IMG/VR virus record: IMGVR_UViG_3300009011_000001
Coordinates: 124,001-188,000 of that record
DNA length: 64,000 bases
Strand: one strand, 5' to 3'
The position numbers and the translations under genes were made by a program. Below are positions 1-64,000 of this stretch, one piece after another (positions within the stretch are counted from its first letter, which is position 1; the number at the start of each line of letters is the position of its first letter). The notes under the pieces were generated by a model. It was not told the DNA's origin. It searched no databases and saw nothing but the letters and a program-made list of their open reading frames with translations.

Positions 1-560
1 GCGCCTTCGAGCTTGTTGACTTTTTCTTTCAACTTCTCGGAGAGCTTTTTCAGGTTGGCCGTGGAGTTGCGGACCTTGTCGATCATGCTCATGAAGAAGT
101 CAGCCATTTGGGCGAAGATCTTCTTGATCCATTCCAGAATGCGGTTGACCACGCCTTCTTTCTTGGCTTCGGCTTCGGTCGAGTATTGCGCAGGAGTGGC
201 GCAGGATTCGAACGACGGCAGGACGGTGCAGAAACCGCCTGGGTGGCCCATGATGCGCAACACGCATTCAACGGAGACTTCCAGTTGCTTTGCAGCATCT
301 TCTGGAATGCCGTTCTCGCCGTAGATGGCGATGGTGTTGTCGACCAGATCCGACAGGCTATCGACGCCAGTGTCGCTCTGAACGATGTTATCAGAAGCTT
401 CGGTGATCTGACCGGATACTTCGGCTACTTCAGCAACGTCGCCGTCGACCGCTTCGGTCAATTCAACGATGTCACTTTCAAGGCTCAGCAGAGAAGCCTT
501 GTCTGCGGCGTTGCGTGCATCGGTAGTACGTTGAGCCAACGTGCCCATGATAGTGCTCAT
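1..560 (-). CDS. inner head (virion) protein, phiKZ-like paralog family; 3' end runs off the window
   Basis: Manual translation from ATG at 560 (MSTIMGTLAQR...SLLSLESDIVE...VLPSFESCA...VVNRILEWIKKIF). Acidic propeptide with SLE/SFE sites and a WIK helix also seen in 54646-57045. Confidence 0.75.
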   Translation of the reverse strand, partial: MSTIMGTLAQRTTDARNAADKASLLSLESDIVELTEAVDGDVAEVAEVSGQITEASDNIVQSDTGVDSLSDLVDNTIAIYGENGIPEDAAKQLEVSVECVLRIMGHPGGFCTVLPSFESCATPAQYSTEAEAKKEGVVNRILEWIKKIFAQMADFFMSMIDKVRNSTANLKKLSEKLKEKVNKLEG

Positions 561-679
561 TCCATTCCCCTAACTGTTTAATAGATCTTTGGTTGTTCGC
601 CGCAGTAAAAATAGAGTAGTCAATAATAACCCTGATACCCAGTCGTATGACCACCACATAAGATCGAAGGTTACCCTAC

Positions 680-1108
680 ATGATAGACTTTCTGTTGGCC
701 GACTTTATGTTTGATGCGCCTCTAGATAAGTACGTCGACACCGCGATCACTTACCAACTCGAGGACATCAGGTTCGACGTTACTGAGTACGGGAATCTTC
801 AGCCAACGTGCATCCTCTACAACGACAGTACCGATCCGGACCCAACCACATTTGTCCAGTTGCCCAATATCGACGTCTTGTTTAAGAAACGTCTATTGAT
901 TGGCGATATTGTTGACCATGATCTGAACCTGATCACTAGACCTGAGGATGCGTCGCCAGTACCCATCCCTAGGTGTTGCAAGCGTTGCGGGTTTAAGTTG
1001 TCCATTACCCATCAGAGAAAACTGATCATCAAATGTTTATACTGTCAACGGCAGAAGGAACGCCTAAATGAGTTTCCGTTTACTGAGTCCCGTCGGAATC
1101 ATTCCTAA
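680..1108 (+). CDS. hypothetical protein with C-terminal CxxC...CxxC zinc ribbon
   Basis: 142-aa ORF; CKRC and CLYC motifs. Confidence 0.6.
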   Translation: MIDFLLADFMFDAPLDKYVDTAITYQLEDIRFDVTEYGNLQPTCILYNDSTDPDPTTFVQLPNIDVLFKKRLLIGDIVDHDLNLITRPEDASPVPIPRCCKRCGFKLSITHQRKLIIKCLYCQRQKERLNEFPFTESRRNHS

Positions 1109-1505
1109 GGGCTCACTCATCGGCATGAGCGTTAACATGATGGGGACTGCAGGTACTGGACTTGCACTCTCTATCAGGGAACATCAACGATCTGTGTTTG
1201 ATCAGTACGTGAAAGCTTGCAGGCGAGGGACTATCAATACCGACACCATTGTCCTCGATGGTCTGCATCAGAAACTTCTATTGATGCCTATTAAAACGGG
1301 CTGTGTAAGTCATCCATCTCTGGAGATCATTGAAACATCTATTAAACGGTTGTGGCTCTACATGACCGAGAACAATATCGATACCGTCTATCTTCCAAAG
1401 CTGGGTTGTTCTGAAGGCCCACGCAGTCTTGATTTTGATGAGGACATCATTCCTTTACTTACGAAATACTTCCTCGATACCGACTTTACGATCTACATCT
1501 ATTAA
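1068..1505 (+). CDS. macrodomain (Poa1p/DarG-like ADP-ribose binding or hydrolase) protein, divergent
   Basis: VNMMGTAGTGLA...YVKAC...MPIK...TVYLPKLGC matches the macrodomain N-x-x-G-x-x-G-x-G and P-x-L-G-C motifs. Confidence 0.65.
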   Translation: MSFRLLSPVGIIPKGSLIGMSVNMMGTAGTGLALSIREHQRSVFDQYVKACRRGTINTDTIVLDGLHQKLLLMPIKTGCVSHPSLEIIETSIKRLWLYMTENNIDTVYLPKLGCSEGPRSLDFDEDIIPLLTKYFLDTDFTIYIY

Positions 1506-1508
1506 CGA

Positions 1509-1540
1509 CATACAGCCAGCCCATAGGGGCTGGCTGTATG
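1509..1540 (+). terminator. CATA...TATG-closed hairpin terminator
   Basis: CATACAGCCAGCCC-ATAG-GGGCTGGCTGTATG; arms identical to 4154-4185. Confidence 0.8.
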
Positions 1541-1567
1541 CTGTATTTATCACATCTAAAAAATCTT

Positions 1568-1581
1568 CAGTCACACATTGC
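1568..1581 (+). promoter_or_regulatory. putative early promoter motif
   Basis: CAGTCACACATTGC, a variant of the recurrent motif. Confidence 0.55.
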
Positions 1582-1634
1582 ACAACTGAATCAAACCCAC
1601 CCTGTTCTTAGGGTTCCGTTGTAGGAGTATAGAC

Positions 1635-1748
1635 ATGAAAGAAGTTACCTTCTTGGCGATCGGTCTCTGTATCGGTCTGTACATTGGCCGTCTGAAAAAC
1701 GCAGTCAATAAGGAGGTCAAGCAACCTTGCCCATGTCCTAAAACTTAA
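1635..1748 (+). CDS. small membrane protein (37 aa)
   Basis: AGGAG RBS; MKEVTFLAIGLCIGLYIGRLKNAVNKEVKQPCPCPKT. Confidence 0.65.
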   Translation: MKEVTFLAIGLCIGLYIGRLKNAVNKEVKQPCPCPKT

Positions 1749-1800
1749 GCGCTAAACTGCGGGACGCCATACCGTCCCGCATATTCAGAGGAGTTCCACC

Positions 1801-2283
1801 ATGTTTACAGTTACTCAGAAATACCTTGTAAAGCTGCGTGCCGAGTTCGCACGACTGGATCCGGCTGTCTTCGATAAAGGCATGTGGCAAATCTGCCGTG
1901 CTCTGAACAAGATGCCTGATCTCGTTACCGCGTCCTGCTGCTCGGGCCATGGCGAGCCTGAAAGCACCGCCACTGGTGATTTCTACATCGTCCTGCATGC
2001 AAGCTCTGAGAAGGGCGAGCGTAGCATCGCCAATCTGTACGAATGGTGGTGCAAGTTCCTGGGTACGCAAGTGCTCACGAACGAAGGGATGATGCCGATC
2101 CACCAAACCACCAAACTCGAAGTCAATCGAATCCACGATCGTTTCGAAGAAGGTGAGATCGTCTATGCGTACACGCTCCGTGCCCGCGTCGACAACGATA
2201 TCAACAATTCCGAGCGTCACATCGTTGCCTTTACGAAGGCGGCCGAACGCCTGGGTTTTCTTGATAATCGAAAGACAGCTTAA
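1801..2283 (+). CDS. hypothetical protein with a TYW3-like T-x-S-C-x-x-G-H motif
   Basis: GAGGAG RBS; LNKMPDLVTASCCSGH. Confidence 0.55.
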   Translation: MFTVTQKYLVKLRAEFARLDPAVFDKGMWQICRALNKMPDLVTASCCSGHGEPESTATGDFYIVLHASSEKGERSIANLYEWWCKFLGTQVLTNEGMMPIHQTTKLEVNRIHDRFEEGEIVYAYTLRARVDNDINNSERHIVAFTKAAERLGFLDNRKTA

Positions 2284-2339
2284 GTCCATCGGTGGACAGT
2301 GAGCTAATCTAACATCCTTTCAAGTCCTTAGGAGGACAC

Positions 2340-2468
2340 ATGAAACAATTCAAAATGGCTTTTCTTGGTTTGGTGTTGGGCGTTGTTGGTGCCGTTGGTT
2401 ATTCCAATGGCATCTTTGACGAAGCAGGTCAGGCAAAAGCCGCTCACGCGGCCTTCGCTAAATCGTAG
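2340..2468 (+). CDS. small membrane protein (42 aa)
   Basis: AGGAGG RBS; MKQFKMAFLGLVLGVVGAVGY... Confidence 0.7.
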   Translation: MKQFKMAFLGLVLGVVGAVGYSNGIFDEAGQAKAAHAAFAKS

Positions 2469-2481
2469 TTAAAAAAGCTAC

Positions 2482-2494
2482 AAGTACACATTAC
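2482..2494 (+). promoter_or_regulatory. putative early promoter motif
   Basis: AAGTACACATTAC. Confidence 0.6.
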
Positions 2495-2536
2495 TGACGT
2501 AGATGTGATCCATCTTTTGATCTCTGGAGAAGTACC

Positions 2537-2656
2537 ATGCTTAACATCATCGGTCGTATCGCAACTTCCGTTGTAATCGTTGTCGTGTCCTGCATCATCG
2601 TGGACCAAATCAACAAGCATCACCTGGTCGACAAAGCTGTAGAAAAACTGTCGTAA
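2537..2656 (+). CDS. small membrane protein (39 aa)
   Basis: GGAG RBS; MLNIIGRIATSVVIVVVSCIIVDQ... Confidence 0.65.
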   Translation: MLNIIGRIATSVVIVVVSCIIVDQINKHHLVDKAVEKLS

Positions 2657-2716
2657 TGCTTTGCGCTAAAACAGCTAACCTTTCGCAATAGAAAATCTGT
2701 CCTAGGAGGACTTTGA

Positions 2717-3079
2717 ATGTCTACTCTCGATATCGTTCTGTGCTTGTCGAACATCGCAATGCTGGTTTTCATGGGCGTGGTTGCAAAGACCATGCTCAAG
2801 AAGGGCGTGGCACTCAAAGAAGTAATCATGGATCTGTGCGCCGTCTTCACCTTCACCATGGGTGAGGACCACAAGGCCACAGTTGCGTCGGTCGTGTCGG
2901 TCGTACTCGGTATGATCGTCTTCAACTACTTCTGGCCAGTTCCAGTCTACACAGGCATGTGGATTGTGTTCTGGGTAGTCGGCTGGATTCTGCAAGCCTA
3001 CGTTCGCCTTAGCACTGGCACGCCATTCGGCAACATGGGTCTGTGGGGCATCAAAGCCATCGCTTCATTCATGAAGTAA
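2717..3079 (+). CDS. multi-pass membrane protein
   Basis: AGGAGG RBS; 3-4 hydrophobic segments. Confidence 0.75.
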   Translation: MSTLDIVLCLSNIAMLVFMGVVAKTMLKKGVALKEVIMDLCAVFTFTMGEDHKATVASVVSVVLGMIVFNYFWPVPVYTGMWIVFWVVGWILQAYVRLSTGTPFGNMGLWGIKAIASFMK

Positions 3080-3086
3080 AATGTAT

Positions 3087-3128
3087 GGGGACCTTCGGGT
3101 CCCCGGTACATTCCCATCTTTTTTTTTT
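3087..3128 (+). terminator. intrinsic terminator
   Basis: GGGGACC-TTCG-GGTCCCC followed by a T-tract. Confidence 0.75.
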
Positions 3129-3142
3129 GTCGTAAGGACGCC

Positions 3143-4150
3143 ATGATGCCCAGTTCCAGTAAGAGCCAGTATAAGCTGATGCAGTTCGCTGCTATCAATA
3201 AAGAATTTGCAGAAAAGAAGGGCATCAAACAAGAGACGGCAAAAGAGTGGCATGCTGCCGATCAGGCCAAGAAGAAAGAAGATCCGACCTGGTACGACAA
3301 CCTTCCTGAGAAGTTTGAAAAGAAAAAGAAAGATCGTGGCGAATCAATGGAAGGGTTCCAGTCCTGGCTCTTCCATCTGGTTACTGGCGGTACATTCAAG
3401 GACTCCGACCCTGACCATCCCGACTACTACAAAGAAAAAGAACTCAGCGCTATCGAGAAGATGATCAAGGATGAGAAGATCCTTGACAAGATCGAAATGC
3501 GCGAAGGCAAGATCGATGTCAAGAACATCAATAGCCATTTGCTATTGCGCCACTTCAACGAGTCGAATTGGCTGAGCGAGCTGGAGAAGGGCGTCCTTCA
3601 GATCGACAACTACGCCAACAAGTTCTTCGATGCCCGCCTGCGCTACAGCGACGCTATGCGCAAGGTGTACGAGAAGTGCGAAACCATGAAGCCACAGGAT
3701 GCTTTGGACTACGCCCTTAAGGCCGTACCTCCACTGAAGATGAAGTTGGATGCCATCTCCCCTCCGACCTTCCTGCTGGCAATCAACTCCGAGAAGAAGA
3801 CTCACGGCTACAAGTTCACGGAAGCTAACCCCGGCCCAAGTCCTTTCTACATGGAAGCGCTGTCCAAGGGTCAAGTGAAGAAGCTCTTGACGCTGATGCC
3901 TCACCTGTTCCAAATGGACGGGTTTGGTAACTACGAGCTGGAACATCTGTATTGGACTCTGGACGATACTGACGAACACAAGTGGTGGGCGCATCACTAT
4001 CCTGATGATGACCACATCTGGAGCAAGATGCTGAACCTGTTCCCTTACGCTGGTGAGTTTGATGAGTACGATTACGAGACTCCTCTGAACACCATCATCA
4101 CGAAGATCCGTCGTGGCTGCGAAGAGTTGATCAACAAGTCTGTGAAGTGA
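3143..4150 (+). CDS. probable virion head protein with cleavable N-terminal segment
   Basis: GESMEG site (S-x-E); C-terminal domain resembles the C-terminus of 57096-60521 (ALSKGQV vs ALNAEQI; both end in SVK). Confidence 0.55.
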   Translation: MMPSSSKSQYKLMQFAAINKEFAEKKGIKQETAKEWHAADQAKKKEDPTWYDNLPEKFEKKKKDRGESMEGFQSWLFHLVTGGTFKDSDPDHPDYYKEKELSAIEKMIKDEKILDKIEMREGKIDVKNINSHLLLRHFNESNWLSELEKGVLQIDNYANKFFDARLRYSDAMRKVYEKCETMKPQDALDYALKAVPPLKMKLDAISPPTFLLAINSEKKTHGYKFTEANPGPSPFYMEALSKGQVKKLLTLMPHLFQMDGFGNYELEHLYWTLDDTDEHKWWAHHYPDDDHIWSKMLNLFPYAGEFDEYDYETPLNTIITKIRRGCEELINKSVK

Positions 4151-4153
4151 TAT

Positions 4154-4185
4154 CATACAGCCAGCCCGCAAGGGCTGGCTGTATG
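4154..4185 (+). terminator. CATA...TATG-closed hairpin terminator
   Basis: CATACAGCCAGCCC-GCAA-GGGCTGGCTGTATG. Confidence 0.8.
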
Positions 4186-4200
4186 CTGCTTAAGTATTTT

Positions 4201-4214
4201 GAGTAATACATTAT
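4201..4214 (+). promoter_or_regulatory. putative early promoter motif
   Basis: GAGTAATACATTAT. Confidence 0.6.
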
Positions 4215-4258
4215 TCGCTTGAACGTCTCGTTCCCAACTAAACAAGGATTTGATTTAA

Positions 4259-4666
4259 ATGCGTCCACTTAAACAAGCTATCTACTCTTCCCGTACTGCA
4301 GACAAGTTCGTTATCCGTCTGCCGGATGGCATGCGTGAACGTATCGCCGAAGTTGCCCGTACCCATCACCGTAGCATGAACTCTGAAATCATCGCTCGGT
4401 TGGAACAAAGCCTTATTCAGGAGGAGAAAGAAAAGAACCCAGCAATGATCGTCGGTCCAGGCGATGATGTCCTGATGCCTGCTGTTGATGCGTGGGTCCC
4501 TGTAGCCGGCATGCTCGTCTGCGAGCGTCTGGATACGTCGAAAGTTTACGGCATTAAAGATTTCGATGTGGATAAAGATGGTAAGCTGTATGCCGTCCTC
4601 GGTTCCCTTAAAGGAGAAGAAGCCAAGATGCTGATTGGGCATCTGCAACCGTTCGTTGTAACTTAA
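4259..4666 (+). CDS. amrZ: AmrZ-like Arc/ribbon-helix-helix regulator with a non-AmrZ C-terminal domain
   Basis: First ~55 aa ([52 protein letters not shown]) are nearly identical to the Pseudomonas AmrZ/AlgZ N-terminus as I recall it. Confidence 0.9.
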
Positions 4667-4729
4667 TTTTGTAAATTGTTAGTCCCTCAGGTGATTGTAT
4701 AACAGCACAAAACCACCTGAGGTTTATCC

Positions 4730-5377
4730 ATGCACAAAGGCTTGTTTGTCTCCCTAGAAGGGGGTGAAGGAACAGGTAAGACAACGCAGCGCGAGAAGGT
4801 AGCCGATCACTTCTCAGCGCTGGGTTTGAACGTTGTCAGAACCCGAGAGCCAGGCGGCACCCCTCTGGCTGAAAGGTTCCGCGACATCCTCCTGTCGGAA
4901 CATGACGAAGAGATGAGCGCCAAATGCGAAACGTTGTTGTTCTATGCTGCTCGCGAACAGCATCTGGCGCAAGTAATTCGTCCGCACCTCAACGAGGGCG
5001 CTTTGGTCATCTGCGATCGTTTTGCAGATACCACCGAAGCCTACCAGATGGCTGGCGGTAAAATGGATCCAGATTTCATCAGCGGTCTGCGCAAGCACAT
5101 CGTCGGTGAAACTGAACCTGATCTCGTCATCGTCCTTGTGATGGATGTCGAGAAAGCTTTCCTGCGCGCAGCCGCACGCGGTACGCTCAATCGCATGGAA
5201 GGTAAAGGTCTGGACTACTACAAGGCTGCCCAAGAGCACTTTGTGAAGCTAGCCCACCAGCCTAACTCCCCCTCCTCTTACGCGATCATCAGTGCCGACC
5301 AACCTATCGAGGCGATCTCTGAGCAGATCATCCAAGAAGTGCAGTTGGCGTGGGATCGTAAACACGGCAAGTTCTAA
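4730..5377 (+). CDS. tmk: thymidylate (dTMP) kinase
   Basis: EGGEGTGKTT P-loop, REPGGT, LFYAAR, CDRF motifs. Confidence 0.95.
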   Translation: MHKGLFVSLEGGEGTGKTTQREKVADHFSALGLNVVRTREPGGTPLAERFRDILLSEHDEEMSAKCETLLFYAAREQHLAQVIRPHLNEGALVICDRFADTTEAYQMAGGKMDPDFISGLRKHIVGETEPDLVIVLVMDVEKAFLRAAARGTLNRMEGKGLDYYKAAQEHFVKLAHQPNSPSSYAIISADQPIEAISEQIIQEVQLAWDRKHGKF

Positions 5378-5407
5378 AAACACAACGACCATGATTGGAG
5401 CAACCTG

Positions 5408-6109
5408 ATGTCCGAAGTAATCAGTAAACCAGAAGTAACCATCGGTATCGACAAGTCGGAAGTGTTCTACCGCTTGCCTGCTGATGCGGCCGGTATGATC
5501 CATCTCGACGTGCGCAAGTTCTTGGACAGCGTGTCCCGTTTCGCTTCTGTTCAGGAACGCGAGCTGCTGGAAAACGATCGGACCAAGCTTCACCCGATCA
5601 ACTACAACGCTATCGTGCGCGTTACGCCGAAACTGACAGGCGGCAACGACTTTGCGTTCCTGGTCTATCAGCGTCCAGCGAAAGGCAACAGCGAAGCGCG
5701 TCTGTCAGGCAACCACTCCATCGGTATCGGTGGTCACCCTGATCGTGCCGACGTTGTCTACAACGACAACAGTTCGATCAACCTGTACCAGTCGGCCGTG
5801 GCCGGCGCCAAGCGCGAAAACCGAGAAGAAGTCACTCTGTCCGAAGGCACTTCCTCGATCAAGTTCCAGGGCGTGATCTACGATCCGAGCAACGACGTCG
5901 GCCGTTACCATCTCGGCCTGTTCGGCATTTCGTTCGTCGGCCCAGGCTGCACCATTCAGACCAACGAAAACCAAATCCTCAATCCTCACTGGATGGATGC
6001 GGAGAAGTACAACAACGGCGAGTACAACTTTGAGAACTGGTCGAAGATCATTCTCGAATCGCTTAACCAGAGCGATCTGGAAAAGGGTATCGCCGCCGCT
6101 TTGGCATAA
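5408..6109 (+). CDS. NUDIX-family phosphoesterase (YmaB-like)
   Basis: YQR...EARL...SIGIGGH...AKRENREEV (Nudix-like REx2EE), VGRYHLG. Confidence 0.8.
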   Translation: MSEVISKPEVTIGIDKSEVFYRLPADAAGMIHLDVRKFLDSVSRFASVQERELLENDRTKLHPINYNAIVRVTPKLTGGNDFAFLVYQRPAKGNSEARLSGNHSIGIGGHPDRADVVYNDNSSINLYQSAVAGAKRENREEVTLSEGTSSIKFQGVIYDPSNDVGRYHLGLFGISFVGPGCTIQTNENQILNPHWMDAEKYNNGEYNFENWSKIILESLNQSDLEKGIAAALA

Positions 6110-6162
6110 CGAATAGGCACGGGCTTCGGCCCGTGCTTTCTGCCCTTTATAAAGGAATCTTC

Positions 6163-6408
6163 ATGGAGCAGACTAAGTTTGTCTCGCTGGTCGAATCTGC
6201 TACAAACATGTTTATCAGTTACACTACGGCGATATTGGCTCAGGTCATTATCTTCCCATTCTACGACGTTCACGTTCAGCTGCATGAGAACATGTCGATG
6301 GCTTTGATCTTCGCCATCATCGGTTTCTTCCGCAACTACGGCGTTCGTCGCCTGTTCAACGCAGCACCATGGGTTAAGTTCAAAGGGGCAAAGAATGCGC
6401 AAAATTGA
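6163..6408 (+). CDS. small membrane protein
   Basis: AAGGA RBS; two hydrophobic helices; QTK..SLVE..N...RNYGVRRLFN pattern common in phages. Confidence 0.7.
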   Translation: MEQTKFVSLVESATNMFISYTTAILAQVIIFPFYDVHVQLHENMSMALIFAIIGFFRNYGVRRLFNAAPWVKFKGAKNAQN

Positions 6409-8353
6409 TTCGCAGTACAAAGATCTGTATCGCTTCATTCTTCAGCAAGGTCTGGCCAAGGCTAGCCGCACCGATATCGGCACTACGTCGGCGCTGGGCG
6501 GCTGGATGCGTTTCGATTTGCGTGACGATATCCTCCCGATCACGTCTCTGCGTCTGGTGCGCGAAGAGAAGTTCATCGGGGAGCAACTCTGGTTCGTCTC
6601 CGGCGATCCTTCGATCAAGTTCCTGAAGGACAACAACATCAGCATCTGGGATAGCTGGTTCATCCCAGGAACTGCCGTCTACGAAGACGAACAGCAATGG
6701 CGCCCAATTGTTGATGTGTTGCGGGAAGTATTCCGTTTGAAAATGGGCACTCAAATTTCAAACGATATCGTTTGCCACAAGCTGGCTACCGATACAGGCA
6801 TCTTTGCATTCCACGATCTCTTGTTCTGCATGGGGCTGGAAGATGGAGCTGATCACGTTAATCAGATCCATACCGAAAATGAATGCAACGGCTTCTCGAA
6901 AGAACAGATCGATGCCATTCGTACTCGTGCGACGGCGCTGGGCGTTGATGTGTCCTACTTGCCGAAGAAACCAATCGGCATTATCCAGCGTATTGCGCTG
7001 GCTAACGAAATGGGTCTGGGCGAAGAACTGTTCGAGTATTGCGACGGTCCAATGCCTCGTGAAGAAAAGGACACGATGTACGCGGAAGTAAACGTACAGT
7101 TGTGTCCAGAATTCACCGGCCCGTGGGATCTGTACCAATCCGAACTCGACCACATCGCCGAGTGGCTGACTTCGAAGAACGTTCCTACCGAAGTTCCTGC
7201 GCCACTAAAACCTGTCAGCCTGCAGACTCGTCTGAACCGGATCGACAAGAGCCAGTTCGGTCAGTGGAGCGCGATCAACCAGATCGTCTTCCCGCCTGTA
7301 GAAATGACGGCTGAACCAGCTCCTGAAGTCCGCACCAAAAAAGATGTCTTCGGCGAAGACGTTGTGGTGACGGCAGCGGCTGTGGAGGAAGAACCTCAGC
7401 CGAAACACACGCAGATCGAGATCTACTTCGAAGGTCGTTTCCAGAAAGTCGACATCAGCAAAGAACAGGCTGACGACATCTGGGAAATGATGGACATCAT
7501 GAAGATCCCGGCCTACCGTCTGGTCGACGCCAACATCGGCAAGGGTGGCTACGGCCCTCAGTGGCGTAACTGGCAGGACACTCAGATCGTTGACGGTTCT
7601 GAAGTTGAGCTGTACAAGTCCAAAGGTTACGAGTATGTCACTGAAGTAGACGACCTTGACTTCGGTCATCGTTTCTACGGAAAGGTGGTCATGCACCGCG
7701 ACATCGATCAGTTGGCAAATATGATCGATCTGCTGAAGACCGATCCGGACAACCGCCGCATCATCGTGTCTGCATGGAACCCGGGTCGTACTTGGCAGGC
7801 GGCTCTGCCTCCTTGCCACCTGTACTACCAGTGCGTGACCTACGAGAAAGATCTGCGTGACTACGAGGAAGACTTCGCGAAGCGCGATCTGACCGACAAG
7901 TATCTCGTCGGCCTGACTTCGATTCACGAAGGTGGCGAGCTCGATCCGGAAGATCCTGAAATCGAGAAGAAGTTCTTCGCTGCTGCGAAAGCCTTCGCTA
8001 TCGAGAATGGCATTCCGACTCGTTGGATCAGCATGGGTGTGGTACTGCGCAGCTGGGATACTCCGGCTGGTGGTGTGTTCAACACTCCGCAATACGCGGT
8101 GCTGTTGCGCATGATTGCTCATGTAACCAACATGGATGCTCGTGAACTGTTCATCGTTGGTATCGATGCGCATATTTACGACAACCAAATGGAAGCCATC
8201 GACGAGGTCATTTATACCGACTCTCCAGATGACTGCCCGCGTCTGTTCATCAAACGCGATGTTCAATCGATCGACGACTTCAACATCAGCGACTTCGAGC
8301 TGGTTGGTTATAACCCCGTGCCTAACACGAAGGTCATGCCGATCGCTCGCTAA
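6395..8353 (+). CDS. thyA: thymidylate synthase with large insertions
   Basis: RT.IGT, E.LWF, IWDSW, YGPQWRNW, RRIIVSAWNP, LPPCH, RS.D...FN, DAHIY. Confidence 0.95.
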   Translation: MRKIDSQYKDLYRFILQQGLAKASRTDIGTTSALGGWMRFDLRDDILPITSLRLVREEKFIGEQLWFVSGDPSIKFLKDNNISIWDSWFIPGTAVYEDEQQWRPIVDVLREVFRLKMGTQISNDIVCHKLATDTGIFAFHDLLFCMGLEDGADHVNQIHTENECNGFSKEQIDAIRTRATALGVDVSYLPKKPIGIIQRIALANEMGLGEELFEYCDGPMPREEKDTMYAEVNVQLCPEFTGPWDLYQSELDHIAEWLTSKNVPTEVPAPLKPVSLQTRLNRIDKSQFGQWSAINQIVFPPVEMTAEPAPEVRTKKDVFGEDVVVTAAAVEEEPQPKHTQIEIYFEGRFQKVDISKEQADDIWEMMDIMKIPAYRLVDANIGKGGYGPQWRNWQDTQIVDGSEVELYKSKGYEYVTEVDDLDFGHRFYGKVVMHRDIDQLANMIDLLKTDPDNRRIIVSAWNPGRTWQAALPPCHLYYQCVTYEKDLRDYEEDFAKRDLTDKYLVGLTSIHEGGELDPEDPEIEKKFFAAAKAFAIENGIPTRWISMGVVLRSWDTPAGGVFNTPQYAVLLRMIAHVTNMDARELFIVGIDAHIYDNQMEAIDEVIYTDSPDDCPRLFIKRDVQSIDDFNISDFELVGYNPVPNTKVMPIAR

Positions 8354-8400
8354 CGTTCAGTGCCTCAAGGACGAGGCCCCCTATTTCTGAGAGGAACACA

Positions 8401-8811
8401 ATGAATATCAATCCAACACCACCGGTCTTCATTCGGCCCGATAGCTGCTACATCTGGTGGACCATGCAGGGCGATTGCGAAAGCGCCATGCGCTCGACAG
8501 AGTCTTACGTTAACGGTAAGTCGATGGCCGCCTCCAAAGCACCGGGCGGGAGTACCATTCCGCCATACGTCTTGGAGAATCTCTCCCGCCGCAACGGCCG
8601 TAACGCTCAAGGCACGGTCTGGGGGTTTGGTGCTCTCGTCGACATCAACGAGATCCTCAAAGACAAGTGGAACAACAACGATTCTTTCCACCGTTTACTT
8701 CAGCGGTACGCCGGCGGGGTTTTGTTCCGTAAGGTCGACGCCCCAGCCATTTTCGCCAATGTCGGGTTCGTGACGGACATTGACCTCAAACTGATTATTC
8801 CAAAGGACTGA
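8401..8811 (+). CDS. hypothetical protein
   Basis: GAGGA RBS; operon-style packing. Confidence 0.7.
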   Translation: MNINPTPPVFIRPDSCYIWWTMQGDCESAMRSTESYVNGKSMAASKAPGGSTIPPYVLENLSRRNGRNAQGTVWGFGALVDINEILKDKWNNNDSFHRLLQRYAGGVLFRKVDAPAIFANVGFVTDIDLKLIIPKD

Positions 8812-8816
8812 GTACG

Positions 8817-9218
8817 ATGAGTTTCAGCAGCATTAAAATACAGTCGGTCAGTTTTGTTCGACATAAACGACTCAAGGGCGGCAGGATTATCGCCAGGTGC
8901 ATTCGGACACTGAGCACTGGCTTCAAAACTACCGTCGAAGGCGTTGGTGCTGTTAAAACGGTCCTCGTTGAATTCGATAGCAAGTTTGTATCTGGTTCGA
9001 TGACGGGCCACCTCAACACGATCACCGGTCAACTGTACATGCGTTGCGAGGACGTAGTGCCCGAAGGCTACCTGAAGAATAAACGCTTCAAGCTGATCGG
9101 GTACATGCCGCAAGTCAACATGACCAACGTTAACCGCCGGGAGAGGTCTCTTGAAATCAAAGCCAAGCGGTCCAAGTCCCCGCAGCAAGGCCCAGTTAAA
9201 AAAGGCTTCGGCCGCTAA
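8817..9218 (+). CDS. hypothetical basic protein
   Basis: 133-aa ORF in operon. Confidence 0.6.
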   Translation: MSFSSIKIQSVSFVRHKRLKGGRIIARCIRTLSTGFKTTVEGVGAVKTVLVEFDSKFVSGSMTGHLNTITGQLYMRCEDVVPEGYLKNKRFKLIGYMPQVNMTNVNRRERSLEIKAKRSKSPQQGPVKKGFGR

Positions 9219-9402
9219 GCACAACGCGAAGTACGAGCAAGGCGATGTTGAAGAGAAGCCTTTGAACATCGGAACCATTGGTCACGATGACCCTCCTCGC
9301 TTCCGGTCACGCTTGTATCGAAGAGATCCCGACACGCATCCAATCAGCGAGAGTACGATAGATAGTTCTGCCTTCGATCCGCGTTCACTCATTTATCTTT
9401 AA
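9151..9402 (+). CDS. small protein with an EF-Tu-like KPLNIGTIGH motif
   Basis: GGAGAGG upstream of the TTG start; shares KK..A..HNA(K/R)Y with 11992-12651. Confidence 0.55.
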   Translation: MKSKPSGPSPRSKAQLKKASAAKHNAKYEQGDVEEKPLNIGTIGHDDPPRFRSRLYRRDPDTHPISESTIDSSAFDPRSLIYL

Positions 9403-9411
9403 GGACGTTTC

Positions 9412-9831
9412 ATGAACCTCAATATCGGAAATACCCACGGCATTGATTTCCTGCCGTTCGACTTTAAAATGATTTACACCATGGCCAAGTACGTTCAGGA
9501 AAACAAACTGGACTACGATAAGTTCGTGGGGTCTTACGACCTGTCTGATGCCGGTGGTCCAGTCATCAGCGTCGTCATGAGAGATGCCGAACTCTGCCCT
9601 AAGCCAAAGGGGGTTCCGGTTGATCAGATCCCTGAAGCCCTCCACATCGACAACGGTTATCAGACCGTCGAGGTGCTGCTTTTTGGCGACGACCTACATG
9701 TAGCCGTCAGTCCGCGCAAGCTCGGCCATCGCTACTTCGACGCAGAAGACGTGCTGCATGGTCTGGCTAACTTCATCCGCGAAACCGAAGACGGTCAGGT
9801 ACCGCCAGTGCGTTATGTCAGCCCGACCTGA
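9412..9831 (+). CDS. hypothetical protein
   Basis: AAGGA RBS; 139-aa ORF. Confidence 0.7.
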   Translation: MNLNIGNTHGIDFLPFDFKMIYTMAKYVQENKLDYDKFVGSYDLSDAGGPVISVVMRDAELCPKPKGVPVDQIPEALHIDNGYQTVEVLLFGDDLHVAVSPRKLGHRYFDAEDVLHGLANFIRETEDGQVPPVRYVSPT

Positions 9832-10117
9832 AATCAAGTACCGGCATCTCGAGGGAAGTACGTTCCTAGTTGCTAACCTCAAGAGTTTTAAAGAATGTGC
9901 ATATTCTCACTTTGGTCCCAACTTACATGCCGAAGATTGGGAGCCGATGATGAAACCTAAGAGGTATCCGTCTGTTGTTACGTTCTGGGGTGCCGCCTGC
10001 ACTACTCACGAACCGGACGCTACCTGCACACCGCTTTCAGATTACATCGAATCGCTTAAAAAGAAAGTCGACGCTATATCGAACTTTTAACGCCCGCCCC
10101 TTATTGAGAGATTGAAC

Positions 10118-10564
10118 ATGCCCTGCTACGACGGAACACCAGTGCCAAGCGAATTGGAAAAGCGCATTAACAAGGCCGCCGCTTTGTTGCAGCTTACCTA
10201 CACCCTTTTCGACGAGCCTGTGTCAGAACACATTTCCAAAGCTGCCGGTAACCCGTACTGCAATGATCGCAGCATCGAGCCGCTGTTGTGCGAGCGCATG
10301 CACGATCTGCAAAACAACCGACCGCACGATTACAAAAATCTGTTCGCACCCGATTACCGTGAAGACAAGATCGACGGCTACACCAACGTCCTCCGTAGTC
10401 AGCTTCATTCGTGGTGGAGAACGCATCTGCGTCTCGACGAAGAGCGCAATGGAAAACCGAGCGATGTAGACCTGCTCCATTCGGCGATGCTCAAACTCAC
10501 CGCAGAAGAAGCAGGTGCCTTAGAACTTCTCCAGTATTGGAAGAAGGTACACGACGAGAAATAG
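10118..10564 (+). CDS. hypothetical phage protein (MPCYDG N-terminus)
   Basis: ORF in operon. Confidence 0.7.
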   Translation: MPCYDGTPVPSELEKRINKAAALLQLTYTLFDEPVSEHISKAAGNPYCNDRSIEPLLCERMHDLQNNRPHDYKNLFAPDYREDKIDGYTNVLRSQLHSWWRTHLRLDEERNGKPSDVDLLHSAMLKLTAEEAGALELLQYWKKVHDEK

Positions 10565-10570
10565 GTGGCC

Positions 10571-11023
10571 ATGCCAACAGTTTTGTTTGTTCCTCTTATT
10601 TGCGTCCCTCTCTTGGAGGGGGACTTTTCTTTAATCAGCATTGGAGATCCCGGGCAAGCCAATGAGTTTGCCGAAACCCACCCCGGACTTTTGCGTCTGG
10701 AGTTTCACGATATCCCCGACCCGATCCCGAATGAAGGCTACGTTCACTTCACTTACTTCATGGCGATCAATATCCTGACATGGTTGAAAGAACAGCATGG
10801 CAAAGACATTGTTGTTCATTGCCAAGGCGGCATCAGTCGTTCGGCTGCTGTTGCAAAGTTCATGGTTGGAACACTCGGCTATGAAAAGAAAGAATTCGAT
10901 CGCTGCACGTCTAATGACGAAGGCTACAACTCGCTCGTCTATCATCAATTAAGAATCGCCAACATGGATCTGGACAAAGCGTCAGGTCACATGCTGCGTA
11001 ACATGCGGAAGCTCCATCAGTGA
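10571..11023 (+). CDS. protein-tyrosine/dual-specificity phosphatase
   Basis: VHCQGGISRSA (HCx5R) and the F.D general-acid loop (EFHDI). Confidence 0.9.
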   Translation: MPTVLFVPLICVPLLEGDFSLISIGDPGQANEFAETHPGLLRLEFHDIPDPIPNEGYVHFTYFMAINILTWLKEQHGKDIVVHCQGGISRSAAVAKFMVGTLGYEKKEFDRCTSNDEGYNSLVYHQLRIANMDLDKASGHMLRNMRKLHQ

Positions 11024-11250
11024 CCCTAACCGGACGCATCATCGCCCTCGCCGTAGTTATCATTTTGCCAATCATTTTCTTTGGTTTCGTTTTCCCGACG
11101 TGGACAAGTCAAGGTAAAAAGAATGCAACAATGGTGACTTCCATGGATGCCTGCCTTGAGTCTGAAAAGAACAAGGGTCATGGGCAGGACCATCTCGACT
11201 CCATTTACCGCCTTTGCTGGATGCGTGCTAAAACAGACGCTTCGAAATAA
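11020..11250 (+). CDS. small membrane-anchored protein
   Basis: N-terminal TM helix, Cys pair. Confidence 0.65.
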   Translation: MTLTGRIIALAVVIILPIIFFGFVFPTWTSQGKKNATMVTSMDACLESEKNKGHGQDHLDSIYRLCWMRAKTDASK

Positions 11251-11264
11251 CCCTGGAGAAACAA

Positions 11265-13469
11265 ATGAACCTCAATGCCGCTTCTTTGTTTGATCAGATC
11301 AAAGCACAGCTCAAAGATCAGCCCGCTTGTGTGCTCACGATCTATCGCTGGTTCTTCGAAAAGGATCAGCACGTCACGGTCGATATTCCGCTTGTCGACA
11401 AGATCCGTCATCTTCAAGGCGACGGCTTCACTTTCACGCTGGTGGAGGTCATGAGTGCAAGCGGTAAGTTGCGCTACCTGCGCACTGACTTGATGATGGC
11501 CTTTCCGAAACCGGTGGTCGTCAAACCTAGCGTTCTCAGCAATAGGTCAGAACTGCAACAGGAAGAACAACCGGTTCTCCCTTTGAGAACCGAGCCTTAC
11601 GTCCTCGGTGGTCGTGTGCCGGAAGCCATGGTCAAGCATCTTCAGAAGAATGCCGGTCTTCCAACCCGCCGCGCCAGCTCTAAAGTCGAGGACGAAGAAG
11701 CAGCATGATCAATTTCCGACAAACCGATCTTCCGATCTCCTACGAGCCCGTCATCGTCGACTTTCACGATATCAGACCGCCGAACGACGGTCCAATCTAC
11801 ACTGCAGTAATGCAGAAAGACGTTTTCACTGAAGCCATGGTCCGGCTCGATTACAAAGTGTACGGGACTTCGACTATCAGCGATAAGCATCTGCAAGTCG
11901 TCTATCTGCGCAAGGACATGTACGAGAAAGCTCAAGAAGACTTTCTCCGTTCCGATCGCAGTTCTATTGGCACATTTCGAGTGACCCCACAATGAGCAAG
12001 CGCACTAACCCTCACAAACAAGCAATGAAGAAACACGCCGCCGCCATGCACAATGCCCGTTACACGCTGAGCAAGGAGTTTGACGCTCTGGAAGCTGGCC
12101 GTAAGCGCTTCGTGGCCACAACGGCCAATGGCGGCATGGGCGTTGTAACGGAATCATCAAGCGTCTCCACAGGGACTCTGGCGGAGTTCATGGAGAACGG
12201 TAGCCCTGGTGACGTCTACGTTGAACGCGGCATCGAAGTTGTTAAAGACGCCGCCGGCGTGATCGCCGATGACAAACTGGTGATCGGTAACGAAATGAAA
12301 ACTTCGTTGCCACAAGGTTTGCACTTTGCCGGGCACGAACCTCGTGACTATCAATTGCCGGCCATTGCTGCAGCAGAAGCCATGGTGGGCGAACACATCC
12401 CTCGCGGTACCGTGGAAAACTCTGGCGGAATACTGTTTGTCTGTGACAGCATTTCCCCTCTACCGGTGGGTGAAGGCAGCATCGAAGACATTCATGGTGA
12501 ATTCGCGAAGCTGGTGGATGTTGGTCTGCCTTCGACTTTTGCTACGGGCCGATCCAGCGTTTCCGGCTGCTTGCCAGAAGAACTCGGCGTAGGTGCCAAA
12601 CTTCCTCCGGCAGTCATGGAAACCATTGAACGTCGTCTTTCCGAGGAATGAGTCGATGATCGAGAATCACGACAAAAATCAGGTCATCATGTCGGTCGAA
12701 AACTACGAGGCGTTGGTGATTGCCTCCAGTAAGGGCATCGGCATGCTGCCTCGTGAGCTGAATCGAATTAAGCGCCATGTGCGTAAGTTCAATTCGCCTC
12801 AGAAGGAAAAGCGCGCAGCACAGCTGAAAGATGAAGAAACCCGTAAGTGGTGCCTTCGTCAGGAAGCTACAAAGCTCGTAAAGACACATGAAGGCAAGAC
12901 CGTCATCGTTCTGTACAAGTATCCCGACAAGGCTCCTGTTGGCGTTCCAGGAACTCTGAAGGGGTATTCGTCACATGGCGTTGGTTTCGTTGCCGTGCGT
13001 CTCCACAGTCGCGAAATGAAACGCTGTATCCATCTGCTGGCAGAGTTTGTTCTGTCCGTAGAGGAGTACGAATCGATGCAACAAGTCGACATCGCTGAAC
13101 GTCGACGCGAAGCATTTAAACAACTCGCAGAAGAATATCCAAGCGCCTCTTTCGTGCACGAGCTTCGTCCTCAGTCCTAATGAGATGAGCCTTGCAGAGG
13201 TAATTAGGATGGAAACCGTGAGAGTGAATCGGCATCGCTTACTGGTGGGTGATCGGTTTGTTCTGCCTGAAGACCGAGATCGATTGCTCTACGAAGTACA
13301 GGGAAGTCATCCCGAGTCAGGTTTGTTGATCAGACGTATTAAGCATAGCTGGTACGGTTACATGCATCGCGAAACTGGGTTAGTCATTGGGAGTGAAAAG
13401 GGGAGCAGTCTAAAGGAACTGATGACGATTCCTTCGGTTGTTTTGATGCGAGAAGTTGATTTGGCATAA
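11265..13469 (+). CDS. run of five hypothetical CDSs (11265-11708, 11705-11995, 11992-12651, ~12656-13180, 13185-13469)
   Basis: Closely spaced or ATGA-overlapping junctions; no recognisable motifs. Confidence 0.65.
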
Positions 13470-13470
13470 G

Positions 13471-13504
13471 GCATAGAGGCAGGGCGTTTGCCCTGCCTCT
13501 ATGC
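13471..13504 (+). terminator. CATA...TATG-closed hairpin terminator
   Basis: GCATAGAGGCAGGGC-GTTT-GCCCTGCCTCTATGC followed by a T-rich tail. Confidence 0.85.
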
Positions 13505-13533
13505 TGTTTCATTTTCTTTTACTTACTTATTTA

Positions 13534-13547
13534 CAGCAATACATTAC
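13534..13547 (+). promoter_or_regulatory. putative early promoter driving the RKK-peptide operon
   Basis: CAGCAATACATTAC about 30 nt upstream of the GAGGAGG RBS. Confidence 0.65.
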
Positions 13548-13578
13548 GGTATAGACAAACGTAACCTGAGGAGGTTTC

Positions 13579-13806
13579 ATGTCTAAATATAATTCTCTTA
13601 GAAAGAAATACGACGGTCCTAAAAACGAGGACGAGGATAACGGTAGCGCCACAGATCCGGATGATAGCTTGGAGGAAAGGGATTTCGTCAGTCTAGACAA
13701 TTACTTTCATCCCAGAGCGCAGGCAGCCGATAGAGATGCAGCCCTGATCACGCGCAGTAAACAACGGGATGCTGACGTCGTCTATACTTTTAGCAGGTTC
13801 AGATAA
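13579..13806 (+). CDS. RKK-motif small charged protein 1
   Basis: GAGGAGG RBS; MSKYNSLRKKYD...DNGS. Confidence 0.75.
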   Translation: MSKYNSLRKKYDGPKNEDEDNGSATDPDDSLEERDFVSLDNYFHPRAQAADRDAALITRSKQRDADVVYTFSRFR

Positions 13807-14021
13807 TGGCCGATATAGATAGAAAGAAATACGACCCTCTTAAAGTTAGCGATATAGAAAATGGCTCAGGAAGCTATATCCCTGATGCACATCTGTGGTG
13901 TCCGTCGTCCAGGGATCCGGATAATCGAACGACTATCCTAGATCGGGATAGCGACGAGGCAAAAAATGTAAAGCGAGGATATAAGTTCATCGTCCACGCC
14001 AGCCACGTCAGGTGCGATTAG
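13806..14021 (+). CDS. RKK-motif small charged protein 2
   Basis: TAATG overlap; MADIDRKKYD...ENGS. Confidence 0.75.
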   Translation: MADIDRKKYDPLKVSDIENGSGSYIPDAHLWCPSSRDPDNRTTILDRDSDEAKNVKRGYKFIVHASHVRCD

Positions 14022-14022
14022 G

Positions 14023-14265
14023 ATGGATGTTCTCAGAAAGAAAATGCGCCTTCCATTGAGAGATGATCGCATAGAGTTAGGTCAGGATGCGAATGGCTGC
14101 TTTGAGCAGATGTGCAAGTGCGCAGGTCATGAGCCCATTCACGATTGGGATGCTGAGCCAGATGAAGACGTACTTTCGTGCGACGATCCTGATCTGAGCC
14201 ACGCCCGTTACGAAAGGATTCATCTCTCAGAGGCCAATAACGCATGGGACTTTACGGTGGAGTAA
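14023..14265 (+). CDS. RKK-motif small charged protein 3
   Basis: MDVLRKKM...ANGC...AWDFTVE. Confidence 0.75.
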   Translation: MDVLRKKMRLPLRDDRIELGQDANGCFEQMCKCAGHEPIHDWDAEPDEDVLSCDDPDLSHARYERIHLSEANNAWDFTVE

Positions 14266-14268
14266 GCG

Positions 14269-14487
14269 ATGCCAGCCAGAAGTAAAAAGTTTTTGGTTAA
14301 CGAACATACTGCCGGTTTGAGAGGCGGACTCCGCGCTTACAGCGAAGACATTGATAGAAAGGTCGGATCTGCCGAAATTTACACCTACGACTCTGAAGAG
14401 ACGGCGTACATCAGAGACAGGGATGATGGCGCACCCACCCGTTCAAAAATTGATCAATCCCCGAGGGATCGTGATGCACGACATTAG
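14269..14487 (+). CDS. RKK-motif small charged protein 4
   Basis: GGAG RBS; MPARSKKF. Confidence 0.65.
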   Translation: MPARSKKFLVNEHTAGLRGGLRAYSEDIDRKVGSAEIYTYDSEETAYIRDRDDGAPTRSKIDQSPRDRDARH

Positions 14488-14728
14488 ACGTAAGTCAATG
14501 CCGGCACGTTACGTGGGCGGATGCGAGGAAGGTCGCCAAACCCTAGACGATGAAGTCTCGATTCAGCGAACCCTGGATGGCGATCCCGAAACAGGTAACC
14601 GGCCGTTCGACGTTGAGCGTTATGACAAGAGTGTTCTCAAAGATGGAGATTTTCGGCGAAACTTTGAACGTGATCGGCAACTGAAACTACCCGACCGGGT
14701 ATGGACAAACAAATGGGCAAGAGAATAA
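14474..14728 (+). CDS. RKK-motif small charged protein 5
   Basis: GAGGG RBS; MHDIRRKS...GGCEEG. Confidence 0.7.
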   Translation: MHDIRRKSMPARYVGGCEEGRQTLDDEVSIQRTLDGDPETGNRPFDVERYDKSVLKDGDFRRNFERDRQLKLPDRVWTNKWARE

Positions 14729-14973
14729 GTGCTGATCGCAAGAAAAACCTTGTCTGGATTGGAGAAGAATTCGTCGCCCACGATAACGGCTTGAAAACTC
14801 CAGGAAACTATGGACGGTGTATCGAGGCTTTTGATGGTGTTCATCGAGAAGGTAACGAACCACGCGATAGAGAGCAGATCGAAAGCGTAAAGCTCGATAA
14901 CGATCGTTATAGAAGACTGGATATTTCGAACATGCACTTTCGAGATCCGTTGGAGGACTACACACGACCCTAG
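14713..14973 (+). CDS. RKK-motif small charged protein 6
   Basis: MGKRISADRKKN...DNG...GRC. Confidence 0.7.
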   Translation: MGKRISADRKKNLVWIGEEFVAHDNGLKTPGNYGRCIEAFDGVHREGNEPRDREQIESVKLDNDRYRRLDISNMHFRDPLEDYTRP

Positions 14974-14981
14974 GAGGCTGT

Positions 14982-15251
14982 ATGTATTTCGTAGATAGAA
15001 AGAACGACCAACCTTGTCGACCGTTACCGGGCGATTCTCGTGGCACTAGCACTTTGGAAGGACCAGTTCTTTATAAGTGGATAGGCGAAGGAGATAAAGC
15101 CGAAGGCTGCGGTGATGAAGACCCAGATGAAGTTAAGCGCCGGCAGGGCTATCTTCAGGACGGAGATGAGGATAGAGAGTGGCCTCAGAAAACACTGAGA
15201 GCGCAGTGCCGGCAATCAGACCTTAGTCTTTGGGATTGGACAGTAGAATGA
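14982..15251 (+). CDS. RKK-motif small charged protein 7
   Basis: AGGAGG RBS; MYFVDRKND...EGCG...LWDWTVE. Confidence 0.75.
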   Translation: MYFVDRKNDQPCRPLPGDSRGTSTLEGPVLYKWIGEGDKAEGCGDEDPDEVKRRQGYLQDGDEDREWPQKTLRAQCRQSDLSLWDWTVE

Positions 15252-16603
15252 AACACGATCCCCTTAGAAAGAAGGCAGAACGTTGGTTCATGTCTGTGGT
15301 AAATGGCAAAAACCCACGGGAAACATTGCCACCAGAAACATATTTGCATTACTGGATCCCTGACTATGTCGAAAGTGATCCAGAGCTTATTGTCCACGAA
15401 TCTGTACGCGTCCTCGATTTCGACAAATACCGAGCCTGTAATAATCCTTCATTTATCGGCTTCCCTGATGCAACAAATAACCAAGGAGTAAACATGAAAG
15501 GCGATTTCCTTCCTGTACCGCAATCCGAAGCTCTGATTGCAAACATCAATTCGTGGAACGATAAACTGGCGCTGCTGCGCGGCGATAACATCTACGATGT
15601 CTCCCGCCTGTTCTTCTCGTCCAAAGGCTGGAATGCTCACCAGTACAATCTGGTGGCCGACATTCCTTACGGCAGCAGCGTAGCCGAGAACGACCGCAAA
15701 GTGCTGAAGGTTGTTGAAGAAGAGATCCTCAAGCCGAAGGGTCTGCACTTCATTCGTACTTTGATGGGTCGTCTGGTCTGCAACGACACCGAAATCCTCG
15801 GCTCGTTCGTCAACCCAAGCAACAGCGCCACCCAGTCCAAGTACGACATCATCGGCACCGAAAAGCTGGCAAGCTATTTCCGCGATGTCTTCAAAGAACA
15901 CATCGACAACGGCAAGACTGCGTATCTGCGCCGTCTGACTCTGGCTGACCGTAACATCACGTCCACCATCGAGACCATCCCTCCGGTCGAAGGCATCCCG
16001 GACATCATGAAGTTCTACCCGTACTTCGAGCGCAGCCCTGAACAGCTTATCGCTGAGTTCATGGCCTCCACCTCGAACGTACTGCTGCTGATCGGCCCGC
16101 CGGGCACCGGTAAGTCCAACTACATCCTGCAAATGATGAAGGCCCGTGGCTGGGATGACAAGATCCACCTGGCTGACCGTGAAGACGTTCTTCTTAACCC
16201 TGGTCTGTCCGACTATGTGCGCAACTGCGAAGCCGGCTCTGTGGTCATCACGGAAGACTCCGATAAGTTGGTACGTTCCCGTGAGCAGGATAACGAGAAC
16301 ATGTCGGCGCTCCTCAATGCCACGGCAGGTATCGTTAGCCGCGATGTGAAGATCATCATCTCCACCAACCTGGAATCTCTGACCTATGTCGACAAGGCAC
16401 TGACCCGCCCCGGTCGTTGCTTCGATATTCTGAAATTCCAAAGCCTGACGACTCAGCAGGCGCTGGACGTGCGTGAAATGATGGGCCTGGAATACATGGA
16501 CATCGAAGAAAAAGAAGCGACTCTGGCAGAAGCTTTGAAGTACCACGAAATCCACCGTGACCGCGTACCGAAGAAACAAGCATTCGGTTTTGCGAGGGCG
16601 TAA
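15248..16603 (+). CDS. AAA+ ATPase (internal start at 15494) with an in-frame N-terminal RKK module 8
   Basis: ATGA overlap at 15248 (MKHDPLRKKA); AAGGAG RBS before ATG 15494; GPPGTGKS Walker A, VITEDSD Walker B, STN sensor, ALTRPGRC arginine finger. Confidence 0.85.
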   Translation: MKHDPLRKKAERWFMSVVNGKNPRETLPPETYLHYWIPDYVESDPELIVHESVRVLDFDKYRACNNPSFIGFPDATNNQGVNMKGDFLPVPQSEALIANINSWNDKLALLRGDNIYDVSRLFFSSKGWNAHQYNLVADIPYGSSVAENDRKVLKVVEEEILKPKGLHFIRTLMGRLVCNDTEILGSFVNPSNSATQSKYDIIGTEKLASYFRDVFKEHIDNGKTAYLRRLTLADRNITSTIETIPPVEGIPDIMKFYPYFERSPEQLIAEFMASTSNVLLLIGPPGTGKSNYILQMMKARGWDDKIHLADREDVLLNPGLSDYVRNCEAGSVVITEDSDKLVRSREQDNENMSALLNATAGIVSRDVKIIISTNLESLTYVDKALTRPGRCFDILKFQSLTTQQALDVREMMGLEYMDIEEKEATLAEALKYHEIHRDRVPKKQAFGFARA

Positions 16604-16658
16604 TGCTGTGACCCGTATGTCGTAGTCCTGAGGCTACGGCGCATTCTGTGAGGTGTGT

Positions 16659-16910
16659 ATGAGCGTTGTAGAATTGGAAGACCTGCGTCAAAATCTTCTC
16701 GCCATCCTCAAAGAAAAGATGAGTGACAAGATCTTCGACCATACGCCACATGGCGTATTGGCTGACTATCTAGAGGTTCCGTTGGCTGAGGTTTCGACCT
16801 TGATGACAGGGAACATGCTTAAACTTCAATTGTCGACCATCGTCGCCGTAGCCCATTTCTGCGGTAAACAAGTCCGAACAACACTGATAGAAGAAAAGGA
16901 AGTTGCTTGA
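16659..16910 (+). CDS. XRE/HigA-like helix-turn-helix protein
   Basis: LADYLEVPLAEVSTLMTG...L.TIV..A...GKQV pattern. Confidence 0.55.
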   Translation: MSVVELEDLRQNLLAILKEKMSDKIFDHTPHGVLADYLEVPLAEVSTLMTGNMLKLQLSTIVAVAHFCGKQVRTTLIEEKEVA

Positions 16911-17362
16911 TGTCGAACTTTATCAATAATCAAACAGGCAAGCCTGTCGAAGAAACCACCGTACTTTTGGAGGTCGGCGTACCTACGAGCATTAGCGGCA
17001 AAACCTACCTTTTAGATGCAAGCTTGCGTGCAGCAGTTCGCGCACTGCAAGGCAAGAAGATCCACATGCAGTTCGGCAGTCCCGGCAGCAACGCCAACGC
17101 TCTGGACCAAAGCCGTACCTGCGGCCTGATCGAGAACGTTCGTCTGATCGAATGCCGTCAGACGAAAGGCACTGGCGTTATCATCGGTGATGTGAAGCCA
17201 TGGGGTCCTTTCGGCGTCCATGTGCGCGATTGCATCAGCGGCGCCGAACCACATCCTTCGTACTACGGCCTGCACGCCATGGTCAGCGCTCCAGTCGGTG
17301 GCGATGGCATGGTGCGGTCTGTTCGAGAAATCGTCAGCTGGTACATGGTCAGTAAGAACTAA
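16907..17362 (+). CDS. hypothetical protein, possible degenerate prohead-protease-fold homolog
   Basis: IIGDVKPWGPFG...YYGLHA...IVSWY resembles phiKZ-type head protease segments; catalytic residues not evident. Confidence 0.35.
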   Translation: MMSNFINNQTGKPVEETTVLLEVGVPTSISGKTYLLDASLRAAVRALQGKKIHMQFGSPGSNANALDQSRTCGLIENVRLIECRQTKGTGVIIGDVKPWGPFGVHVRDCISGAEPHPSYYGLHAMVSAPVGGDGMVRSVREIVSWYMVSKN

Positions 17363-17368
17363 GTAAAA

Positions 17369-17399
17369 CATACAGGCTGGGACAACCCCAGCCTGTATG
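17369..17399 (+). terminator. CATA...TATG-closed hairpin terminator
   Basis: CATACAGGCTGGG-ACAAC-CCCAGCCTGTATG. Confidence 0.75.
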
Positions 17400-17456
17400 C
17401 CGTTTGGTGACTTGATACAAAGTACACAAGAAGTATGTCCACCAGCCCTGGGGGCT

Positions 17457-18131
17457 ATGATGATTGATAACGTAGTGAGTATCACGAAGTACAAGAAGGC
17501 CGATGACGAACTTACGTTCATGCATGAGTTTAAGATGCCTCCGGATGCTCTACTCATGGACTTTCCGATGCAGCTCGAGCTGCTGAAAGATCGCTGTTGG
17601 GGCTTGTGTAACAGCGGCAATCCCTCTGGCATCCACATCCATCGGTTACTTGGCCTGACTGAGAAGATGTTCGCAAACATCTGTTTTTCGTTAGACGAGC
17701 CTTTGTTCATGCGGATCTATAAAGATCCGAAAAACGAACTTGTCTTCATGGTTCGTGTGCTTTCAAATTACCTGTTTGAAATAGGTAATGCTGTCAAAAA
17801 AGGAAGCCCCGAACCCAAGCCTCTCTTCGATGCCAAGATCTATTTCTTCGAAATGACGTGCGATCATCCAGAAATGTTCATCGAACCTCCGGCGGTTATG
17901 GCCGGCGAGATTGTTGAGCACTGGCACCTCCCGGCTAGTTTCTACGGCCGGGCATCAGAGCAGTTAACTGATCGCATCGTCAAGAACATGAATACGGTCA
18001 CCACAACGAACTGCGGCTTTGCAAAGATTGTAGATAACACGTACGTGGCAGTGATTCCTCACAGTGAGAAGTATTGCATTCTGATGACGCTTTGCCTGAA
18101 AGATAACCTTCCGACTAATGGAGTAGAGTAA
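17457..18131 (+). CDS. hypothetical protein
   Basis: ORF; start placed downstream of the hairpin. Confidence 0.65.
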   Translation: MMIDNVVSITKYKKADDELTFMHEFKMPPDALLMDFPMQLELLKDRCWGLCNSGNPSGIHIHRLLGLTEKMFANICFSLDEPLFMRIYKDPKNELVFMVRVLSNYLFEIGNAVKKGSPEPKPLFDAKIYFFEMTCDHPEMFIEPPAVMAGEIVEHWHLPASFYGRASEQLTDRIVKNMNTVTTTNCGFAKIVDNTYVAVIPHSEKYCILMTLCLKDNLPTNGVE

Positions 18132-19264
18132 TGCCTTTAATCGTTACAGACGAAGATACGAACTTCCTTGTCCAGAATATCAATCTGGCTCGGAAAGTAG
18201 ACAAGCTGCCGGCGATGGTTTATACGCCGGTAATGACCGACGAAGGTCCTCGTCTGATCAAAGGTCGTGAAAGCTTCGAAGTACCTGAAAACCCTCTGGG
18301 CGACCACAACGTCATCCGTGACCTGATCATCAGCGATTACAACAGCGTCAAGTCGCCGGTCGGTGTGATCTTGGTGGGCCTCAAGGGCTCCGGCAAGACC
18401 ATGTTGTCTGAAGACCTGTGCAACAAGATCCTGGAAACCGGTCGCCCTGTACTGAACGTCACCAGCCCTCTGCCGGGCGGTATCCTCTCCACCATGATCG
18501 ACCTGCTCGGGCCATGCGCCGTGCTGTTCGACGAATTCGGTAAAGTCTACGACGACTCCGAGAAACGTAACACTGTGCTGACTCTGTTCAGCGACTCCGA
18601 AAAGCGCAACATCCTCTTTATCGTTACGGCCAACAGCGAGCGCGAATTCGTCGACGCCATGCTGAACCGCCCTGGTCGCTTCAAGTACCGCGTGAACTAC
18701 GACGGTATTAAAGAAAAGACCGTGATGGACACCATCAGCCACAAGGACCATTCCCCTGAGCTGCTCGAGTATCTGCGCCTATATTCGACCTATCACGCGA
18801 TCAGTTACGACATGCTGCTTCTGATGAAGAAGCTGTTGAAGAAGTGCAAGACTCCGCAGGACTTCATCGACAAGATCGAGTTCTACAACCTGCCGGCCAA
18901 GGTCAACGTTCGTTACGGCGTGAAGTCCGTGACCTATGGCGGGAGCACCAGCGAATATAAAGGCTGGATCGATATCCAGGAAGACGGGTCCCTGCAGCTG
19001 GAACTTACCAATGTCGCCAATGGCGAAGTGGTACATAGCCAGAAACTGGTCTGGGCCGATGTAGAAAAGGTCAAGCGCGGCAACTTCTGGCAGCTCAAGT
19101 TCGACGACTCTTTCAAGATCGAGGTGGAACGAGATGTCAGCGAGCACACATTTCGGCCGAAAGAAAGGGATCATGGTACTCCCAAGTATCAAGGGTTCCG
19201 CCACCCGGAAGACGACCTGGAATTCCGTCAAAACGATTACAAGGAACCTGTGAAACGGTTCTAG
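18131..19264 (+). CDS. AAA+ ATPase
   Basis: GLKGSGKT, VLFDEF, VTAN, NRPGRF. Confidence 0.9.
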   Translation: MPLIVTDEDTNFLVQNINLARKVDKLPAMVYTPVMTDEGPRLIKGRESFEVPENPLGDHNVIRDLIISDYNSVKSPVGVILVGLKGSGKTMLSEDLCNKILETGRPVLNVTSPLPGGILSTMIDLLGPCAVLFDEFGKVYDDSEKRNTVLTLFSDSEKRNILFIVTANSEREFVDAMLNRPGRFKYRVNYDGIKEKTVMDTISHKDHSPELLEYLRLYSTYHAISYDMLLLMKKLLKKCKTPQDFIDKIEFYNLPAKVNVRYGVKSVTYGGSTSEYKGWIDIQEDGSLQLELTNVANGEVVHSQKLVWADVEKVKRGNFWQLKFDDSFKIEVERDVSEHTFRPKERDHGTPKYQGFRHPEDDLEFRQNDYKEPVKRF

Positions 19265-19273
19265 TCAAAAAAC

Positions 19274-19295
19274 GGGCAGTAACACATTACTGCCC
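19274..19295 (+). promoter_or_regulatory. promoter motif embedded in an inverted repeat
   Basis: GGGCAGTAA-CACA-TTACTGCCC contains CAGTAACACATTAC. Confidence 0.6.
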
Positions 19296-19327
19296 TGATC
19301 TCAACCATCACTCTACCAGGAGTAAGC

Positions 19328-22058
19328 ATGACTACCGTCGTTATTGAAAAACCTACTGATCTGCTGCAATTCGTCGACAACATCAAGCACGACTTCTTCG
19401 ATGAAGGCATGGAAACCGGTCTGAAAACCCGCGTTACCTTCTTCACCGAAAGCGGTCCTGATACCGTCGCCGTCGTCAAATTGAACAAGCCAGTGTCGGA
19501 TCACGTTCACCACATGAACGCCAACCTCGGCCTGGCTCTCGACGAAGCGATCAACGAGATCCGCCGCCAGGAAGGTCTGCAATTCGAAAACACCAGCATC
19601 GTGCTTTCCGAAGAGCTGAACAACCAGGACGAGTAAACTCGCACCGACCAGTGGGCGACGGCCCACTGGTCTTTATGCTGCGTAGTACTCGACACTTCTT
19701 CCCACAGGAGAAAGGCAATATGCGCATCACCCAGCTGTTACAGTCGAGTGCCGTGGTTAGTCTTTCAACCATTCTTGCCATGGGACACTTCCGGCTGCGC
19801 GAAGTCTGTGCAGAACAAGTACGGACAATTGCTCGGTACAGGAAGGAATTAGCTCGCATGGCCGCCGCCCACAAGGAGACGATGAGCGCGCTAAGGTTGG
19901 AGAACGATCAGTTACGTGACTCGGCTGCGGACACTCACAATCGGCTGGAAGCTGACTTCGAACATCGTATCGAGGTTCTCTTTCTGCGGATGGCGAGCGA
20001 TCGCGGAATACGTTTTCACGAAGATGCCACACTTGATGACATGGAAGAGCAGCTCCTTAAAGCTGATCGCCGTTGTGGTCAACGAGTCACCATCGGAAGC
20101 GGGCATCGTGCCAAAAACCAGCAACCTCGCCACAGACAAGACCACCAAAAGAATTAGGAGTACCAACCATGACTTTTATTCGTACCGCTGTAAACTTTGC
20201 TGCTTCGGCAGCCCTCTTTGGTGCCGGCTATCTGGTCGGTAAACGCCAAGGCGGAATGGATGTACAGGTCGGCCAACTGCTGGACCATCACAGCCTGCAG
20301 ATGACGGCCTACCGTAAGCTACACACCCAATTCGAAGAAGCGCTCGACGCCCCGGAAGAAATCCTCGAAATCGTTAAGGGCGATATCGAGAAGATCCGCG
20401 AAAGCTTCAAGCAGTATCTGGACAGCATCGACTTCACCGGTAGCACCAAGCGGTTGCATGACACGACCAGCACCAAGGTGAAGAAGCTCGTCCTCCACAT
20501 CACCGATCTTAAGAAAGGCAAGACCAACACATGAAACGCCTGATTGCGCTGTTCCTGATCCTGGCTCCACTGGCCTCGCACGCTGCTCTCACTGTACAGA
20601 ACCACAAGGTGACGTACGATGACTGCCAGCGTAGCGCGTCCATCATTCAAGGCGCCATTGAGGCGCGCGACGAAGTCGATTTCGATACCGTCGTTCAAAC
20701 GTTACAGCGCGATGAATACAAAAAGATCGATGGCTTCACGGCCATGTTGCCGATGACGAAGGATTACCTGAAACAGGTGTTCTTCAATAACCTCGTCAAC
20801 ACCACGGCGTTTCAAACAGAGTGTCAAACTCTGGTAGGTAAAGAACCGCCGCGCTCTATCTGACCTACTCCGTAGAGGCTTCGGCCTCTACGGGTCTTTC
20901 CTTTCTTATTTTTTAGGTGACATATGCCAATCTACAAAGTAGCAATCGTTGAGCAGCAAGAAGGGGTTCCCTACCTCTTTACCTGCATTCGTTACGATTC
21001 GTCGGTCTCGTTGTTCTTTGAGGTCGAAGGTGACACTCTTGTCCAGGCCATCAACAAGGACCTGGAATACCGTCCGTTCTACGAACGCGTTGAGTTCGGC
21101 ATCCTCCCGATCGATAACACGGATCGCATGCACGTTATCGACTTCGACCCTATCGGCGCCGAGCAGATCAAGTCGTCTCTGTGCGAAGTGGTTCTTCTGC
21201 CAGTCAAAGAGCTGGGCGACGATCACTTCATCATGTTCTGCAACAACATGAAAGTGCTCTACAAGAACCTGCGTGGTTCGGTCTCTCAGCAGCCCATCAA
21301 CCTCGCTCAGGCGTGTGACGTCAAACTCCACCCTACGCGTGGCTTCATGGCCTTTGATGGCTTTGGTGCGATTGCAGGGACTTTGGCTAGCGCCGAACTT
21401 CTCTGATCGTTTATTTTTAGCAAGGACGCTAAAGTACTGAGCACTATGGGTAGCGCTAAATATGAAAAAGAAAAAGATTTATTTCGGTAAGCTCCGTCGT
21501 CAGGACGGGCACCTGGTTCAGCAGCTGTGGATCAATAACCGCCTTTCTGTTGCTCGGGTTCTGTCCAAAAAGTTTGGCGTAACGGTAAAGGAAGCGTTTG
21601 CTTTCGCTACCTGCATATTCAGCGAAAACGTACCGGATGGTTTCAAGTTCGGTATGTTGCCTGAATCCGATCACGACAATGTACGGCAGTTGATTAAAGA
21701 TCGTGTCGTGCCAAGGCTGCTTACTGTTGCTCACCTTAAGGTTCTGACGGCAAGTTCGTTCGGTTACGCCGTCATGCATTACAAGAAGCCAGATGGAAAC
21801 ATGACTTCTGCTGGCTGTCTCTTTACAGTTCCGATCGAAGATAAGAGTCAGCGCATCAAGAAACACAACTTCATTGTTCCGGAAGCCCAGACGATTGAAT
21901 ATGGCTGGAACGGGGAGAATGAAACCATCGAACGGGAAAGTTTCAGCCGTACATTGCATCGCGCTGGTAAACGAGAAGGTTCGTTCCTCTGGTGGCAAAG
22001 CAGCTGGAAAGCTTTAAAGGCCGCAACACAACTCACCCTGCAAGGAGAAAACGTATAA
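19328..22058 (+). CDS. run of hypothetical CDSs (19328-19636, ~19720-20157, ~20169-20534, 20531-20863 exported, 20924-21406, 21462-22058)
   Basis: RBS-led ORFs; 20531 has a signal peptide (ASHA). Confidence 0.65.
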
Positions 22059-22685
22059 ATGAAAAAGACACTCATCGTCGGCGCTGTAGTCGCATCTACA
22101 GCTTTGTTGGCCCTGACCGGCTGTGAACAAGAACCAACCGATGCCGAGATCCAGGCGGCTATCGATGAAGAAGCCAAAGCTCAGACCATGTCCGACATGG
22201 CTTCTGAAGACGTCGAGCTGAAGCAAAAGTTGCTCGAACTGCAGAAGGTCGACCCAGCCGTCAAAGACGCTTACTACTCGGTCGACGAGAACGGCGTGAA
22301 GCATCTGCACGTTGTCAAAGAAGACCCGTCCAAGAAAGACGAGAACGGTGCTTCCGGCATGTCCGAAAGCGTGTGGCCATTGGTGGCCGGTCTCGCTGGT
22401 GGCGCTCTACTGATGAACATGATGAACAGTGGTGGTTCCAGCGCCTACGCCAACCGCTATCCTCCGAGTAGCTACCAGTCTGGCTTCACTCGTGAGGAAG
22501 AGAAGAAGCGTCGTGGCACTTACACCTCCAGCTACGTCAACACCGCCATGATGAACAACCGCAGCTCCATTGCGAGCAACCCGGCACGTTTGTCCAGCGT
22601 GCGCACCAATCTGTCGACCCGTACCTCCGGGGCACTGTCCAGCAGCTCTTCTGCCCGTGCTTCCTCCCACTCCTCTTCGAGCTAA
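22059..22685 (+). CDS. YgiB/YjfM (DUF1190)-like lipoprotein with a Ser-rich tail
   Basis: Lipobox LTGC; WPLVAGLAGG..MNMM segment; SSSSSARASSHSSSS C-terminus; adjacent to a GSP synthase homolog. Confidence 0.65.
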   Translation: MKKTLIVGAVVASTALLALTGCEQEPTDAEIQAAIDEEAKAQTMSDMASEDVELKQKLLELQKVDPAVKDAYYSVDENGVKHLHVVKEDPSKKDENGASGMSESVWPLVAGLAGGALLMNMMNSGGSSAYANRYPPSSYQSGFTREEEKKRRGTYTSSYVNTAMMNNRSSIASNPARLSSVRTNLSTRTSGALSSSSSARASSHSSSS

Positions 22686-22688
22686 TCC

Positions 22689-23993
22689 ATGAAAGTCACT
22701 TACCACAAAGTCGAATTCCCGATCGATCAACTTCTCGAACAAAACCTGCCCTGGTCTCGTAATTTCTACACCGATCAGAACGAACTCAAGTCCGACGTCA
22801 CCGACCTGTTCGAGTTCTTCATCAAGAACAAAGACAATCTGCCGTTCTACAACCTGACTGAGCGTGAAGGCGTCCACATCCAACAGGTGGCGAACGCGTC
22901 GTACGAAGTCATGCTGCAAGCCGTGCGGTATGCGTTCGACCACCCTGACCTGATTCGTCAGTACTTCGATTGCAAGATGCTGAACAGCCCGGCTGGCGAT
23001 GCGTTCATCGCGTACGCCAAGTGGACGCTCGGTCAGATCAACATGCGCGGTCAGTCGCTGTACTCTCGCTTCGACATGGCGTTCGATCCGGTCAGTGGTA
23101 CCGTAAAAGGTATCTACGAGCTGAATGCCGATACGCCAACCATGTTGTTCGAATCGACTACGCTGCAGGACGAGTTGGTTCGCCAGATCACGGGCGAAGA
23201 CAATCAGTTCAATAACTGGTTCGAAAACATCGCGGCCACTCTGAAAGAAACTCTGAAGGGTGTGTATAAAGGCAACAAGTTCGGCGTCGTTTTCGATAGC
23301 AACTATATCGAAGACACCACTACCTGCGAGATCATCAGCGATCTGCTGGAAGAGCCGACTGCCTGCATGATGGTCGACATCAAGCACCTGGACTACGAAG
23401 ATCTGCAACCTTCCCGTCCATGGATCGCTTACGAACACACGCTCGATGGCATGTTCATCCTGTCGCCGTGGGAAGAGATGGTCGTCAACTTCCCGAAAGC
23501 CTGGCTGCATTGGGAATCGTGGTGCAACAACGTCGTGGTTATGGAACCGGCCTGGAAATGGTTCATGTCCAACAAAGGCATTTTGGCCCTGGTCAGCGAT
23601 CTGCTTGAAAAGGGCCTCATCGGCCACGGCTTCGAAGCACCTCTGTTACCATTCCTGCACACCAGCCTCAGCCAACACCGCTTCGAAGGTCAGTTCTACG
23701 TCTCTAAGCCGAAGGTCGGCCGGATGTCGAACAACATCACGTTGTACGGCGACGATGGTTACGCGGTGGTTTCCACTGGCGGCGACTACCTCGACGAGAC
23801 CAAGGTCTTCCAGGAATACTGCCCAGCCGGTTCTCTGCGTGAAGGCACTAACTTCATCGTCAGCGTCTGGATGGAAGGTGGAAGTCCGGTCACCAAGATC
23901 GCCAAAGCGACGAACATCGCTATCCGCGAATTCGATACGCATGTGTCGAATGTGCAGAATGAGCGATTCGTTCCTCACGTCGTTGTGGAATGA
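22689..23993 (+). CDS. glutathionylspermidine synthase family (YgiC/YjfC-like ATP-grasp ligase)
   Basis: LYSRFD, YELNADTPT, PWE, MEPAWK...NKGILA, YV.KP..GR..NNI, FVPH. Confidence 0.92.
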   Translation: MKVTYHKVEFPIDQLLEQNLPWSRNFYTDQNELKSDVTDLFEFFIKNKDNLPFYNLTEREGVHIQQVANASYEVMLQAVRYAFDHPDLIRQYFDCKMLNSPAGDAFIAYAKWTLGQINMRGQSLYSRFDMAFDPVSGTVKGIYELNADTPTMLFESTTLQDELVRQITGEDNQFNNWFENIAATLKETLKGVYKGNKFGVVFDSNYIEDTTTCEIISDLLEEPTACMMVDIKHLDYEDLQPSRPWIAYEHTLDGMFILSPWEEMVVNFPKAWLHWESWCNNVVVMEPAWKWFMSNKGILALVSDLLEKGLIGHGFEAPLLPFLHTSLSQHRFEGQFYVSKPKVGRMSNNITLYGDDGYAVVSTGGDYLDETKVFQEYCPAGSLREGTNFIVSVWMEGGSPVTKIAKATNIAIREFDTHVSNVQNERFVPHVVVE

Positions 23994-24046
23994 TTAAGCT
24001 AACGAAGGGGGTGAGGGAACTCATCCTCCTCTTATCCGTTGGTGCG

Positions 24047-24166
24047 ATGGCTGGCGAAGCCGACAACACTATTAAAGCAACCACACGGGACTACCGCCCT
24101 ACCAAATACGCTAAGCGTGTCAGAAAAGGTAGAAATGGAAAGCCACTAAGGAGTTGGGAAAAGTGA
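24047..24166 (+). CDS. small basic protein (39 aa)
   Basis: MAGEADNTIK...RVRKGRNGKPLRSWEK; stop overlaps the next GTG. Confidence 0.5.
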   Translation: MAGEADNTIKATTRDYRPTKYAKRVRKGRNGKPLRSWEK

Positions 24167-27100
24167 CAAATGCTTTTGATTTGAAATCGTTCTTGGCTGG
24201 GTTTCTGAAGAATCGCCAACAGAAAGGTCCAGAAGAGTCTGTGAAGTATCGGCTCCGAAACCTCGCTGGTGGTCCAGAAGCATTGGAAGGCTACGAGTGG
24301 GTCGTGAATGAAGTAACGATTCCCTGCGTGTCTCAGAATCACGCTGAACGTACAGTTGAGCGTATGCGCCTGGATACTACTCGCGTCGTCGGCACTTCGG
24401 TTATTGAAACAGTTTCTGGTCCGATTGTTCGAGCGTATTTGCTGAATCGTGCGCTCTGCATTCATCAGTTAGATAACATTCCGGTTCGTAAACTGAGTCC
24501 GATTGGCGACACCATGCTGTTTGGCATTGTCAATCCCTCCAAGGCAGTGGTTCGGTACGTTCTCGATGGCGGAACTTCTGAGATCAACATGAACCCCGCT
24601 TTTGAAGCGCCAGTGAACAAACGCACGGCAATACATTACTAGGCTGTATAACAACACAAAGGAGCGTAGTGGGATGACCATCCAGTCTGTGTCTGTAAAG
24701 AAACGTTTACCGCCCGATGAAGAATTGGAGATGGAGATTGAAATCCGTGGCCAGGACGGTGCAGGTAAGACGTTGATTGCCGCCATGCTCCAAGAGACTT
24801 TGGAATTCGCCGGCTTCAAGAACGTCACCATCGTTTCTGCCGTTGGGGATGCCGCAAAGACTCGGCGGCGCCTGAATCGCATTGACCTGCGTGATCAGCG
24901 GTGCCTTAAAACACACATCCGAATTCTGGATGAAGATAAACCCATTGTGAAGGAGGGAGCAGAAAGCCAGTCGAACGGTAGCCTCACTAAACTTCTGAAC
25001 ATATTCCGATAGCCGCAAGGATTCAACGTGAATACTGAAATCATCAACTACATCGCCCAGCGTAAACCGCGCGGGGTAACGACACCTTACGATTCGACTT
25101 CCGCCACGATTGAAACGATCGTCAAGGGGTCTCGCTTCTTTCCGGCATTTAAAGCCTTCGCCGCAGTCCATAGCGTCCTCAAAGATTTTGTTTCTGCTGC
25201 TGAGCTGAACTGGCAGTTAAAGACCAACATCGAAGTCGACTGCACGAAAGAAGAAGGCCTGACGTTTTCCATCAAGACCTGCATGGATGAAGAAGAGCCG
25301 CTGAATGTTTCGACGTTCATGCAGCTGAAGGCATTCGAACATCCAGAGCCTGTGGTGTCGCGCCCTATCTCCGGTCCTGAACTTGGACCACTGCATCTTC
25401 AGATCGGTCGGCACTATAAGGAACACAACTACCCGCCTGCCAGCATCTTTTGGTCGCTGTCGTCGTGGTTCCAGAGCGCCGGTTGGTTGTGCGACGATTT
25501 CCTTTTCGATGGCGTGAAACACAAAGTTCGTTTCATGTTCATCGAACCGGTTACTCGCAAGCAGACATTTGAAGCAGTCATTGACTTCAGCGTCATGATT
25601 TCAGATTGCGAGATCGCCAACCGTCCAGAGCCTGAGCCGGAACCCGTTCCGGAACCAGAGCCTGAGTACAAGATGGAGAACGTCTACATCCTCCCTCACG
25701 CTCGCGACACTTACGGCCGGCCGTTGATAGACAGTGGTATTTATCGCTTTCTGACCGATGGTGAAACGATCCGTTGGGAAAACGTTACCAGTGAATCTTT
25801 CCCAGGGCTTGGAACCACTTACGTCCGCATGGGCAAGTTCATGCTTCATGACAAGTTCCTCAAGCGCACGTTCGATTTGTTCGACGAATACAAAGACGCC
25901 GGTCTGGACTTTGTTTCGATGGCTCGTTTCTGCCACCAGCAGGTCGATCCAAACGAAATCTTCCGTGAGCAGTACTCGCAACCGTAATTGTTGTATCCCA
26001 CAAAACCTTTGGAGTTAGTCGCAATGACAACCCTAGCTACTATTGAACAACCAGAAGCCCACAACCACACGCTAGATGATGTTCTTGAACATCACGCCGA
26101 TCAGCAGGATCCGGGTATTCGCGCCCGGTCTGCTGTAGCCAGCCGTGCAGCAGCCGCTGCCAAAGTGGCAAAGCGAATCCTGTACAGAACGATTGCTTTC
26201 ATTCTCTTCATCTCCGTCGTCGTTATTGGTGCCGGTGGCTATTACGTTTACGCCACCAGCACCAAAGGTTACGTCACCGATCATCGAAGCTGTGAACTCG
26301 ATGTAGGCGGTTACACCGTTACAGGGGAACGCACCTACAGTTATCCTTACACGGATTTCTTGATGTGGCGAAATATCGACAAGACCACCGTTACGGAAAA
26401 GACCCTTATTGATGTCAAGGGTACGGCCATGACAGTGGTGGGTATCACGGGCGAAGACTCTGTCGTCACGTCCATCGGAGAAGGCGAGCGAGGTACGGCG
26501 GTCATTAAAGCTGCCGACACGTACGTCTTCATGATCAACAAGAAGGTCGCTTCAAAGTCTTACAAAACTTTCTGCAAGTAAAGGGGAATGTAAATGTCAA
26601 GTGCCCAAAAGTCTTTGCTGGCCGACACCCATCACGAAATCCTCGCCACACTCAAACGCCTTGAGGAAGCTGGCGACATCGCAGAAGAGGCGGTTCATTT
26701 CTTCCGCGAAAAGGTTCGGCAGAATGGCAGTAACATTCTCAGCCTTTACATCCTGGACGTGACGCGTCCGAAGATGGAAGACGGAGAGTACCGTGTAAAG
26801 GTCCACAAAGAACTGACCCTCATGAAGGATTTCAGTCAGCTCGTCGCAACTCCTTTGCTCAACCACCCTCCGCGCAACTTGACTCAAGACGAGGTCAAGC
26901 TTCTGTTTGATGAACTCCGAGATACGGGGGAACAGAAAGATGAGCAACATTCCTAAAGGTACCGTTACGGCGATCACGGTTGCCAATGGTCGCGAAGATG
27001 TTCTTGCGAAGCTTGAGAAGTATCGCATGAACGACTTGCTGACCAGGTCCGAGATGGCGGTGTTCATTGCGAAGATGGACGCCAACACCGGCAGCGTTAT

Positions 27101-27591
27101 TCAGCTCCACCACGGGACTATCCAGTACCCGGGCGATTTATTGAAGGATGGTCTCATTCTCATGAATGAAGGCCAGATCCTTCATCAAGTAAACATCGGC
27201 GACTTCTTCCGTAAGAATGATCGTCCAAACACCACTCCGGATAAACCAACCTGGTCCGACGGGATCAACTGGGATCGAAAGTTCAATGACCGTTAAGCAT
27301 CTTTCTGTAAGCAAGCAACTCAAGCTGTTCAACAAAGAAATCCTGCGCAAGCATATCGAACTCAAAGGCAAGGGCATCAACGTCTTTGAGATCAGCGAGG
27401 AAGACCTGTTGAACCGCATCGCCGATCTGCTGATCAACGCGACCAACGAACCGGACTGGATGGTGACTCTGGCTCTGTACAGCTTCGCTTCTCGCCACAG
27501 CGAGTTTGCGCCGGCTCAGTTCATTGCCGAGAACATCAAGGATCCTGAGATCAACATCGACTTGCCAAACGACGACCAATTGGTCCATTGA
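24163..27591 (+). CDS. run of hypothetical CDSs, including a small P-loop protein (24674-25012), a PEPE-linker protein (25028-25987) and a membrane-anchored protein (~26024-26581)
   Basis: GQDGAGKT at 24674; PEPEPEPVPEPEPE linker; TM helix in 26024. Confidence 0.65.
24626..24639 (+). promoter_or_regulatory. putative early promoter motif
   Basis: CGGCAATACATTAC. Confidence 0.5.
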
Positions 27592-27593
27592 CG

Positions 27594-27631
27594 GCATAAA
27601 GCTCCCCAGCGCATCAGGGGAGCTTTTTTTT
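27594..27631 (+). terminator. intrinsic terminator
   Basis: AAAGCTCCCC...GGGGAGCTTT followed by a T-tract. Confidence 0.8.
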
Positions 27632-27649
27632 GTCTAGGTTATCGGATCT

Positions 27650-27663
27650 CAGTCACACATTAC
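27650..27663 (+). promoter_or_regulatory. putative early promoter motif
   Basis: CAGTCACACATTAC, identical to 51712-51725. Confidence 0.7.
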
Positions 27664-27700
27664 CCGCTTAGTATCACTTGACCAATTAGGTAGAATAACG

Positions 27701-28291
27701 ATGCACAAGGCCGCCGCCGCAATGGAACGTCTGGCATTTATTTTTGCAATTCACGAAGACCGTAAAGAGCTCAAGAAAGTCATTACGCGTTTTCGTAAGT
27801 ATTGTTCAAACGCTGTACGCGATGACATCATCAAGACCATTCTTGATGCCCCTAATTACAAAGAGGAGTTCGAACGACTCGACGAACTGTACAGCAAGTT
27901 CAAGCCTTTAGCTACACAGTTTGAAGAAGAAGGGTATCCTGCAATGGTCGTGGTCAATGAAGAGGAGGCTTATCCGATTCAGATCAATATGCGCGATGCT
28001 AAGTCCCGCATGGCCATCTATGAAAACCTGACAGAAGAAGCCGCCAAGGAACAGATCCGCCAAGATCGATTCTGGGCGCTCGGTAACGAATACGAAATGC
28101 AACTCGCTGCAGGGCATTCGGTCATGAACCAGCTGAGTCTCGATAAGCTTTACTTCAAAGTTCAGCTGTTTGAGTCGAAAGGTTTCTCCGGCACGATCGC
28201 TGATCTTGGCGTTGCGCGCATACATGATCGCGTCCTACATAAGCCGGAACAGTCTGCTTATATCAACAGTATTGCAGGGGGAAGGACTTAG
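27701..28291 (+). CDS. hypothetical protein
   Basis: 196-aa ORF after promoter. Confidence 0.7.
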   Translation: MHKAAAAMERLAFIFAIHEDRKELKKVITRFRKYCSNAVRDDIIKTILDAPNYKEEFERLDELYSKFKPLATQFEEEGYPAMVVVNEEEAYPIQINMRDAKSRMAIYENLTEEAAKEQIRQDRFWALGNEYEMQLAAGHSVMNQLSLDKLYFKVQLFESKGFSGTIADLGVARIHDRVLHKPEQSAYINSIAGGRT

Positions 28292-28293
28292 CC

Positions 28294-28911
28294 ATGTCGA
28301 TCATCAAACTAGACAAGCTTTATTCGGTAGTGTCCATCACCCATCGTGCAACTGGCTGTTATCACCTGGTGGTTACGTCGGTGCCGCCTGAAGAATACAC
28401 GCACGATCATCTGGTCGGTTACATGAACGACTACGCTAAGCGGAACCACAAGATCAGCAACTACGCCATGCGTGAGTTTGCTATTGCGCTTAGTCCGCTG
28501 AGCGCAGAAGACTTTGATCGTCGTGTCCTGCACAAGAACATCCACTACAGCGAAGCCAAGGCTAAAGCTCTGATCGAAACCATGCAGATAGGTGTCGATA
28601 AGTTGCTGACGGCTAACCTGGTAAAGCCTGTTCTGTGGGAGCTGAATGTTCTAGCCAAGCTCCGGCTACAAACTGGCAAACCAAGCCCGTATGTGCAAGT
28701 GGCAGAAGACACCGGTCCTCTAACTCCTCAGCAAAACGAAGAGTTGGAGAAACTTCTTCTTCGTCGGCACACTTACGGGGTGATTGGCACTCAACCAAAA
28801 GGGCGCGCCTACGAACAGTTGCAAAAGCTTGGTCGGGGGCATCGCAACAACATTAACGAACGCACGATTACGATGATAGACAACACCTACAAAACAAGGG
28901 GTTCTGAGTAA
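28294..28911 (+). CDS. GIY-YIG-like derived protein, paralog of 39960-40688
   Basis: YSVVSITHRATGCY; SN..R.F and EAKA.A....G...LLTAN shared with the paralog. Confidence 0.45.
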   Translation: MSIIKLDKLYSVVSITHRATGCYHLVVTSVPPEEYTHDHLVGYMNDYAKRNHKISNYAMREFAIALSPLSAEDFDRRVLHKNIHYSEAKAKALIETMQIGVDKLLTANLVKPVLWELNVLAKLRLQTGKPSPYVQVAEDTGPLTPQQNEELEKLLLRRHTYGVIGTQPKGRAYEQLQKLGRGHRNNINERTITMIDNTYKTRGSE

Positions 28912-29928
28912 TGCCAGAAGTGACTATCAATGGTGTTCGCTACATTCCAGCGCCACCTACCTGTGAGAACCCCGCTCTTCTTGATTTCGAGTGGGACTTT
29001 CGCGATGTAGGCAAAGTCCGCATCCGGGATTTTCTCCGGCAGTTGCTCACTACTCTCTGGGATGAAGGCGAACGCTTTGATGCCAAGTGGCCGTGGGGAA
29101 ATAGCGGCTGGCAATGGGACTTCTACGAAGCTCTCATTGCCGCCAAGGCCATTGAGGGCGATATCGATGTCAACGCATTCGGCTGGGAACGTGGAGACGG
29201 CAACGCCGAAAAGGCTAAAGCAATCACTATCGGTCTGATCACAGAGATGTGCAAACCGCATCCAATCGTTCATGCCGACTGGGTAGCGGCACCAAATTAA
29301 AACAGGAGTTATCATGGGAGGATATTCCCTCGACACGCAGGTTAATCCTGACGACTTTTCTGACCCGCAGATAAAGATGCAGGTTGCCTTCCGTTCCGGC
29401 TATAAAGGAAAGGTTCGGCGCAGCTACGATCTGTTCCTCGATACAGATGGCACGCGCAGTAAGTTCATTGCGTATCGTGCTGTCTTCGGCGGAATGGTCG
29501 TCTGCCACACAATCGAAAGCGAATACGAGCCTGGCAAGAACTGCCGGATGATTCTCTGGTATTTCAGACGCGGTAAGTCTACACCGATCCCTCTTGATGT
29601 ATGGGCAGGTGATGCCAAGGCCCGTTTCCCGGAAGGTTGTCGTGATCCGGGCATGATTGAGATGCAGCCAAACCTCATGCAGCGTCGTTACATGACGACA
29701 GGCGTGTGGCAGGAACCTCGGGTGCCTCGACCTTATTCAAAACCTGCTGGACTCAGAAACGGCTTAGAGCCGGGAGTTATCTTTGTCGACAAGGGAATCT
29801 ATCGCGATAGCGATACTGGCGAACTCTATGCTGAAGTTACGGGTAAGGAAATTGCCAAGAAGTTTGATGAAAACCATCTGGTAGTCCCGAACGTCCTCGG
29901 CGGCTTTAAAATCCTTCGAAAACAATAA
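28911..29928 (+). CDS. two hypothetical CDSs (28911-29300, 29314-29928)
   Basis: RBS-led ORFs. Confidence 0.7.
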
Positions 29929-29958
29929 ACGCTGTACCACCACTAGGAAGAAGTAATA

Positions 29959-30855
29959 ATGAAGAAAATGGTCTACGCTGTACTGGCATTGATGGCGTTG
30001 TCTTTCAACGTCTTTGCTAACGAACCCAAAACACTCAACTTCTGCACCGGAGCGGCCGAAGGCTATTACAGCCAGATCGGTCAAGTTGTCGGCACTGAAA
30101 TCCAATCGAACTCCAAAGGTTTGGTTGTGGTCAAGTTCGTCAACACCAAAGGCTCCGTCGATTCCGCTACTCGTCTGAAAGCCGGCGAGTGCGATATCGC
30201 GATCCTGCAAAACGATGCGGTGACGTCTCGTCCGATGCCTACTGACATCTCCACCACCGATGCTCACCAGGAAGCGATCTTCTGGATCCACAGCAAGAAC
30301 AGCAAGGTCAAAGACTTTGATGATCTCTCTGACAGCGACTACAAGAACCTGGGCGTTGCCATCGTTGACGGCTCCGGCGCTGAAGTGACCCTGCGTAACT
30401 TCGGCAACATCGATAAAGACTTCAAAGACCTGAACATCGTCGGCTTCAAGAACTGGCGCTGGGCTGCCAAGGCTGCTGCTGAAGGCAAGGTCCGTAAAGG
30501 CGGTATCGACATCCCTATCGCTGGTCTGATCTACGTCGGTCGTCAAGGCAAGATCTCTACCGAAATTACCGGTGAGTTCAAAGAAGAGCTGCGCATCGGC
30601 GAGATCGATGTTAGTGCCTTCAAGAAAGTCAAAGACCTGAACGGCAACCCACTGTACACGACCTGTGAAGTTGTTCAGGCCAACGGCATCGAAACCTCCA
30701 CCACGCTGAAGCCGGACACCTACTGCCTGCGCGCTCAGTTCGTGTACAACAACGCATTCTTCGAAGGCATGGACGAAAACGACGCTGAGCTTCTTCAGAC
30801 CGTAGTCGACAAGGCCATCGTGCGTAACGTGCGTCAGCAACAAGCAGCGAAGTGA
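29959..30855 (+). CDS. TAXI-family TRAP solute-binding-like periplasmic protein
   Basis: Signal peptide; FCTGAAEGYY, TKGSVD, CDIAILQND, GSGAEVT. Confidence 0.8.
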   Translation: MKKMVYAVLALMALSFNVFANEPKTLNFCTGAAEGYYSQIGQVVGTEIQSNSKGLVVVKFVNTKGSVDSATRLKAGECDIAILQNDAVTSRPMPTDISTTDAHQEAIFWIHSKNSKVKDFDDLSDSDYKNLGVAIVDGSGAEVTLRNFGNIDKDFKDLNIVGFKNWRWAAKAAAEGKVRKGGIDIPIAGLIYVGRQGKISTEITGEFKEELRIGEIDVSAFKKVKDLNGNPLYTTCEVVQANGIETSTTLKPDTYCLRAQFVYNNAFFEGMDENDAELLQTVVDKAIVRNVRQQQAAK

Positions 30856-30950
30856 GCAACACCTCCCCCGTTCTACAACAGGGGAGTTTAATCGCCATCT
30901 AGATGGCACAACCGTAAGACATTGCTACCAACGTAGCGAGGAGACTTCCT

Positions 30951-31337
30951 GTGGAAGTAGATCAAATGCTGTCCCTGCGTCAACACCAAGCCCTGACCTG
31001 CCTGAGCTATCTCCAGCACTGCGCAGTACAGAAGCAGACCATCACGTATGAATCGCTGGCCATTATCCTCGGCATGCCGTCTAAGGGCAACGCCATGGTG
31101 ACCGCCATTTCCAGAACGCTCTATGACGTGTTCAACTTTTGCGAGAAGGCGCAACTTCCGCATTTGACTGTTCTCGTTGTGCGCAAGTCTGGTAAGGACG
31201 TGGGTCTGCCGGGGTCTGGTTTCTGGAAGGTTTACCTGAAAGATGAGAGCCCGAGCCTTGAGTACCGGGTTGAAGAAACGGAGAAGTTGACGGGCGAGAT
31301 CTATCGCTTGTTCGACAACTTCGCGAAGGGGCAGTAA
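30951..31337 (+). CDS. hypothetical protein, possible nucleic-acid binder
   Basis: TITYESLA...LP.L..LVV.K...PG.GFW pattern. Confidence 0.6.
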   Translation: MEVDQMLSLRQHQALTCLSYLQHCAVQKQTITYESLAIILGMPSKGNAMVTAISRTLYDVFNFCEKAQLPHLTVLVVRKSGKDVGLPGSGFWKVYLKDESPSLEYRVEETEKLTGEIYRLFDNFAKGQ

Positions 31338-31344
31338 GCAACAA

Positions 31345-31377
31345 CATAGAGCTGGGGGCGATGCCCCCAGCTCTATG
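31345..31377 (+). terminator. CATA...TATG-closed hairpin terminator
   Basis: CATAGAGCTGGGGGC-GAT-GCCCCCAGCTCTATG. Confidence 0.85.
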
Positions 31378-32067
31378 CTTTATTTTTTACAAAAGTGAGT
31401 TTGTTTATGAATAACTTTACAAATGGCGAAAACACCACCCTCGACGTTTTTCGAAAGCATTTGAATCACACCAACAGAACCAGTCAGGCTCAGCATGTGA
31501 TAATTAAGGAAACGCCGGAAAGCAATGGCACATCCATCAACATCTGTGTTCCTTTGAAGATGCCTGAGCACTTCTTCAAGAAAGATCCCGACAATGCTCA
31601 TGGTGACATTTATTTCTCACGGGATGATGGAATAAACGAAATGTCTGAAATGTTGCATGAAGATATTTCGCTGGCCTGTCTGTCGGAAATGGTGAAGATG
31701 GTTGAAGACCTGACCTCTTCAGAAGTCTTGTTTATTCGATGCACTCATTCGCCTACAGCTTTGTTTCTTTCAACCCCACAGATTCTGATTTTAATGGTGC
31801 ACGAATAATGAGAACAGTGATCAACTGGCCTGATGCCTACGACACAATGTCCGGCATGGATCGATTCTGCGGCGGTCCCGAGCACGAAGACAGAACGGCC
31901 ATGGCGTTTTACTACGAGGCCAAACCAATTGTAGAAAAGGCCGTCGAGAATCTTGAAGCGCAGATCGACAAACTGCAGCTTCAGGTTAACGAACTAAAAG
32001 CCGCCAAACCTAAACTCCGCTACCATTCTGACCTTGGGATTTGGTACGTTGTTCCGAAGGAGTCGAA

Positions 32068-32238
32068 ATGACAAAACGCATTTACGTTGTGCCTGCGGTT
32101 GGCCGCGCTGTACCAGATCCTGTTCAAGGCGACTTGCTTCCAAAGAAAGGTCGTGAGGTTGACGACAGCGACTGGTGGCAGCGCCGCAAGGCAGATAAAG
32201 ATGTCACCATCAAACCAGTCAAGAAGGCGGCGGAATAA
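32068..32238 (+). CDS. DUF2635 (Mu gp38-like) small protein
   Basis: V.PA.GRAVPDP..GDLLP..GREV..S.WW.RR..D.DV. Confidence 0.8.
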   Translation: MTKRIYVVPAVGRAVPDPVQGDLLPKKGREVDDSDWWQRRKADKDVTIKPVKKAAE

Positions 32239-32729
32239 TGCAAGATCCTGTCAATCCGGAATATGTAGATTTCGAATCTGTAAAGATGGCCGTACAGACC
32301 GATGAGTTTCGAGGCTATCTGATCGATTGGGCATTGGCTATGGCACACCCAAAGATCAAAGTCTTCAACATGCATGACGGTAGTTATCCGGGCAACTACA
32401 ACAAGTTGCAATACGCAATGGATAACCCGACCGTCATCGTCGATCTAGAATGGAAAATCTGGTTCGAGGAGGCCGAGAAGAGCTGCCAATATAACCCGCA
32501 TGAAAACTGGGAATTCCTTGGCCCGTTCCTCACTGCCGAGAAGCCGTGTATCCGTTACGACTTTGAAAGCAAGGTCTATTCGGTCTATTTCGATAACAAC
32601 GTCGACGGAAGCTATTTGGTCTGTCACGAGAAACTCGAAACAGCCATTGCTAAGGCGTTCATCCTCTTCAAGTTTGGCTCCACAATGATGGTCCCATACC
32701 CACTCGCTAAACGGTATCTGCAGCAATGA
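32238..32729 (+). CDS. NinX/DUF2591-like phage protein
   Basis: LIDWALAMA...YNP..NW...GP.L. Confidence 0.55.
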   Translation: MQDPVNPEYVDFESVKMAVQTDEFRGYLIDWALAMAHPKIKVFNMHDGSYPGNYNKLQYAMDNPTVIVDLEWKIWFEEAEKSCQYNPHENWEFLGPFLTAEKPCIRYDFESKVYSVYFDNNVDGSYLVCHEKLETAIAKAFILFKFGSTMMVPYPLAKRYLQQ

Positions 32730-33391
32730 AAACTCAAAACCAAACTGTTGCTCCTTATTACGGCATTCCGCCTGACGTGATCGTCGAAGATCTGGCTATC
32801 GATCTGGTCAAAGACAAGGTCGAAATGTGTTTCTATCAGTACCTGCCTATCAAGATGGCCGGTGCTCTGGAAAGCTTCCACATCCCGAAGAACCTGGACT
32901 GGATCCGTCCGTTCATCCAGCATCTGGAATTCGATCCTCATCGCGACTACATCTACGTCAGCGCAAAACACCTGTTCGTGACCCCAGACAACATGGGTAA
33001 TCGTCCGGGCTGGCACAGCGATGGATTCGGCAGCGACGATGTGAACTACATCTGGGTCGATCGATTCCCAACTGAGTTTGCTCTGCAGCGTTTCCACCTG
33101 ACTACGGAAGACCACGCAGAGTCTCTCAAGCAGATTGCTGAGCAAGTGCGCGAAGACGCAATTTGCGTGTACAGCTCGAACTGTTTGCTGCGTCTCGATC
33201 GCTGGAACATCCATCGCCCTCCGGTCATGGGCACTGGCTTCCGTACGTTCTTGAAGTTCTCCATCTCCAAGAACAAGTACAACCTGCAGGGCAACTCGCA
33301 CAACTACCTGATCGATTACGATTGGGAAATGGTACCTCGTGCAGAAGCCCGCAATCACCCAACTGCCGATGTAACCGGCAAAGTAGGTTAG
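32726..33391 (+). CDS. 2OG-Fe(II) dioxygenase-like protein
   Basis: RPGWHSDG (HxD), distal NIHR, RTF arginine. Confidence 0.75.
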   Translation: MKTQNQTVAPYYGIPPDVIVEDLAIDLVKDKVEMCFYQYLPIKMAGALESFHIPKNLDWIRPFIQHLEFDPHRDYIYVSAKHLFVTPDNMGNRPGWHSDGFGSDDVNYIWVDRFPTEFALQRFHLTTEDHAESLKQIAEQVREDAICVYSSNCLLRLDRWNIHRPPVMGTGFRTFLKFSISKNKYNLQGNSHNYLIDYDWEMVPRAEARNHPTADVTGKVG

Positions 33392-33400
33392 GAGGGATTC

Positions 33401-34086
33401 ATGTCGCCTGAAGCTAAAGAAGCGGTTGAAGGTTTTCGTGCAACGGTAAAGCGAATCAGGGAATCTCTCCAGTCGTTGTTTGAGAAGATTCGCGACGGCA
33501 TGGACCACCGCGATCACAGCGTTTTGCACAAACACCGCAATGACGTCAACCGTAACGGCATGCCTGTAAACCGCCGGAAAGGCGTCGGTCACTATCGTCG
33601 ACCACAAGGAAAGAAGAAGTAATGAATATTTCCAACGGTCTTCCAGTCAGCCTGCAGGCAGAATTCGAAGATCCCGAACAGTGCAACACGATTCCGATTG
33701 TTGAACACGCTCGCTGGCTGAAAGGCCAAGACGCTGAACACGTCAACGGCTATGCGCACAAAACGCCGTACACCCGTGTCAATCTGGCCGGGGTGTTTCA
33801 ACACCTGTCACCGGTGGTGGAGTTGTTTGAAGAAGCGACCGAACAAGCTGTGCTGAAGGCTCTCTCGGCTCGTCTGCAGATTGATTTCGTCCAAGGCGAT
33901 GTACGGATCCACTTTACGCAAGACGGTATGCCAAAGCCCGGTGAGAGCTATGATGCTTACATCTTTGCTCTGCCTTATTCTGCCGTGTATCAGGGTTGCG
34001 CAACTCTGCGTATCTACAATCCTGGCAAATACATCCAGGCAGAGATCGTTCGTGATGAAACTGGGAAACTGCTTCCGAAGGCGTAA
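33401..34086 (+). CDS. two hypothetical CDSs (33401-33622, 33622-34086)
   Basis: GGAGGG RBS; TAATG overlap. Confidence 0.7.
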
Positions 34087-34119
34087 TTAATTACGGGAAG
34101 TCGAACTCCTATACAAACA

Positions 34120-34432
34120 ACCACTGCTGAAGGAACTGCAATGCGCGTAGCAGTCCTCGGGGCGTTAATGAGGATAACGTATCCCGATTGACTGGGCGAA
34201 GGACCAATGTCCGTGGCCACTAAAACTTAAAGCTTCAACCGAGTCGGGATAACCGCTCTTTGAATTGCACAAGCAAAAGCTTGTGTGAACTGCAGCGTGC
34301 GCATACACGCCGTAGCGCAACATCCGCCCCGACGCAAATTCCATTGAACAGGCGAGTTCTGGTTTATCGGTACCGATAAATTGCAGTTCCACACTGGAGG
34401 AAATGGACAGGGGCGGTATTTCTTTCTTTTTA
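34120..34432 (+). ncRNA. candidate ~300-nt structured non-coding RNA
   Basis: ORF-free on +; 11-bp closing IR (34132-34142/34380-34390); multiple internal stems with G-U pairs; T-tract end. Confidence 0.55.
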
Positions 34433-34473
34433 TGCTGTTCTATTTCTTTTAATCAACCGCAAGGAAGTTACAG

Positions 34474-37400
34474 ATGGATACCGCTGCTCTTAAAAAGCTC
34501 CCCATTCCTAAGCCAGGAAAGACCTCTCCAGAAACCTACGGGTTCCTGTTCGGGGTTATGAAGACCCTTGAAAACTCTCCTCATGATCACGACTTCAGCG
34601 TTCACGGGAAAACTGAAGTGGTGAACTTCAGGATCAACCGCAATCGCAGCCAGATGGGGATGTTGAGCTTTCGACCTACTCAGCCCGGCCCCGCATTGGA
34701 AAATCCTGTAACGGTGTCCGATGAGTTCATCGCAGGTTTCGGTAAACAGATCGACGACAAACGCGTGGAACTGTCCGATGGTTCCGAAAAGGCTTTCTCG
34801 ATCATCCTGGCCTGTCTGAAGGGTCGCATGATCGTCACTCGCACTACTTGTGATGTGGTCCAGATGTGGAGCGGGCGAGGGGTCAAGGTCAAGCTGAATG
34901 GCATTTTGATCGATGGCCAATCGACACCAGTCGGCTTCATCGATTTCGACTTTACTCTGGCTCCGCGGGTGCAACGCTGGAATTTTCCACGCAGGCTCTA
35001 GGTAAATAGCAATGGCCCAAATACCACTACCGCGAGATGCGTTCGCCTATACCGACATCGATGGTAAAGAAAGAACGTGCTACGTCGTAAGTAGTTCTGA
35101 CCGGCGGCGAGCCCCGTGGCGGCGTATGAAGAAACACATCGCGGAAACCGCTGCCCTGAAGCTGAAAGAGGAATCGCAGGATGTCAAAGCTTAAACGACT
35201 TCACGAAAAATACGAAGAAGTTAAACTCTGGCTGAGTGAGCGCGACCGTAAGATCGAGCAGCTCGAAGACGAAAAGTCTAAAGATCAGAAAACAACTGCC
35301 TATTTGCAAGAAGAGATCAAGAAGCTCAGCGCTAACGTGCAGGTGCTTCAGGGTCGTCTGATTAAATACGAAGGCACCCCGGCGAATCGTCGTGGCGACA
35401 CTGGCGAAAGCGACGACTTTGCTCACTATCTGGATCGTGAGCGTTCTGACCTGCCTTTAGGCGATTACACGGATGATGAGCTGGCCAATGCTATCTTCAT
35501 GAACTACGATGTCTTTCCTTCTGTCGAGGAACTGCTTTCAGGCAAAGCCAAGATGCCAATCGCCTACATGACTGCCGGTAAAGAGCGCATTCGCTGGCTG
35601 TCCCGCAAACTGGCTGAAGCGCTTGCCGCTGATTTGGCCAACTCACCAAAAGGTACCCTGGAGGTATAATGTCTAACAAATACACTTTGATCGATGCAAC
35701 TATCGGTGTTAAATGTTTCGGCACCGGACGGATCGATGTGAAAGAAGTCCTATCCGACATGGGTGTTGCGGTGACTCCGAAGTCTGAAGAACACCCTGGC
35801 TTCAATGTCTACCAGAAACGCCTCTACGAAGACAACCCGGATTTCGACTTCGAAGAAAACAACGGCGTGATCGACTACACTCAAGTCGGCGAGCCTAAAG
35901 ACCAGATGGTCACTATCGTGATCGAGGTGGAGAACGATGCCTAGAGTGAAGCTGGACGGAGCTACTGCTCTGACCTTGGAGCTGAAAACTCCTACCGAAC
36001 AAGCAACGGTGGTCTTGACCGCCCTTGCTCCAGACAACGTTATAGGTCTGATCAACCTGCAATACGAAAAGACCGGCAACAGTCCTTACGATCTTGCTCA
36101 ATGGCTGGTCGGTAAGAACTGGGCGGTTCTTGCTGTGTCCCATCCCGTAGCTTTGAAGCGCGAAATCAAGAACCTTCAAATCACCACTCAACGCCCTGAT
36201 TAAGGAGCTGTGAAATGAAACTGTCCGACATGGCAGCACTGGAAGTACCGAAAGGTGCCACTCACTTTGTTCTCGATAACGACGGCTTCAGTGCCGCCTG
36301 GTATAAACGCGAAGGCGTAGAACTGTACGGCATGCCGATGGACGTTTCTCGTGCCGGCGATGGCTGGGCAAAAACGCCAGGGTGCACTCGCGCCCTGCGT
36401 GATCTGAAAACCGATATTGAACTTAAATTTGAACGCGAAAGATTGGGGAAATAATTAATGTTCCAGATTATGCTTGCTGGCATGGTTGCTTTTGATGGCA
36501 GCTACTTCGACAATATCGGTCGCGCTCTTGCGTTCGGGTTGCTGTTGTTCTTCACTTATCTGACCCTGTGGATTCTGGCCGCCCTGTGGAACTTCGCCTG
36601 GGCGTGGATCGACGATGCTCCACGTAAGCGTTACAACTGCTTCAGTGGCTTCATCGCGCGCCTGACTGGCTACGAATGGCGTGGTGGTACCTGGGCATGG
36701 CACTCGAAGCGGTTCGGTGAGTCGGACATGATTCACATATTTCCGATGATCTTCGTCTTCGCCCTGCCAATGGTTTTGGTAACCCTTTTCACGTTCTACA
36801 GCTTCTTCCTCACCTGTGCCGTCTGTGTTGGCGCAGCATTTGGCACTCGCTTCGTTCGCCGCATGAAGAAAGCTTTCGATAAGCACGTCGGCGACAAACA
36901 CGCTCACCAGAAGGACGACTAAAATGGACGCGCCAGACAATAAAGAAGAGCAACCTGTCTTGCGCGATATCCTTGCCATGCACGAGCAGGTCTTAAACGA
37001 CCTGCTCCTTGAGCTGCCTCATGAATCCAAGCTCATCGCTTTGCAGGTATTGAACAAGCATCAACAGAAAATCGCCAACAAGTACTTTGACATTGACAAA
37101 CCCACTGACCCGGCCATCACCGAGTTGTTTGAAACCTGGCTCAGAATTGGCCTCAACGCCGAGAAAGATGAAGAGGCTCGAACTACTGCTCGCCGCAATG
37201 TGATTCGCAGTCTCTTTAAAGCCCACGGTTTCACTGTCAAGCCTGGTGAGACGGATCTGAAGGAATACGTCTTCCGTGCAGCCGAGTCGCTAATTCGTCG
37301 GATCGATGTGTTCTATCGGAAGATGGGTATCGTCGCCATCACGAAGACTGGCGATTTCGACCACAACACCGTCGAGCATTATCAGGCGATGGAAGATCGC

Positions 37401-38438
37401 TCCAAGTGGTCGACCAAACAATGGATCGAACATTTGGGTGGTCGGCAGGACGAACAGATGAACATCGTGTTCGGCAGCCCGTATGCGGTGGCCAAGCTTC
37501 TGGAACTGTACTGCGAAGAAATGGTTCGCGGTACCATCATTAAAACTATACCGAAAGAAGAATAGGGGGTTGTCATGGAACTTACGTTTTATTGCGAACC
37601 GGACAGTAATGAATGGCGTGTTCTCGAACCGGGTAAAGAGTTCGCTACTTTCCGCGCCAAGTTCACCGATAACTACGCCGGCAATGGGATTCGCGTCCAA
37701 ACGTCTATCGGCGGTGACGGCGCCGGCGCCAAAATGTGGGGCGAGCTCAAGGTCCTTGTTTATGGCAACGGTCAAATAAACGGTCAGCGCGATGTGGCAA
37801 AAATCGTTTGCTCAGAAAATCGGTCGTTTGAAATGCCTTTGTCGCATTTCTATATCGACGATGAATACCTACTCGGAAACGGCCTGTTGTCTGATTCTGT
37901 TTCCTTTGCTCTTCCGGCCTCTAACGCCAAAGGCCTAGGAAATATTTCATCTGTCTTTTTCAAATATTGGCAGATCAAGATTCTTGGCCCACTTATTGAA
38001 AGCGATAAGAGGTCGGCGGCTTACGCATCGGGGCTGATTTTTAGAAAACGTAATGGGGACGATTTCTTCTTGGCCTGTAACCGACTTCGCGAGCCAGCGC
38101 AGGTCAAATGGGTGAGCGAGATCCCAGAACCGATATTCAGCAATGAATACGGCGATGTCTACGTCTACGACGATATATCGCGTCAAGACAAACTGACCAT
38201 CTCTACGGACGATTTCTTTAAAGCGTCTGTTCAGTAAGGGGCGTGTATGAAAGTTCCAATTGGTCCTGACATGGAGGAGGCGCTTCTCAACACGGTGAAG
38301 GTAAAACTTCAGCAGTTGAAGTGTGTTGCTCCAGGTGGTATCTACGGCAGTTGGCTGAATTCGTTGGTTGCAGATGTCAACAAAGCCTTCGATAAAATTG
38401 CCGATAAAGCGGCCAGCGATAACGCCGGTTGTCTCTAG
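34474..38438 (+). CDS. run of ~11 hypothetical CDSs, including membrane protein 36458-36922
   Basis: Tightly coupled + strand ORFs (34474, 35012, 35181, 35669, 35937, 36215, 36458, 36924, 37575, 38247). Confidence 0.7.
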
Positions 38439-38579
38439 ATGGTAAAAAGTTACAATGCGTATTAGCTATATGTAGGAAGAGCACTGCCCGGCGGGCAGCA
38501 AGGCTATTCTACACGACGCAACCCGCCGGTGATGCCGGTGCCTTTGAGCGAAATGGCGCTCTGGCGGGTTGCGTCACCT

Positions 38580-38667
<88 letters not shown>

Positions 38668-38751
38668 CGAATTATCGGCCGCGACTTTATAGTTGCTGGG
38701 AAACCTTATCCGAGTATAAACGGATCGGCCGGCCTTGCTTTAAAAGTTTGT

Positions 38752-38828
38752 TGGGGTATAGCTCAGTCCGGTAGAGCAGCGGGTTTTGATCCCGCTTGTC
38801 ATAGGTTCGAATCCTGTTGCCCCTGCCA
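38752..38828 (+). tRNA. tRNA-Gln(TTG)
   Basis: GCGGG-TTTTGAT-CCCGC anticodon arm, TTCGAAT, GCCA end. Confidence 0.9.
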
Positions 38829-38833
38829 TGTTC

Positions 38834-38975
38834 GGAGAAGCGTTCGGTTACGGAGTGGTTGAACGTTGATATATCGGGTAACTACCGATTGGATACATGA
38901 GCTAGAGTGGAAGTCGCCTGCCATGGGGCCATGACTATTCATCCGCGAGTTCGAATCTCGCCTGTCCGCTTCTCC
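38834..38975 (+). ncRNA. tRNA-like RNA with expanded central domain and no CCA
   Basis: GGAGAAGCG/CGCTTCTCC closing stem; D-like ACG-GAGTGGTTGAA-CGT; T arm GCGAG-TTCGAAT-CTCGC. Confidence 0.65.
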
Positions 38976-38987
38976 TTACCTTGTAAT

Positions 38988-39063
38988 TCCGCGATAGCTC
39001 AGTTGGTAGAGCAAACGGCTGTTAACCGTTTGGTCCCTGGTTCGAGTCCAGGTCGTGGAGCCA
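38988..39063 (+). tRNA. tRNA-Asn(GTT)
   Basis: AACGG-CTGTTAA-CCGTT; canonical cloverleaf; GCCA. Confidence 0.95.
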
Positions 39064-39194
39064 ATTTGCTGCGGTCCCTTTGAGGGGCAGATACCGTGGA
39101 TTGTCATGACAGCTTACACCGTCCGGCGGAGTCTTGACTAATAGAGTGATGGGTTAAAACCCTGAGCGATGCCGGAGACTATTTCTTGCTTTAC

Positions 39195-39284
39195 GGTGAA
39201 TTGGTCGAGTGGCCTATGGCGGCGGCTTGCTAAGCCGTTGACCCTTAACCGGGTCCGAGAGTTCGAATCTCTCATTCACCTCCA
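39195..39284 (+). tRNA. tRNA-Ser(GCT)
   Basis: GCGGC-TTGCTAA-GCCGT; long variable arm; CCA. Confidence 0.92.
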
Positions 39285-39291
39285 GTTAGTC

Positions 39292-39378
39292 CCCTGGGTA
39301 GCTCAGTCGGTTAGAGCAGCTCTCTGAGGTCGCTCCTCAGGAAGAAGGTCGTGGGTTCAAGTCCCGCCCTCGGGGCCA
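39292..39378 (+). ncRNA. aberrant tRNA-like RNA with an extended anticodon arm
   Basis: Canonical D arm, T arm and GCCA, but the anticodon arm is TCT-CTGAGG-TCGCT-CCTCAG-GA-AGA with no valid 7-nt loop. Confidence 0.75.
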
Positions 39379-39398
39379 TTACAAGTTAGGAGAACGCA

Positions 39399-39650
39399 AT
39401 GCGTCGTCGGCGGGTCATCAAGGCTGTTGTTGCTCCGAAGTTTGATTATCAAAAACATTCTTCGTCGAGAGAAGATGAAGCTCTGCAAACGGCTCGGTAT
39501 GAATGGTTCGCTAAACGCTCTCCTGAGCTTGCAGAGATTGTACGTCGCGTAGTTCGTCCTGATGGTACGCTTGTGATTAACGAGCTTGTTGCTACTGAAC
39601 AAGATCTTGATAAGCACGATGTGCCAAAGACCTTTCATGAATTGGTCTAA
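39399..39650 (+). CDS. hypothetical protein within the tRNA cluster
   Basis: AGGAG RBS; 83 aa. Confidence 0.65.
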   Translation: MRRRRVIKAVVAPKFDYQKHSSSREDEALQTARYEWFAKRSPELAEIVRRVVRPDGTLVINELVATEQDLDKHDVPKTFHELV

Positions 39651-39867
39651 TTCAACGTGTAATGTCGGTGACCCATCGTCGCGCATCCATGCCGAAGACT
39701 AGGAAGTGGCTAAGTGTGGTAACCGGCACCTAGAGTTGTACCTGCTTTAAGCCATCGTCGGACGGGATTGTAACTCCCAACCTCAATTTCCCATACGGCC
39801 GAAAAAGCCGGAGTTGGTTAGTGTAGATGGGCCGTAAATCGGTAGCAGGTGGCTAAACAAACATACT

Positions 39868-39892
39868 GGCCTGCTTCGGCAGGCCTTTATGC
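39868..39892 (+). terminator. terminator of the tRNA operon
   Basis: GGCCTGC-TTCG-GCAGGCC-TTTATGC. Confidence 0.75.
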
Positions 39893-39904
39893 TGTAAATA
39901 TTCT

Positions 39905-39918
39905 CATTGATACATTAC
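39905..39918 (+). promoter_or_regulatory. putative early promoter motif
   Basis: CATTGATACATTAC. Confidence 0.6.
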
Positions 39919-39959
39919 CTTAATGATACAGGCAGTGTGCTCACCTAGAGGTGTCTATA

Positions 39960-40688
39960 ATGAAAATCGGTAGCTATGAATTCGCTGAGTTGACTCGCAA
40001 CAATGTACGCAACCTTCCAGAAGGTAGTGGTCTTATTCTCATGCAGGATAAGGTAACTGGCCTTTACGATGTAGCGGCAGCTAACAACCTGCGTCGTCGT
40101 GCTGAAGCAGCTTTGCATGGCGATGTGACCCCTAACATCCAGCGGCTCCACCCTGTCTCGCCGGAGACTAACGTCAAGTTCCTGTACACGCATCTTGGCT
40201 ACACTGTGCGTCCAGTGATGCATCGCTGCAGAGTGAAGACTCTGCTGCACGGCAAGATGATTCAACGCAGTACTCGCGGCACCCATGGACAAGGCTATAC
40301 GGTCAATCTGTTTACCTATCCTGAAAGTAGTGAATACGTTATCTCCATCCAGACCGTGGCTTCTACGGAAGATCCACTGACTCGTCTCTACCGCCACCTG
40401 AACGGGAAAATTCGACAGACCCACGAAACCAGCAATCCAATCATTCGCAATTTCTGCAAGAAACGCGGTCCGTTTGACGCAAAGAACTCATTCATTCTGG
40501 AGCAACATCAGACCAACATCGAAACACTCAAGGAAGCTAAGGCAATTGCTGCGGCACTTGCTTTGAAGTTAGGAACCGAATATTTACTGACCGCTAACGT
40601 GGTCGCAAAGTCCCAGTGGAAACATCCAGGCTGGGGTAAGGAAAAGACAGCATGTTCATCTACGTTTTTGGCTTCTCGTTGTGGGTAA
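39960..40688 (+). CDS. GIY-YIG-like derived two-domain protein, paralog of 28294-28911
   Basis: SGLILMQDKVTGLY..A.ANNLRRR; SNPIIRNF; EAKAIA...LGTEYLLTAN. Confidence 0.5.
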   Translation: MKIGSYEFAELTRNNVRNLPEGSGLILMQDKVTGLYDVAAANNLRRRAEAALHGDVTPNIQRLHPVSPETNVKFLYTHLGYTVRPVMHRCRVKTLLHGKMIQRSTRGTHGQGYTVNLFTYPESSEYVISIQTVASTEDPLTRLYRHLNGKIRQTHETSNPIIRNFCKKRGPFDAKNSFILEQHQTNIETLKEAKAIAAALALKLGTEYLLTANVVAKSQWKHPGWGKEKTACSSTFLASRCG

Positions 40689-40921
40689 TTGGGACCATCA
40701 GTCTTTTCGCTCACGAAGTGTGGTTGTGGAAGTGGCACCCTGAAGAATGGAAGAATCGGAAGAACGGCATCACCACTATGCCAGATTGGCAAGTCTGGTT
40801 GTGCATGCTCTTCTGGCCTATCGTTCTTGTAGGCGCACTGGCTCTTTCGGCCGGTACCTACATTTCTACAAATGCAACCGTATGGTTTGCATCCCGGAAG
40901 GCCCGTAAGAAAAAGAATTAG
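40652..40921 (+). CDS. small membrane protein
   Basis: Two TM segments, LFWP motif, basic tail. Confidence 0.7.
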   Translation: MFIYVFGFSLWVIGTISLFAHEVWLWKWHPEEWKNRKNGITTMPDWQVWLCMLFWPIVLVGALALSAGTYISTNATVWFASRKARKKKN

Positions 40922-40922
40922 T

Positions 40923-40960
40923 GCATAAGGCCCGTGGATTATCCCACGGGCTTTTTTTTT
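40923..40960 (+). terminator. intrinsic terminator
   Basis: GCCCGTGG...CCACGGGC followed by a T-tract. Confidence 0.85.
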
Positions 40961-40989
40961 GTTATGGATTGAATAGGTAACGCCTTTAT

Positions 40990-41002
40990 AATCGTACATT
41001 AC
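40990..41002 (+). promoter_or_regulatory. putative early promoter motif
   Basis: AATCGTACATTAC. Confidence 0.55.
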
Positions 41003-41044
41003 TAAGATGATGTCGTAATTACACTGTACCCAAGGAGCTGCACC

Positions 41045-41425
41045 ATGGCTAACTGCACTTGCAAAATAACATCAACGAGCACCGTCGTAGTCAACAACGG
41101 CAAGGCCTATCAGGATGCTTTTGAACGCCCAGACATGCGACTCTACATCCCTGTAGATCGTGAGGGTAAACTTACCGAATTGAGCCGGGCTATCAGCCTC
41201 CAATGCTGGATCACTGGCGAACGTAATCCTCAGATCCCTGAGGCGATGACGATGTCTGCTGAAGGCATCACGGCATCTTTGATCCGCAACCAACACGGTG
41301 ATGAGTTCGGGACTCTGTCTCGCTCGGTAGCCTACGGGTCGATTGCCAAGATGGAACTGTGGTTGCGTACACTACACCGCCACGAGAAAGGCGACATCAC
41401 TAACTTCACTGTTGGCTACCGTTAA
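41045..41425 (+). CDS. hypothetical protein
   Basis: AAGGAG RBS. Confidence 0.75.
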   Translation: MANCTCKITSTSTVVVNNGKAYQDAFERPDMRLYIPVDREGKLTELSRAISLQCWITGERNPQIPEAMTMSAEGITASLIRNQHGDEFGTLSRSVAYGSIAKMELWLRTLHRHEKGDITNFTVGYR

Positions 41426-41440
41426 TCCAGGAGGACACCA

Positions 41441-42163
41441 ATGTCTATTTCGACTCAGTTTGAAGATATCCTGTTTCTGCGCAAGATCGAACAACTCGGC
41501 CTGAAGCCGATGTGGGACTATATCCTGCGCACTAACCGGGGGAACGGAAATGGGTATCACAATACAAAACACATGTTCGACGCAGGCAAGAATGGATGGA
41601 AAATCTGGAACGTCGAAGTCGGCGATGAGTCCTACGCCTGCGATACTCCAGAATACCGTCTTGTCGATGTCATCACCGCCCTCCTCTGGCATGACTACGA
41701 TCACAGCGGAGGACACCAGCCGGATGTGGAGAATATCGAAGACGCCTGTAATGCGTTCGATCACTGGTGCAGCTTAGACGAGTTCCAGGACATCGTTAAG
41801 CGCCACAACTACTCCGGCGCCAATGCCAACTGCGTTAAACGCCTGATTCGCATCACCGAATTCCCGTTCATCCACGAACCCCGCTACATCGCAGAAAAGA
41901 TCGTTCGCGATTCCGATTTGCTCTACAGCTTTAAAGACGAAGCCGGCCCTATCCTTCACGGCCTGTATAGCGAACTGTCAGCCGCAGGTAAACTGCCAGA
42001 AGACATGAAGTTTGCACAGATCGTAGAAGGGCAAACCAAATTCCACAACGAGGTTCAGCTGTTCACTCAGACCGGCGTGATCCTTCACACCCTGCTGGTA
42101 GCCGAAGTGATTCGTGAGCAAACGGCTTACGCTCGCAAAGTTACTCAGCTGGAGAAAACATGA
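41441..42163 (+). CDS. HD-superfamily metal-dependent phosphohydrolase (class I PDE-like motifs)
   Basis: YHNTKHMFD, WHDYDHSG, TEFP, RDSDL. Confidence 0.85.
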   Translation: MSISTQFEDILFLRKIEQLGLKPMWDYILRTNRGNGNGYHNTKHMFDAGKNGWKIWNVEVGDESYACDTPEYRLVDVITALLWHDYDHSGGHQPDVENIEDACNAFDHWCSLDEFQDIVKRHNYSGANANCVKRLIRITEFPFIHEPRYIAEKIVRDSDLLYSFKDEAGPILHGLYSELSAAGKLPEDMKFAQIVEGQTKFHNEVQLFTQTGVILHTLLVAEVIREQTAYARKVTQLEKT

Positions 42164-42555
42164 TTGAAGAAACAGCGGACGTTTTGAAGCAACGTCTTGA
42201 TGCAATGGTCGAAGGACTTGATCCAAAAGAGTGCGAAAAGCTGTTGGTCGATATGGCAGAGTACGTCCTCATGGCCCGCTATGGTTTTGTTCTGGATGAC
42301 CAGATGAAAGAACTGAACCCAGGTACCTTTGACCGCTCTACAACGATCCAGACGATCAATGGCGGTAAGGCAGTACTCGTATCGCCAAAAGGTTACGAAG
42401 TCATCTCAGAAGAGAACGTGGGCAGTAATGGCTGCTATCGCGTTACTCTGCGTGAGCGCAAGCGTAGTTCATTCGAAGGATCGCCACGGGCAGGTAATGT
42501 TCCTCATCTGGAACGTGGCGGTTTCATCAAACGTTATTTGGGCCGGCAACGGTAA
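42160..42555 (+). CDS. hypothetical protein
   Basis: ATGA overlap. Confidence 0.7.
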   Translation: MIEETADVLKQRLDAMVEGLDPKECEKLLVDMAEYVLMARYGFVLDDQMKELNPGTFDRSTTIQTINGGKAVLVSPKGYEVISEENVGSNGCYRVTLRERKRSSFEGSPRAGNVPHLERGGFIKRYLGRQR

Positions 42556-42580
42556 CCCACTTATTTAGGAGCAGCTATAA

Positions 42581-43621
42581 ATGAAGAACCGCACTTTCGT
42601 TGTGGCCATCGATCCGAACATGGATAACTTCAGCGTACTCGGCCTGCGCCATACGCTGAAGAATGGCAACGATGTCGTCGTCCACAACGACCCGGCCATG
42701 AACATGCAGGGCGCTGAGACGGTGTTCAACTTTGACGTCTACATCAGTGGGAAGCGAGGCTTTGACCCCATTCTGGTTTCGGCACCTAGACACCGTCTGA
42801 TTGTAGTTCCTCGCCACACCAAGTCCGTTCAGGCTGCCTTGCTTCAAAAAGCTGTAGCCGATTTCGATGGCACTCCGCAGCATGGCTTCCGGCACGTACC
42901 TACCTGGATCAACGGCTGGGGCGGACGCAACTATCCCTGCTCCACTGACCGCATGGTCGTAAAGCCCGGCGATGGCGCACGGGGCATTGGTCAGTTCACG
43001 GTCAGCACTCAGAACGTGAACATGGACTACTTCCTCAAGCAGCTGAACAAGTTAGTTGAGGGCGAGCACACCCAAGAGAAGCTCGACGAATTCCTCTCTC
43101 AGTTCAACGGTAACGTTAAATACCACACTGGGTCTGAGAACTTCCCTCTGGAAGGACTGGGCGCCCTGAAAGAAGATGAAATCGTCGTTCAAGAAGTCAT
43201 CGAGAACATCGTGAAAGAATATCGGGTAATCACCGATAAGAATTCGCGTCCAGCCTATTGGCAAGAGCGCCGCCGTCCAGTTGGTCAGAACTTTCCTCAG
43301 GCGACCGGCGGTGGTGCGATCATCGACCATAACGCGCTCATCATGCTCGTCGACATCCCAAGCTGCATCAATGTGGCGCTGCTCGAACACCTCTGTCGTA
43401 ACGTGATTGGTCCATTGAGTTCGATCGACCTGTTCGTTACTGGCGATGGTAGCTGGGGTATCTTCGAGTACTGCAACCAGTTCGGTATATCTGGCGTTCC
43501 TCAGGACGTCGCGTTCAACCTGCACGCTGAATTCATGCAGGACATCGTCGACATCTATATCGAAGGTGAAGAACGCCGGAAGCTCGTCGCCGACGAAGCG
43601 GGGATGAGTTCCGATGCTTGA
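42581..43621 (+). CDS. ATP-grasp (RimK-like) ligase
   Basis: VVKPGDGARGIG, VVQEVI, EYRV, SIDLF...IFEYCN. Confidence 0.8.
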   Translation: MKNRTFVVAIDPNMDNFSVLGLRHTLKNGNDVVVHNDPAMNMQGAETVFNFDVYISGKRGFDPILVSAPRHRLIVVPRHTKSVQAALLQKAVADFDGTPQHGFRHVPTWINGWGGRNYPCSTDRMVVKPGDGARGIGQFTVSTQNVNMDYFLKQLNKLVEGEHTQEKLDEFLSQFNGNVKYHTGSENFPLEGLGALKEDEIVVQEVIENIVKEYRVITDKNSRPAYWQERRRPVGQNFPQATGGGAIIDHNALIMLVDIPSCINVALLEHLCRNVIGPLSSIDLFVTGDGSWGIFEYCNQFGISGVPQDVAFNLHAEFMQDIVDIYIEGEERRKLVADEAGMSSDA

Positions 43622-44265
43622 ATTTCTGTCAGAAGAAGCCCACGCAGCCTTTGTGCTGGTCTTTTTAATCTGGTGCTACGTCTGGTGGATTCGTTATCAG
43701 GCAAACCGGCGGCTCGAATTCACCGAGATGACTGACTGGTGCATTGCACTTAAGTATTGCATCGAAACCGACACCTTTTACTGCTTTCCGAAAGGTGTGC
43801 GTGAAGAAGGCATCTACCGGCGGCTCAAGCTGATGGAGAAGTATGGCATTGACGCCGATGTGCATTACGATAAAGAAACCCTGTACGTTCGCAAAAAGGA
43901 CGGCACTAACTGGGCCTGTGAAGTCTACTAAGGAAAAGAAGTAATTGAACAATTTCGATTCGCTGGGAAAAACCTTTACATGGATCGTAGTCGGTTTGAT
44001 TGCGATCGGCGTATATCTGTTCTTCGACAAACGACGTACAGATAGCTACAACAAATTTGTGATTGAAGGCTGGTGCGATTGCATCCTGCGCGGCATGTAT
44101 CTGAATGATGACGGCATGCCCGAGTTCATCCAGAAGCGTAACGTCAAGTATGCGTCGCAGTATTTCGAATCGTTGGGAGCAAAGACGCTCATCGACGTGT
44201 CCGAGAACAGCCTGGTTGTTTCTCATCGTGGTCGTCAGCACAAGCTGTCGATCACGGACGTGTAA
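43614..44265 (+). CDS. two membrane-anchored hypothetical CDSs (43614-43931, 43945-44265)
   Basis: N-terminal TM helices. Confidence 0.65.
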
Positions 44266-44336
44266 TAGTACTTTACTACGAAAGGGAGGGCTTTATGAGC
44301 CCTCCCTCTTCTATGCTATCTAACAAGGATTCTGAC

Positions 44337-45125
44337 ATGGGACTGTTGTCTGACCGCCAAATTAAAGAACGTTGCATGCAGCCAACCCATTACCTGAAAA
44401 ATGCTGAAGGTGAAGGTTGGTCTCCAGTTATTCCAGGCGTTACCCATTCGGTCGAAACGATCACCAATTGGGAAGTCCGTTCGTACTCTCGGTTGATTAA
44501 AGCTACTCCTACTGTTCTTGAGAACATGAAGTGGAAGCCAATGATCTCGCCGTTCGTTCCTGAGGCGATTCGTTATAAAGATGTCGATACAAATTACCCA
44601 ATCGCTAGCGCCCTTGATGTCAAAGCGGTGAAGATCATTTCGTATGGCCTGTCGTCATTCGGATATGACATCCGAATGAAGAAGACTGGTCTGAAGATCT
44701 TCACGAACATCAACTCTGCCATCATCGACCCGATGCGCATGTCGCCTGAGGCCTACAAGGAACCACAGGTGTTGTTTGATGAAGAGTTTAAGCTTCACTA
44801 CTTCATCTTGCCGCCGAAGTCTGTGGCGCTCGGCCACACGGTAGAGTACTTTGCCATTCCCCGCGATGTCCTCGTCATGTGCCTGGGCAAGAGCACGTAT
44901 GCCCGTGTCGCCATGATGCCGATCGTTACTCCACTTGAACCTGAGTGGGAAGGCGAACTGGTTCTGGAGATTGCAAACTTGGTTGAACTACCAATGCGCA
45001 TTTATCTGGAAACCGGCATTGCTCAGCTTCTGTTCCTGCAGGGCAACGAGGCGTGCGAAGTGAGCTACAACGACCGTGGCGGTAAGTATCAAGGTCAGAC
45101 GGGGACTCAAGATGCAATTCTTTAA
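44337..45125 (+). CDS. dcd: dCTP deaminase
   Basis: LSDRQI, ISYGLSSFGYDIR, GKSTYAR, TPLEPEWEG, GIAQLLF, GGKYQGQ. Confidence 0.95.
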   Translation: MGLLSDRQIKERCMQPTHYLKNAEGEGWSPVIPGVTHSVETITNWEVRSYSRLIKATPTVLENMKWKPMISPFVPEAIRYKDVDTNYPIASALDVKAVKIISYGLSSFGYDIRMKKTGLKIFTNINSAIIDPMRMSPEAYKEPQVLFDEEFKLHYFILPPKSVALGHTVEYFAIPRDVLVMCLGKSTYARVAMMPIVTPLEPEWEGELVLEIANLVELPMRIYLETGIAQLLFLQGNEACEVSYNDRGGKYQGQTGTQDAIL

Positions 45126-45437
45126 GCTCGGGGTTATTCTAATCGTCATTTACCTGTGCGGCGCGTTTGTCTCCGGCGGGTTTAATCCTGAGTCATGGAA
45201 TGCGTTCTGGAAACTGGTCCTTGTGGCCTGCGGTGTTGTTGCTGCGGTGTTCACACTGGAGAGACATTTGTAATGGATCCTGATGCTTACCTGAAGATTC
45301 TGCTCACAACAGCAACCTGTTATTTAGGTGGGGCTTTCGTAGCCGGCACCTTTAACACGGGTCGCTGGAACCCTTACTGGAAAGCCGCCCTCGTTGTACT
45401 GTGGGTTCTTTGCTGCTTCAGTGTGATCCGTGCCTAA
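45112..45437 (+). CDS. tandem paralogous small membrane proteins (45112-45273, 45273-45437)
   Basis: Both contain YL.GAFV.G.FN...WN..WK..LV. Confidence 0.75.
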
Positions 45438-45477
45438 TGTTCCTGTAATATGAAATAAATTGAGCGAGGTGGTTAAC

Positions 45478-47179
45478 ATGGATTTGTTCCGGTGGTTTGA
45501 CCGTAAAAAGAAATCCGCTAAAGATCTGACTGCTGAGTTACCTCCGGCCGTTAGATTCATTAAACCACCCGTCGTTATGACTATTGCAGAATGGGACCGG
45601 ATCAACGATGAAACCCCCACCCAGTTCTTGCAGTATGGGTGGAGGCGCGGTGAGGAGAATGAGTTCACTCGGCCTTGGGATCAGCAGCTCAAATTTGCGT
45701 ACCAGCATGGGCAGCAGTACAAGATCCATTCGATGTCAGTGATGCTGCCCAACGGCTTAGGTCTGAGGGCAGCCAGCTTTATCTCTCCGCAGATTGAAAA
45801 CATGGGTCTGAACACCATGCTGATTCTTTATCTGTCTGCGGAAGTAGCTTTTAAAGAAATGCCAAAGATCGATCCGGTCACTGGTGGCGCCACCCCTGAA
45901 TTGAGCGATACTCTTCGCTATATCGCTTTAAGGATGGAGTCCCGCATCATGACTGTAATCACCGACAGTCTGTCCGGACAAGTGTTGGTTGTTCTGAGAT
46001 CGTGGGCAAAGAATTACACCATCTATAATAACGAAGAGCGTTGGACCGTCAGCGCTCAAACAGACACGACCATCAAAAAGGAGTCTGATAAGCCATGAGC
46101 AAGAATGTTACTGTAGAAGCAATTCTGGAAGCGCTTTCGAGCGCACGGGATAAAAGCGAGGCTCGACAGCTTCGTATCAATCCAGAAGCAGGCAGTCTGG
46201 AGAAATCTCTGGACTTCGTGGCAGCCATCCCTGCTACTCTTCCACGTCACTTTTACGACATGGACACGGCACCGCCGATGGGATTGACCACCACTGATCG
46301 AGAATCGTTCGGCAGTCGCTTTCCGCACTTCTTTGCAAAGATGCTGGGTGACGGCGGCGTGCAGAAAGTTCTCGGGGCTATCGAGGAAGCACATCCGCAT
46401 CCTCCGAAGTACATGTACAGCGCTGTTACGTTGTACGCGTGCACGAAGGATCTTGTGGTCATGTTGACCGAGGCAGTGGTTGTTCCAGCGACAGGGGATA
46501 TGTCATGAGCGCACCCAACAAGAAGTATCTGATCAAGCTGCCTATCGATAGCGCCTCTCAACAGCCAGCTGCAATCATGGCGGGCTACGGCGAGATCGTC
46601 AAAGAGCTGAAGAAGTATTCGACTACCGATGTGGTCAAATACAGCATGCCGGGGGCGACCGATGATGTTTTGCGGCGTCTGGTAAACATCGCCAAGGCAC
46701 CTAAAGCGGATCTGATCGCCAAAGGTGTTGACGTGGAAGACCTGCCGGATCTGGCAGACGTGCTGGCAACCAACCTGCCATGGATTGGTCATGCTACGCA
46801 CAACGATGCCTCACGCCAGTTCCGTTCCAAGAACGCATTGGCCGTAGCGGTTGAAGTCCTGCGTGAGTTCGACGGTTACATCTACCGTTTGTCTGCCGAT
46901 ATTGGCTGCCCTCCCGAAAGCCGTGGCCCTGCTCTGTTCGAACTGCAGAACCCTTCGCGCATGGATCGTTTTTACAAGATCCACGTCAACTTCGAACTGA
47001 CCGACAAGCTGTCTTCTGACATCTTGCTGAAGTCGCCGATCGTGCCGCAAAGCCTGATCGACTACCTGACCAAACTCGGTTACGAACAACATGGCCGTTT
47101 CTTTAGCCATCCTGACTTCGGTCATGCAAGCATTCACGTATCGCTGTTCGGCAAGATTGCTGACGCCGAGGTGAAGTAA
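45478..47179 (+). CDS. three hypothetical CDSs (45478-46098, 46095-46508, 46505-47179)
   Basis: ATGA-coupled ORFs. Confidence 0.7.
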
Positions 47180-47180
47180 C

Positions 47181-47657
47181 ATGAACTTCTCGATCATCCC
47201 CAAGTGGGTTTGGGTTGTTGTCGCCCTTGCTGTTCTCGGGGGTGTCGCAGGTTCTGGTATTTACGCCGTCCACAGCTACAACACGATGGCTACAAAACTT
47301 TCCACGGAGACTAGTGAAAAGAACACCGCGATTGAAGCAAACAAAACTTTGCAAGGCGAAATCGAACGTCTGAAACAAGACGCTATCGACAAGCAAGCCG
47401 TAAATGAAAGTATTGCCGCAGAGAAGGCCAAGACGCAAGAAGAGCTGAAAGGCTTATCGAGCAACTTGGATGTCGCTATCTTTGAACGCGATGAGGCGCG
47501 CCGTAAGGCTCAAGAACTCGCAGGCACTACCAATGTGTGTAAAGCTGACGATGCGTTCTCAGTGGTGCCTACAGAGCCTGACATCAGGTTGGATTATGCA
47601 TGGCAGGTCTACTGCAAAACTAATCCGAACGTCAGTGTCTGCAAGGTGGCGAAATGA
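47181..47657 (+). CDS. i-spanin (Rz-like)
   Basis: N-terminal TM, coiled-coil periplasmic domain, C-terminal Cys; coupled to a lipoprotein gene. Confidence 0.75.
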   Translation: MNFSIIPKWVWVVVALAVLGGVAGSGIYAVHSYNTMATKLSTETSEKNTAIEANKTLQGEIERLKQDAIDKQAVNESIAAEKAKTQEELKGLSSNLDVAIFERDEARRKAQELAGTTNVCKADDAFSVVPTEPDIRLDYAWQVYCKTNPNVSVCKVAK

Positions 47658-47974
47658 ACTATTTGATGCTCTGTGTCTTTGCAATGATGGCGGGCTGTGC
47701 TGCCGAACCGGTGGTCGTTACCAAGACGACTACTCAGTACGCAACCATGGATGACAGTTGGCTTGCTGACTGTGTTATCACTCCGCCTCCATCGCCCGTG
47801 CCCTATCGGACGGCTGATCTCCAACACCGACTCGACATGTGGGCTAAGTCCTACGCCGATCTGGTGAAAGAGACAGTTGATTGCAACACTCGTCTTGTAG
47901 GTGCACGAAGCTACAACGCCAAGAAGAAGCTTGAGACCACCACGGTCACCTGCAGCAATGGCGTCTGCAAATAG
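47654..47974 (+). CDS. o-spanin (Rz1-like lipoprotein)
   Basis: Lipobox MAGC; L.DC..TPPP, DCN.RL. Confidence 0.8.
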   Translation: MNYLMLCVFAMMAGCAAEPVVVTKTTTQYATMDDSWLADCVITPPPSPVPYRTADLQHRLDMWAKSYADLVKETVDCNTRLVGARSYNAKKKLETTTVTCSNGVCK

Positions 47975-48006
47975 CATACACCCCGGCCAAAGGGCCGGGG
48001 TGTATG
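47975..48006 (+). terminator. CATA...TATG-closed hairpin terminator
   Basis: CATACACCCCGGCC-AAAG-GGCCGGGGTGTATG. Confidence 0.8.
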
Positions 48007-48033
48007 TCATCTTAATCTCAACTGGAGTTTGTC

Positions 48034-48586
48034 ATGTCTCAAGAAATGCAACTGAAAGATTTCTTCATCTCCGAAGGCTCGATGCGTGTCTTCGCAGCTA
48101 ACCACACCGACGGCGCTATCCGCACCAAGATGCTGGGCATCAACAACAAGTGCTACCACGACAAAGATGAGGCCGACATCTGGTTCGGCGACGTAAAGAA
48201 CGAGATCTCTCGTGCTCGTGGCCTGTGCGGAGAAGTCGAGGTCCAGTCGGCGTTGGAAAAGGTCAGCAGCATCTATGGCCGCATGATCGGTGTCATCAAT
48301 ACCAACAACGGCTCTGAGCGCGAAGAAGATGAAAGCCAATAAAGATGTTGAGTTATACTTTACATCTAAGGCGGCAAGTTTGATTTTTGCCGCTTTACAT
48401 ACCGATGGCGCAACACGCTGCAAACTTCTCGGCATGGTTGATAAGTGCTACCACGATCGCGACGCAGCCGAACTCTGGCGTATCGAAACTATCAACGAGA
48501 TCAACCTCGGAACTGATTTCGATAAAGAAACACGACAGCTTGCGATCGATGCAGTAAACAAGATGTATAAAGGCTGGTGGAAGTAA
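48034..48586 (+). CDS. tandem paralogous small proteins (48034-48342, 48329-48586)
   Basis: Both contain FAA.HTDGA.R.K.LG...KCYHD.D.A..W. Confidence 0.8.
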
Positions 48587-48623
48587 CTTACATCCCTGAC
48601 GAGGATGACAGCTAAAAAGATTT

Positions 48624-48637
48624 GAGTCACACATAAC
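48624..48637 (+). promoter_or_regulatory. putative early promoter motif
   Basis: GAGTCACACATAAC. Confidence 0.5.
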
Positions 48638-48670
48638 TCACATGAATCAAACCGCAACATTGGGGGCGTC

Positions 48671-49359
48671 ATGGAGTATTTGATCGAAACAATAATCGAC
48701 GGCGTCCATAGTTCTGAGAATAATGCGCTCGCTTGTGCATTGCAGACTGTTGTTTGTGGACGCTATAATCAAAGACTCTGGGCCATACGCACATGGCCCT
48801 TAGACTGCGGGAAATGGAAGTTGGCGTTTTATCACGTCCCTTCTACTGCTCCTGCAGCACACCTCGCTGCTTTCAAAGCCCTACACGAAAGTGGCGAGTT
48901 GGATCACGGACTCGGAGACGAGCAAAGCTGGTGCGTTGGCGTTGGCGAGACCGTGACGCGTTACCGGGACATGGTTCAGATGAAGGTCATGCGAATGTGT
49001 GATGATCGAATCAAGCCTGCCCAAATTCCGCTTTATACACCGCTTACATATACGTCCTAAGGAGGACACAGATGTATTCCAATACCGCCCGCGCTTACGA
49101 TGACCAGTTCGTTCAAACTACCGTAGACTTTGGCAATGAAATGGCCAAGCTCCGCGCGTACCGCGACGAACTCAGTTCTAAATACAGTGCTCTGCAATTG
49201 CGGAAAATGGAGTTGTTGTTGAGCAACTCCAGCACGAAAGTCATCGAAGCTGAAATGGAAGAAGTGGCGCGCGTCAAAGCAACCATCGCCGGCGAGATCG
49301 ATAGCCTGATGGCTGTTCAAAACGATTACCTGAAAAGCTGTATGCATGCCCGTGCATAA
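48671..49359 (+). CDS. two hypothetical CDSs (48671-49060, 49072-49359)
   Basis: RBS-led ORFs. Confidence 0.7.
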
Positions 49360-49432
49360 ACAATAAACCTGAATGCGCATCCAGCGGGAGCTGGGTGTGC
49401 TTCGATGATTTTCATTTGCCCAAGGAATAGTT

Positions 49433-50941
49433 ATGCCAACCGTACTGAGCTCACGAGATTACGGAATTGTTTTCAAGAACGTTGATGACGGTGTCCGCCT
49501 CGACCACGTTCCGCCATACGTCTACACCCTGGGCCTGATCGGTAACCCGATGGATGGCCATGAGCTGTTGCTCAAGAAGGACCGCAAGAACTTCAACGTA
49601 CCGCCCAAGCTGTACGGCGATAACCACGACTACCTCAGCATGATCTACGACGACTGGCGCGAAACTGAAGGCGCCATCGGTGCAATGCTCTACGGTAAGA
49701 AGGGTTGTGGTAAAACCGTCCTGTCTGAAATGATCGGTAACAAGATCCTTCAGAATGACGTGCCGGTCTTCCTGATCAACACGAAGATCCCGGCGCACAT
49801 GATCAAGATGACTCTGGCCGCTTGCCCGAACGGCGCAATGGTTCTCTTCGACGAGTTCGAAAAGATCTACGAAGAAGACGATCAGAAAGAACTGCTGATC
49901 CTGTTCAGCGATAGCGATCTGAAGAAGGTTCTCTTCGTCATGACCGTTAACGACGCTGGTGAGATCAACGACTTCCTGATCAACCGTCCTGGTCGTGTGA
50001 AGTTCTGGATCCATTACGAAGGCATCGACGATCGCGTCGTTTCTGAACTGATGGAAGAGATGAAGGTGCCGAAGGTTCTTCGCTCCGGCATTCGTGAGTG
50101 GGCGCGTGATCTCGGCGAGGAAGTTAGCTTCGATATCATGAAGTTCGTCTGCAAAGAAGCTCTGAAGTGCACGTCTTACGCACAGCTCGTTAAACGCATT
50201 CGTGTGCTTAACGTTCCGGCGATGCGGCACCATGACTACGAGCTGTGGGAAGTCTCCGTCAACGAGCAGGCGTACTGGAACGAGAACGTCAAGTTTGAAA
50301 TGGTTGGCGAGCGTTCTTTCTCCATCGGTATCAAGTGTCAGGAAACTGGCATCGATCTGTACGAGGAGTTCGATCTTCAGTGTGGCGGCGATGGGCGGTT
50401 CGATCGTGCAGTGAATCTGCCCGGTGGTATTCGCCTTGACATCCACAAAACAACCAGACAGTACTGGTCAACGGAGGATAGCGCCGTCCGGCGGCTTGGC
50501 TCTAAGCCTGTGCCAGTGGAGGTCGCCCAGGAGCCCCTGGGAAAGAATCAACCGCTACACCAGAACCTGGGTCAAAGCCAACCAAAGGAGTCGTCTGCCA
50601 CATCGTCGACGAATCACGAGGGGATCAACACGGAGGCTTGGTTGATATCGGACAAGGACGCCTCACGGATATTGGCCGAGGATAAAAACACTCAGACGGT
50701 ATCCAGGATGACGAGGTTTGGCAGCCGTGGAGCACCGGGTAGTTTCGATAAGCAAGTTAGCATCGATGGTCCTAATCCAAAGGACTTCGATGGCGATGCC
50801 GTTGACCTGTCGAGTGCGCTTGATATCAGTAAGCTTTATCGGCCATTGACGGTTAGCTATACAAGCATGTCCATGCTCAGTAGCAAACACGCCAAAACAC
50901 CAAAAGATCCAAAAGGTGGGGCACGTAAAGAAAAAGAGTAA
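49433..50941 (+). CDS. AAA+ ATPase with a long disordered C-terminal tail; paralog of 18131-19264
   Basis: GKKGCGKT, VLFDEFEK, LFSDSD, NRPGRVK. Confidence 0.9.
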   Translation: MPTVLSSRDYGIVFKNVDDGVRLDHVPPYVYTLGLIGNPMDGHELLLKKDRKNFNVPPKLYGDNHDYLSMIYDDWRETEGAIGAMLYGKKGCGKTVLSEMIGNKILQNDVPVFLINTKIPAHMIKMTLAACPNGAMVLFDEFEKIYEEDDQKELLILFSDSDLKKVLFVMTVNDAGEINDFLINRPGRVKFWIHYEGIDDRVVSELMEEMKVPKVLRSGIREWARDLGEEVSFDIMKFVCKEALKCTSYAQLVKRIRVLNVPAMRHHDYELWEVSVNEQAYWNENVKFEMVGERSFSIGIKCQETGIDLYEEFDLQCGGDGRFDRAVNLPGGIRLDIHKTTRQYWSTEDSAVRRLGSKPVPVEVAQEPLGKNQPLHQNLGQSQPKESSATSSTNHEGINTEAWLISDKDASRILAEDKNTQTVSRMTRFGSRGAPGSFDKQVSIDGPNPKDFDGDAVDLSSALDISKLYRPLTVSYTSMSMLSSKHAKTPKDPKGGARKEKE

Positions 50942-50949
50942 CGCAGTGC

Positions 50950-50980
50950 GCCGAGGTCCTTCGGGACCTCGGCTTTATGC
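50950..50980 (+). terminator. intrinsic terminator
   Basis: GCCGAGGTCC-TTCG-GGACCTCGGC-TTTATGC. Confidence 0.8.
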
Positions 50981-51000
50981 CGTTTTTATTTGGAGCGATT

Positions 51001-51633
51001 ATGAAATACCACAACCTGAAGAACAAGGCCGAAATGGATGCCCTCCCAAAAGGCACCCTGAAAGATTTCGACGTCATCATTCTTACCGATACTCGCGATG
51101 TCTACTCCATCCCGCACAAAGGCACTGAGCCTGTATTTGCGTTCAACATCAAGCCGCGCGATGTAGCGTTTCCTGTTGTTGAGCACGCGCCTGCGGCACA
51201 GCTGACCGTACCAGCCGTGGGCGATAAGCCCCTGATGCGAGTCCGGTTCCATTCGGACTTCTCGGACAGCCGTCCAGTTACGTGGCCGTTAAAACACCCT
51301 TACTGGTGTACCGGCAGCTACACCTACCATGATAAGAACGGTGATCCGGGCGACGGCTGCACTATCGTTGCTTATCTCGAATCCAAAGACGAGGTGTTGA
51401 AAGGCTGGCCAGAAGCTCGCGATATCGAAGTGTTTGAAGAAGACTTAGATTTCTACACCTTCACCGCACGCTTCGGCGTTAGCGAAATGGTGCTTTCGTA
51501 TTACGATTTGCCTAAGTTTAAGGCAAGTCATCCAGGTGAGCAGTTCAAGGAAGCGGTGGAGTCGTTCAAAGCCATCTATCCCGAATGCAGTACTGCTGCT
51601 GCGGAGTTCATTCCGGGCAGTCTCCGTAACTAG
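51001..51633 (+). CDS. hypothetical protein
   Basis: GGAG RBS; RVRF...D.RP..WP..HPYWCTG domain. Confidence 0.7.
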   Translation: MKYHNLKNKAEMDALPKGTLKDFDVIILTDTRDVYSIPHKGTEPVFAFNIKPRDVAFPVVEHAPAAQLTVPAVGDKPLMRVRFHSDFSDSRPVTWPLKHPYWCTGSYTYHDKNGDPGDGCTIVAYLESKDEVLKGWPEARDIEVFEEDLDFYTFTARFGVSEMVLSYYDLPKFKASHPGEQFKEAVESFKAIYPECSTAAAEFIPGSLRN

Positions 51634-51711
51634 TTACTAAACACCTCACCATCCTTCGGGGTGGTGAGTCTACCTTCTTTTTTTTTGTTAGTATTCCAAC
51701 AGAGATTTGAG

Positions 51712-51725
51712 CAGTCACACATTAC
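51712..51725 (+). promoter_or_regulatory. putative early promoter motif
   Basis: CAGTCACACATTAC. Confidence 0.7.
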
Positions 51726-51756
51726 CTCATTGTCTAACCAAACCAGTGAGGTAATT

Positions 51757-52311
51757 ATGATAACACCAGTTAGCGAACTCCTTGCCAGAGCCCGTAAGGA
51801 TAAAGGCTACACGCAAGACTACGTGGCCAACGCTATCGGTTGCCGGAGAGCAACTATCAGTGACCTTGAGCGTGGCGCTATACCGTTGAGTAGTTTTGAA
51901 AAGCTTGGTGAGCTTAAAGCTCTTCTTGACTTTGCTCCAATTGAATCGTTAACGGCTTGGGAAGTTCCAAACTTGCCAACTCCGAATGAAGCGCAGTACC
52001 TGATGGACAGCAACTTGCTTCGGGCGTTGTTCCAAGCAATGTCAGATCCTGTTGAACTTTACAAGGCATCTGAGCGGTTTAAAGATGTCGGCGAAGACCT
52101 AGGCTTTAAAGAGGGTGGCTATATTTTCGACATGCCTTGGCAGATCGAACACATCTATCCGCCAGTAATCGAGAGTGTGCGAGTTAGTCTGGAGAAATCT
52201 GGCTGGGATCTTGTTACTTGGCAATCTCTGGATGAGCATCAAAAGCCCACTCTCCATTGGGACAAGATTGTAATCAGATTGATCATTCGTCCTAAGGAGG
52301 ACAAACCGTGA
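51757..52311 (+). CDS. XRE-family HTH protein
   Basis: ARKDKGYTQDYVANAIGCRRATISDLERG. Confidence 0.85.
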   Translation: MITPVSELLARARKDKGYTQDYVANAIGCRRATISDLERGAIPLSSFEKLGELKALLDFAPIESLTAWEVPNLPTPNEAQYLMDSNLLRALFQAMSDPVELYKASERFKDVGEDLGFKEGGYIFDMPWQIEHIYPPVIESVRVSLEKSGWDLVTWQSLDEHQKPTLHWDKIVIRLIIRPKEDKP

Positions 52312-52502
52312 AGTCTAAAGAACAACAACTCATTGAAAAAGCCTTGCGGCTAAAGTGTGAGAATATGGACTGGCTCTATCAGTACACCGAAAACATGCAG
52401 GAATATCAAGCAGGCGTTGATGCGTTTGCTGAGATACGTCAACTGGCAGATGCCCTAGGTCCAGAGGGAGATGCAATAATTGCTGAATACCGAAAAGAGT
52501 AA
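52308..52502 (+). CDS. small hypothetical protein
   Basis: AAGGAGG RBS. Confidence 0.7.
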   Translation: MKSKEQQLIEKALRLKCENMDWLYQYTENMQEYQAGVDAFAEIRQLADALGPEGDAIIAEYRKE

Positions 52503-52733
52503 TTTTCAACGAACTCTGAACATGTAATGGAGCGTGGGGGAACCTAGGAGCGAAGCGACGACGGAGGGGGCTAATAAATAGCGAGGATGACAACAGGAAT
52601 CCTCTTCTTTATTGCAATGAAACGTAGATGGATGTAATTCATCGAAGTGGAATTTAATCTCTCCAAATGGCGAAGCTATTTGGCTCTGATGTTGCTCTAT
52701 TACACGTTAGGGGAAAATGACCAGGAAGCAAGC

Positions 52734-53027
52734 ATGTCCACATCGTTAAAGATAAAAGCTGAATGGGTAGGTAAAGGTTTCTTCTACCTAGATCATACTC
52801 CAACAGGTAAGGTCTACACAGGTACAGCATCAAACATGTTCGAAGCCATCTCTGAGCTTAAAGGTCAGTTAGACTTCGGTACGTGTAAGAACAAGGCGTT
52901 AGTAAAGCTCTGCGAAAAAGAGCCTACGTTTACTGCTCATGTTCTGGCGTGTAGTTCTATTGGCGATGCCCGCAAAGCCGAGAAAGAATTCCGCTCAAAG
53001 AAACCAGCCCATTTACTTCTCAATTAA
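52734..53027 (+). CDS. small GIY-YIG-like protein
   Basis: GFFYLDHTPTGKVYTG.A.N. Confidence 0.5.
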   Translation: MSTSLKIKAEWVGKGFFYLDHTPTGKVYTGTASNMFEAISELKGQLDFGTCKNKALVKLCEKEPTFTAHVLACSSIGDARKAEKEFRSKKPAHLLLN

Positions 53028-53039
53028 GGGAAACGGATT

Positions 53040-54590
53040 ATGGACACCGCTGCCAATCACCTAAAGATTGTTGTACTTAGAAACTTGCGTTACTCGGTGC
53101 CTGCTGTCCTCTTATCGATTCTCGGAGACCATGCCCGCATAGAGGAGGCGGTTGACACGTACCTGAAGGATCTTGAAAAATATATCAAGACAGAAGATCA
53201 CCTCATGATGTGGAATCTGGCCTCGAAATACGTCATACACAAAATAAAGTTTCAACTTCTTGAAACCGTCGCCGGTAATAGATCGCCTGTACCCGCCGCC
53301 ATTACTGACCGATTCAAGGAGATACTCAGCGACTACAAAGATAGTGACGAGTTAGCCGCGCATTACGAAAACAAATTTTCATCCATCGCCGATATGAGGA
53401 CCCGTTATGCCCACCGCCCTACCTAAATCCCCACCCGCTCCATCGACTACGAAAGATTACACCTGGTCAGCTCCGATACCTTCCCAGGCTCAGATTGAAC
53501 GTTTCAAAAAGTTCAAAGACTCAGGTGGTGAAGTGCCTGTAATCAAAGGCATCGTGATGGGCGGTCATTATACCGACCTCATGAAAAGTTTCTTCGGGAT
53601 GTGGGAACTCGCTGGACTTCCTACAGGCAATGGTAACTTCCCAATTTGTGCGCCTGAGTTTGGATTCACTCCCGAAGAACAGACGCAACTGGAAAAAGAT
53701 TTCGATAAGGTAACCATGAGGACTGGTGAAGAATTTTCTTTTGTTAGAAGCAAGTTGGGTTCCGAATACGATATCGTGTCTGTGATTTATGGCGTGCCAC
53801 GCACTCGGCGTGAATATGCGGACTACAGAGCCAACATGAACGCAAAGGATGGCGGCGATGATCAGAAGCCTTTGGAATAAGTGGAAGTATAGCCGGCAAA
53901 AAGACAGCATCGATATTCTTTTGATGTATATCGTGTCGTCAGGAACAGCCGGCATTAAACTCCCATTTGAAGATAATTTGGGGAATGTCGTAGAACTACC
54001 CGTCATTGGTTACAACGCGGATAATGTCTACATCGATATCGATCATCATTTAGCCTTCTTCCCAAAGGACCGCATGCGACTCAGCGACCTGGAGTTGGAC
54101 AAACGCATCATGGCGATAGAGCCCGCTCTAATCCCACCGAAGTCGAAAAAGCTGTACAAACATTTAAACTCCTTCAAGGAATTGGAGGGTCAGGCTGTTC
54201 GCCTACGACACACGATCACCGGTCAGATCCACAAGTACGAAAACTTCTGCTTGGACTGCAGCTCTCTGATGCAGAGCGATAGTCGGGTCTACCATCTGCC
54301 AATCATGATTGCTGTTGGTTGGATCAGTAAGGTGATGTACCTCGAACATTTGGAAGTTCACAAAACAGTCAAGTGAGGCATTCATGTATAACAAGGTTCT
54401 GACGGGGTACGATAACCGTCACCAGTCCAAGCCAACGATAACGATCGGTAAGGCCCGCCTCGATCCGCCGTTGGAGAAAAGCCCACTTGGGCCAGATCAC
54501 GATATCGTGATGGAGATGTGGGGAGAGAAAACTACCCGCAAGGAATACATGTTCTTTAAACAATGGGCTGAAAGCCTAGCGAAAGCATAA
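53040..54590 (+). CDS. four hypothetical CDSs (53040-53426, 53407-53880, 53858-54376, 54384-54590)
   Basis: Coupled ORFs. Confidence 0.65.
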
Positions 54591-54594
54591 ACGA

Positions 54595-54627
54595 CATACA
54601 GCCCGGCCGTAGTGGCCGGGCTGTATG
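54595..54627. terminator. CATA...TATG hairpin between convergent genes (probably bidirectional)
   Basis: CATACAGCCCGGCC-GTAGT-GGCCGGGCTGTATG. Confidence 0.8.
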
Positions 54628-54645
54628 CTGTCTTCTTTCTTTTTG

Positions 54646-55878
54646 TTACTTAGCCATGCTACTCAGTAGCGTGTGGATCGCATCAGCATTGCTGCGCATG
54701 CTGTTTGCAAAACTACCCAGAGCTTGGCAGTATTTCAGGTCAGCAGCTGCTTCTGCACGCAACTCAGCGATACGCGCACTGTCGGCGTCTTTGCCTTTTT
54801 CGCGGTTTATGTCACGAGCCATATCGGCCTGGGAACGAGCGGCCATCTGTTCGAGTGATTTACACTCATTGTACAGGGTCTTCGCTTCGGTGTGGGCCTG
54901 TTCGATCAACTTGTCCAACTCGTTAACGCCGGCAGCGTATTCGGTGGTGTAGTCGGCATCAGGGTACTTGGCCTTCCATTCCTTAAAGGCCTTGTTGAAT
55001 GGATCACCTTCCATGAAGGTGCCAACGTCTTTTGGCATTACGCCCTTACCGCTGGCGTCCTGTCCGGCGATGAGCTTACCGGCAACGCCGCCGTTCAGAG
55101 AAACGATGTATTCGCGAACCTTGGCAACGTCAAGACGGCCATTGGAAACCATCCAGCCTGGCACGCGGACAGAACGCTTCTTACCTTCTTCCTGCGGTGC
55201 TTCTTTCTTCGGCGCAGGTTTGGCAGGCTCTGCTGGCTTTTCAGCAGGTTTCTCTGCAGGCTTTGCCGCTGGAGCAGCAGCAGGCTTCGCAGGAGTGTTG
55301 GCCGGAGCAGCGGCAACGGGTTTTGGTTCGTTGGCAGCAGGTTTGGCGTGACCACCCACCTCGGTAATCTTGGCTTCTTTCAGCTTGCCGATATCGGCCT
55401 TGGCAGCGGCATGGCGCTCATCCAGCTTCTTCTCACCCAGCCCCAGTTTGGCGCCCCAGCGTTTGAACATGGCAACCAGTGCGTCGTAACGCTCCTTCAC
55501 CCATTTGATCAGAGCTTCAACCACGCCCTTCACTTTCTGACCAATCGACTTCTTGTCTTTCTCAGCTGCTTCAAAAGAAGGAGCCAAAACGGAGACAGGA
55601 ATGTGAGCACCAGAAACGTGCATGATCTGCGCCATTGCGAACTGATAGTTCTCCATCGACTCAGGGGTCAGTTCTTGGCCCTCGAAGCGCTGAGCCAAAG
55701 CTTCCAGCGACTGAGTCACCGCAATGGTGCGGCCCATGTCGTCGATGTGGGAGTTGACGAGTTCGAGATAATCGTCAGCATCGGCACTTGGATCCGGTTC
55801 GTATTCCACCGGTAGTTCTGGTTGAGCAACTTCTCCAGATTCCATTGCCAAGGAAAGCAGGGTTCTTTCGAGATTCAT
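54646..55878 (-). CDS. inner head (virion) protein with a Pro/Ala/Lys-rich linker
   Basis: LAMESG, SLE, SME, PSFE sites; acidic propeptide; paralog of 55894-57045 and 1-560. Confidence 0.8.
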   Translation of the reverse strand: MNLERTLLSLAMESGEVAQPELPVEYEPDPSADADDYLELVNSHIDDMGRTIAVTQSLEALAQRFEGQELTPESMENYQFAMAQIMHVSGAHIPVSVLAPSFEAAEKDKKSIGQKVKGVVEALIKWVKERYDALVAMFKRWGAKLGLGEKKLDERHAAAKADIGKLKEAKITEVGGHAKPAANEPKPVAAAPANTPAKPAAAPAAKPAEKPAEKPAEPAKPAPKKEAPQEEGKKRSVRVPGWMVSNGRLDVAKVREYIVSLNGGVAGKLIAGQDASGKGVMPKDVGTFMEGDPFNKAFKEWKAKYPDADYTTEYAAGVNELDKLIEQAHTEAKTLYNECKSLEQMAARSQADMARDINREKGKDADSARIAELRAEAAADLKYCQALGSFANSMRSNADAIHTLLSSMAK

Positions 55879-55893
55879 CTTTCGTTCCTTTTC

Positions 55894-57045
55894 TTACGCA
55901 GCCTTGAGTTTAAAGAGAGCACCAAGGATGCCGTGTTGTTCACAGATCCAAGCGTGGCATTTGGTTTCGAGTTTGGAGATCTCTGCATCGATGCGCATGG
56001 CTGCTACAAAAGCATTGCGATACGCAGCAACCTTCTTGTGATCTTTCGATCCAGCCACGTTGTTCTCAAGCTTACGCCGAGCTGTAGACATGGCTTCTTG
56101 TCGAGCCACAGACCACTTGTTCAGAGTCTTGAGCGTACGTGCCAAGAAGGCACTGACCAGCTGAACACGAGACAACTCCATCGTGTAATCGCTGACCTTA
56201 TTCTTATCCTTGATGGCTTCTTCAAGGCCTTTACGGAAAGCACTGTCGTAACGATCCTCTTTGAGGAAGTCGAACAGATACTTGGCAGACTCTTCAGGAT
56301 CTGCTTGATCAACTTTCTCGATCAGGTCAACGCCCTTGCTATCCTTGCCGTTCAGAAGATGGCCAACTTCGCCCTTCAGGTTGAAGAGACTATCGACCAG
56401 ACGAATGAACACATCGGCGTTGAAAGCGCCTTCATGAATCATCCAGGCAGGAAGAGGATTGCGGTGGAACTGACCCTGCTTATCACCAACGCGAACCGTC
56501 AGAGTGGCGACGTTACCGCTCAGCTCATAACGCTTTTCGGTACTTGGCTCATCGACGGCGACAGCCTTGGCAATGAGTTCCGCCTCAGCTTCCAACTTGT
56601 CAGTCTTGCCTTTTCTGAAGAGGTTGACCTTCTTGAAGAAAGCAACCAGCGAATCCCACTTTTCTTTGATCCATTTAAGGATCGAGGCAACCACGCTCTT
56701 GGCCTTTTGGCCAATCGATTCCTTGTCCTTCTCGGCAGCTTCAAACGAAGGCGCCAGAGTCAGTACGGGGATGTGGACACCGCTGACTGCCAACATGGTT
56801 GACAGAGTCGCGTGATACTGCTCCATGGAAGCCTGCGTCACTTCCGCACCCTGTACTTGTTCAGCCAAGGATTCGAATGACTGCACAAATGCGTAGGCGC
56901 GTTCAATCTCGCCAATGCGGGCTTCCGTTGCGTAGACCAGCTCTTCAGACAGCACTTCGAACAAAGGCAAGTCTTCGTAAGTTGGTTCAACGGTGACTGC
57001 GCCACTTTCCATTGCCACAGACAGCAACGTTCTGCTCAAATTCAT
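55894..57045 (-). CDS. inner head (virion) protein
   Basis: VAMESG, SFE, SME; LAPSFEAAEKDK.SIGQK shared with 54646-55878. Confidence 0.8.
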   Translation of the reverse strand: MNLSRTLLSVAMESGAVTVEPTYEDLPLFEVLSEELVYATEARIGEIERAYAFVQSFESLAEQVQGAEVTQASMEQYHATLSTMLAVSGVHIPVLTLAPSFEAAEKDKESIGQKAKSVVASILKWIKEKWDSLVAFFKKVNLFRKGKTDKLEAEAELIAKAVAVDEPSTEKRYELSGNVATLTVRVGDKQGQFHRNPLPAWMIHEGAFNADVFIRLVDSLFNLKGEVGHLLNGKDSKGVDLIEKVDQADPEESAKYLFDFLKEDRYDSAFRKGLEEAIKDKNKVSDYTMELSRVQLVSAFLARTLKTLNKWSVARQEAMSTARRKLENNVAGSKDHKKVAAYRNAFVAAMRIDAEISKLETKCHAWICEQHGILGALFKLKAA

Positions 57046-57095
57046 GATAGATCCTTATCGGTAAAGACGCCGACCTGAAGGCCGGCGTCAGTCGA

Positions 57096-60000
57096 TTACT
57101 TGACGCTGCGGTCCATCCAGTGCAGCAGTGCGATGATGATGTCACTGTACCAACGGTTGTAGTACGGGAAGCCGTATTCCAGCTCCTCAGAAACACGCTG
57201 ATGGTACCAGTGTTCGGCGTAGTCCATGTAGAGCGGCTCATCGAAGTCTTGCAGAAGACTCCACACATCCTCGGCTTCGAAATCGAGCCATCCGAAGTGA
57301 AGCGCGCCTTTCTGCCCTTTGATGTTCTGGAAGCACTGATCGATGATTGCAACAGCCTTACCAATCTGCTCAGCGTTCAATGCCGGGATCTTGGTAACGC
57401 CTTCGACTTTGTGTTCCTTGCCTGGCCGCACTTCCATGCCGTAAGCGTTGTTCGACTTCACGATGGCAGGATTCCAACCGCCCATGAAGACGTACTTCTT
57501 GCCGATAGCTTGCTGAGCCGGATGGTGCTTGCCAATCAGATCAAACTCTTTATTGGCATCGGCACAAAGCTTCTCGACTTCGTCATGGTTCCCGGCATGG
57601 ATAGCCTTGGTCAAAGGACCTTCGTACTTCGTGAAAGTCGCTTGGACTTTATCGTCCGTCTGCTTCAGCAGAGCGCTGTAACTGCCCGCTTGCTGAATGA
57701 AACCGGCGATGCCTTTTTCGATATCGCTGAAAGCAGTCGAGGCGTTGAACTTACCTTCGTAAGACAAAGGTTGAACAATGCCTGCAGCAGCCACTTCCGT
57801 GTTAAACTGCTGTTTCTTCACCCAGGTCGGGTTACCGAAGAACTGTTTCAGATACTCATCCACTTTCTTCTGTTCAGCGATCGGATAATCGTCTCGCGGA
57901 ATAGCTTCTTTGTGGATGTCTTTCTGACTTGGTCCCTGGAACCACTTCTTGATGTCGGTAATGATATCGCCCAGACTCTCGAATGACTCGCCGGCTACCT
58001 GTTTGATGTTGATCGTGTAGCCACGCAATGCAGCATGCACATCAACGGTTTCACAACGCAGGATGTTGTCGTGGATCGTACCTTGAGTCTTGTACTCACC
58101 TTTCAGGCCGTTAACAGGATTGAAGTTCTCAACCCAGCCATCTTCGGCTTCAGGTCGCAGCGTGTAGATGTAGACCGACAGCTTTTCGATATCAGCTTTG
58201 GTGATGGTTTGGTCGCACACCTCGATATCCAGACGGCGGGTTTTCGCATCGTACTTGTAGCGCGATAGATCCCACTTCTTCTCGATTGCCGAGCTAATGC
58301 CCAGCATGATCGCTTCGTCTTTCTTATCGGCAGCATACAGCCAGGTGTTGTCTTCGGTCTTATCCCACTTAACCAGAACACCGCTGTGTTTAAAGCCTGG
58401 CTTAAGTTCGTTCTGCTTGTAGGCAGACGAGTGGAACAGATACGGAGGCAGGTTGGTCATTGGCTCAACAAACTCCTGCTTCACGCTTACCGGAGCAGCA
58501 GGACCACCCAACCACTGATTGTCGAACGACTCTTCTGCGTACTCGATCAGCTCGTTGAGCAACAGGTTCTTGGATTCCAGCTGCATGCTGTCCAAGTCCA
58601 CGTTAGCCACGCCGAGAATCGATGCAGTCATTTCAGCCGACCACTGCATGATGTCGTTGCTGCGGGTGGAGATGTTTGGCTTGTCGCCGGTGTCGAGCAA
58701 CAGATCGACCACGTCCACTGCAGTGTCCTGACCAAGGCGAGCAGCACGGGCGATGGTCTGAGTACGGATAGCGTCACGGAACGGCTGGTTGATCATGAGG
58801 ATGCGACTGGCCACTGTCAAAGGCACCGCCGTCGACAGAGACGGGTAGGTAGCCAGCAACGGGTTGATGTCGTCATTCTCGTAGAAGTCTTTGACGATCT
58901 TCGAAAGGTCCTTGTTGGTAGCGCCATAGACGCGAGCCGTTTGGTAACCCTTCTGATCGATCAAAGAAGCCGCACGTTCCAGCACCTCAACGAAGCTGGT
59001 GAAGATCAGGGTCTTCTTAACGGCACCGTCAATCAGCATGGAGAAGTCGATGTTCTCAACCATCTCCAAGTGGCACTTCGAACGAGAGCCGCCGAGGATA
59101 GTGCCAAGGCATTCACCCATGATCGTCAGGTTGACGTACTTGACCACAGATTTGGCTTTACGGAAATCTTCCTTCATTGTGTTTGGCAATGTTGGAATAA
59201 TGACCTTACGCTCAAAGCTGTTTGCAAGCTGTGCTTCGGCCTTCATGAGCTTTGGGTCAAACCCTTTGCTGATCAAAGCCACAGCAGCCTTATAGGCGGC
59301 GTAGTCAGCCTTGTTGAAGTGAGCATGCTGTTCAAAGTACGTCAGCGCACGTTCGTAGTCAGCCTTGAACTCAGCCTTGTGTTTCTCGTAGAACGCTTCG
59401 CGCTCCATGATGAACTTGCGCATCTTCTCGCCGATAGCTTCGAGCGTGTACTCGTGGGCATTCGGCATTTTAACCAGAACGGTCTGAGTGTGGATTGGGA
59501 TGTCCACTACGTCTTGTTTAGGGACGTGATACTTCAGGTGGCCGATACGGTTACGCAGGATATCGTTCGCACGTTTGGCGTCACGACCGTAGATCTTACG
59601 GAAGCGTTCTTCGGCCTCGTCGTTGAACATTGGGTCGATGCATTTAAGGAACGGAATGCACTCAACGCCAAGCGCTTGAATCGGAGTACCCGATGCCCAG
59701 AGATTCATCATCATCTGCGGCATGCCAGCCAGGTCAATAAAGGCCTGAGTACGGTCAGAAGCAATGCGGTTGAAGTTGTGCGATTCGTCCAGGCCCAAGT
59801 AAGAGCCTTCGAAATCACGAGGGTGCGCTTTAACGAAGTCCAGCATTTGTTGCAGCTGTTCGTAATGCACGACGTAGTAGTACGCATCGGTGGTCAGAGG
59901 CTTGCCATCGGTGGAAACCCAGTACGGTTTCTTCATGAGCATGATGTGCGCAATGGTATCTTGCCACACGCGCTCAGCCGAGTTCTTCGGTACGATGACG

Positions 60001-60521
60001 ATGCATTTCTTCGCACCCAAACAGTGGGCGAGGATCAGCTGAGTAACGGTCTTGCCTGTACCGGCACCGGCATCGAGCATGTAGCCACGCAGACGATAAG
60101 CAGGAACCAACTTACCGACGTGGCGCACAAACTCACGCTGGAAAGGCTTGAGCGGGAACGGAACAAGGTGGTCAAGATCCTTCTCGTTGGTGATGGACTT
60201 GACTTCACGTTCTACGTCACCAACCCAGGTCTTTTCCTTGAGTTCGTGAATGATCTTTGCAAGCACACGACGGGAACTGCGGGTCTGTGGATCATCAAGC
60301 AGTTTCTCGCAAATGTACTTGAAGTCCAATGCGAAGAAGTGAAGGAACCGAAGCTTACCGCTCTGGATAACCGAGAACATCTGGTTACCGACCTGATTGC
60401 TACCCCAGATACGATACATGTCCTTCAACAGGATGAATGTCTCAATACCCTCCACGGTGATGTACTTGGGGGTGGAGGAAACGTCCACAATCCCAAGCGT
60501 CTTTTTAATAGATGAAAACAT
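57096..60521 (-). CDS. virion-associated SF2/SNF2-type helicase fused to additional C-terminal domains
   Basis: PFQREF, AGAGTGKT, LDESH, ASGTP, IFTSF, QTIARAARLGQ; ~490-aa C-terminal extension. Confidence 0.9.
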   Translation of the reverse strand: MFSSIKKTLGIVDVSSTPKYITVEGIETFILLKDMYRIWGSNQVGNQMFSVIQSGKLRFLHFFALDFKYICEKLLDDPQTRSSRRVLAKIIHELKEKTWVGDVEREVKSITNEKDLDHLVPFPLKPFQREFVRHVGKLVPAYRLRGYMLDAGAGTGKTVTQLILAHCLGAKKCIVIVPKNSAERVWQDTIAHIMLMKKPYWVSTDGKPLTTDAYYYVVHYEQLQQMLDFVKAHPRDFEGSYLGLDESHNFNRIASDRTQAFIDLAGMPQMMMNLWASGTPIQALGVECIPFLKCIDPMFNDEAEERFRKIYGRDAKRANDILRNRIGHLKYHVPKQDVVDIPIHTQTVLVKMPNAHEYTLEAIGEKMRKFIMEREAFYEKHKAEFKADYERALTYFEQHAHFNKADYAAYKAAVALISKGFDPKLMKAEAQLANSFERKVIIPTLPNTMKEDFRKAKSVVKYVNLTIMGECLGTILGGSRSKCHLEMVENIDFSMLIDGAVKKTLIFTSFVEVLERAASLIDQKGYQTARVYGATNKDLSKIVKDFYENDDINPLLATYPSLSTAVPLTVASRILMINQPFRDAIRTQTIARAARLGQDTAVDVVDLLLDTGDKPNISTRSNDIMQWSAEMTASILGVANVDLDSMQLESKNLLLNELIEYAEESFDNQWLGGPAAPVSVKQEFVEPMTNLPPYLFHSSAYKQNELKPGFKHSGVLVKWDKTEDNTWLYAADKKDEAIMLGISSAIEKKWDLSRYKYDAKTRRLDIEVCDQTITKADIEKLSVYIYTLRPEAEDGWVENFNPVNGLKGEYKTQGTIHDNILRCETVDVHAALRGYTINIKQVAGESFESLGDIITDIKKWFQGPSQKDIHKEAIPRDDYPIAEQKKVDEYLKQFFGNPTWVKKQQFNTEVAAAGIVQPLSYEGKFNASTAFSDIEKGIAGFIQQAGSYSALLKQTDDKVQATFTKYEGPLTKAIHAGNHDEVEKLCADANKEFDLIGKHHPAQQAIGKKYVFMGGWNPAIVKSNNAYGMEVRPGKEHKVEGVTKIPALNAEQIGKAVAIIDQCFQNIKGQKGALHFGWLDFEAEDVWSLLQDFDEPLYMDYAEHWYHQRVSEELEYGFPYYNRWYSDIIIALLHWMDRSVK

Positions 60522-60572
60522 ACGGGCTCCTAGTCTGCAGTGCTGCGGTCGGTACTTAAAGTCATAAAATCA

Positions 60573-60938
60573 CTATTTGTCATCTTCGGGGATATCGACC
60601 ATCGACATCGTCTGTCCTTTAAGGTGGTGGGTGCAGTCACCAAGGAAGATGAGGTTTCCATCCCGGATGAAGAAATGGCAGGTATAAGGCCGGGGTTCGA
60701 TCTTCCCTCCTGTCATCAGAATGTCGCGTTCTTCATCGGTGATTCTTGCAGTTCCGTTGATTAACAGACTAGGCGAAAACGTAGGTTCTTTGACGCACAT
60801 GTTCCAGCCCCAAGAGGCCTGCTTGTTATCCGGATGTTCCAGATACACGTTGTGCATCAGTTTGCAGCCAGGGCAATAGAACGACAATGTGTAGCTGTTT
60901 ATTTGAAGCAAGATAGGCGACAGTTCTTTTATACTCAT
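60573..60938 (-). CDS. DUF6527-like metal-binding protein
   Basis: FYCPGC..H, PTFSPS, CHFFIRDG, FLGDCTH. Confidence 0.7.
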   Translation of the reverse strand: MSIKELSPILLQINSYTLSFYCPGCKLMHNVYLEHPDNKQASWGWNMCVKEPTFSPSLLINGTARITDEERDILMTGGKIEPRPYTCHFFIRDGNLIFLGDCTHHLKGQTMSMVDIPEDDK

Positions 60939-60967
60939 GATTGCTATGTCCCAGAGAGGAGATCGTA

Positions 60968-61396
60968 ATGGATAACAAGGCTGAAGCAAAAAGGCTGATT
61001 GAACTTGCACTAAAAGACCCACGGCTTGGACGACCAGCTCTGACGGCAGATATCAACCAACTGGAATGGATCTACCTCGAAGGCAAACCAGTCGGCTTCT
61101 TCACCCCTAAGCTTGAACCAGATGGACGATACAGAACCGGCACCATCTTTATTGAACCATCTCACCGTGGTAAAGGATTAGCTACAGATGTAGTAAAGAA
61201 GTATTTTGACGACGGTGATAAACCGGGCCGTGCTTGGATTGAACCCAGTAATCTGGCTAGCCAAACTATCTTCAAACGAGCAGGCTTTTATAAGTCTGGT
61301 CGCGTCACTAACTCGAAAGCAACATCACGAATGTTTGAAGAATGGGTGAACAAACCTATCCCTCCTCTTGTGAGTCGACCAGTGTTAGGTTGGTGA
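60968..61396 (+). CDS. GNAT acetyltransferase
   Basis: FIEPSHRGKGLAT motif A; N.AS...F...GF motif B. Confidence 0.85.
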   Translation: MDNKAEAKRLIELALKDPRLGRPALTADINQLEWIYLEGKPVGFFTPKLEPDGRYRTGTIFIEPSHRGKGLATDVVKKYFDDGDKPGRAWIEPSNLASQTIFKRAGFYKSGRVTNSKATSRMFEEWVNKPIPPLVSRPVLGW

Positions 61397-61409
61397 TAAG
61401 TTACATTAT
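61397..61409 (+). promoter_or_regulatory. putative early promoter motif
   Basis: TAAGTTACATTAT. Confidence 0.55.
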
Positions 61410-61417
61410 ATGTGTAG

Positions 61418-61641
61418 ACAGATCACGCCCATCCATCCTGCTCCTGGATGGGCTACTTGTGGTCAGGACATTCCCCCTGACCGATGGTCATTGCCATTCC
61501 TGGTCGTGTGGCAGTGACTGCTAAGTATCACTTAGCCTACAGGGCAATCGTCGTGGGAGTGGATTGCTCTGTAGGGTGTGTGGTGTGTGGCGATGGTGGT
61601 GAGCGGAAAGCATAGGGCGGAGCGCAAGCTCCGCCTTTATG
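61418..61641 (+). ncRNA. candidate ~220-nt five-hairpin non-coding RNA
   Basis: Promoter motif upstream; five consecutive stems with G-U pairs favouring +; own terminator; no RBS-led ORF. Confidence 0.7.
61611..61641 (+). terminator. CATA...TATG-closed hairpin terminator
   Basis: CATAGGGCGGAGC-GCAA-GCTCCGCCTTTATG. Confidence 0.8.
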
Positions 61642-61668
61642 CCGTTATAGTTCGATTTAAAAAACTCT

Positions 61669-61682
61669 CAGTAATACATACT
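61669..61682 (+). promoter_or_regulatory. putative early promoter motif
   Basis: CAGTAATACATACT. Confidence 0.5.
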
Positions 61683-61724
61683 GGAACTGACTACACACCA
61701 CCCTGTCCTTTGGAGGACTTAGTA

Positions 61725-63183
61725 ATGCAAAAAGCAGATCTCTTGCTCGTCGTGGTTTATGTTGGCTTTATTCTCTATCGCCAGCATCGTCAGTTCAGCA
61801 CCCTGCTGTCGCAATCGGTGGGCGGTTGGGCAGGACTCAAGTTCGCCGCTTCAATGCTTTCGGCGTTGTTCTACACGAGCATGGCTAACAACTCGCACTA
61901 CAGGAACGGGTTCTTAGCATCGTTTATCACCACGCCGATTGTGCTCTACTCCATCGGGTTCCATTACACCCTTGGGGCTAACCTCTTTTTCGCTGCTGAG
62001 TCGACGGCGTTTTTCGTAGCCGGCTGGCATCTTGTCCGCAAACACCAGATGAACACTTTCTGAGGATTTCACTATGTTAGTTTTCGTTCGTAATCCGTGG
62101 GTCCAAGGCATTGCCACCGCATCGGGCATTGCCGCAACGTTGGCTGTGGCTAGCTACTTCATTCTGAAGAGCGAGAAGAAAATTGCATCTGAGCCATCGC
62201 CGGTTTCTGAAGCAGACCGCAAGCAACGCGCTGAACTCGAGGGGAACATCAAACATCTCCTCCACCTCATGTCTAAGCAACGTGAGAAGCGTCCGATGTT
62301 CCTCACCAGTGAGCAGGCTCTCAGGGTCCGCTACCTGACCAACAAGATTTCGTATAGCTACGTCAACATACCGATGCTGGAAGAAATCCAGATCGAAATC
62401 AAAAACATTTACGACAGTGCTGAAAAACGCACTTAAAGGAATTGCCATGTCAGTAGAAGCTGCTATCCGCATTGCGTGTGGTACTGTCTGCGTTGCCGCA
62501 GGTCTGTACGGTACTTACAAGTTCTGCAAGTTCTTCAACAGCGTTTCACGCAAACTCCAGATTGTTCAACGGATCCAGACCAACGTTGAACAGCTGCACG
62601 TCGGCGACGCTGCTCTTGAAGGAGACCAGCTTCGTCAATTCATGATGGAGTTGGAATCGGTAAAGGATGTCCTGGAGCAGATCCAATTGGACTTCAGTTC
62701 CATTACCGAGAACGATCTTCTCAATGCCCTGAACACGTCCACCAAAATGTTCGTAACCTACGGTATCGCTAAGGAGTGAGCATGAGCAGTGTTAATGCAA
62801 GCGATCTTGAACAGCTGGCTATCATCGAAGCATTGATTGATAGCCAGGCTTCCCGTAACCAACCCAGCGGTGGAAACATCACCGCTGCTCGCTTTACTTG
62901 GGCCGGCGTCTTCGTAAATCCCTCGAAGAAAGAGTACGCGTTCAAGATCTACACGAAACCTGAAGACGATCCACGTCCTGGGTGGTTGTACACGATCAAC
63001 GAACACCGTCTCTCTGACGGCAAGGTCTTATCGACCGAAGTATCTGTAGGTGGTCTGTTGCCCTTGGTTAAGGACAACGAGGTCATCGACATGATAAAAG
63101 CATTCAACGTAGACAGAAAAGGGTCGGTGTTGGTATCCGACCTTTGGGATCTGGAAACCGGTAAACACTACCCGATGGTTTAG
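61725..63183 (+). CDS. four early hypothetical CDSs, three with TM segments (61725-62063, 62074-62436, 62447-62779, 62776-63183)
   Basis: RBS-led and coupled. Confidence 0.7.
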
Positions 63184-63279
63184 CAGCCATTGGTAACTGC
63201 TGTGGGGAAACCCACAGCGGCACTCCTTTTTATTTTCTACAAATACACCCTTTCTTATAAGTTCCTGGAGCGCACTTAA

Positions 63280-64000
63280 ATGAAGTACCTTCACCCGGAA
63301 GATGCGGAAAGAATCGAGATCCTGAAAAACAAAAGCGATCGGGAGCTGGTTCCTGCAGAGTTGTTGATTAAACGTGTGATCAATTTCGACCACACTTACG
63401 AATACAGTGATGACATCAATGTCTATCACACCTGGTCTGCCAAAGAAAAAGAACTGCGCCAAGACCTGCTGGAAAGTGACTTGATCAATGCGGAGGTGAA
63501 AGCCCTCGCACTCAAGGCACTCAAGAATACAGTCAGTCACGAACCACTGCAGCAGTTGGTCGACCGGTATCCGAACATCAAGTACGAGCACTACGGTCCA
63601 ACTGGCTTCACCAAACTTCTCGAAGAAAAAGGTGATGAATACACCGAGCGCGCAATTGAGACGCTACGAGAACTTGGAAGTCTGATTGATGAATTACCTC
63701 CGGCATTATATCCGGGTTGGTTCATCATGACTCCGGCGACGCCGCACCAGAAGATCATGCGCGACTACGCAAGAAGTGACACCGGCCGCGATTCGTGGTA
63801 CGGGTACGCATTACCGAAACCGCTCCACGATCGCATCTGGAACTTCTTCGACAAATGCATGTTCCAGAAAGAAGGTTGGAAAACCATTGTTGAAACCTAC
63901 GAGTTGGCGAGAGCCAAATCTGCAGGCGTAAACTATGGTCTCCAGTACAACGTATCTGATGACGCACCGGCTAAATACACCGGTACTCCAGCAGCTTGGT
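63280..64000 (+). CDS. hypothetical protein, truncated at the window end
   Basis: GGAG RBS; ATG at 63280 (MKYLHPEDAE...); open to the end of the window. Confidence 0.7.
   Translation, partial: MKYLHPEDAERIEILKNKSDRELVPAELLIKRVINFDHTYEYSDDINVYHTWSAKEKELRQDLLESDLINAEVKALALKALKNTVSHEPLQQLVDRYPNIKYEHYGPTGFTKLLEEKGDEYTERAIETLRELGSLIDELPPALYPGWFIMTPATPHQKIMRDYARSDTGRDSWYGYALPKPLHDRIWNFFDKCMFQKEGWKTIVETYELARAKSAGVNYGLQYNVSDDAPAKYTGTPAAW

What the first reader, a model, noticed from the sequence alone, without database searches (positions are those of the whole stretch)
4259..4666. Chimeric phage AmrZ: host DNA-binding domain with a replaced C-terminus
Seen: residues 1-55 match Pseudomonas AmrZ almost residue for residue. 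From memory, the AIYSSRT/DGMRERI variant fits non-aeruginosa pseudomonads. The host C-terminal oligomerisation region is replaced by an unrelated ~75-aa beta-rich domain (WVPVAGMLV...IGHLQPF), under its own promoter motif. Established: AmrZ controls alginate, motility and c-di-GMP genes, and phage-borne AmrZ homologs have been reported to repress CRISPR-Cas. Inference: this is a recently captured regulator acting as a rewired or dominant-negative AmrZ, and it hints at the host group.
Basis: partly seen in the sequence, partly recalled or inferred. Interest (0 to 1): 0.65.

Follow-up and report, generated by a model that had tools for sequence, protein, structure and literature searches.

The report
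Jumbo-phage AmrZ mimic with beta-barrel tail
A soil jumbo phage encodes a small regulator whose DNA-reading head is almost identical to the Pseudomonas master regulator AmrZ but whose tail is a phage-specific beta-barrel; this is an old, conserved phage family (including the tested PaBG homolog), not a recent theft from the host.

Summary
ORF 4259-4666 (+) encodes 135 aa. Residues 1-55 are 53/55 identical to AmrZ of 80 non-aeruginosa Pseudomonas species. Residues 56-135 show no similarity to the host C-terminal tetramerisation domain.

- The fusion is not recent. Over 40 metagenomic relatives, many on 250-276 kb contigs, share the architecture.
- Relatives at 64-82% identity sit in the same gene neighbourhood.
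- Third codon positions of the head are only 44% identical to host amrZ, against 86% between hosts.
- Both domains are under purifying selection (dN/dS 0.05 and 0.08).
- The "DGMRERI" variant also occurs in PaBG, a P. aeruginosa phage, so it is a weak host marker.

The tail (residues 76-135) models as a five-stranded SH3/Tudor-like barrel with no Pfam or PHROG family. In one related phage it occurs without the head at the syntenic position.

All DNA-contact and dimer-dimer residues known from the AmrZ crystal structure are kept. The most likely function is occupation of host AmrZ operators during infection. The PaBG homolog was reported to complement a ΔamrZ mutant and to reduce CRISPR-Cas Csy levels. 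The role of the barrel is unknown. This is a new member of a known kind, and moderately interesting.

The parts
4154..4185 (+). Perfect 14-bp-stem hairpin with a GCAA loop, 4 nt after the stop of the upstream 335-aa ORF. It belongs to a hairpin family repeated at 8 or more intergenic places in the phage genome and is a likely terminator or RNA-processing element that insulates the gene.
   Evidence: Logan contigs break exactly here
4205..4213 (+). AATACATTA, a copy of the recurrent upstream word ACATTA(C/T). It is a candidate phage promoter element, 46 nt before the start codon.
   Evidence: TACATTA is the most enriched 7-mer in 120 upstream gaps (22-fold); instances listed
4244..4248 (+). AAGGA Shine-Dalgarno-like site, 10 nt before the ATG
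   Evidence: read from the sequence
4259..4666 (+). Whole gene, 135 codons plus stop: phage AmrZ-like regulator
4259..4423 (+). Residues 1-55: AmrZ-type N-terminal arm (1-14) plus the Arc-type ribbon-helix-helix. Base-reading residues are K16, V18 and R20. Backbone contacts are R26, S39, M40, N41 and S42. Dimer-dimer residues are H36, H37, R38 and E49.
   Evidence: residue roles from PMC3325190, numbering shifted by -2
4424..4483 (+). Residues 56-75: variable, low-confidence acidic linker
   Evidence: pLDDT 43-58; dN/dS 0.3-0.6
4484..4663 (+). Residues 76-135: five-stranded SH3/Tudor-like small beta-barrel. It carries the family motif W79-x-P81-x-x-G84-M-L-V and ends in L-Q-P-F. It has no Pfam or PHROG family.
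4685..4722 (+). Downstream hairpin (12-nt arms, 92% complementary) between this gene and tmk

Best explanation
This is the AmrZ-like regulator of a 248.6-kb soil/rhizosphere jumbo phage. It belongs to an old jumbo-phage family that includes PaBG gp184 (phrog_38161). The family is built from three parts: (i) an N-terminal arm plus ribbon-helix-helix held almost identical to Pseudomonas AmrZ, (ii) a variable linker, and (iii) a phage-specific SH3/Tudor-like beta-barrel in place of the host tetramerisation domain.

Proposed mechanism. The head dimerises and inserts its beta-sheet (K16, V18, R20) into the GGC half-sites of host AmrZ operators. Two dimers cooperate through the conserved H36/H37/R38/E49 interface. 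The phage can then set the AmrZ regulon (CRISPR-Cas, flagellar/fleQ, c-di-GMP and exopolysaccharide genes) independently of the host's own control of amrZ. The barrel supplies what the host C-terminal domain supplies in vivo, either higher-order assembly or a contact with a partner.

Shown here: the architecture, conservation of all contact residues, the age of the fusion, purifying selection on both domains, and the autonomy of the barrel module. Inferred: binding to host operators, the regulon effects and the role of the barrel.
For: Head identity and family. All residues that contact DNA or form the dimer-dimer interface in AmrZ (PMC3325190) are invariant or nearly so across 46 family members.

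Long-term constraint. Within the phage family the head averages 83% pairwise identity and the barrel 34%. dN/dS is 0.05 for the head, 0.08 for the barrel and 0.3-0.6 for the linker, with dS above 1. Synonymous sites are saturated against hosts. A regulator that only served phage operators could drift together with them. Staying 53/55 identical to the host protein argues that host operators, or host AmrZ itself, are the constraint.

The gene keeps its place in relatives of 64-82% identity. The protein matches phrog_38161 over residues 9-112, and PaBG gp184 is the full-length member of that family (E 1e-75). The PaBG homolog reduced Csy complex levels in a csy1 reporter strain, and 5 of 6 tested mobile homologs complemented ΔamrZ (10.1101/673095). 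The PaBG tail models with the same five-strand topology.

Barrel fold. The barrel occurs without the head at the syntenic position in a related phage, with no head remnant. It is the only Arc-type gene in the genome.
Against: There is no experimental data for this protein. The host of this phage is not established. The AmrZ operator consensus is too degenerate (A/T-rich, GCC, A/T-rich; present in 11% of background fragments) to test for sites by sequence. Whether the PaBG tail is homologous to this barrel is weakly supported by sequence (hhalign E 0.017, probability 3%), and the PaBG model used my family alignment. No function can be assigned to the barrel: fold matches have Z of 7.7 or less and are generic. 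Regulation of the phage's own genes is not excluded and could coexist.
Confidence: 0.6

Rival explanations
1. Recent capture of a host amrZ 5' half that was fused to a phage gene, acting as a rewired or dominant-negative AmrZ.
For: The head is 53/55 identical to host AmrZ. The dimer interface of the head is the same as the host's, so mixed dimers are physically plausible.
Against: Third-position identity to 80 host genes averages 44% (maximum 53%), against 86% between hosts. pS is 0.84, which is saturated. Codon use is phage-like. The architecture is shared across clades whose barrels are 13-40% identical. The neighbourhood is conserved. T35 is a phage-family signature (24 of 46 members), while 79 of 80 hosts have N. 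A full host-type copy looks different: the unverified phage Y12 record carries a full 108-aa P. aeruginosa-type AmrZ with the host tail. The PaBG-type protein works in a strain without host AmrZ, so dominant-negative action is not required.
Confidence: 0.07
2. A regulator of the phage's own transcription programme, like Arc and Mnt of P22, whose likeness to AmrZ reflects shared ancestry rather than action on the host.
For: Arc-type RHH repressors are common phage regulators (PHROG hits). The gene has its own insulated unit with a recurrent phage upstream word. It is the only Arc-type gene in the genome.
Against: A phage-only regulator and its operators are free to co-evolve. Here the head is frozen at 96% identity to the host protein across saturated synonymous divergence, and every AmrZ DNA-contact residue is kept. 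The PaBG homolog acts on host genes.
Confidence: 0.2
3. An RHH antitoxin or plasmid-partition-type (ParG-like) protein.
For: Sub-threshold FitA-like_RHH match (22.6 bits against a cut-off of 27). Two PHROG hits are labelled 'partition protein ATPase'. TacA antitoxins appear among fold matches to the head.
Against: The neighbours are tmk and an unknown 335-aa ORF, with no toxin or ParA-like gene. The head is specifically AmrZ (E 7e-25), while other RHH structures score E 0.01 or worse. The neighbours differ between clades.
Confidence: 0.03

Closest known systems
Pseudomonas AmrZ (alginate and motility regulator Z; PDB 3QOQ)
   Same: The N-terminal arm and Arc-type ribbon-helix-helix are 53/55 identical to non-aeruginosa AmrZ. 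All base-contact, backbone-contact and dimer-dimer residues are conserved.
   Different: The C-terminal tetramerisation domain (residues 67-108 of AmrZ) is absent and replaced by a linker plus a beta-barrel. The gene lies on a lytic-type jumbo phage genome rather than at the chromosomal amrZ locus next to mgtE. DNA-level divergence is saturated.
Pseudomonas phage PaBG gp184 (YP_008433620, phrog_38161), the 'amrZ_PaBG' of Borges et al.
   Same: Jumbo phage, 138 aa, AmrZ-type head, non-host tail with W-x-P-x-x-G at the same place, and the same predicted five-strand barrel. Our protein matches its PHROG through residue 112. It is functionally tested: it reduces Csy complex levels.
   Different: Only 56% identity over residues 9-87. 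The tail similarity is not significant by profile comparison. The genomic neighbourhood is different. The host is P. aeruginosa.
Pseudomonas phage Noxifer gp106 (Arc-like regulator, 146 aa)
   Same: Jumbo phage of P. fluorescens. The head is 69% identical over residues 1-64 and the tail is non-host.
   Different: The tail lacks the W-x-P motif and has a long insertion. Its link to the barrel family is weak (hhalign E 0.0018, probability 15%).
Mnt and Arc repressors of phage P22
   Same: Phage RHH regulators. Mnt also carries a separate C-terminal domain for tetramer formation (PMC3325190).
   Different: The heads are only distantly similar (E 0.3-0.5). The Mnt tail is helical, not a barrel. 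They regulate the phage's own genes.
Tudor-like RNA-polymerase-interacting domains (CarD/CdnL, Mfd RID, UvrD/PcrA C-terminal domain)
   Same: Same small-barrel fold class. For the PaBG model, 7 of the top 11 structural matches are of this kind (Z 6.4-7.6).
   Different: No sequence support: Pfam PF02559 is absent in 30 family members and hhalign against 23 Mfd RIDs gives probability 0.4%. They are not among the top 50 matches for this protein's own model.

Membership tests
AmrZ orthologs (host regulator) | Arc-type ribbon-helix-helix with AmrZ base-reading residues (K18, V20, R22 in P. aeruginosa numbering) and an extended N-terminal arm | tested here: met
   residue roles from PMC3325190
AmrZ orthologs (host regulator) | C-terminal tetramerisation domain (residues 67-108) | tested here: not met
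   No alignment at E 100; alignment A1 shows an unrelated tail
AmrZ orthologs (host regulator) | Chromosomal locus in Pseudomonas (next to mgtE in the examples fetched) | tested here: not met
   The gene lies in a 248,574-bp virus record with terminal repeats; host locus shown
Mobile-element AmrZ homologs (Borges et al.) | Carried by a Pseudomonas phage or plasmid, with perfect conservation of DNA-contacting residues | tested here: inconclusive
   Phage origin and residue conservation are met. A Pseudomonas host is inferred, not shown.
Mobile-element AmrZ homologs (Borges et al.) | Complements ΔamrZ and/or represses type I-F CRISPR-Cas | not testable with these tools
   Needs expression in Pseudomonas; shown only for other homologs
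phrog_38161 / PaBG gp184-type regulators | Significant match to the family profile that extends beyond the RHH | tested here: met
   E 7.7e-26, residues 9-112 on profile positions 4-99 of 137; PaBG gp184 itself scores E 1e-75
phrog_38161 / PaBG gp184-type regulators | Homologous C-terminal barrel | tested here: inconclusive
   Shared W-x-P-x-x-G motif and the same predicted topology, but hhalign gives E 0.017 and probability 3%. The barrel alone hits no PHROG.
CarD_TRCF_RID / UvrD-type Tudor RNAP-binding domains | Sequence match to PF02559 or to an Mfd RID profile | tested here: not met
CarD_TRCF_RID / UvrD-type Tudor RNAP-binding domains | Specific structural similarity above that to other small barrels | tested here: inconclusive
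   PaBG model Z 7.0-7.6. This protein's model has a best Z of 7.7 to a human Tudor domain, with no CarD or UvrD match in the top 50.
RHH antitoxins | Adjacent toxin gene; antitoxin-family profile above the cut-off | tested here: not met
   FitA-like_RHH is below its cut-off; the neighbours are tmk and unknown ORFs

The most novel reading that the evidence does not exclude
The phage-specific tail is an RNA-polymerase-binding Tudor-like module of the kind found in CarD, Mfd and UvrD. The protein would then tether or trap host RNA polymerase at AmrZ operators, turning a mimic of a host master regulator into a phage-controlled switch of the whole AmrZ regulon. The free-standing barrel proteins in related phages would be RNA-polymerase-binding factors in their own right.
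Probability: 0.1. Interest if true: 0.7.

Novelty: new member of a known kind. Interest (0 to 1): 0.45.

Why it matters
AmrZ is a master switch of biofilm, motility, c-di-GMP and, in P. aeruginosa, CRISPR-Cas expression. This work shows that lytic-type jumbo phages of soil pseudomonads have kept a near-perfect copy of its DNA-reading head for a long evolutionary time. The head is joined to their own barrel module, and both parts are under purifying selection. That turns 'hijacked homolog' into 'long-standing molecular mimicry'. It defines an unannotated barrel domain family with fused and free forms. It also gives a clean system for asking what the AmrZ C-terminal domain does in vivo, since the phages have replaced it with something else that, in PaBG, still works.

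Tried and rejected
- Megablast of 6 kb of the window against the phage collection: no match.
- Sigma-70 promoter scan: no site in the right place, and counts at the shuffle level. An exact 9-mer search with TTGAACGT found mostly coding occurrences and no motif.
- Pfam and PHROG scans of the tail alone and of 30 family tails: nothing consistent.
- PDB sequence search with the tail profile: nothing below E 0.36.
- Exhaustive profile search of 1.84 billion representatives: the long hits (300-2400 aa) are WD40-repeat proteins that add up many weak partial matches. I reject them as false.
- Barrel homodimer by complex prediction: no verdict (score 0.01). This is evidence neither for nor against self-association.
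- hhalign of the barrel family against 23 Mfd RID domains: probability 0.4%.
- BFVD search: only generic small barrels, all with E above 0.001.
- Protein-atlas feature search: no usable hit. The structural neighbours are generic SH3-like clusters (DUF4926, YodC/DUF2158, KOW, SH3_13).
- Scan for AmrZ operators in the phage: not attempted. The published consensus is present in 11% of background fragments, so the test has no power.
- No RNA runs hold the sequence, so expression could not be checked.
- The minus-strand ORF 4238-4648 (136 aa) mirrors the gene and has no homology support. I treat it as not a gene.

Full report
**What is there**

The window is bases 124,001-188,000 of a 248,574-bp IMG/VR virus record with direct terminal repeats. 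The record is rated complete and has about 51% G+C. It has no close relative in the phage collection. Its thymidylate synthase is distantly like those of Pseudomonas, Erwinia and Salmonella jumbo phages. Close metagenomic relatives carry phiKZ-type internal head proteins next to this region.

The same DNA occurs in a rhizosphere metagenome, which may be its source. It also occurs in a soil metagenome from another study, where a contig covers 4218-4650 with one changed letter.

ORF 4259-4666 (+) encodes 135 aa. It is the only Arc-type gene in the genome.

**The head**

- Pfam Arc matches residues 11-55 (E 3e-23).
- The P. aeruginosa AmrZ crystal chain aligns to residues 1-56 (E 6.7e-25). Every other RHH structure scores E 0.01 or worse.
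- Eighty Pseudomonas species (lini, migulae, brassicacearum, fluorescens, putida, helleri and others) have AmrZ that is 53/55 identical.

Pryor et al. (PMC3325190) identified the functional residues of AmrZ. In their numbering these are K18, V20 and R22 reading GGC half-sites, R28, S41, M42, N43 and S44 on the backbone, and H38, H39, R40 and E51 between dimers. All are present here, at positions two lower. They are invariant or nearly so in 46 family members.

**The tail**

Residues 56-135 have no detectable similarity to the host C-terminal domain. AlphaFold2 with a 46-sequence family alignment gives a low-confidence linker (56-75) and a confident (pLDDT 82-86) five-stranded domain at 76-135. 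The head is poorly modelled as a monomer, which is expected for an obligate dimer.

Fold searches place the domain among SH3/Tudor/KOW-like small barrels:
- The best match has Z 7.7, rmsd 2.6 Å and 57 aligned residues, to a human Tudor domain.
- Atlas neighbours with TM 0.65-0.79 are DUF4926, YodC, KOW and SH3_13 clusters.

By the tool's own guidance this level is generic. It identifies a fold class, not a function. No Pfam, PHROG or PDB sequence family matches the tail.

**It is a family**

The word search found 13 further 135-aa proteins of 59-82% identity. It also found several more distant groups of 121-174 aa, all with full-length coverage. Many lie on contigs of 250-276 kb.

All share W-x-P-x-x-G-[MQ]-x-V at the start of the barrel and a proline near its end. 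One group adds a C-terminal helical tail.

An exhaustive profile search with the barrel alone recovered only small proteins. These were further RHH-fused members with less AmrZ-like heads, plus a few free-standing barrels of 65-103 aa. The long hits are WD40 proteins and are spurious.

One free-standing barrel (91 aa) sits in a contig collinear with that of a 174-aa fused member. It is 42% identical to that member's tail, and no remnant of a head is present. The barrel is therefore an autonomous phage module that has gained or lost the AmrZ head.

**Age of the fusion**

- Relatives of 82% and 64% identity occupy the same neighbourhood.
- Against 80 host genes the head-coding DNA is 75-81% identical. 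Third positions are 36-53% identical (mean 44%), whereas host genes are 86% identical to each other at third positions.
- Nei-Gojobori pS against a host gene is 0.84, which is saturated.
- Between phage relatives dS is above 1. dN/dS is 0.05 for the head, 0.08 for the barrel (closest pair) and 0.3-0.6 for the linker.
- Arg codons are CGT in the phage and CGC in the host.
- Position 35 is T in 24 of 46 phage proteins but N in 79 of 80 hosts.

None of this fits a recent capture. The unverified phage Y12 record shows what a full host-type copy looks like: a complete 108-aa P. aeruginosa-type AmrZ with the host tail.

**Link to tested proteins**

Borges et al. (bioRxiv 10.1101/673095) found AmrZ homologs on 14 Pseudomonas mobile elements. 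Five of the six they tested complemented ΔamrZ. The PaBG, phi3 and JBD68 homologs lowered Csy complex levels. Their text does not discuss C-termini.

PaBG gp184 (138 aa) is the core member of phrog_38161, and our protein matches that profile through residue 112. It has W-x-P-x-x-G at the equivalent place. It models with the same five-strand order at pLDDT 82-94, although that model used my family alignment. Profile comparison of the tails is not significant. I therefore treat shared tail ancestry with PaBG as likely but unproven. The Noxifer tail is more divergent still.

**How it most likely works**

The head should bind the same operators as host AmrZ. The evolutionary argument is that a regulator serving only phage operators could drift with them. 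This head has instead stayed 96% identical to the host protein across divergence that saturates synonymous sites. The host's large operator set, or host AmrZ itself, is therefore the likely constraint.

The host C-terminal domain mediates tetramer formation and is needed for function in vivo (Xu et al. 2016, as cited in PMC10146422). Truncated AmrZ still binds DNA in vitro. The phage barrel must therefore replace that role or add a different one. A homodimer prediction for the barrel gave no verdict.

For the PaBG model, many top structural matches are RNA-polymerase-binding Tudor domains of UvrD/PcrA, CarD and Mfd (Z 6.4-7.6). This does not hold for our own model, and there is no sequence support. 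I keep it only as the novel case.

**Gene setting**

- A perfect 14-bp-stem hairpin follows the upstream gene. It belongs to a conserved hairpin family found at eight or more intergenic sites, and short-read contigs break at it.
- Twenty bases further on lies AATACATTA. The word TACATTA is the most enriched 7-mer upstream of this phage's genes, and about ten copies lie 30-110 nt before start codons.
- A second hairpin separates the gene from tmk.

The gene thus looks like its own transcription unit with a phage-type upstream element. That the word is a promoter is an inference.

**Host**

The AmrZ mimicry, the Pseudomonas hosts of the nearest named phages and the soil/rhizosphere origin all point to a soil Pseudomonas. 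The 'DGMRERI' variant adds little, because PaBG, a P. aeruginosa phage, has it too.

**Verdict**

This is a new member of a known kind: the mobile-element AmrZ homologs, specifically the jumbo-phage PaBG type. Two points are new: evidence for long-term mimicry rather than recent capture, and an unannotated barrel module whose function is open.

Noticed in passing
window 1509-1540, 4154-4185, 54595-54627; variant at 13470-13503; also G000 12051, 46650, 102190, 209644: Family of conserved intergenic hairpins (CATACAGCC[AC]G[CG]CC, 4-nt loop, complementary arm, then CTGT) after gene ends. Short-read contigs of the source run break exactly at them. They are probably phage terminators or RNA-processing sites.
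   Followed up: partly
upstream of window genes starting at 13579, 27701, 39951, 41045; also G000 78913, 83931, 118222, 214454: The recurrent word ACATTA(C), usually after an A/T-rich stretch and 30-110 nt before start codons, is the most enriched 7-mer in upstream gaps (22-fold). It is a candidate phage promoter element.
   Followed up: partly
window 6395-8353 (+): The thymidylate synthase ORF is 652 aa. The Pfam domain is split into three stretches, and phage homologs cover only 53-60% of it in two pieces. This implies a large insertion; relatives are 566-664 aa.
   Followed up: no
G000:C1:69547-69954 (outside the window), locus L125: A 675-aa ORF gives a sub-threshold match to Chimallin_Phikzvirus (E 6e-4, 14 bits). 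It may be a distant phage-nucleus shell protein.
   Followed up: no
window 22689-23993 (+): Glutathionylspermidine synthase-like ORF (PF03738, E 3e-43). A similar gene lies near the AmrZ-like gene of a 264-kb relative (L011).
   Followed up: no
L123:1933-2208 compared with L011:5001-5525: A 91-aa protein consisting only of the barrel plus a helical tail occupies the syntenic position of a 174-aa RHH-fused family member in a related phage. No RHH remnant is detectable.
   Followed up: yes
L126:601-927 (Pseudomonas phage Y12, UNVERIFIED record): Carries a complete 108-aa P. aeruginosa-type AmrZ with the host C-terminal domain. This is either a true recent capture or host DNA in the record.
   Followed up: partly
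window 4238-4648 (-): A 136-aa mirror ORF lies antisense to the gene and is one residue longer than it. It has no homology support. A naive longest-ORF gene caller picks it instead of the real gene.
   Followed up: partly
window 6133-6408 (+): A DUF7220 ORF (E 3e-21) overlaps the start of the thymidylate synthase gene by 14 nt. The arrangement is conserved in relatives.
   Followed up: no
L124 (contig carrying P0155): Another free-standing barrel protein (96 aa) lies between a tubulin-like gene and a chimallin gene in a nucleus-forming-type phage contig.
   Followed up: no

What the first reader, a model, noticed from the sequence alone, without database searches (positions are those of the whole stretch)
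13534..15493. Operon of eight hypervariable RKK-motif charged peptides (candidate undescribed system)
Seen: after a terminator, a promoter motif and a strong RBS come eight translationally coupled ORFs of 71-89 aa. Each has a basic motif within the first ~11 residues: SLRKKY, IDRKKY, VLRKKM, ARSKKF, IRRKS, ADRKKN, VDRKND, PLRKKA. Further shared patches are RKKYD...(D/E)NGS (1, 2), NG/GC motifs (3, 5, 6, 7) and near-identical C-termini WDFTVE/WDWTVE (3, 7). The bodies are D/E/R-rich, poor in hydrophobic residues and otherwise divergent. The DNA is purine-rich with AGA/AGG/ATA/GAT codons, unlike the C-ending codons of the downstream ATPase. Inference: this is a duplicated and diversified library with a constant tag and variable body. 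Candidates are anti-defence decoys or sponges, substrates or adaptors of the linked AAA+ ATPase, or RiPP-like precursors for one of the phage ATP-grasp ligases. I recognise no known family.
Basis: partly seen in the sequence, partly recalled or inferred. Interest (0 to 1): 0.85.

Follow-up and report, generated by a model that had tools for sequence, protein, structure and literature searches.

The report
Tagged small-protein array beside phage ATPase
A giant phiKZ-like phage carries a row of seven tiny, floppy, fast-evolving proteins that all begin with the same Arg-Lys-Lys tag, and an eighth copy is built into the front of the neighbouring Bcs1-like AAA+ ATPase. The family is real, conserved in related phages and undescribed, but its job is still unknown.

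Summary
The array is real, with one correction. There are seven stand-alone ORFs of 71-90 aa (13579-15251). The "eighth" has no in-frame stop at 15493. It is the N-terminal 82 residues of the 451-aa AAA+ ATPase ORF (15248-16603).

All eight units share D-[VI]-x-R-K-K near the N-terminus. Most also share G-x-x-T, D-P-[DE] and D-x-D-x-x-R, and several end in [DN]-[YFW]-T-x-[EP].

Arrays of 3-10 such units lie directly upstream of the orthologous ATPase in all ten related metagenomic phage loci examined. Arg codons differ between phages (AGA versus CGN), so the motif is conserved as protein. pN is far below pS, so the ORFs are coding, but they evolve 2-6 times faster than the ATPase.

The last unit is fused to the ATPase in two separate lineages and is a separate gene in the others. 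The units are predicted disordered. The ATPase body resembles Bcs1 and YjoB, which are chambered AAA+ machines.

No Pfam, PHROGs, NCBIfam, PADLOC, PDB or Rfam match exists. A profile search of 1.84 billion proteins found only the family itself.

Best reading (confidence 0.45): these are diversified disordered partners (clients, adaptors or regulators) of the ATPase, recognised through short terminal motifs. The RiPP and capsid-targeting readings are not supported.

The parts
13470..13505 (+). Intrinsic terminator closing the upstream 94-aa gene
   Evidence: 16-bp stem with 10 GC pairs, followed by a T-run. It is conserved in L007, L008 and L010.
13539..13554 (+). Phage-type promoter-like motif ATACATTAC-N6-G
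   Evidence: Six copies of RYACATTAC-N6-G occur in the window, all on the + strand, against 0.33 expected. The element is conserved upstream of the first unit in L007, L008 and L010. Its resemblance to vRNAP early promoters (AT-rich element, start site 6 nt downstream; PMC5312081) is an inference.
13568..13574 (+). Shine-Dalgarno GAGGAGG of unit 1
   Evidence: Read directly from the sequence.
13579..13806 (+). Unit 1, 75 aa (tag SLRKKY)
   Evidence: Its orthologue in L007 is 41% identical, with pN 0.50 and pS 0.73.
13806..14021 (+). Unit 2, 71 aa (tag DIDRKKY); absent from L007
   Evidence: The start overlaps the stop of unit 1 (TAATG).
14023..14265 (+). Unit 3, 80 aa (tag DVLRKKM; ends WDFTVE)
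   Evidence: Its L007 orthologue is 48-53% identical.
14269..14487 (+). Unit 4, 72 aa (degenerate tag ARSKKF)
   Evidence: Its L007 orthologue is 64-65% identical, with pN 0.20 and pS 0.78.
14474..14728 (+). Unit 5, 84 aa (tag DIRRKS; ends NKWARE); overlaps unit 4 by 14 nt
   Evidence: Its L007 orthologue is 62-63% identical.
14701..14973 (+). Unit 6, 90 aa, or 86 aa from the ATG at 14713 (tag ADRKKN; ends EDYTRP)
   Evidence: Its L007 orthologue is 59% identical, with dN/dS 0.13. The AF2 model has mean pLDDT 49.7.
14982..15251 (+). Unit 7, 89 aa (tag FVDRKND; ends WDWTVE)
   Evidence: Its L007 orthologue is 62-63% identical. Its stop overlaps the next start (ATGA).
15248..15493 (+). Unit 8 (tag DPLRKKA): not a separate ORF but the N-terminal 82 residues of the ATPase reading frame
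   Evidence: There is no in-frame stop. It aligns with the family motifs. GC3 is 0.41, against 0.70 in the ATPase core. pLDDT is below 50. It is also fused in L007, in P0003 (judged from its 451-aa length and full-length match to the query) and in L004. It is a separate gene in L008, L009, L010, L027, L028 and L029.
15483..15496 (+). Internal SD AAGGAG, 5-nt spacer and in-frame ATG: a possible second start giving a 369-aa ATPase
Evidence: It is homologous to the intergenic SD of L008 and L010, where the last unit has its own stop.
15494..16603 (+). Core of the Bcs1/YjoB-like AAA+ ATPase (phiKZ gp208 orthologue)
   Evidence: PF00004 at 1.6e-8 and phrog_14322 at 8e-114. It is 40% identical to phiKZ gp208. 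The best PDB sequence hits are Bcs1. The AF2 model is confident over residues 90-445. The top Foldseek hits are Bcs1 (E down to 1e-11) and YjoB (E = 5e-10 to 3e-9), over about 330-420 aligned columns.
16653..19264 (+). Rest of the probable operon: an 85-aa ORF, a 150-aa weak Peptidase_S80-like ORF, a 244-aa ORF and a second AAA ATPase (377 aa)
   Evidence: No + strand terminator lies between 13505 and 19646, and the next promoter motif is at 19282. The same gene order is seen in L007, L008, L010 and L031.

Best explanation
The locus encodes a phage-specific family of small (about 65-115 aa), charged, intrinsically disordered proteins. They are arranged as a tandem, translationally coupled array, probably transcribed from one phage promoter together with a Bcs1/YjoB-like AAA+ ATPase.

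Every unit carries short linear motifs. All have an N-terminal D-[VI]-x-R-K-K. Most also have G-x-x-T, D-P-[DE] and D-x-D-x-x-R. In the window's sub-clade several have a C-terminal [DN]-[YFW]-T-x-[EP]. The sequence between the motifs diverges quickly, and units are gained and lost.

I infer that the units are partners of the ATPase. They would be clients held or threaded by its chambered ring, or adaptors or regulators tethered to it through the terminal motifs. Each variable body would then supply a different specificity. The last unit can act in cis as the ATPase's own N-terminal tail or in trans as a separate protein.

Shown: the family, its motifs, that it is coding, its synteny, the recurrent fusion, predicted disorder, and the fold class of the ATPase.

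Inferred: physical interaction with the ATPase, early expression, and an accessory (host-takeover or counter-defence) role.
For: 1. The family is real. The 36-sequence alignment has R in 34 of 36, K in 35 of 36 and K in 33 of 36 at the tag positions, plus shared downstream motifs.
2. Conservation is at the protein level. The window uses AGA-AAG-AAR and L004 uses CGN-AAR-AAR for the same motif.
3. The ORFs are coding. pN is 0.20-0.50 against pS 0.73-0.85 for the six free units compared between the window and L007; the fused unit 8 has pN 0.28 against pS 0.52.
4. Synteny is strict. In all ten RKK-bearing loci examined besides the window (L004, L007, L008, L009, L010, L027, L028, L029, L031, L032) the array lies directly upstream of the orthologous ATPase, with 3-10 copies.
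5. The fusion recurs. The last unit is in frame with the ATPase in the window clade and, separately on the ATPase tree, in L004. It is free in the sister and basal lineages. In the window the fusion still contains the ancestral intergenic SD.
6. The units are predicted disordered: AF2 pLDDT 49.7, ESM model pLDDT 0.33, and ATPase residues 1-82 below 50.
7. The ATPase body matches Bcs1 and YjoB over both its domains. The N-domains of YjoB build a client chamber (PMC9565160).
8. There is one probable transcription unit from 13539 to about 19264.
9. phiKZ gp208 is non-core, and its knockdown did not reduce plaques (PMC12571901). This fits an accessory role.
Against: - No interaction was tested, and no multimer prediction was available.
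- Fusion and synteny show a functional link but not its nature.
- The ATPase occurs widely in phiKZ-like phages that have no recognisable RKK units, so it does not need them.
- The C-terminal motif is absent from many units.
- If the ATPase itself bears the tag, the tag may address a third party rather than the ATPase.
- There are no expression data for any RKK-bearing phage.
- Atypical codon usage rich in rare codons could mean low expression.
Confidence: 0.45

Rival explanations
1. The tag is an address for a third party. The RKK motif (with D-P-[DE]) would dock the small proteins, and in some phages the ATPase too, onto a common site. Candidates are the phage-nucleus shell or its import machinery, ribosomes, nucleic acid or a host complex. 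The units would then act there independently of the ATPase, for example as decoys or inhibitors.
For: The ATPase carries the same tag in three phages. That fits co-targeting better than a substrate degron. The tag is the only element conserved across the whole clade. The promoter resembles early vRNAP-type promoters.
Against: Within the 64-kb window and the flanks of seven relatives, no other bona fide protein carries the tag. The three outside hits are one overlapping ORF, one 206-aa ORF with DRKKK, and a helicase whose N-terminus is conserved for other reasons. Published import work reports no linear signal; this is from my own recollection and was not checked here. Strict adjacency to the ATPase is left unexplained.
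Confidence: 0.25
2. The units are stand-alone anti-defence or host-takeover effectors that merely share an accessory-gene hotspot with the ATPase. The motifs would then be what remains of common ancestry, plus constraints on folding or stability.
For: The region has fast evolution, copy-number turnover, accessory status and a homing-endonuclease insertion next to it in L007.
Against: RKK is retained with almost no change across lineages whose ATPases are only 49% identical, while the rest of each unit is unrecognisable. This argues for a specific shared function. Two independent fusions to the ATPase also argue against it. There are no PADLOC or other hits.
Confidence: 0.1
3. The conserved N-terminus reflects a constraint on translation or on the nascent chain, for example stabilising ribosomes that translate very acidic, rare-codon ORFs. 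On this reading the products have little function of their own, and the ORFs serve mainly to couple translation into the ATPase.
For: The ORFs are tightly coupled, with overlapping stops and starts. Rare codons are frequent. The products are predicted disordered.
Against: pN is well below pS along the whole ORFs, and the internal motifs G-x-x-T, D-P-[DE] and D-x-D-x-x-R are conserved. The ATPase has its own strong SD. In L008, L010 and L027 the ATPase is preceded by an intergenic gap.
Confidence: 0.08
4. The units resemble T4 internal proteins. The N-terminal tag would be a capsid-targeting sequence that loads them into the prohead for injection, followed by removal of the tag by the prohead protease.
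For: The architecture is the same as the T4 IP loci: a tandem array of variable number, a shared tag of about 10 aa and unrelated bodies (my own knowledge of T4). A weak Peptidase_S80-like gene lies in the operon.
Against: Neither phiKZ-type S/A/G-x-E sites nor T4-type L/I-x-E sites are enriched after the tag. Observed frequencies are 0.22 and 0.11, against 0.23 and 0.14 in shuffles. The tag also sits on an AAA ATPase. The phage's phiKZ_IP internal head protein genes are elsewhere, at 54646-57045.
Confidence: 0.05
5. The units are RiPP precursors or Pup-like protein modifiers, processed or ligated by a phage ATP-grasp enzyme.
For: They are small and disordered, and several end in Glu. A GSP_synth-type ATP-grasp gene lies at 22689-23990.
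Against: The ATP-grasp gene is 7 kb outside the operon and was not found in the downstream flanks of L007, L008 or L010. No RiPP enzyme or recognition-element domain is nearby. C-termini vary (E, P, S, D, H, R, N), with no GG[QE]. One unit is fused to an ATPase.
Confidence: 0.04

Closest known systems
T4-type internal proteins with a capsid-targeting sequence (IPI, IPII, IPIII and the variable IP loci of T-even phages)
   Same: These are tandem arrays of variable number. They encode small, fast-evolving, charged phage proteins that share only a short N-terminal tag, with otherwise unrelated bodies (my own knowledge of the T4 literature).
   Different: There is no sequence relationship. No protease site follows the tag. 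The tag is also found on an AAA+ ATPase. Further internal motifs are shared. Packaging is untested.
Bcs1 (mitochondrial AAA translocase of the folded Rieske protein) and Bacillus subtilis YjoB (chambered AAA+ chaperone); this comparison concerns the ATPase
   Same: These are the best sequence and fold matches. The alignments cover both the N-terminal beta-rich domain and the AAA domain. Walker A is GPPGTGKS, there is an ITEDSD Walker-B box, and an RPGR arginine-finger region is present.
   Different: Identity is only 12-16% and TM-scores are 0.28-0.43. There is no membrane anchor. Instead there is a disordered 82-residue RKK unit or nothing. Oligomeric state and clients are unknown.
AAA+ adaptors that tether through short terminal peptides (for example SspB to the ClpX N-domain)
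   Same: The principle is the same: a flexible protein whose short conserved terminal motif docks on an AAA+ machine while another part selects the cargo. SspB and ClpX are cited in PMC9565160.
   Different: There is no homology. The docking is hypothetical here. The units are wholly disordered rather than having a folded cargo-binding domain.
Pup / UBact (disordered bacterial ubiquitin-like tags recognised by an AAA ATPase)
   Same: Both are small, acidic, disordered proteins encoded next to an AAA+ ATPase, and some end in Glu.
   Different: There is no GG[QE] terminus and no PafA/Dop-type ligase in the operon, and the C-termini vary.
Small-ORF arrays upstream of the same ATPase in Phabio (PHABIO_302-306), L024, L025 and L030
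   Same: The position, orientation, size range and charged composition are the same. The L030 units begin with an R-K-E-E variant of the tag.
   Different: The family profile does not detect the arrays of Phabio, L024 or L025 (best E = 0.2-1 in a 310-ORF set); L030 was fetched afterwards and was not scored. Homology of these arrays is therefore plausible but unproven.

Membership tests
RKK-unit family (defined here, alignment A3) | D-[VI]-x-R-K-K (or a one-residue variant) within the first 16 residues | tested here: met
   All eight window units carry it. Five are exact RKK; the others are SKK, RRKS and RKN.
RKK-unit family (defined here, alignment A3) | Internal motifs G-x-x-T, D-P-[DE] and D-x-D-x-x-R, in that order | tested here: met
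   They are aligned in most units of the window and of L007, L008, L010, L004 and L027. The Asp aligned to D66 of the first sequence is conserved in at least 90% of sequences. Individual motifs are missing from some units.
RKK-unit family (defined here, alignment A3) | Location in a tandem array directly upstream of the gp208-type ATPase | tested here: met
   This holds for the window and for ten related loci.
Any curated protein family (Pfam, PHROGs, NCBIfam, PADLOC) | Significant profile match | tested here: not met
   Units 1-7 gave no family with an E-value below 0.06. The profile search of 1.84 billion representatives returned only family members plus one spurious repeat protein.
Bcs1/YjoB-like AAA+ (the ATPase) | Classic AAA domain with Walker A, Walker B and an arginine finger, preceded by a beta-rich N-domain | tested here: met
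Bcs1/YjoB-like AAA+ (the ATPase) | N-terminal membrane anchor (Bcs1 proper); heptameric or hexameric chamber | not testable with these tools
   The N-terminus is charged and predicted disordered rather than hydrophobic. The oligomer could not be modelled.
T4-type CTS internal proteins | Prohead-protease cleavage site closing the tag | tested here: not met
   Site frequencies equal those of shuffled sequences.
RiPP precursor | Co-located, co-conserved modifying enzyme | tested here: not met
   No such gene lies in the operon or in the relatives' flanks. The ATP-grasp gene is 7 kb away.
Pup-like modifier | Conserved C-terminal GG[QE] and a neighbouring ligase | tested here: not met
   The C-termini are listed. 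The neighbours are listed.
Diversity-generating (DGR-type) hypervariable locus | Template/variable repeat pair and a reverse transcriptase | tested here: not met
   The locus holds no repeat longer than 25 nt, and none of the searched neighbours (11992-13466 and 15248-19261) matched a reverse transcriptase. Divergence is spread over whole ORFs, with pN below pS.

The most novel reading that the evidence does not exclude
The D-[VI]-x-R-K-K tag is a cargo signal read by a Bcs1-like, chamber-forming AAA+ machine of a nucleus-forming phage. The machine would load, hold or translocate a changing repertoire of disordered effector proteins, for example across the phage-nucleus shell or onto a host target. 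The fused copy would be the machine's built-in cargo or plug. This would be a new, genetically tractable protein-delivery module in jumbo phages.
Probability: 0.12. Interest if true: 0.85.

Novelty: new variant of a known kind. Interest (0 to 1): 0.6.

Why it matters
Nucleus-forming jumbo phages must sort proteins between compartments and disarm hosts, yet most of their genes have no assigned function.

This locus pairs a Bcs1/YjoB-type chambered AAA+ ATPase with a diversifying set of disordered proteins that share a six-residue tag. Twice in evolution one of them has been welded onto the ATPase. That gives a concrete, testable handle on the function of the gp208-type ATPase, which is widespread in phiKZ-like phages and unexplained. 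The handle consists of a tag, a partner and natural fused and unfused variants.

If the tag proves to be a recognition signal, it would be a compact tool for directing proteins in infected cells. If not, the locus is still a clear case of motif-anchored rapid evolution of small phage proteins.

Tried and rejected
- Megablast of the locus against GenBank phages found no match. tblastn of units 5 and 7 also found none.
- Pfam, PHROGs, PADLOC and NCBIfam gave nothing for units 1-7.
- Rfam gave nothing in the locus except sub-threshold matches to the terminator hairpin.
- I considered that AGAAAGAA is a nucleic-acid signal. It occurs 17 times in the window against 3.2 expected, and five copies sit at unit starts. 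I rejected this because L004 encodes the same R-K-K with CGN codons and the motif is always in frame.
- A leave-out profile built from L004, L008 and L010 recovered only three window units weakly. Whole-length homology is therefore at the edge of detection, and the case rests on motifs plus synteny.
- The family profile against the small ORFs of Phabio, L024 and L025 was not significant.
- The ESM Atlas gave no informative neighbours.
- The AF2 model of unit 6 was low confidence, so no fold search was attempted on it.
- The metagenome-contig scan with the ATPase alignment returned mostly distant or short loci. Relatives were instead fetched protein by protein.
- The prohead-protease site test was negative.
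- An N-terminal FDFYRKK on the L004 helicase looked like a tagged protein. The helicase N-terminus (M-x-D-S-F-R-K/S...) is conserved in phiKZ and L025, which have no RKK family (Phabio's is a more divergent variant), so I treat it as coincidence.
- A PDB sequence search with the 150-aa S80-like protein found nothing significant.
- Literature searches for gp208, Bcs1 with phage nucleus, and Phabio found no description of the array.

Full report
**Identity of the window.** The window is part of a 248.6-kb uncultivated viral contig, IMGVR_UViG_3300009011_000001. The ATPase next to the finding is 54% identical to the "putative ATP-binding protein" of Pseudomonas phage Phabio and 40% identical to phiKZ gp208. 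Phabiovirus belongs to the Chimalliviridae. The window also holds phiKZ-type internal head protein genes. It is therefore a phiKZ-like jumbo phage. That it builds a phage nucleus is an inference from this kinship.

**The observation.**
- The terminator (13470-13505), the strong SD and the first ATG (13579) are as described.
- Seven + strand ORFs of 75, 71, 80, 72, 84, 90 and 89 aa follow. Their junctions range from a 28-nt overlap to an 8-nt gap.
- The eighth "peptide" is not a separate ORF. The TAA at 15489-15491 is out of frame. The frame starting at the ATG at 15248 continues to 16603 and encodes a 451-aa protein whose residues 279-397 are a classic AAA domain.
A shorter 369-aa form may also be made.
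- The codon contrast is real and sharp. In the small ORFs GC3 is 0.47, AGR is 27 of 62 Arg codons and ATA is 5 of 21 Ile codons. In sixteen other genes GC3 is 0.66, AGR is 11 of 241 and ATA is 7 of 302.
- The contrast changes inside the long ORF at about 15494, from GC3 0.41 to 0.70.
- The purine richness follows largely from the D/E/K/R/G/N-rich composition together with AGR codons.

**Is it a family?**
- Pairwise similarity within the window is weak. The best pairs are units 5 and 7 (E = 4e-4) and units 1 and 2 (E = 2e-3) in a tiny database.
- A profile built only from distant phages recovers three window units at E = 0.002-0.007.
- The decisive evidence comes from relatives fetched through the ATPase.
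- Directly upstream of the orthologous ATPase, L007 (ATPase 77% identical) has six free units plus a fused one.
- L008 and L009 (63%) have six, and L010 (61%) has five.
- L029 (62%) has four or five.
- L004 (57%) has six plus a fused one.
- L027 (49%) has three, and L028 has ten.
- A 36-sequence alignment gives R in 34 of 36, K in 35 of 36 and K in 33 of 36 at the tag positions. D at -3 occurs in 20 of 36 and V or I at -2 in 17 of 36. The alignment also shows G-x-x-T, D-P-[DE], D-x-D-x-x-R and, in the window's sub-clade, a terminal [DN]-[YFW]-T-x-[EP].
- Among 541 ORFs of at least 60 aa in eight loci, 40 have RKK at residues 4-15, and 37 of these are array units or ATPase N-termini.

**Protein or nucleic-acid signal?** In the window five units use the same AGAAAGAA string. 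L004 spells the same motif CGG/CGT/CGA/CGC-AAR-AAR. Conservation is therefore at the protein level.

**Are the ORFs coding?**
- Between the window and L007, positional orthologues are 41-65% identical. For the six free units compared, pN is 0.20-0.50 against pS 0.73-0.85; for the fused unit 8, pN is 0.28 against pS 0.52.
- The ATPase core is 82% identical, with pN 0.12.
- L008 against L010 gives the same picture.
- The ORFs are thus under purifying selection but change 2-6 times faster than the ATPase.
- Unit 2 has no counterpart in L007.
- Clear within-phage duplicates exist, such as L008 units 1 and 2 at 42% identity.

"Hypervariable" in a mechanistic sense is not supported. There are no long repeats and no reverse transcriptase among the neighbouring genes searched.

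**How wide is the family?**
- A profile search of 1.84 billion representative proteins returned ten hits. Eight were training sequences. One was a new member, which also lies in an array beside the ATPase. One was an unrelated repeat protein.
- Pfam, PHROGs, NCBIfam, PADLOC and GenBank phages have nothing.
- On the ATPase tree the RKK-bearing loci are paraphyletic within a well-supported 26-sequence clade.
- A derived 12-sequence sub-clade, which includes Phabio, has small charged ORFs in the same place but no recognisable tag.
- L030, at the base of that sub-clade, has six units starting with R-K-E-E.
- The array therefore looks ancestral to the clade and has drifted beyond recognition in part of it.

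**The link to the ATPase.**
- The last unit is fused in frame in the window clade (the window, L007 and P0003; for P0003 this is judged from its 451-aa length and full-length match) and in L004.
- It has its own stop and an intergenic gap in L008, L009, L010, L029, L027 and L028.
- The fused lineages are separated on the tree by unfused ones, and the basal lineages are unfused. The fusion therefore arose at least twice.
- In the window the fused linker still contains the ancestral SD: GGAGTAAAC-ATG, against GGAGTTAAC-ATG in L008.
- Recurrent fusion plus strict adjacency is the strongest available evidence that units and ATPase work together.

**Structure.**
- Unit 6 modelled with the family alignment has mean pLDDT 49.7, with one short helix.
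- The ESM Atlas model has pLDDT 0.33.
- In the 451-aa ATPase model, residues 1-82 are below 50, while residues 90-445 are confident (overall pLDDT 80.7, pTM 0.71).
- Foldseek places Bcs1 first (E down to 1e-11), then B. subtilis YjoB (E = 5e-10 to 3e-9). Both align over about 330-420 columns, which covers the beta-rich N-domain and the AAA domain, at 12-16% identity and TM 0.28-0.43. Proteasomal Rpt subunits and p97 follow.
- Sequence search agrees.
- The N-domains of YjoB form an internal chamber needed for its client-specific chaperone activity (PMC9565160). Bcs1 holds a folded client in a comparable chamber; this last point is from my own knowledge.

**Transcription.**
- No sigma-70 consensus is present, as expected for this phage group.
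- The element ATACATTAC-N6-G at 13539-13554 is conserved upstream of the first unit in L007, L008 and L010. In L007 a GIY-YIG gene has been inserted between the terminator and this element.
- RYACATTAC-N6-G occurs six times in the window, always on the + strand, against 0.33 expected.
- Early vRNAP promoters of phiKZ-related phages are extended AT-rich elements with the start site 6 nt downstream (PMC5312081). An early promoter is therefore a reasonable but untested reading.
- No + strand terminator lies between 13505 and 19646, and the next promoter motif is at 19282.
- The probable operon therefore runs through the array, the ATPase, an 85-aa ORF, a weak Peptidase_S80-like 150-aa ORF, a 244-aa ORF and a second AAA ATPase. 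This order is kept in relatives.

**Interpretation.**
- The best-supported model is that the units are disordered partners of the Bcs1/YjoB-like ATPase, recognised through short linear motifs, with variable bodies (confidence 0.45).
- The tag may instead address a third party to which the ATPase is co-targeted (0.25). The presence of the tag on the ATPase itself favours this reading.
- The capsid-targeting rival fails the protease-site test.
- The RiPP or Pup-like rival lacks any linked enzyme and any conserved C-terminus.
- A purely translational role is contradicted by selection along whole ORFs.
- In phiKZ, gp208 is listed as non-core. Its antisense knockdown did not reduce plaques and only weakly lowered ChmA (PMC12571901). 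This fits an accessory, host-dependent role.

**Verdict.** This is a real, conserved and undescribed small-protein family with an unusual, twice-evolved fusion to a chambered AAA+ ATPase. Its function is unknown.

Noticed in passing
window 13539-13554, 19282-19297, 24631-24646, 39910-39925, 40994-41009, 51717-51732 (+): The motif RYACATTAC-N6-G recurs six times, all on the + strand, against 0.33 expected by chance. Copies lie mostly 30-50 nt upstream of start codons. It is probably a phage RNA-polymerase promoter class.
   Followed up: partly
window 13185-13469 (+): A 94-aa gene lies immediately upstream of the array. It is far more conserved than its neighbours (93% identical to L007, dN/dS 0.05) and has no family match.
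   Followed up: partly
L007 1316-1915: A GIY-YIG / I-TevI-like homing endonuclease gene is inserted between the terminator and the array promoter in the nearest relative. It is absent from the window.
   Followed up: no
window 16907-17362 (+): A 150-aa protein gives a weak, sub-threshold match to Peptidase_S80 (the phiKZ prohead-protease family) and to head-maturation-protease PHROGs. It sits between two AAA ATPases and is conserved in that position in relatives.
   Followed up: partly
window 18131-19264 and 49433-50941 (+): There are two further AAA-family ATPases. The first (377 aa, phrog_2376) is p97/NVL-like by sequence and closes the probable operon. The second is 502 aa.
   Followed up: partly
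window 22689-23993 (+): A glutathionylspermidine-synthase-type ATP-grasp protein (PF03738, E = 3e-43). It is not linked to the array in relatives.
   Followed up: partly
window 38580-39375 (+): A tRNA cluster. ARAGORN calls Tyr, Gln, Asn and Ser. Rfam adds a fifth tRNA-like match at 39292-39375. None reads the AGR or ATA codons that are enriched in the array.
   Followed up: no
window 6395-8353 (+): A 652-aa ORF whose C-terminal part is thymidylate synthase. It carries a long N-terminal extension, and relatives have 739-744-aa versions.
   Followed up: no
L004 4800 (-); L002 2895 (-); window 60521 (-): The divergently placed SNF2/DEAD helicase (phiKZ gp203 family) has a conserved N-terminus, M-x-D-S-F-R-K. 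In L004 it reads FDFYRKK, which resembles the unit tag. This is probably coincidence, but it is a conceivable evolutionary source of the tag.
   Followed up: partly
window 45478-46098 (+): A 206-aa ORF starts MDLFRWFDRKKK. It is the only other plausible gene in the window with an RKK-like N-terminus, and its function is unknown.
   Followed up: no
window 13579-15251 versus L007: Synonymous differences in the units (pS 0.73-0.85) exceed those of the flanking genes (0.48-0.59). This suggests different codon preferences, or partial non-orthology or recombination within the array.
   Followed up: no

What the first reader, a model, noticed from the sequence alone, without database searches (positions are those of the whole stretch)
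15248..16603. Eighth RKK module reads in frame into the AAA+ ATPase, allowing two isoforms
Seen: MKHDPLRKKA... starts at 15248 by ATGA overlap with peptide 7 and has no stop before the ATPase. The ATPase also has its own AAGGAG RBS and ATG at 15494, and codon usage switches at that point. Inference: both RKK-tagged and untagged ATPase could be made, a gene-fusion hint that the array and ATPase form one module. Alternatively, a stop codon was recently lost.
Basis: partly seen in the sequence, partly recalled or inferred. Interest (0 to 1): 0.65.

Follow-up and report, generated by a model that had tools for sequence, protein, structure and literature searches.

The report
Small-protein module fused to phage ATPase
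In an uncultivated phiKZ-like giant phage, the last of eight small "RKK" genes runs in frame into a Bcs1-like AAA+ ATPase that keeps its own ribosome-binding site. Relatives conserve this arrangement, so it very probably yields a tagged and an untagged ATPase and ties the gene array to that enzyme.

Summary
ORF 15248-16603 (451 aa) is open. It starts by an ATGA overlap with module 7. AAGGAG (15483-15488) sits 5 nt before an in-frame ATG at 15494, and codon usage switches there (GC3 0.41 to 0.70).

The fusion is neither an error nor a recent stop loss. Four other contigs from other samples carry it, and a more distant 308-kb phage carries one of its own. Synonymous sites between the fused genomes are near saturation, yet the leader stays open and shows pN below pS. 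The AGGAG-N5-ATG block is conserved even at third codon positions (5/6 codons against 8/65 elsewhere, p=5e-4). Both starts therefore appear to be selected, which makes 51-kDa and 42-kDa isoforms likely. Neither protein has been observed.

The leader carries the RKK family's motifs but lacks its C-terminal motif and stop. It is predicted to be disordered. RKK arrays lie directly upstream of this ATPase in at least eight related contigs, fused or unfused.

The ATPase has a classical AAA domain closest to Bcs1/YjoB. It has no membrane anchor and no demonstrable Bcs1 N-domain. The function of the RKK proteins is unknown, and binding to the ATPase is inferred only.

The parts
13470..13505 (+). Intrinsic terminator (16-bp stem plus T-run) that closes the upstream unit. 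It marks the 5' border of the array-ATPase transcription unit.
   Evidence: The hairpin is conserved in L016, L005 and L009.
13531..13561 (+). Conserved roughly 30-nt motif (TTACAGCAATACATTACGGTATAGACAAAC) 18-48 nt before the first module. Candidate phage promoter (inference).
   Evidence: Alignment A5: nearly identical in the window, L004 and L016, and largely so in L005, while the flanks differ. No sigma-70 match.
13579..13806 (+). RKK module 1 (75 aa)
13806..14021 (+). RKK module 2 (71 aa)
14023..14265 (+). RKK module 3 (80 aa); ends ...WDFTVE
14269..14487 (+). RKK module 4 (72 aa; motif degenerated to SKK)
14474..14728 (+). RKK module 5 (84 aa; motif RRK). It overlaps module 4 by 14 nt.
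   Evidence: Ortholog in L004 is 63% identical.
14701..14973 (+). RKK module 6 (90 aa; RKK at residues 13-15); ends ...DYTRP
14982..15251 (+). RKK module 7 (89 aa; motif RKN); ends ...WDWTVE. Its TGA stop overlaps the next start.
15248..15493 (+). RKK module 8, the leader of the long isoform (82 aa). It has RKK at residues 7-9, then NG, SDPE and LDFDKYR motifs, but no family C-terminal motif and no stop. Its last roughly 8 codons read through what is the ATPase 5'-UTR in unfused relatives.
   Evidence: AF2 gives pLDDT under 50 for residues 20-75 and a weak helix at 5-18.
15483..15488 (+). Internal Shine-Dalgarno AAGGAG, 5 nt before ATG 15494
   Evidence: AGGAG is invariant in 4 fused genomes. 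Third codon positions are identical in 5/6 codons here against 8/65 in the rest of the leader, p=5e-4. No sequestering RNA structure (z=-0.96).
15494..16603 (+). ATPase core, the short isoform (369 aa, 41.7 kDa): an alpha/beta N-domain followed by a classical AAA domain. Homolog of phiKZ gp208 and Phabio gp308.
15248..16603 (+). Full fused ORF, the long isoform (451 aa, 51.3 kDa)
16094..16117 (+). Walker A motif GPPGTGKS (long-form residues 283-290)
   Evidence: invariant G283, G286, G288, K289 in alignment A2
16241..16264 (+). Walker B motif VVITEDSD (residues 332-339)
   Evidence: invariant E336, D337, D339
16406..16417 (+). RPGR arginine-finger motif of the second region of homology (residues 387-390)
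   Evidence: invariant R387, G389, R390

Best explanation
The window comes from a 248.6-kb phiKZ-like jumbo phage genome with terminal repeats.

Shown: a single transcription unit appears to start after the terminator at 13470-13505. It carries eight tightly packed paralogous genes for small (71-90 aa), very hydrophilic proteins that are predicted to be disordered. I call these RKK modules. Their pattern is M-x(3-12)-RKK ... G ... DP[DE] ... DxDxxR ... aromatic-T-x-[EP]-stop. A classical-clade AAA+ ATPase follows, with an AAA domain closest to Bcs1/YjoB. The eighth module has lost the family's C-terminal motif and its stop. It reads through the former 5'-UTR of the ATPase gene into the ATPase frame. 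This state is old and maintained.

Inferred mechanism: ribosomes that finish module 7 restart at the ATGA overlap (15248) and make a 451-aa, 51-kDa ATPase with a flexible RKK module on its N-terminus. Ribosomes that bind the conserved internal AGGAG start at 15494 and make the 369-aa, 42-kDa core. The codon-usage step is weak adaptation in the leader and strong adaptation from the first core codon. It suggests that most ATPase chains start internally. Rings would then be mostly short subunits with a minority of RKK-bearing ones, as in ClpB long/short hetero-oligomers.

The conserved adjacency and the fusion imply that RKK proteins work with this ATPase, as substrates, adaptors or regulators, with the fused copy as a tethered version. 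The arrays are hypervariable and mosaic, while the ATPase is conserved. This fits a host-interaction or counter-defence role.
For: 1. Open frame, ATGA overlap, internal SD and ATG.

2. The same 451-aa architecture occurs in P0002/L004 (77% identity) and P0003/L008 (73%). L016 carries a 444-aa version. L011 (P0004) has at least 14 open in-frame codons up to its contig end. These come from different samples. A 437-aa fusion with its own RKK leader and a GTGA overlap occurs in the distant L007 (52% identity).

3. Age and selection: dS among the fused genomes is 0.9-2.1. Leader dN/dS is 0.28-0.39, against 0.11-0.12 for the core. pN is below pS with p from 4e-6 to 0.03 in 5 of 6 pairs. Leader length differences are multiples of 3 (246, 246, 246 and 225 nt). 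The other frames hold 2-8 stops.

4. Internal start under selection: AGGAG-N5-ATG is invariant in 4 fused genomes although the encoded residues differ (Q/L, V/A, N/S). Third positions are identical in 5/6 codons against 8/65, p=5e-4. The same GGAGTxAACATG serves the unfused ATPase in L005. The SD is unpaired in the predicted fold.

5. The codon step at the internal ATG occurs in the window, L004, L008 and L007.

6. The leader belongs to the family. It has RKK at the family's position, and the Arg codons vary (AGA, CGT, CGC, CGG), so the constraint acts on the protein. NG, DPE and DxDxxR align. In an HMM built from free modules only, three of the four leaders outrank the other genome ORFs tested; the L004 leader was not among the listed hits.

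7. Linkage: arrays of small ORFs lie directly upstream of the ATPase in the window, L004, L016, L008, L005/L006, L009, L015, L007 and L010. In L010 the RKK motif is degenerate.

8. Mosaicism: the L004 and L016 cores are 97% identical (pS 0.35), but their leaders are 31% identical (pS 0.86). The nucleotide break lies about 39 nt before the internal ATG, and both remain fused in frame.

9. ATPase identity and intact catalytic motifs.
Against: No protein, RNA or ribosome data exist for this uncultivated phage. The look-up of sequencing runs found no RNA run, so neither isoform has been observed.

The start at 15248 has no good SD of its own and depends on coupling, so the long form could be rare.

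AF2 does not dock the leader onto the core (pLDDT under 50). The complex prediction of ATPase with module 7 gave no verdict.

In L007 the internal SD is weak (GGAA at 10 nt), so dual initiation may not hold for every fusion.

The ML tree needs two changes of the fused state. However, the AU test does not reject a single clade of all fused genes (p=0.145), so independent recurrence of the fusion is not established.

Viable transposon insertions in phiKZ orf208, a 39% homolog, show that the ATPase family is dispensable in the laboratory (PMC12676376).
Confidence: 0.7

Rival explanations
1. Tolerated read-through without function. The stop of module 8 was deleted once. The resulting N-terminal tail is harmless because it is disordered. 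The working enzyme is the short form made from the internal start, and the long form is a minor by-product.
For: The leader is predicted to be disordered and evolves fast (31-55% identity against 81-97% for the core). It is exchanged by recombination. It has poor codon adaptation. Unfused relatives manage without it.
Against: Under neutrality, stops and frameshifts should have accumulated over dS of about 1-2. Instead, five contigs keep 75-82 open codons with pN below pS. L004 and L016 differ by a module swap yet both stay in frame. A second, distant lineage (L007) is also fused. However, pN below pS could merely reflect selection on module 8 as a protein, whatever it is attached to.
Confidence: 0.17
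2. Only the long protein is made. The internal AGGAG-ATG is a fossil of the pre-fusion start, now just codons for G-V-N-M.
For: The long ORF is conserved. L007 has only a weak internal SD.
Against: A fossil SD should have decayed at synonymous sites, which are saturated elsewhere. Instead, third positions are conserved in 5/6 codons against 8/65, and AGGAG survives amino-acid replacements around it. The codon-adaptation step at exactly 15494 in four genomes suggests different ribosome traffic upstream and downstream.
Confidence: 0.1
3. Artefact, or a very recent stop loss in this one assembly.
For: Metagenome-assembled genome; only contigs, not raw reads, could be laid.
Against: The same fusion occurs in independent assemblies from other samples at 73-77% protein identity. 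Logan's contig of the source run is identical. An approximately 90%-identical variant in a 2023 soil run spans 15044-15497 with paired, frame-restoring 1-nt indels and no stop among the listed differences.
Confidence: 0.02

Closest known systems
ClpB (95/80-kDa forms) and ClpA (84/65-kDa forms) of E. coli: AAA+ proteins made in two sizes from an in-frame internal start (from my own knowledge, not tested here)
   Same: One ORF with two in-frame starts. The short form lacks an N-terminal substrate or adaptor-facing part. Mixed rings are expected. The internal start has its own ribosome-binding site.
   Different: Here the extra N-terminal part is not an integral domain of the ATPase family. It is a captured member of a neighbouring small-gene array. 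It is disordered, hypervariable and absent in sister phages. The upstream start works by ATGA coupling to another gene.
Phage T7 gene 4A/4B, a hexameric NTPase with long and short forms from an internal SD and ATG (from my own knowledge)
   Same: A phage ring NTPase in which both isoforms come from one ORF through an internal SD-led start.
   Different: In T7 the extra part is a zinc-finger primase element with a known role. Here it is an RKK module of unknown function. The NTPase superfamily also differs (RecA-like helicase against classical AAA).
Mitochondrial Bcs1 and B. subtilis YjoB (AAA proteins with a family-specific N-domain); 'BCS1 orthologs' of jumbo phages noted by Iyer et al. 2021 (PMC7824862)
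   Same: The only PDB sequence matches are Bcs1 (E=5e-5, AAA domain). The best whole-chain Foldseek matches are Bcs1 (E=5e-12, about 370 columns) and YjoB. YjoB gives the best VIA Z score (14.7) for residues 223-442. The segment between Walker A and Walker B is short, as in Bcs1. PMC7824862 proposes that phage Bcs1-like proteins move folded proteins during assembly.
   Different: There is no transmembrane anchor (maximum 19-aa hydropathy 1.25). Pfam finds no BCS1_N match. The N-domain folded alone finds no Bcs1 among the top 50; the best match is a KA1 domain at Z 6.7. On the AAA domain alone, proteasomal Rpt subunits tie with YjoB and Bcs1 (Z 13-14.5).
phiKZ gp208 (PHIKZ208) and Phabio gp308 ('putative ATP-binding protein'); phrog_14322
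   Same: Orthologous ATPase: 39% identity (phiKZ) and 56% (Phabio) from long-form residue 93 or 112 onward. Phabio also has an array of five 82-92-aa ORFs upstream.
   Different: Neither is fused. phiKZ has no such array. Phabio's small ORFs carry an EARVEN-type motif rather than RKK, and an RNA ligase gene separates them from the ATPase.
Rosetta-stone gene fusions (Marcotte/Enright-type inference; from my own knowledge)
   Same: Two components are separate neighbouring genes in some genomes (L005, L009, L012, L015) and one ORF in others (the window's clade, L007).
   Different: The fused partner is one of many paralogs. The fusion also keeps the downstream gene's own start, so both the fused and the free states are probably expressed from one genome.

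Membership tests
Classical AAA ATPase (Pfam PF00004) | Pfam AAA domain above the gathering score | tested here: met
   36.5 bits against a cut-off of 21.2, E=8e-9
Classical AAA ATPase (Pfam PF00004) | Walker A GxxGxGK[ST], Walker B acidic pair, sensor-1 Asn, and arginine fingers in the second region of homology | tested here: met
   GPPGTGKS at 283-290, VVITEDSD at 332-339, STN at 372-374, RPGR at 387-390. These are invariant across 79 homologs.
Bcs1/YjoB-type AAA | AAA domain closer to Bcs1 than to other AAA families | tested here: inconclusive
   By sequence, only Bcs1 chains pass E<=1e-3 in the PDB, and Foldseek ranks Bcs1 and YjoB first. By VIA Z scores, however, YjoB (14.7) and Bcs1 (13.2-13.4) tie with Rpt subunits (13-14.5).
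Bcs1/YjoB-type AAA | Bcs1-specific N-terminal (middle) domain, Pfam BCS1_N | tested here: not met
   No BCS1_N match at E<=0.1. The N-domain model (pLDDT 89.5) has no Foldseek match at E<=1e-3 and no Bcs1 among the top 50 VIA matches; the best is a KA1 domain at Z 6.7. Only two whole-chain rows extend into residues 130-222.
Bcs1/YjoB-type AAA | N-terminal transmembrane anchor (mitochondrial Bcs1) | tested here: not met
   The highest 19-residue Kyte-Doolittle mean is 1.25, and it lies in the strand before Walker A.
Bcs1/YjoB-type AAA | Heptameric (Bcs1) or hexameric (YjoB) ring | not testable with these tools
   Needs purified protein.
Dual-initiation AAA+ (ClpB/ClpA type) | In-frame internal start codon with its own ribosome-binding site inside a longer ORF | tested here: met
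   AAGGAG at 15483-15488 and ATG at 15494 inside ORF 15248-16603. The block is conserved beyond coding needs.
Dual-initiation AAA+ (ClpB/ClpA type) | Both polypeptides detected in cells | not testable with these tools
   No RNA or protein data exist for this metagenomic phage.
RKK small-protein family (defined here) | R-K-K, or a one-residue variant, within the first roughly 15 residues after a hydrophobic-x pair | tested here: met
   The leader has L-RKK at residues 6-9. The same holds in 30 of 35 aligned modules (R6 and K7 nearly invariant). The genome background is 11/2923.
RKK small-protein family (defined here) | Central G...T, DP[DE] and DxDxxR motifs in order | tested here: met
   The leader's NG, SDPE and LDFDKYR align with the family consensus.
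RKK small-protein family (defined here) | C-terminal aromatic-T-x-[EP] followed directly by the stop (present in many but not all members) | tested here: not met
   The leader ends ...SFIGFPDATNNQGVN and continues into the ATPase.
RKK small-protein family (defined here) | Significant score against an HMM built from free modules only | tested here: inconclusive
   Leader E-values are 0.0017 (L008), 0.046 (window) and 0.57 (L007). The L004 leader is not among the listed hits. The best unrelated ORF of the genome scores E=3.5 among about 720.
Rosetta-stone fusion | The two parts exist as separate adjacent genes in related genomes | tested here: met
   L005/L006: stop plus 47-nt spacer. L009: stop plus 18 nt. 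L012: one TAA plus 9 nt, in the same frame. L015: unfused.

The most novel reading that the evidence does not exclude
RKK modules are a hypervariable, recombining set of disordered small proteins whose shared N-terminal RKK tag is the handle by which the phage's Bcs1-like AAA+ ring engages them, as cargo or as target-specific adaptors. Dual initiation builds a few subunits with a permanently tethered module into each ring. This would be a previously undescribed adaptor-array plus AAA+ machine of nucleus-forming-type jumbo phages, plausibly serving counter-defence or host takeover.
Probability: 0.25. Interest if true: 0.75.

Novelty: new variant of a known kind. Interest (0 to 1): 0.55.

Why it matters
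Jumbo phages of the phiKZ type carry hundreds of genes of unknown function, among them conserved AAA+ ATPases with no known partners. This locus is a natural experiment: a small-gene family sits next to such an ATPase and has been fused to it, in one clade and in a distant phage.

That nominates concrete partners for the ATPase. It also names a short N-terminal motif (RKK) to test as a recognition tag.

The RKK family is absent from Pfam and PHROGs. A profile search of 1.84 billion representative proteins found it only in this phage group, so it is a new family.

The conserved internal start adds a clean comparative example of selection keeping two in-frame starts. The example was detected without any expression data.

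The arrays are mosaic and fast-evolving beside a conserved motor. That pattern is typical of host-interaction genes and gives a lead for anti-defence screens.

Tried and rejected
- **DNA and pattern searches:** Megablast of 13400-16700 against the phage collection found no match. The search for related loci in viral contigs with the single ATPase protein found none.
- **Family scans of the modules:** Pfam and PHROGs gave no hit for the leader or for the six free modules scanned.
- **Profile searches:** The word-index search with the RKK profile returned only training members. The exhaustive profile search found 12 proteins. All come from the same phage group except a 648-aa repeat protein with a chance HRKK repeat.
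- **ESM Atlas, module 7:** Its own model has pLDDT 0.33, and there are no look-alikes at 0.9 or above.
- **Complex prediction, ATPase core plus module 7:** No verdict (ipSAE 0.00). This counts neither for nor against binding.
- **RNA fold around the internal start:** No structure beyond shuffles (z=-0.96). A riboswitch-like or occlusion mechanism was therefore dropped.
- **Nucleotide-level reading of RKK (AGAAAGAAA as an RNA or DNA signal):** Rejected, because other lineages use CGT, CGC or CGG for the Arg.
- **Independent origin of the L007 fusion:** The ML tree needs 2 changes, but AU gives p=0.145, so this is left open.
- **Bcs1 N-domain membership:** Not supported when the domain is folded alone.
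- **Chimallin:** tblastn with phiKZ gp54 gave no hit, although homologs of gp69 and of gp55, gp68 and gp74 (RNA-polymerase subunits or neighbouring phiKZ genes) are present.
- **Literature:** Nothing on the function of phiKZ gp208 beyond a viable transposon insertion.
- Only contigs were available, so raw-read heterogeneity near 15480 could not be examined. No alternative genetic code was used.
Full report
**What the window is.** The window is positions 124001-188000 of a 248,574-bp virus record with direct terminal repeats. The genome has 52% GC. It encodes homologs of phiKZ gp69 and of gp55, gp68 and gp74, which are RNA-polymerase subunits or neighbouring phiKZ genes. tblastn with the phiKZ shell protein gp54 found nothing. 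No deposited phage is close at the DNA level. By protein, the ATPase is 54-56% identical to gp308 of Pseudomonas phage Phabio and 39-40% identical to phiKZ gp208. This is therefore an uncultivated phiKZ-like jumbo phage. Its probable source is a rhizosphere metagenome.

**Checking the observation.**
- One frame is open from ATG 15248 to the stop at 16601-16603. It encodes 451 aa (51.3 kDa).
- The ATG overlaps the TGA of the preceding 89-aa ORF as ATGA.
- AAGGAG lies at 15483-15488, 5 nt before the in-frame ATG 15494. That start would give 369 aa (41.7 kDa).
- Codon usage changes abruptly at 15494. The leader has GC3 0.41 and CAI 0.61, matching the seven free small ORFs (GC3 0.42-0.53, CAI 0.60-0.64). 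The first 82 codons of the core have GC3 0.67 and CAI 0.80, and the whole core has 0.70 and 0.83.
- The other two frames of the leader contain 3 and 7 stops.
- Logan's independent assembly of the probable source run matches 13400-16700 without a difference.

**The array is a real protein family.** Seven free ORFs (13579-15251) and the leader share a pattern: M, then 3-12 residues, then R-K-K (variants SKK, RRK, RKN), a Gly about 12 residues later, DP[DE], and DxDxxR. Many free members also end in aromatic-T-x-[E/P] directly before the stop.
- The Arg codon of the motif is AGA in this lineage but CGT, CGC or CGG in others. The conservation therefore acts on the protein, not on the RNA or DNA.
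- RKK within residues 3-16 occurs at 11 of 2923 ATG-led ORF starts in the genome. Six of those rows (5 genes) lie in this array.
- The proteins are very hydrophilic (GRAVY -0.6 to -1.7), with about 35-40% charged residues. The ESM Atlas model of module 7 has pLDDT 0.33. They are probably disordered on their own.
- Orthologous modules between the window and L004 are 41-65% identical, and synonymous sites are saturated.
- Pfam and PHROGs do not know the family. A profile search of 1.84 billion representative proteins found only 12 matches, all from this phage group apart from one chance repeat protein.

**The leader is the eighth member.** It has L-RKK at residues 6-9, then NG, SDPE and LDFDKYR in the family's order. 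Its length is typical (82 aa), and so are its codon usage and its ATGA junction. In an HMM built only from free modules, the leaders of L008 (E=0.0017), the window (0.046) and L007 (0.57) rank above the other genome ORFs tested, of which the best scores 3.5. The L004 leader was not among the listed hits. What the leader lacks is the C-terminal motif and the stop.

**The fusion is conserved.** The word-index protein search found two further 451-aa proteins, 77% and 73% identical over their full length (P0002, P0003). Their contigs L004 and L008 show the same ATGA overlap, the same 82-codon leader and the same internal ATG.
- L016 was reached through a module-7 ortholog and carries a 444-aa fusion.
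- L011 (P0004) is cut by its contig end, but its 14 upstream codons are open, in frame, and homologous to the end of the leader.
- A 2023 soil run holds an approximately 90%-identical variant spanning 15044-15497. Its 1-nt indels come in frame-restoring pairs, and none of the listed substitutions creates a stop.
- These five ATPases form one clade with 99/98 support.
- In the 308-kb contig L007 (ATPase 52% identical), a different RKK leader (VIHDINRKKD...) starts by a GTGA overlap and is also fused, giving 437 aa.

**Unfused relatives.** These keep the last module separate.
- L005/L006: stop plus a 47-nt AT-rich spacer.
- L009: stop plus 18 nt.
- L012: a single TAA plus 9 nt, with the upstream ORF in the ATPase frame.
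- L015: ten RKK modules, unfused.

On the ML tree the fused state changes twice. The AU test does not reject a single fused clade (p=0.145), so I do not claim independent origins.

**Old and selected, not a recent stop loss.** Between the fused genomes, dS is 0.9-2.1 in the leader and about 1 in the core. Leader dN/dS is 0.28-0.39, against 0.11-0.12 for the core. With the SD block removed, pN is below pS in all six pairs and significantly so in five (p from 4e-6 to 0.03). Leader lengths are 246, 246, 246 and 225 nt.

The comparison of L004 with L016 is the most telling. Their cores are 97% identical (pS 0.35), while their leaders are 31% identical (pS 0.86). Nucleotide similarity of 90.6% begins about 39 nt upstream of the internal ATG. 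The module part was evidently exchanged or is of different descent, yet both genomes are fused in frame.

**The internal start is also selected.** AGGAG-N5-ATG is invariant in the four complete fused genomes, although the residues it encodes differ (Q/L, V/A, N/S). Third codon positions are identical in 5 of the 6 codons before the ATG, against 8 of 65 in the rest of the leader (Fisher p=5e-4).
- The same GGAGTxAACATG is the initiation region of the unfused ATPase in L005. The last roughly 8 leader codons are therefore former 5'-UTR (inference).
- The SD is unpaired in the predicted RNA fold, and no special structure is present.
- The codon-adaptation step at the internal ATG recurs in L004, L008 and L007. 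Because synonymous sites have turned over, this step reflects current selection. It suggests that more ribosomes read the core than the leader, so the short form predominates (inference).

**Transcription unit.** A strong terminator at 13470-13505 precedes the array. No terminator is predicted on the + strand between the array and the ATPase. A roughly 30-nt motif at 13531-13561 is conserved upstream of the first module in the window, L004, L016 and L005. It is a candidate phage promoter (inference).

**The ATPase.** It matches PF00004 (E=8e-9) and phrog_14322 (E=8e-114).
- Walker A, Walker B, sensor-1 and RPGR are intact, and they are invariant in 79 homologs.
- The AF2 model has mean pLDDT 84. 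Residues 90-440 are mostly above 90. The leader is below 50 apart from a weak helix at 5-18.
- The only PDB sequence matches are Bcs1 (E=5e-5). Foldseek ranks Bcs1 (E=5e-12) and B. subtilis YjoB first. VIA gives YjoB Z 14.7 for residues 223-442, but proteasomal Rpt subunits tie.
- There is no transmembrane segment and no BCS1_N match. The N-domain folded alone (pLDDT 89.5) finds no Bcs1; its best match is a KA1-type alpha/beta domain at Z 6.7.
- I therefore describe it as a classical-clade AAA+ protein with a Bcs1/YjoB-like AAA module and an N-domain of its own kind. I do not call it a Bcs1 ortholog.
- Iyer et al. (PMC7824862) listed 'BCS1 orthologs' in jumbo phages and proposed translocation of folded proteins during assembly.
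- A phiKZ transposon study recovered viable insertions in orf208 (PMC12676376). The family is therefore dispensable in the laboratory, as expected for an accessory, host-dependent function.

**Most likely mechanism.**
- Shown: the conserved fusion, the conserved internal SD and ATG, the codon step, the array-ATPase linkage, and the mosaic, fast-evolving array beside a conserved motor.
- Inferred: the long form is made by coupled reinitiation at 15248 and the short form from 15494. Mixed rings carry a minority of subunits with a flexible RKK module at the N-terminal face. Free RKK proteins act on or through the same ring.
- Not shown: any binding. The complex prediction gave no verdict, and AF2 did not dock the leader.

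**Comparison and novelty.** Two sizes from in-frame internal starts are known for ClpB, ClpA and T7 gp4 (from my own knowledge). Gene fusion as a sign of partnership is also a known principle.

Three things are new here. The first is the RKK family itself. The second is its conserved position before a jumbo-phage AAA+ gene. The third is that the fusion captured a neighbouring paralog while keeping the downstream gene's own start, so one locus probably gives both the fused and the free state. I rate this a new variant of a known kind, with interest 0.55.

**Limits.** There are no expression data, and only contigs could be laid on the window. The deeper branches of the ATPase tree are weakly supported.

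Noticed in passing
window 13400-16609 (run X2): A 2023 soil metagenome holds contigs identical to the window over 13400-14956. Over 15044-15497 (module 7 and the leader) they differ by about 10%, and over the ATPase by 2-6%. Either the phage population is mosaic or two strains are present.
   Followed up: partly
L004:3611 / L016:4453, which corresponds to about window 15455: There is a sharp similarity break between two relatives. Identity is 90.6% from about 39 nt before the internal ATG onward, and under 72% or undetectable upstream. The recombination or hypervariability boundary therefore lies inside the fused ORF, at the old 5'-UTR of the ATPase gene.
   Followed up: yes
window 14245-14265, 14953-14973, 15230-15251 and the module ends in L004, L005, L008, L009: Many free modules end in aromatic-T-x-[E/P] directly before the stop (WDFTVE, DYTRP, WDWTVE, DYTRE, NCYTE). 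The codons differ, so this C-terminal motif is conserved at the protein level. Its meaning is unknown.
   Followed up: partly
window 18131-19264: A second, unrelated AAA ATPase (377 aa; PF00004 at E=1.4e-6; phrog_2376 at E=9e-49) lies 1.5 kb downstream. It is syntenic in L004 and L005.
   Followed up: partly
window 16907-17362: This 151-aa ORF sits where the syntenic genes of L004, L005 and L016 carry a Pfam Peptidase_S80 (phiKZ prohead-protease family) hit, weak in L004 and L016. At 146-156 aa it is far shorter than a full protease.
   Followed up: no
L004:1316-1915: A GIY-YIG / I-TevI-like homing-endonuclease gene (weak Pfam hits) sits directly upstream of the array in L004. It is absent at that place in the window.
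   Followed up: no
L001 (Phabio) 2022-3357 and 3370-4797: Phabio has five 82-92-aa ORFs at the equivalent place. They carry an EARVEN/ARNE-type N-terminal motif instead of RKK, and an RNA ligase gene is inserted between them and the ATPase. This may be a different small-protein family in the same slot.
   Followed up: partly
window 13185-13469: The 94-aa ORF just before the terminator is well conserved in L005/L006 (METIRVNRHRLLVGDRF...). It is not an RKK module.
   Followed up: no
whole genome (G000): Homologs of phiKZ gp69 (E=5e-22), gp55, gp68 and gp74 are present. Neither genome search nor tblastn at 1e-3 found the phiKZ nuclear-shell protein gp54. The shell protein is either very divergent or absent.
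   Followed up: partly
window 16081-16118: Short unrelated contigs from both runs pile up on the Walker A (P-loop) coding stretch and then run off into unlike sequence. This is a conserved-motif artefact of laying contigs, not a junction.
   Followed up: yes

What the first reader, a model, noticed from the sequence alone, without database searches (positions are those of the whole stretch)
34120..34432. Large structured non-coding element with long-range closing stem and alternative pairing
Seen: ~350 nt with no credible + strand ORF in an otherwise gap-free operon. A perfect 11-bp IR, GGAACTGCAAT (34132-42)/ATTGCAGTTCC (34380-90), encloses several stems: TCCTC/GAGGA, TATCCCGATT/AGTCGGGATA, GGAC/GTCC, TTGCACAAGC/GCTTGTGTGA, CTGCAGCGTG/CACGCCGTAG and an 18-nt palindrome TTTATCGGTACCGATAAA. 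CCGCCCCGA (34324-32) can pair with TCGGGGCG (34157-64) or with GGGGCGG (34410-16) just before the T-tract. G-U pairs favour the + strand. Inference: an unrecognised large ncRNA, ribozyme or RNA switch. The IR-then-G layout is loosely retron-like, but no reverse transcriptase is present.
Basis: partly seen in the sequence, partly recalled or inferred. Interest (0 to 1): 0.75.

Follow-up and report, generated by a model that had tools for sequence, protein, structure and literature searches.

The report
New structured RNA in jumbo phages
The 387-base gap holds a real non-coding RNA whose roughly 200-base folded core is conserved in seven lineages of uncultivated phiKZ-like giant phages, matches no known RNA family, and has an unknown function.

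Summary
The window is part of a 248.6-kb phiKZ-like jumbo phage genome.

Evidence that this is a conserved RNA:
- The gap 34087-34473 differs from a close relative (L002) at 3 of 387 bases, against about 4.2% in all four flanking genes.
- I found homologues in six further phage lineages. A core of about 200 nt (34217-34419) is shared.
- 94.5% of pair cells are canonical, and 18 of 37 pairs show compensatory changes. Partners slid by 1-3 columns give 37-46% and 3-7.
- There are 17 G-U pairs against 1 A-C, which places the RNA on the + strand.
- It is not coding: distances between conserved blocks are not multiples of three.
- No Rfam family matches any lineage. The genome has no reverse transcriptase, so it is not a retron.

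What comparison changes:
- In relatives the RNA follows a small membrane-protein ORF driven by a phiKZ-type TATG promoter. Here that ORF is reduced to 16 codons.
- The conserved partner of CCGCCCC is GGGGCGG, with covariation.

Best reading: a 3'-UTR-type structured RNA that has become a stand-alone ncRNA, probably protein-binding. The function is inferred, not shown.

The parts
34089..34114 (+). Promoter-like remnant: AATTAC (34089-94), 15 nt, then TATAC (34110-14). Relatives have AAAATACC, 14 nt, then TATG upstream of the small ORF.
   Evidence: One search shows this upstream block is nearly identical in six relatives. TATG with G as +1, and a middle-promoter motif AAanTTACc near -24, are the phiKZ nvRNAP promoter elements (PMC4666361). 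Here G is replaced by A, so activity is uncertain.
34130..34191 (+). Vestige of the small membrane-protein ORF: SD AAGGAA (34130-35), ATG 34141, 16 codons, TGA 34189-91.
   Evidence: Relatives carry an 86-99 aa ORF with the same SD and start context, AAGGAA(A/G)CTGCATG. From the start codon to the invariant hairpin is 100 nt here and 284-374 nt in relatives.
34132..34142 (+). 5' arm of the perfect 11-bp inverted repeat (GGAACTGCAAT). It overlaps the SD and start of the vestigial ORF and is found only in this lineage.
34113..34216 (+). 5' extension found only in this lineage.
   Evidence: It has no counterpart in relatives. There are 0 changes in 130 nt against L002, P = 0.004 at the coding-region rate.
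34217..34419 (+). Conserved RNA core shared by seven lineages.
   Evidence: Alignments A5 and A6. Covariance model R1 scores 128-220 bits in all lineages.
34241..34258 (+). Helix Ha: invariant hairpin GAG-U-CGG / GAUAA / CCG-CUC.
   Evidence: The 18 nt are identical in all lineages. All pairs are canonical with no variation.
34267..34286 (+). Helix Hb: 8-bp hairpin, extended to 34265-88 in this phage.
   Evidence: 6 of 8 pairs show changes on both sides; 93.8% of cells are paired.
34290..34315 (+). Helix Hc: hairpin with loop CGCAUA. It is shorter and different in L008 and L004.
   Evidence: 87.8% paired, 2 pairs with double changes. A hairpin of other sequence sits at the same place in L008 and L004.
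34323..34330 (+). Helix Hd, 5' strand (CCGCCCC).
   Evidence: It pairs with 34410-17. G-C changes to U-A in 4 lineages and C-G to U-A in L128 and L004. All cells are paired.
34340..34345 (+). Helix Hg, 5' strand (UCCAUU). It stacks on Hd across the conserved internal loop GAYGNAAAU / CA.
   Evidence: 4 of 6 pairs have double changes; in L004 it is CUUAAG/CUUAAG.
34346..34359 (+). Helix He: GAAC / AGGCGA / GUUC, including the conserved GAGUUC.
   Evidence: 91.7% paired, with little variation.
34361..34382 (+). Helix Hf: variable hairpin.
   Evidence: Every lineage has a hairpin between GAGUUC and (A)GUUCC, each with a different sequence. 4 of 4 modelled pairs have double changes.
34380..34390 (+). 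3' arm of the 11-bp inverted repeat (ATTGCAGTTCC). Only its AGTTCC part is conserved.
34386..34396 (+). Conserved GUUCCRYACUG segment. It may form a small hairpin with loop UCCRY.
   Evidence: GTTCC and AC are invariant columns. The pairing is weak.
34402..34417 (+). 3' strands of Hg (AAUGGA) and Hd (GGGGCGG[U]), joined by CA; GACAGGG is conserved.
34417..34430 (+). Pyrimidine-rich tract UAUUUCUUUCUUUU. With Hd it looks like a terminator.
   Evidence: It is conserved in 6 of 7 lineages. L004 instead has a canonical terminator hairpin 15 nt downstream. 3' end formation is inferred.
34431..34438 (+). TATGCTGT: a generic phiKZ-type promoter/terminator signal, and the likely start site (G 34434) for ORF175.
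   Evidence: The genome has 23 copies, 20 of them directly after a strong hairpin. TATG is the nvRNAP late-promoter consensus with G as +1 (PMC4666361).

Best explanation
Shown: the gap encodes a + strand structured RNA. Its roughly 200-nt core (34217-34419) is conserved with compensatory base changes in seven lineages of uncultivated phiKZ-like jumbo phages.

The core has two parts. The first is an invariant bulged hairpin with a GAUAA pentaloop (Ha), followed by two variable hairpins (Hb, Hc). The second is a 3' domain closed by a GC-rich long-range helix (Hd, extended by Hg). That helix encloses two more hairpins and several invariant single-stranded blocks. A pyrimidine tract follows.

Shown by comparison: in relatives the RNA is the 3' part of a short transcription unit. 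The order is a phiKZ-type promoter (AAAATACC...TATG), an 86-99 aa membrane-protein ORF, the RNA, and then the next gene's TATGCTGT signal. In this phage the ORF has shrunk to 16 codons while the RNA stays almost unchanged. The unit is therefore now a non-coding RNA gene of about 310 nt (about 34113-34430).

Inferred: the RNA is made as a 3'-UTR-type transcript that ends at Hd plus the U-rich tract. It probably acts as a stable, compactly folded RNA that binds a specific partner, most likely a protein. The partner would recognise the invariant Ha hairpin and the conserved junction sequences, while the variable hairpins act only as scaffolding. I put about 0.9 on the first two steps and about 0.4 on the protein-binding, trans-acting mechanism.
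For: Purifying selection at the nucleotide level:
- 3/387 changes against 77/1822 in the flanks. All three fall at unpaired, variable positions.

Homologues:
- L004/L007, L008/L140, L128/L064, L130/L142, L205 and L201/L200/L202.

Structure:
- RNAalifold predicts 37 pairs, 17 of them compensatory.
- On the model-based alignment 94.5% of cells are paired and 18 pairs have double changes. 0 of 500 shuffles reach this. Slid controls give 37-46% and 3-7.
- My own helix table gives 93% against 35-45%.

Strand and coding:
- 17 G-U against 1 A-C.
- Spacings between blocks are 87, 88, 87, 67 and 68 nt. The antisense open frames are out of register between lineages.

Context:
- The upstream promoter-like block and small ORF are conserved in six relatives.
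- TATG promoter biology comes from PMC4666361.
- The RNA persisted after the ORF was lost, so its role does not depend on that protein.
- The 18-nt Ha hairpin is invariant, stem included, while neighbouring proteins are only 57-62% identical. This fits sequence-specific recognition.
- There is one copy per genome.
Against: - There is no expression data, so the 5' and 3' ends are inferred from motifs.
- The window's promoter counterpart reads TATAC rather than TATG. In phiKZ each TATG position mattered in vitro.
- One relative (L006) has deleted the RNA together with most of the DUF7941 gene, so the RNA is dispensable there.
- Only seven lineages are known and they are related. The shuffle control therefore overstates significance, and the model-fitted alignment leans towards the structure.
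- No partner protein is identified, and all neighbouring genes lack annotation.
- The element always lies directly before a terminator/promoter signal. That fits a cis-acting transcriptional role just as well.
Confidence: 0.5

Rival explanations
1. The RNA is a cis-acting transcription element. As it emerges it would modify the phage RNA polymerase, or recruit a factor through the boxB-like GAUAA pentaloop hairpin. It would then set termination or read-through at the signals just downstream. In principle this resembles HK022 put or lambda nut sites. Alternatively, its 3' domain is simply an elaborate terminator.
For: - In every lineage the element sits directly upstream of a terminator-type signal. 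That is Hd plus a pyrimidine tract plus TATGCTGT in six lineages, and a canonical hairpin plus U-run in L004.
- At 34431 the generic TATGCTGT lacks the local hairpin that 20 of 23 other copies have. The RNA's Hd helix stands in that place.
- The gene array downstream, up to the tRNA cluster, is syntenic across lineages.
- Antitermination has been proposed for phage 201phi2-1 (PMC11512511).
Against: - The next gene has its own TATG signal 40 nt before its start codon.
- A terminator does not need 200 nt with invariant blocks.
- The likeness of Ha to boxB rests on my memory of boxB pentaloops and was not tested.
- phiKZ-type polymerases are non-canonical, and no nut- or put-like system is known for them.
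Confidence: 0.25
2. The RNA is a 3'-UTR element that serves the small membrane-protein mRNA, controlling its stability, translation or localisation. One version is a fold-back of the 3' region onto the ribosome-binding site, as in hok mRNA. In this phage it would be a decaying leftover.
For: - The RNA always follows the small ORF in relatives.
- In L128, L130 and L205 the ORF's stop codon is the UAA in the Ha loop.
- In the window the SD and start region pairs perfectly with 34380-90.
Against: - The RNA is under strong constraint in the very lineage that lost the ORF: 2 changes in 203 core bases and 0 in the 130-nt 5' part.
- Complementarity between the SD region and the 3' region is only 4-6 bp in relatives (sequence, checked by eye).
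- In L008 and L004 the ORF ends 95 and 67 nt before Ha.
Confidence: 0.1
3. One reading: an RNA switch that toggles between the closing-stem fold (inverted repeat plus TCGGGGCG/CGCCCCGA) and the fold with CCGCCCC/GGGGCGG before the T-tract.
For: For transcript 34113-34432 the two folds differ by only 1.6 kcal/mol, -109.1 against -107.5. The 5' part is unchanged between the window and L002.
Against: The upstream partner and the extended inverted repeat exist in no other lineage. Covariation supports only the Hd pairing. The downstream genes differ between lineages, which is unlike a riboswitch.
Confidence: 0.08
4. The RNA is a self-cleaving or otherwise catalytic RNA.
For: It has a multi-helix junction with invariant unpaired blocks and variable peripheral hairpins. 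That pattern is typical of compactly folded functional RNAs.
Against: No known ribozyme family matches at E up to 10. Nothing in the sequence points to a cleavage site.
Confidence: 0.05
5. It is not an RNA at all, but a minus-strand small protein gene, a DNA-level site such as an origin or operator array, or a miniature transposon bounded by the 11-bp inverted repeat.
For: The minus strand is free of stop codons across the core in three lineages. The - strand folds almost as well as the + strand. The 11-bp arms resemble terminal inverted repeats.
Against: - Conserved blocks fall in different antisense frames in different lineages, and indels are not multiples of three.
- 17 G-U against 1 A-C pairs give the helices a strand.
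- There is a single copy per genome.
- The inverted repeat is absent from relatives that have the core.
Confidence: 0.02

Closest known systems
3'-UTR-derived bacterial small RNAs that share the mRNA's terminator (for example CpxQ, SroC; from general knowledge)
   Same: The RNA lies at the 3' end of a protein-coding transcription unit, on the same strand. It ends at a GC-rich helix followed by a U-rich tract. It can outlive or act independently of the upstream coding sequence.
   Different: It is about 200 nt with six or seven helices and a closed multi-branch domain, not a short seed-pairing sRNA. It is phage-encoded and would be transcribed by a non-canonical phage polymerase. No target or chaperone is known.
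Large orphan structured RNAs linked to phages (GOLLD RF01998, ROOL RF03087, HEARO RF02033)
   Same: These are complex-folded RNAs of unknown or recently emerging function, often carried on phage DNA near tRNA genes. Here the tRNA cluster lies 4 kb downstream.
   Different: No covariance-model match. This RNA is much smaller than GOLLD or ROOL and is known only from a narrow clade.
5'-UTR-derived sRNAs of phiKZ and 201phi2-1 (sRNA005 / sRNAgp182; PMC11512511)
   Same: They are conserved small structured RNAs in nucleus-forming jumbo phages, defined by position and predicted fold.
   Different: Those lie upstream of a tail-protein gene and arise by premature termination. This one follows a small ORF, is larger, and was not found in five cultured phiKZ-like phages.
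Cis-acting antitermination RNAs (HK022 put; lambda/P22 nut boxB)
   Same: It is a structured RNA just upstream of terminators. Ha is a short GC stem with a G-A-N-A-A pentaloop, as I remember boxB.
   Different: It is about three times larger than put. No N-like protein is known and the polymerase is non-canonical. The likeness was not tested.
Retron msr-msd RNA
   Same: An inverted repeat flanks a structured non-coding stretch.
   Different: The genome has no reverse transcriptase. The inverted repeat is specific to this lineage, and its 5' arm is a former ribosome-binding site.
The phage's own hairpin-TATGCTGT terminator/promoter modules
   Same: A GC-rich helix is followed by TATGCTGT and a pyrimidine-rich stretch. 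The Hc loop GCAUAC resembles the ACAUAC at the 5' foot of those hairpins.
   Different: The loop of Hd is a conserved 79-nt folded domain. A 14-nt spacer separates Hd from TATG, and about 100 nt of further conserved structure lies upstream.

Membership tests
Any Rfam 15 family (4227 models, including riboswitches, ribozymes, RNase P, tmRNA, 6S, group I/II introns, GOLLD, ROOL, HEARO) | Covariance-model score at or above the family's gathering threshold | tested here: not met
   The window at gathering thresholds gives only tRNAs. The region 33950-34600 at E up to 10 gives only a chance snoRNA hit outside the element. Four homologous loci at E up to 5 give nothing in the element.
Retron | A reverse transcriptase gene next to the msr-msd RNA | tested here: not met
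   PF00078 finds nothing in the whole 248.6-kb genome, while the control genomes give hits. The neighbouring ORFs have no Pfam match.
Retron | Conserved flanking inverted repeats (a1/a2) around the RNA | tested here: not met
   The 11-bp inverted repeat is found only in the window and L002. Relatives with the core lack it.
Riboswitch / cis-regulatory leader | Constant association with a downstream gene class that it controls | tested here: not met
   The downstream gene is the ORF175 family (window, L008), a 288-aa protein (L128, L201, L205), a 356-aa protein (L004) or a GIY-YIG endonuclease (L200, L202).
Riboswitch / RNA switch | Conserved mutually exclusive pairings | tested here: not met
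   An alternative partner for CCGCCCC is present only in this lineage.
Group I intron | It interrupts a gene whose exons join in frame | tested here: not met
   The DUF7941 gene is complete at 149-154 aa in relatives that have no gap. ORF175 has its own SD and start, with an in-frame stop 21 nt upstream of the start.
Protein-coding gene, either strand | A reading frame kept across homologues, with indels in multiples of three | tested here: not met
   Block spacings mod 3 differ between lineages. Antisense translations put the conserved blocks in different frames.
Miniature inverted-repeat transposon | Several copies bounded by the terminal repeats | tested here: not met
   One copy in the genome. 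One copy each in G001 and G002.
Conserved structured RNA (generic criterion) | Helices kept through compensatory changes, above slid-partner and shuffle controls | tested here: met
   94.5% paired and 18/37 pairs with double changes; 0/500 shuffles reach this; slides give 37-46%. One search gives an independent RNAalifold prediction on the MAFFT alignment.
Intrinsic terminator | A short local GC-rich hairpin (loop 3-8 nt) followed directly by a U-run | tested here: inconclusive
   The consensus scan finds none in the gap. Hd is GC-rich and followed by UAUUUCUUUCUUUUU, but its loop is 79 nt. Termination by the phage polymerase cannot be judged from sequence.
nut/boxB-type antitermination site | A GNRA-like pentaloop hairpin bound by an arginine-rich N protein, with a boxA element | not testable with these tools
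   The Ha loop GAUAA fits the remembered pattern. CGCUCUUU follows Ha only in this lineage. No N-like protein was identified.

The most novel reading that the evidence does not exclude
The RNA founds a new class of compactly folded regulatory RNA specific to nucleus-forming jumbo phages. It would have been built by expanding one of the phage's own terminator hairpins: CAUAC ... GC stem ... GUAUG-CUGU, with a 79-nt domain grown into the loop. It would act on the phage's non-canonical RNA polymerase, or on a host factor, as an RNA-only or RNA-plus-protein device such as processive antitermination or a decoy for a host RNA-binding defence. That would be the first such RNA device described for the phiKZ-type transcription system.
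Probability: 0.2. Interest if true: 0.8.

Novelty: new variant of a known kind. Interest (0 to 1): 0.55.

Why it matters
phiKZ-like phages transcribe their genomes with their own unusual RNA polymerases inside a protein-walled nucleus, and almost nothing is known about RNA-level control in them. This is a roughly 200-nt RNA with an invariant hairpin and well-supported helices. It is kept under tight constraint even after its companion gene was lost. That makes it a concrete object for asking how these phages end, extend or tune transcription, or how they engage host RNA-binding factors.

It also shows a route by which a messenger's 3' untranslated region becomes a free-standing RNA gene. Two limits apply. 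The family is so far known only from seven lineages of uncultivated phages. The function is inferred.

Tried and rejected
- Rfam at gathering and at permissive E-values, on the window and on four homologous loci: no family.
- blastn 'distant' of the gap and of the core against 50,697 phage records: no real match.
- tblastn of the small ORF and of the DUF7941 protein against the same records: nothing.
- The search for related loci with both flanking proteins in IMG/VR: no relatives.
- A 14-mer scan of IMG/VR gave only chance hits apart from L064. The second pattern (CCCGAYGNAAAT...GACAGGG) added no new lineage.
- The 18-mer scan of prokaryotic genomes gave only chance hits in coding DNA.
- Covariance model R1 against five cultured phiKZ-like phages (FLC9, Eowyn, pPa_SNUABM_DT01, LucasX, Proteus phage 10): no hit at E up to 1. 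The positive controls worked.
- More distant ORF175 homologues (L197, L198, L199) and L003, L005, L006 carry no copy.
- Split gene or group I intron: rejected, because both neighbours are complete genes.
- Antisense protein: rejected.
- Retron: rejected.
- A resemblance I thought I remembered to 23S rRNA domain V (GGGAUAAC, CCGCCC, GAGUUC, CAGUUC in order): tested against E. coli rrlH and rejected. nhmmer gave no hit, and Smith-Waterman scores of 20-22 equal the shuffled mean of 21.
- A long-range helix GUGGC (34213-17) / GCUGU (34434-38) proposed by RNAalifold on the first alignment: dropped. GCTGT is part of a generic TATGCTGT signal found 23 times in the genome.
- Pfam and PHROGs on the neighbouring proteins gave no functional lead.

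Full report
**Setting.** The window is bases 124001-188000 of a 248,574-bp IMG/VR virus record with direct terminal repeats. It carries two phiKZ-type internal head protein genes (PF12699) and a large helicase. The helicase's best relatives, at about 40% identity, are phiKZ-like jumbo phages such as Burkholderia phage FLC9 and Klebsiella phage Eowyn. The phage is therefore an uncultivated, distant member of the nucleus-forming jumbo phage group. Genes around the finding form a dense + strand array, and a tRNA cluster lies 4 kb downstream.

**The observation.**
- The gap between ORF154 (33622-34086; DUF7941, PF25613) and ORF175 (34474-35001) is 387 nt.
- ORF175 has its own ribosome-binding site AAGGAAG, and an in-frame stop lies 21 nt before its ATG.
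- The + strand folds with z = -3.4 and the - strand with z = -2.6.

**Constraint.**
- A 2342-nt Logan contig (L002) is a close relative. The four flanking genes differ at 4.1-4.5% of bases, mostly at third codon positions.
- The 387-nt gap differs at three bases: 34231, 34392 and 34446.
- Fisher p = 2.6e-4. Against the 10.4% third-position rate the probability is 6e-15.
- The conserved block matches the gap to within about 20 nt on each side. This fits selection on the non-coding sequence better than a chance recombination tract.

**Homologues.**
- An exhaustive protein search with ORF175 found distant relatives, and the word-index search with ORF154 found P0004.
- Reading the intergenic gaps of their contigs showed shared blocks, first in L004 and then in L008.
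- The 18-mer GAGTCGGGATAACCGCTC is identical in all of them. Scanning for it found L064/L128 and L130 in IMG/VR, and confirmed copies in JGI metagenomes.
- Homologues of the small ORF led to L205 and to the L200-L204 group.
- Seven lineages are now known. Each of the three large or complete genome records searched whole (G000, G001, G002) holds one copy.
- Nothing was found in cultured phages by blastn, by tblastn of the neighbouring proteins or by the covariance model R1.

**Structure.** The shared core is window 34217-34419 (alignment A5). RNAalifold on the plain MAFFT alignment predicts these helices:
- Ha: 34241-58, an invariant bulged hairpin with loop GAUAA.
- Hb: 34267-86.
- Hd: 34324-30 paired with 34410-16.
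- Hg: 34340-45 paired with 34402-07.
- He: 34346-59.
- Hf: part of the variable hairpin at 34361-82.

17 of the 37 predicted pairs are compensatory. Hc (34290-34315) is present in five lineages and is replaced by shorter hairpins in L008 and L004.

On the alignment made with model R1:
- 94.5% of 311 cells are standard pairs, and 18 of 37 pairs change on both sides.
- No shuffle out of 500 reaches any measure.
- Partners slid by 1-3 columns give 37-46% paired and 3-7 double changes.

Caveats: there are only seven related lineages, the structure was derived from these sequences, and the alignment was fitted to the model.

The clearest cases are:
- Hd: CCGCCCC/GGGGCGG here, CCCUUCCC/GGGAAGGG in L128, CCUCCCC/GGGGAGG in L130, AUUGCCCC/GGGGCGAU in L004.
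- Hb: GCACAAGC/GCUUGUGU here, GCACUGAU/AUCGGUGC in L128, GCAUGAA/UUCAUGC in L201.

The helices contain 17 G-U cells and one A-C cell, so the RNA is read from the + strand.

**Not coding.** The minus strand is free of stops across the core in three lineages. However, the conserved blocks fall in different antisense frames in different lineages. Distances between blocks are 87, 88, 87, 67 and 68 nt, and 26, 26, 26, 27 and 28 nt.

- In all six relatives the core is preceded by an 86-99 aa ORF with hydrophobic segments typical of a membrane protein.
- That ORF is preceded by a nearly identical block, GTAACAAAATACCTGCAATATCCCTAATATGCAAAACCC...TAAGGAAACTGCATG.
- TATG with its G as the start site is the phiKZ nvRNAP late-promoter consensus, and AAanTTACc near -24 marks middle promoters (PMC4666361). 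The block looks like such a promoter.
- In the window the same layout remains: AATTAC, 15 nt, TATAC, and AAGGAACTGCAATG. The ORF, however, stops after 16 codons, and the distance from ATG to Ha is 100 nt instead of 284-374.
- In relatives this region is complementary to the AGUUCC region over only 4-6 bp. The upstream TCGGGGCG partner does not exist in them.
- In silico the two folds of the window's transcript differ by 1.6 kcal/mol. The 5' part shows no change against L002, P = 0.004. A role for the extension in this lineage cannot be excluded.

**The 3' end.**
- TATGCTGT at 34431 is one of 23 copies in the genome. Twenty follow a strong GC-rich hairpin whose 3' strand ends in (C/G)UAUG, and one of those lies between convergent genes. 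This is a generic terminator/promoter module.
- At 34431 there is no local hairpin. Hd and a 14-nt pyrimidine tract stand in its place.
- L004 has a canonical hairpin and U-run after the RNA.
- In L200 and L202 a GIY-YIG homing endonuclease gene begins right after Hd.
- These observations place the 3' border of the element at Hd. I infer that the RNA ends there, and that ORF175 is transcribed from G 34434.

**Interpretation.**
- The element is a 3'-UTR-type structured RNA that has become a stand-alone RNA gene of about 310 nt in this phage.
- Its constraint after loss of the ORF argues that it does not merely serve the small protein's mRNA.
- The total invariance of Ha, stem included, points to sequence-specific recognition by a partner. 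So do the conserved junction blocks and the freely varying peripheral hairpins.
- I favour a protein-binding, trans-acting RNA at about 0.4.
- The main rival is a cis-acting element that sets termination or read-through for the phage polymerase, at about 0.25.
- A helper of the small-ORF mRNA, a lineage-specific switch, a ribozyme and non-RNA readings are less likely.
- One relative (L006) has deleted the RNA together with most of the DUF7941 gene, so the RNA is not indispensable.

**Comparison with known systems.**
- No Rfam family matches.
- The genome has no reverse transcriptase.
- The downstream genes vary, unlike the gene class downstream of a riboswitch.
- Both neighbours are complete genes, unlike the exons flanking an intron.
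- The element is single-copy, unlike a transposon.
- A remembered likeness to 23S rRNA was tested and is at chance level.
- The nearest analogies are 3'-UTR-derived sRNAs, orphan phage-borne structured RNAs, and put/nut elements. These are analogies of layout only.

**Verdict.** Interest is moderate to good. The structure is solid, the distribution is narrow, and the function is open.

Noticed in passing
window 1497-1544, 13460-13507, 39848-39895, 54584-54631 (and 34431-38 without a hairpin); 23 sites in the whole genome: A genome-wide module: a GC-rich hairpin whose foot is CAUA(C/G)...(G/C)UAUG, followed by CUGU and often a pyrimidine-rich stretch. 20 of 23 TATGCTGT sites have a hairpin of -12 kcal/mol or better. 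One lies between convergent genes. It looks like a combined terminator and phiKZ-type TATG promoter.
   Followed up: partly
L200:2779-3618 and L202:1035-1873: A GIY-YIG / I-TevI-like homing endonuclease gene is inserted directly after the 3' strand of helix Hd. It replaces the pyrimidine tract and TATGCTGT seen in the otherwise identical L201.
   Followed up: partly
L006:1809-1974: A 44-codon stump of the DUF7941 gene (58% identical to residues 8-33 of ORF154) lies directly before the ORF175 homologue. This relative has deleted the rest of that gene, the small ORF and the RNA.
   Followed up: yes
L128 (minus strand), L130, L205: The stop codon of the 99-aa small ORF is the UAA inside the invariant GAUAA loop of hairpin Ha, so a terminating ribosome would sit on that hairpin. 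In L201, L008 and L004 the ORF stops 12-95 nt earlier.
   Followed up: partly
L004:15890-16450: A stretch that reads like the 5' part of a tRNA (GGTAGCTCAGTTGGTAGAGCAATCG) lies just before an HNH endonuclease gene. It may be a tRNA gene interrupted by, or adjacent to, a mobile element.
   Followed up: no
window 39292-39375: Rfam's tRNA model scores 38.7 bits here, directly after tRNA-Ser, but ARAGORN does not report a gene.
   Followed up: no
window 6395-8353: A 652-aa ORF matches thymidylate synthase in three separate stretches. That is about twice the usual length, which suggests a fusion or an insertion.
   Followed up: no
window 34432-34452: A 6-codon ORF (MLFYFF*) starts at the ATG of TATGCTGT. 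Similar tiny ORFs occur in L128, L130 and L008, but none has a ribosome-binding site. It is probably a by-product of the promoter motif and the pyrimidine tract.
   Followed up: partly
window 34287-34294 and 34062-34072: GAACTGCA recurs at the foot of helix Hc, and a near copy (GGGAAACTGC) lies at the end of ORF154. Both could pair with the 3' arm at 34380-90, which gives further alternative pairings in this lineage.
   Followed up: no
window 38541-38604: Model R1 gives a weak partial hit (10.5 bits, E 0.13) overlapping the start of tRNA-Tyr. I judge it to be noise. It is included as a ninth row in alignment A6.
   Followed up: no
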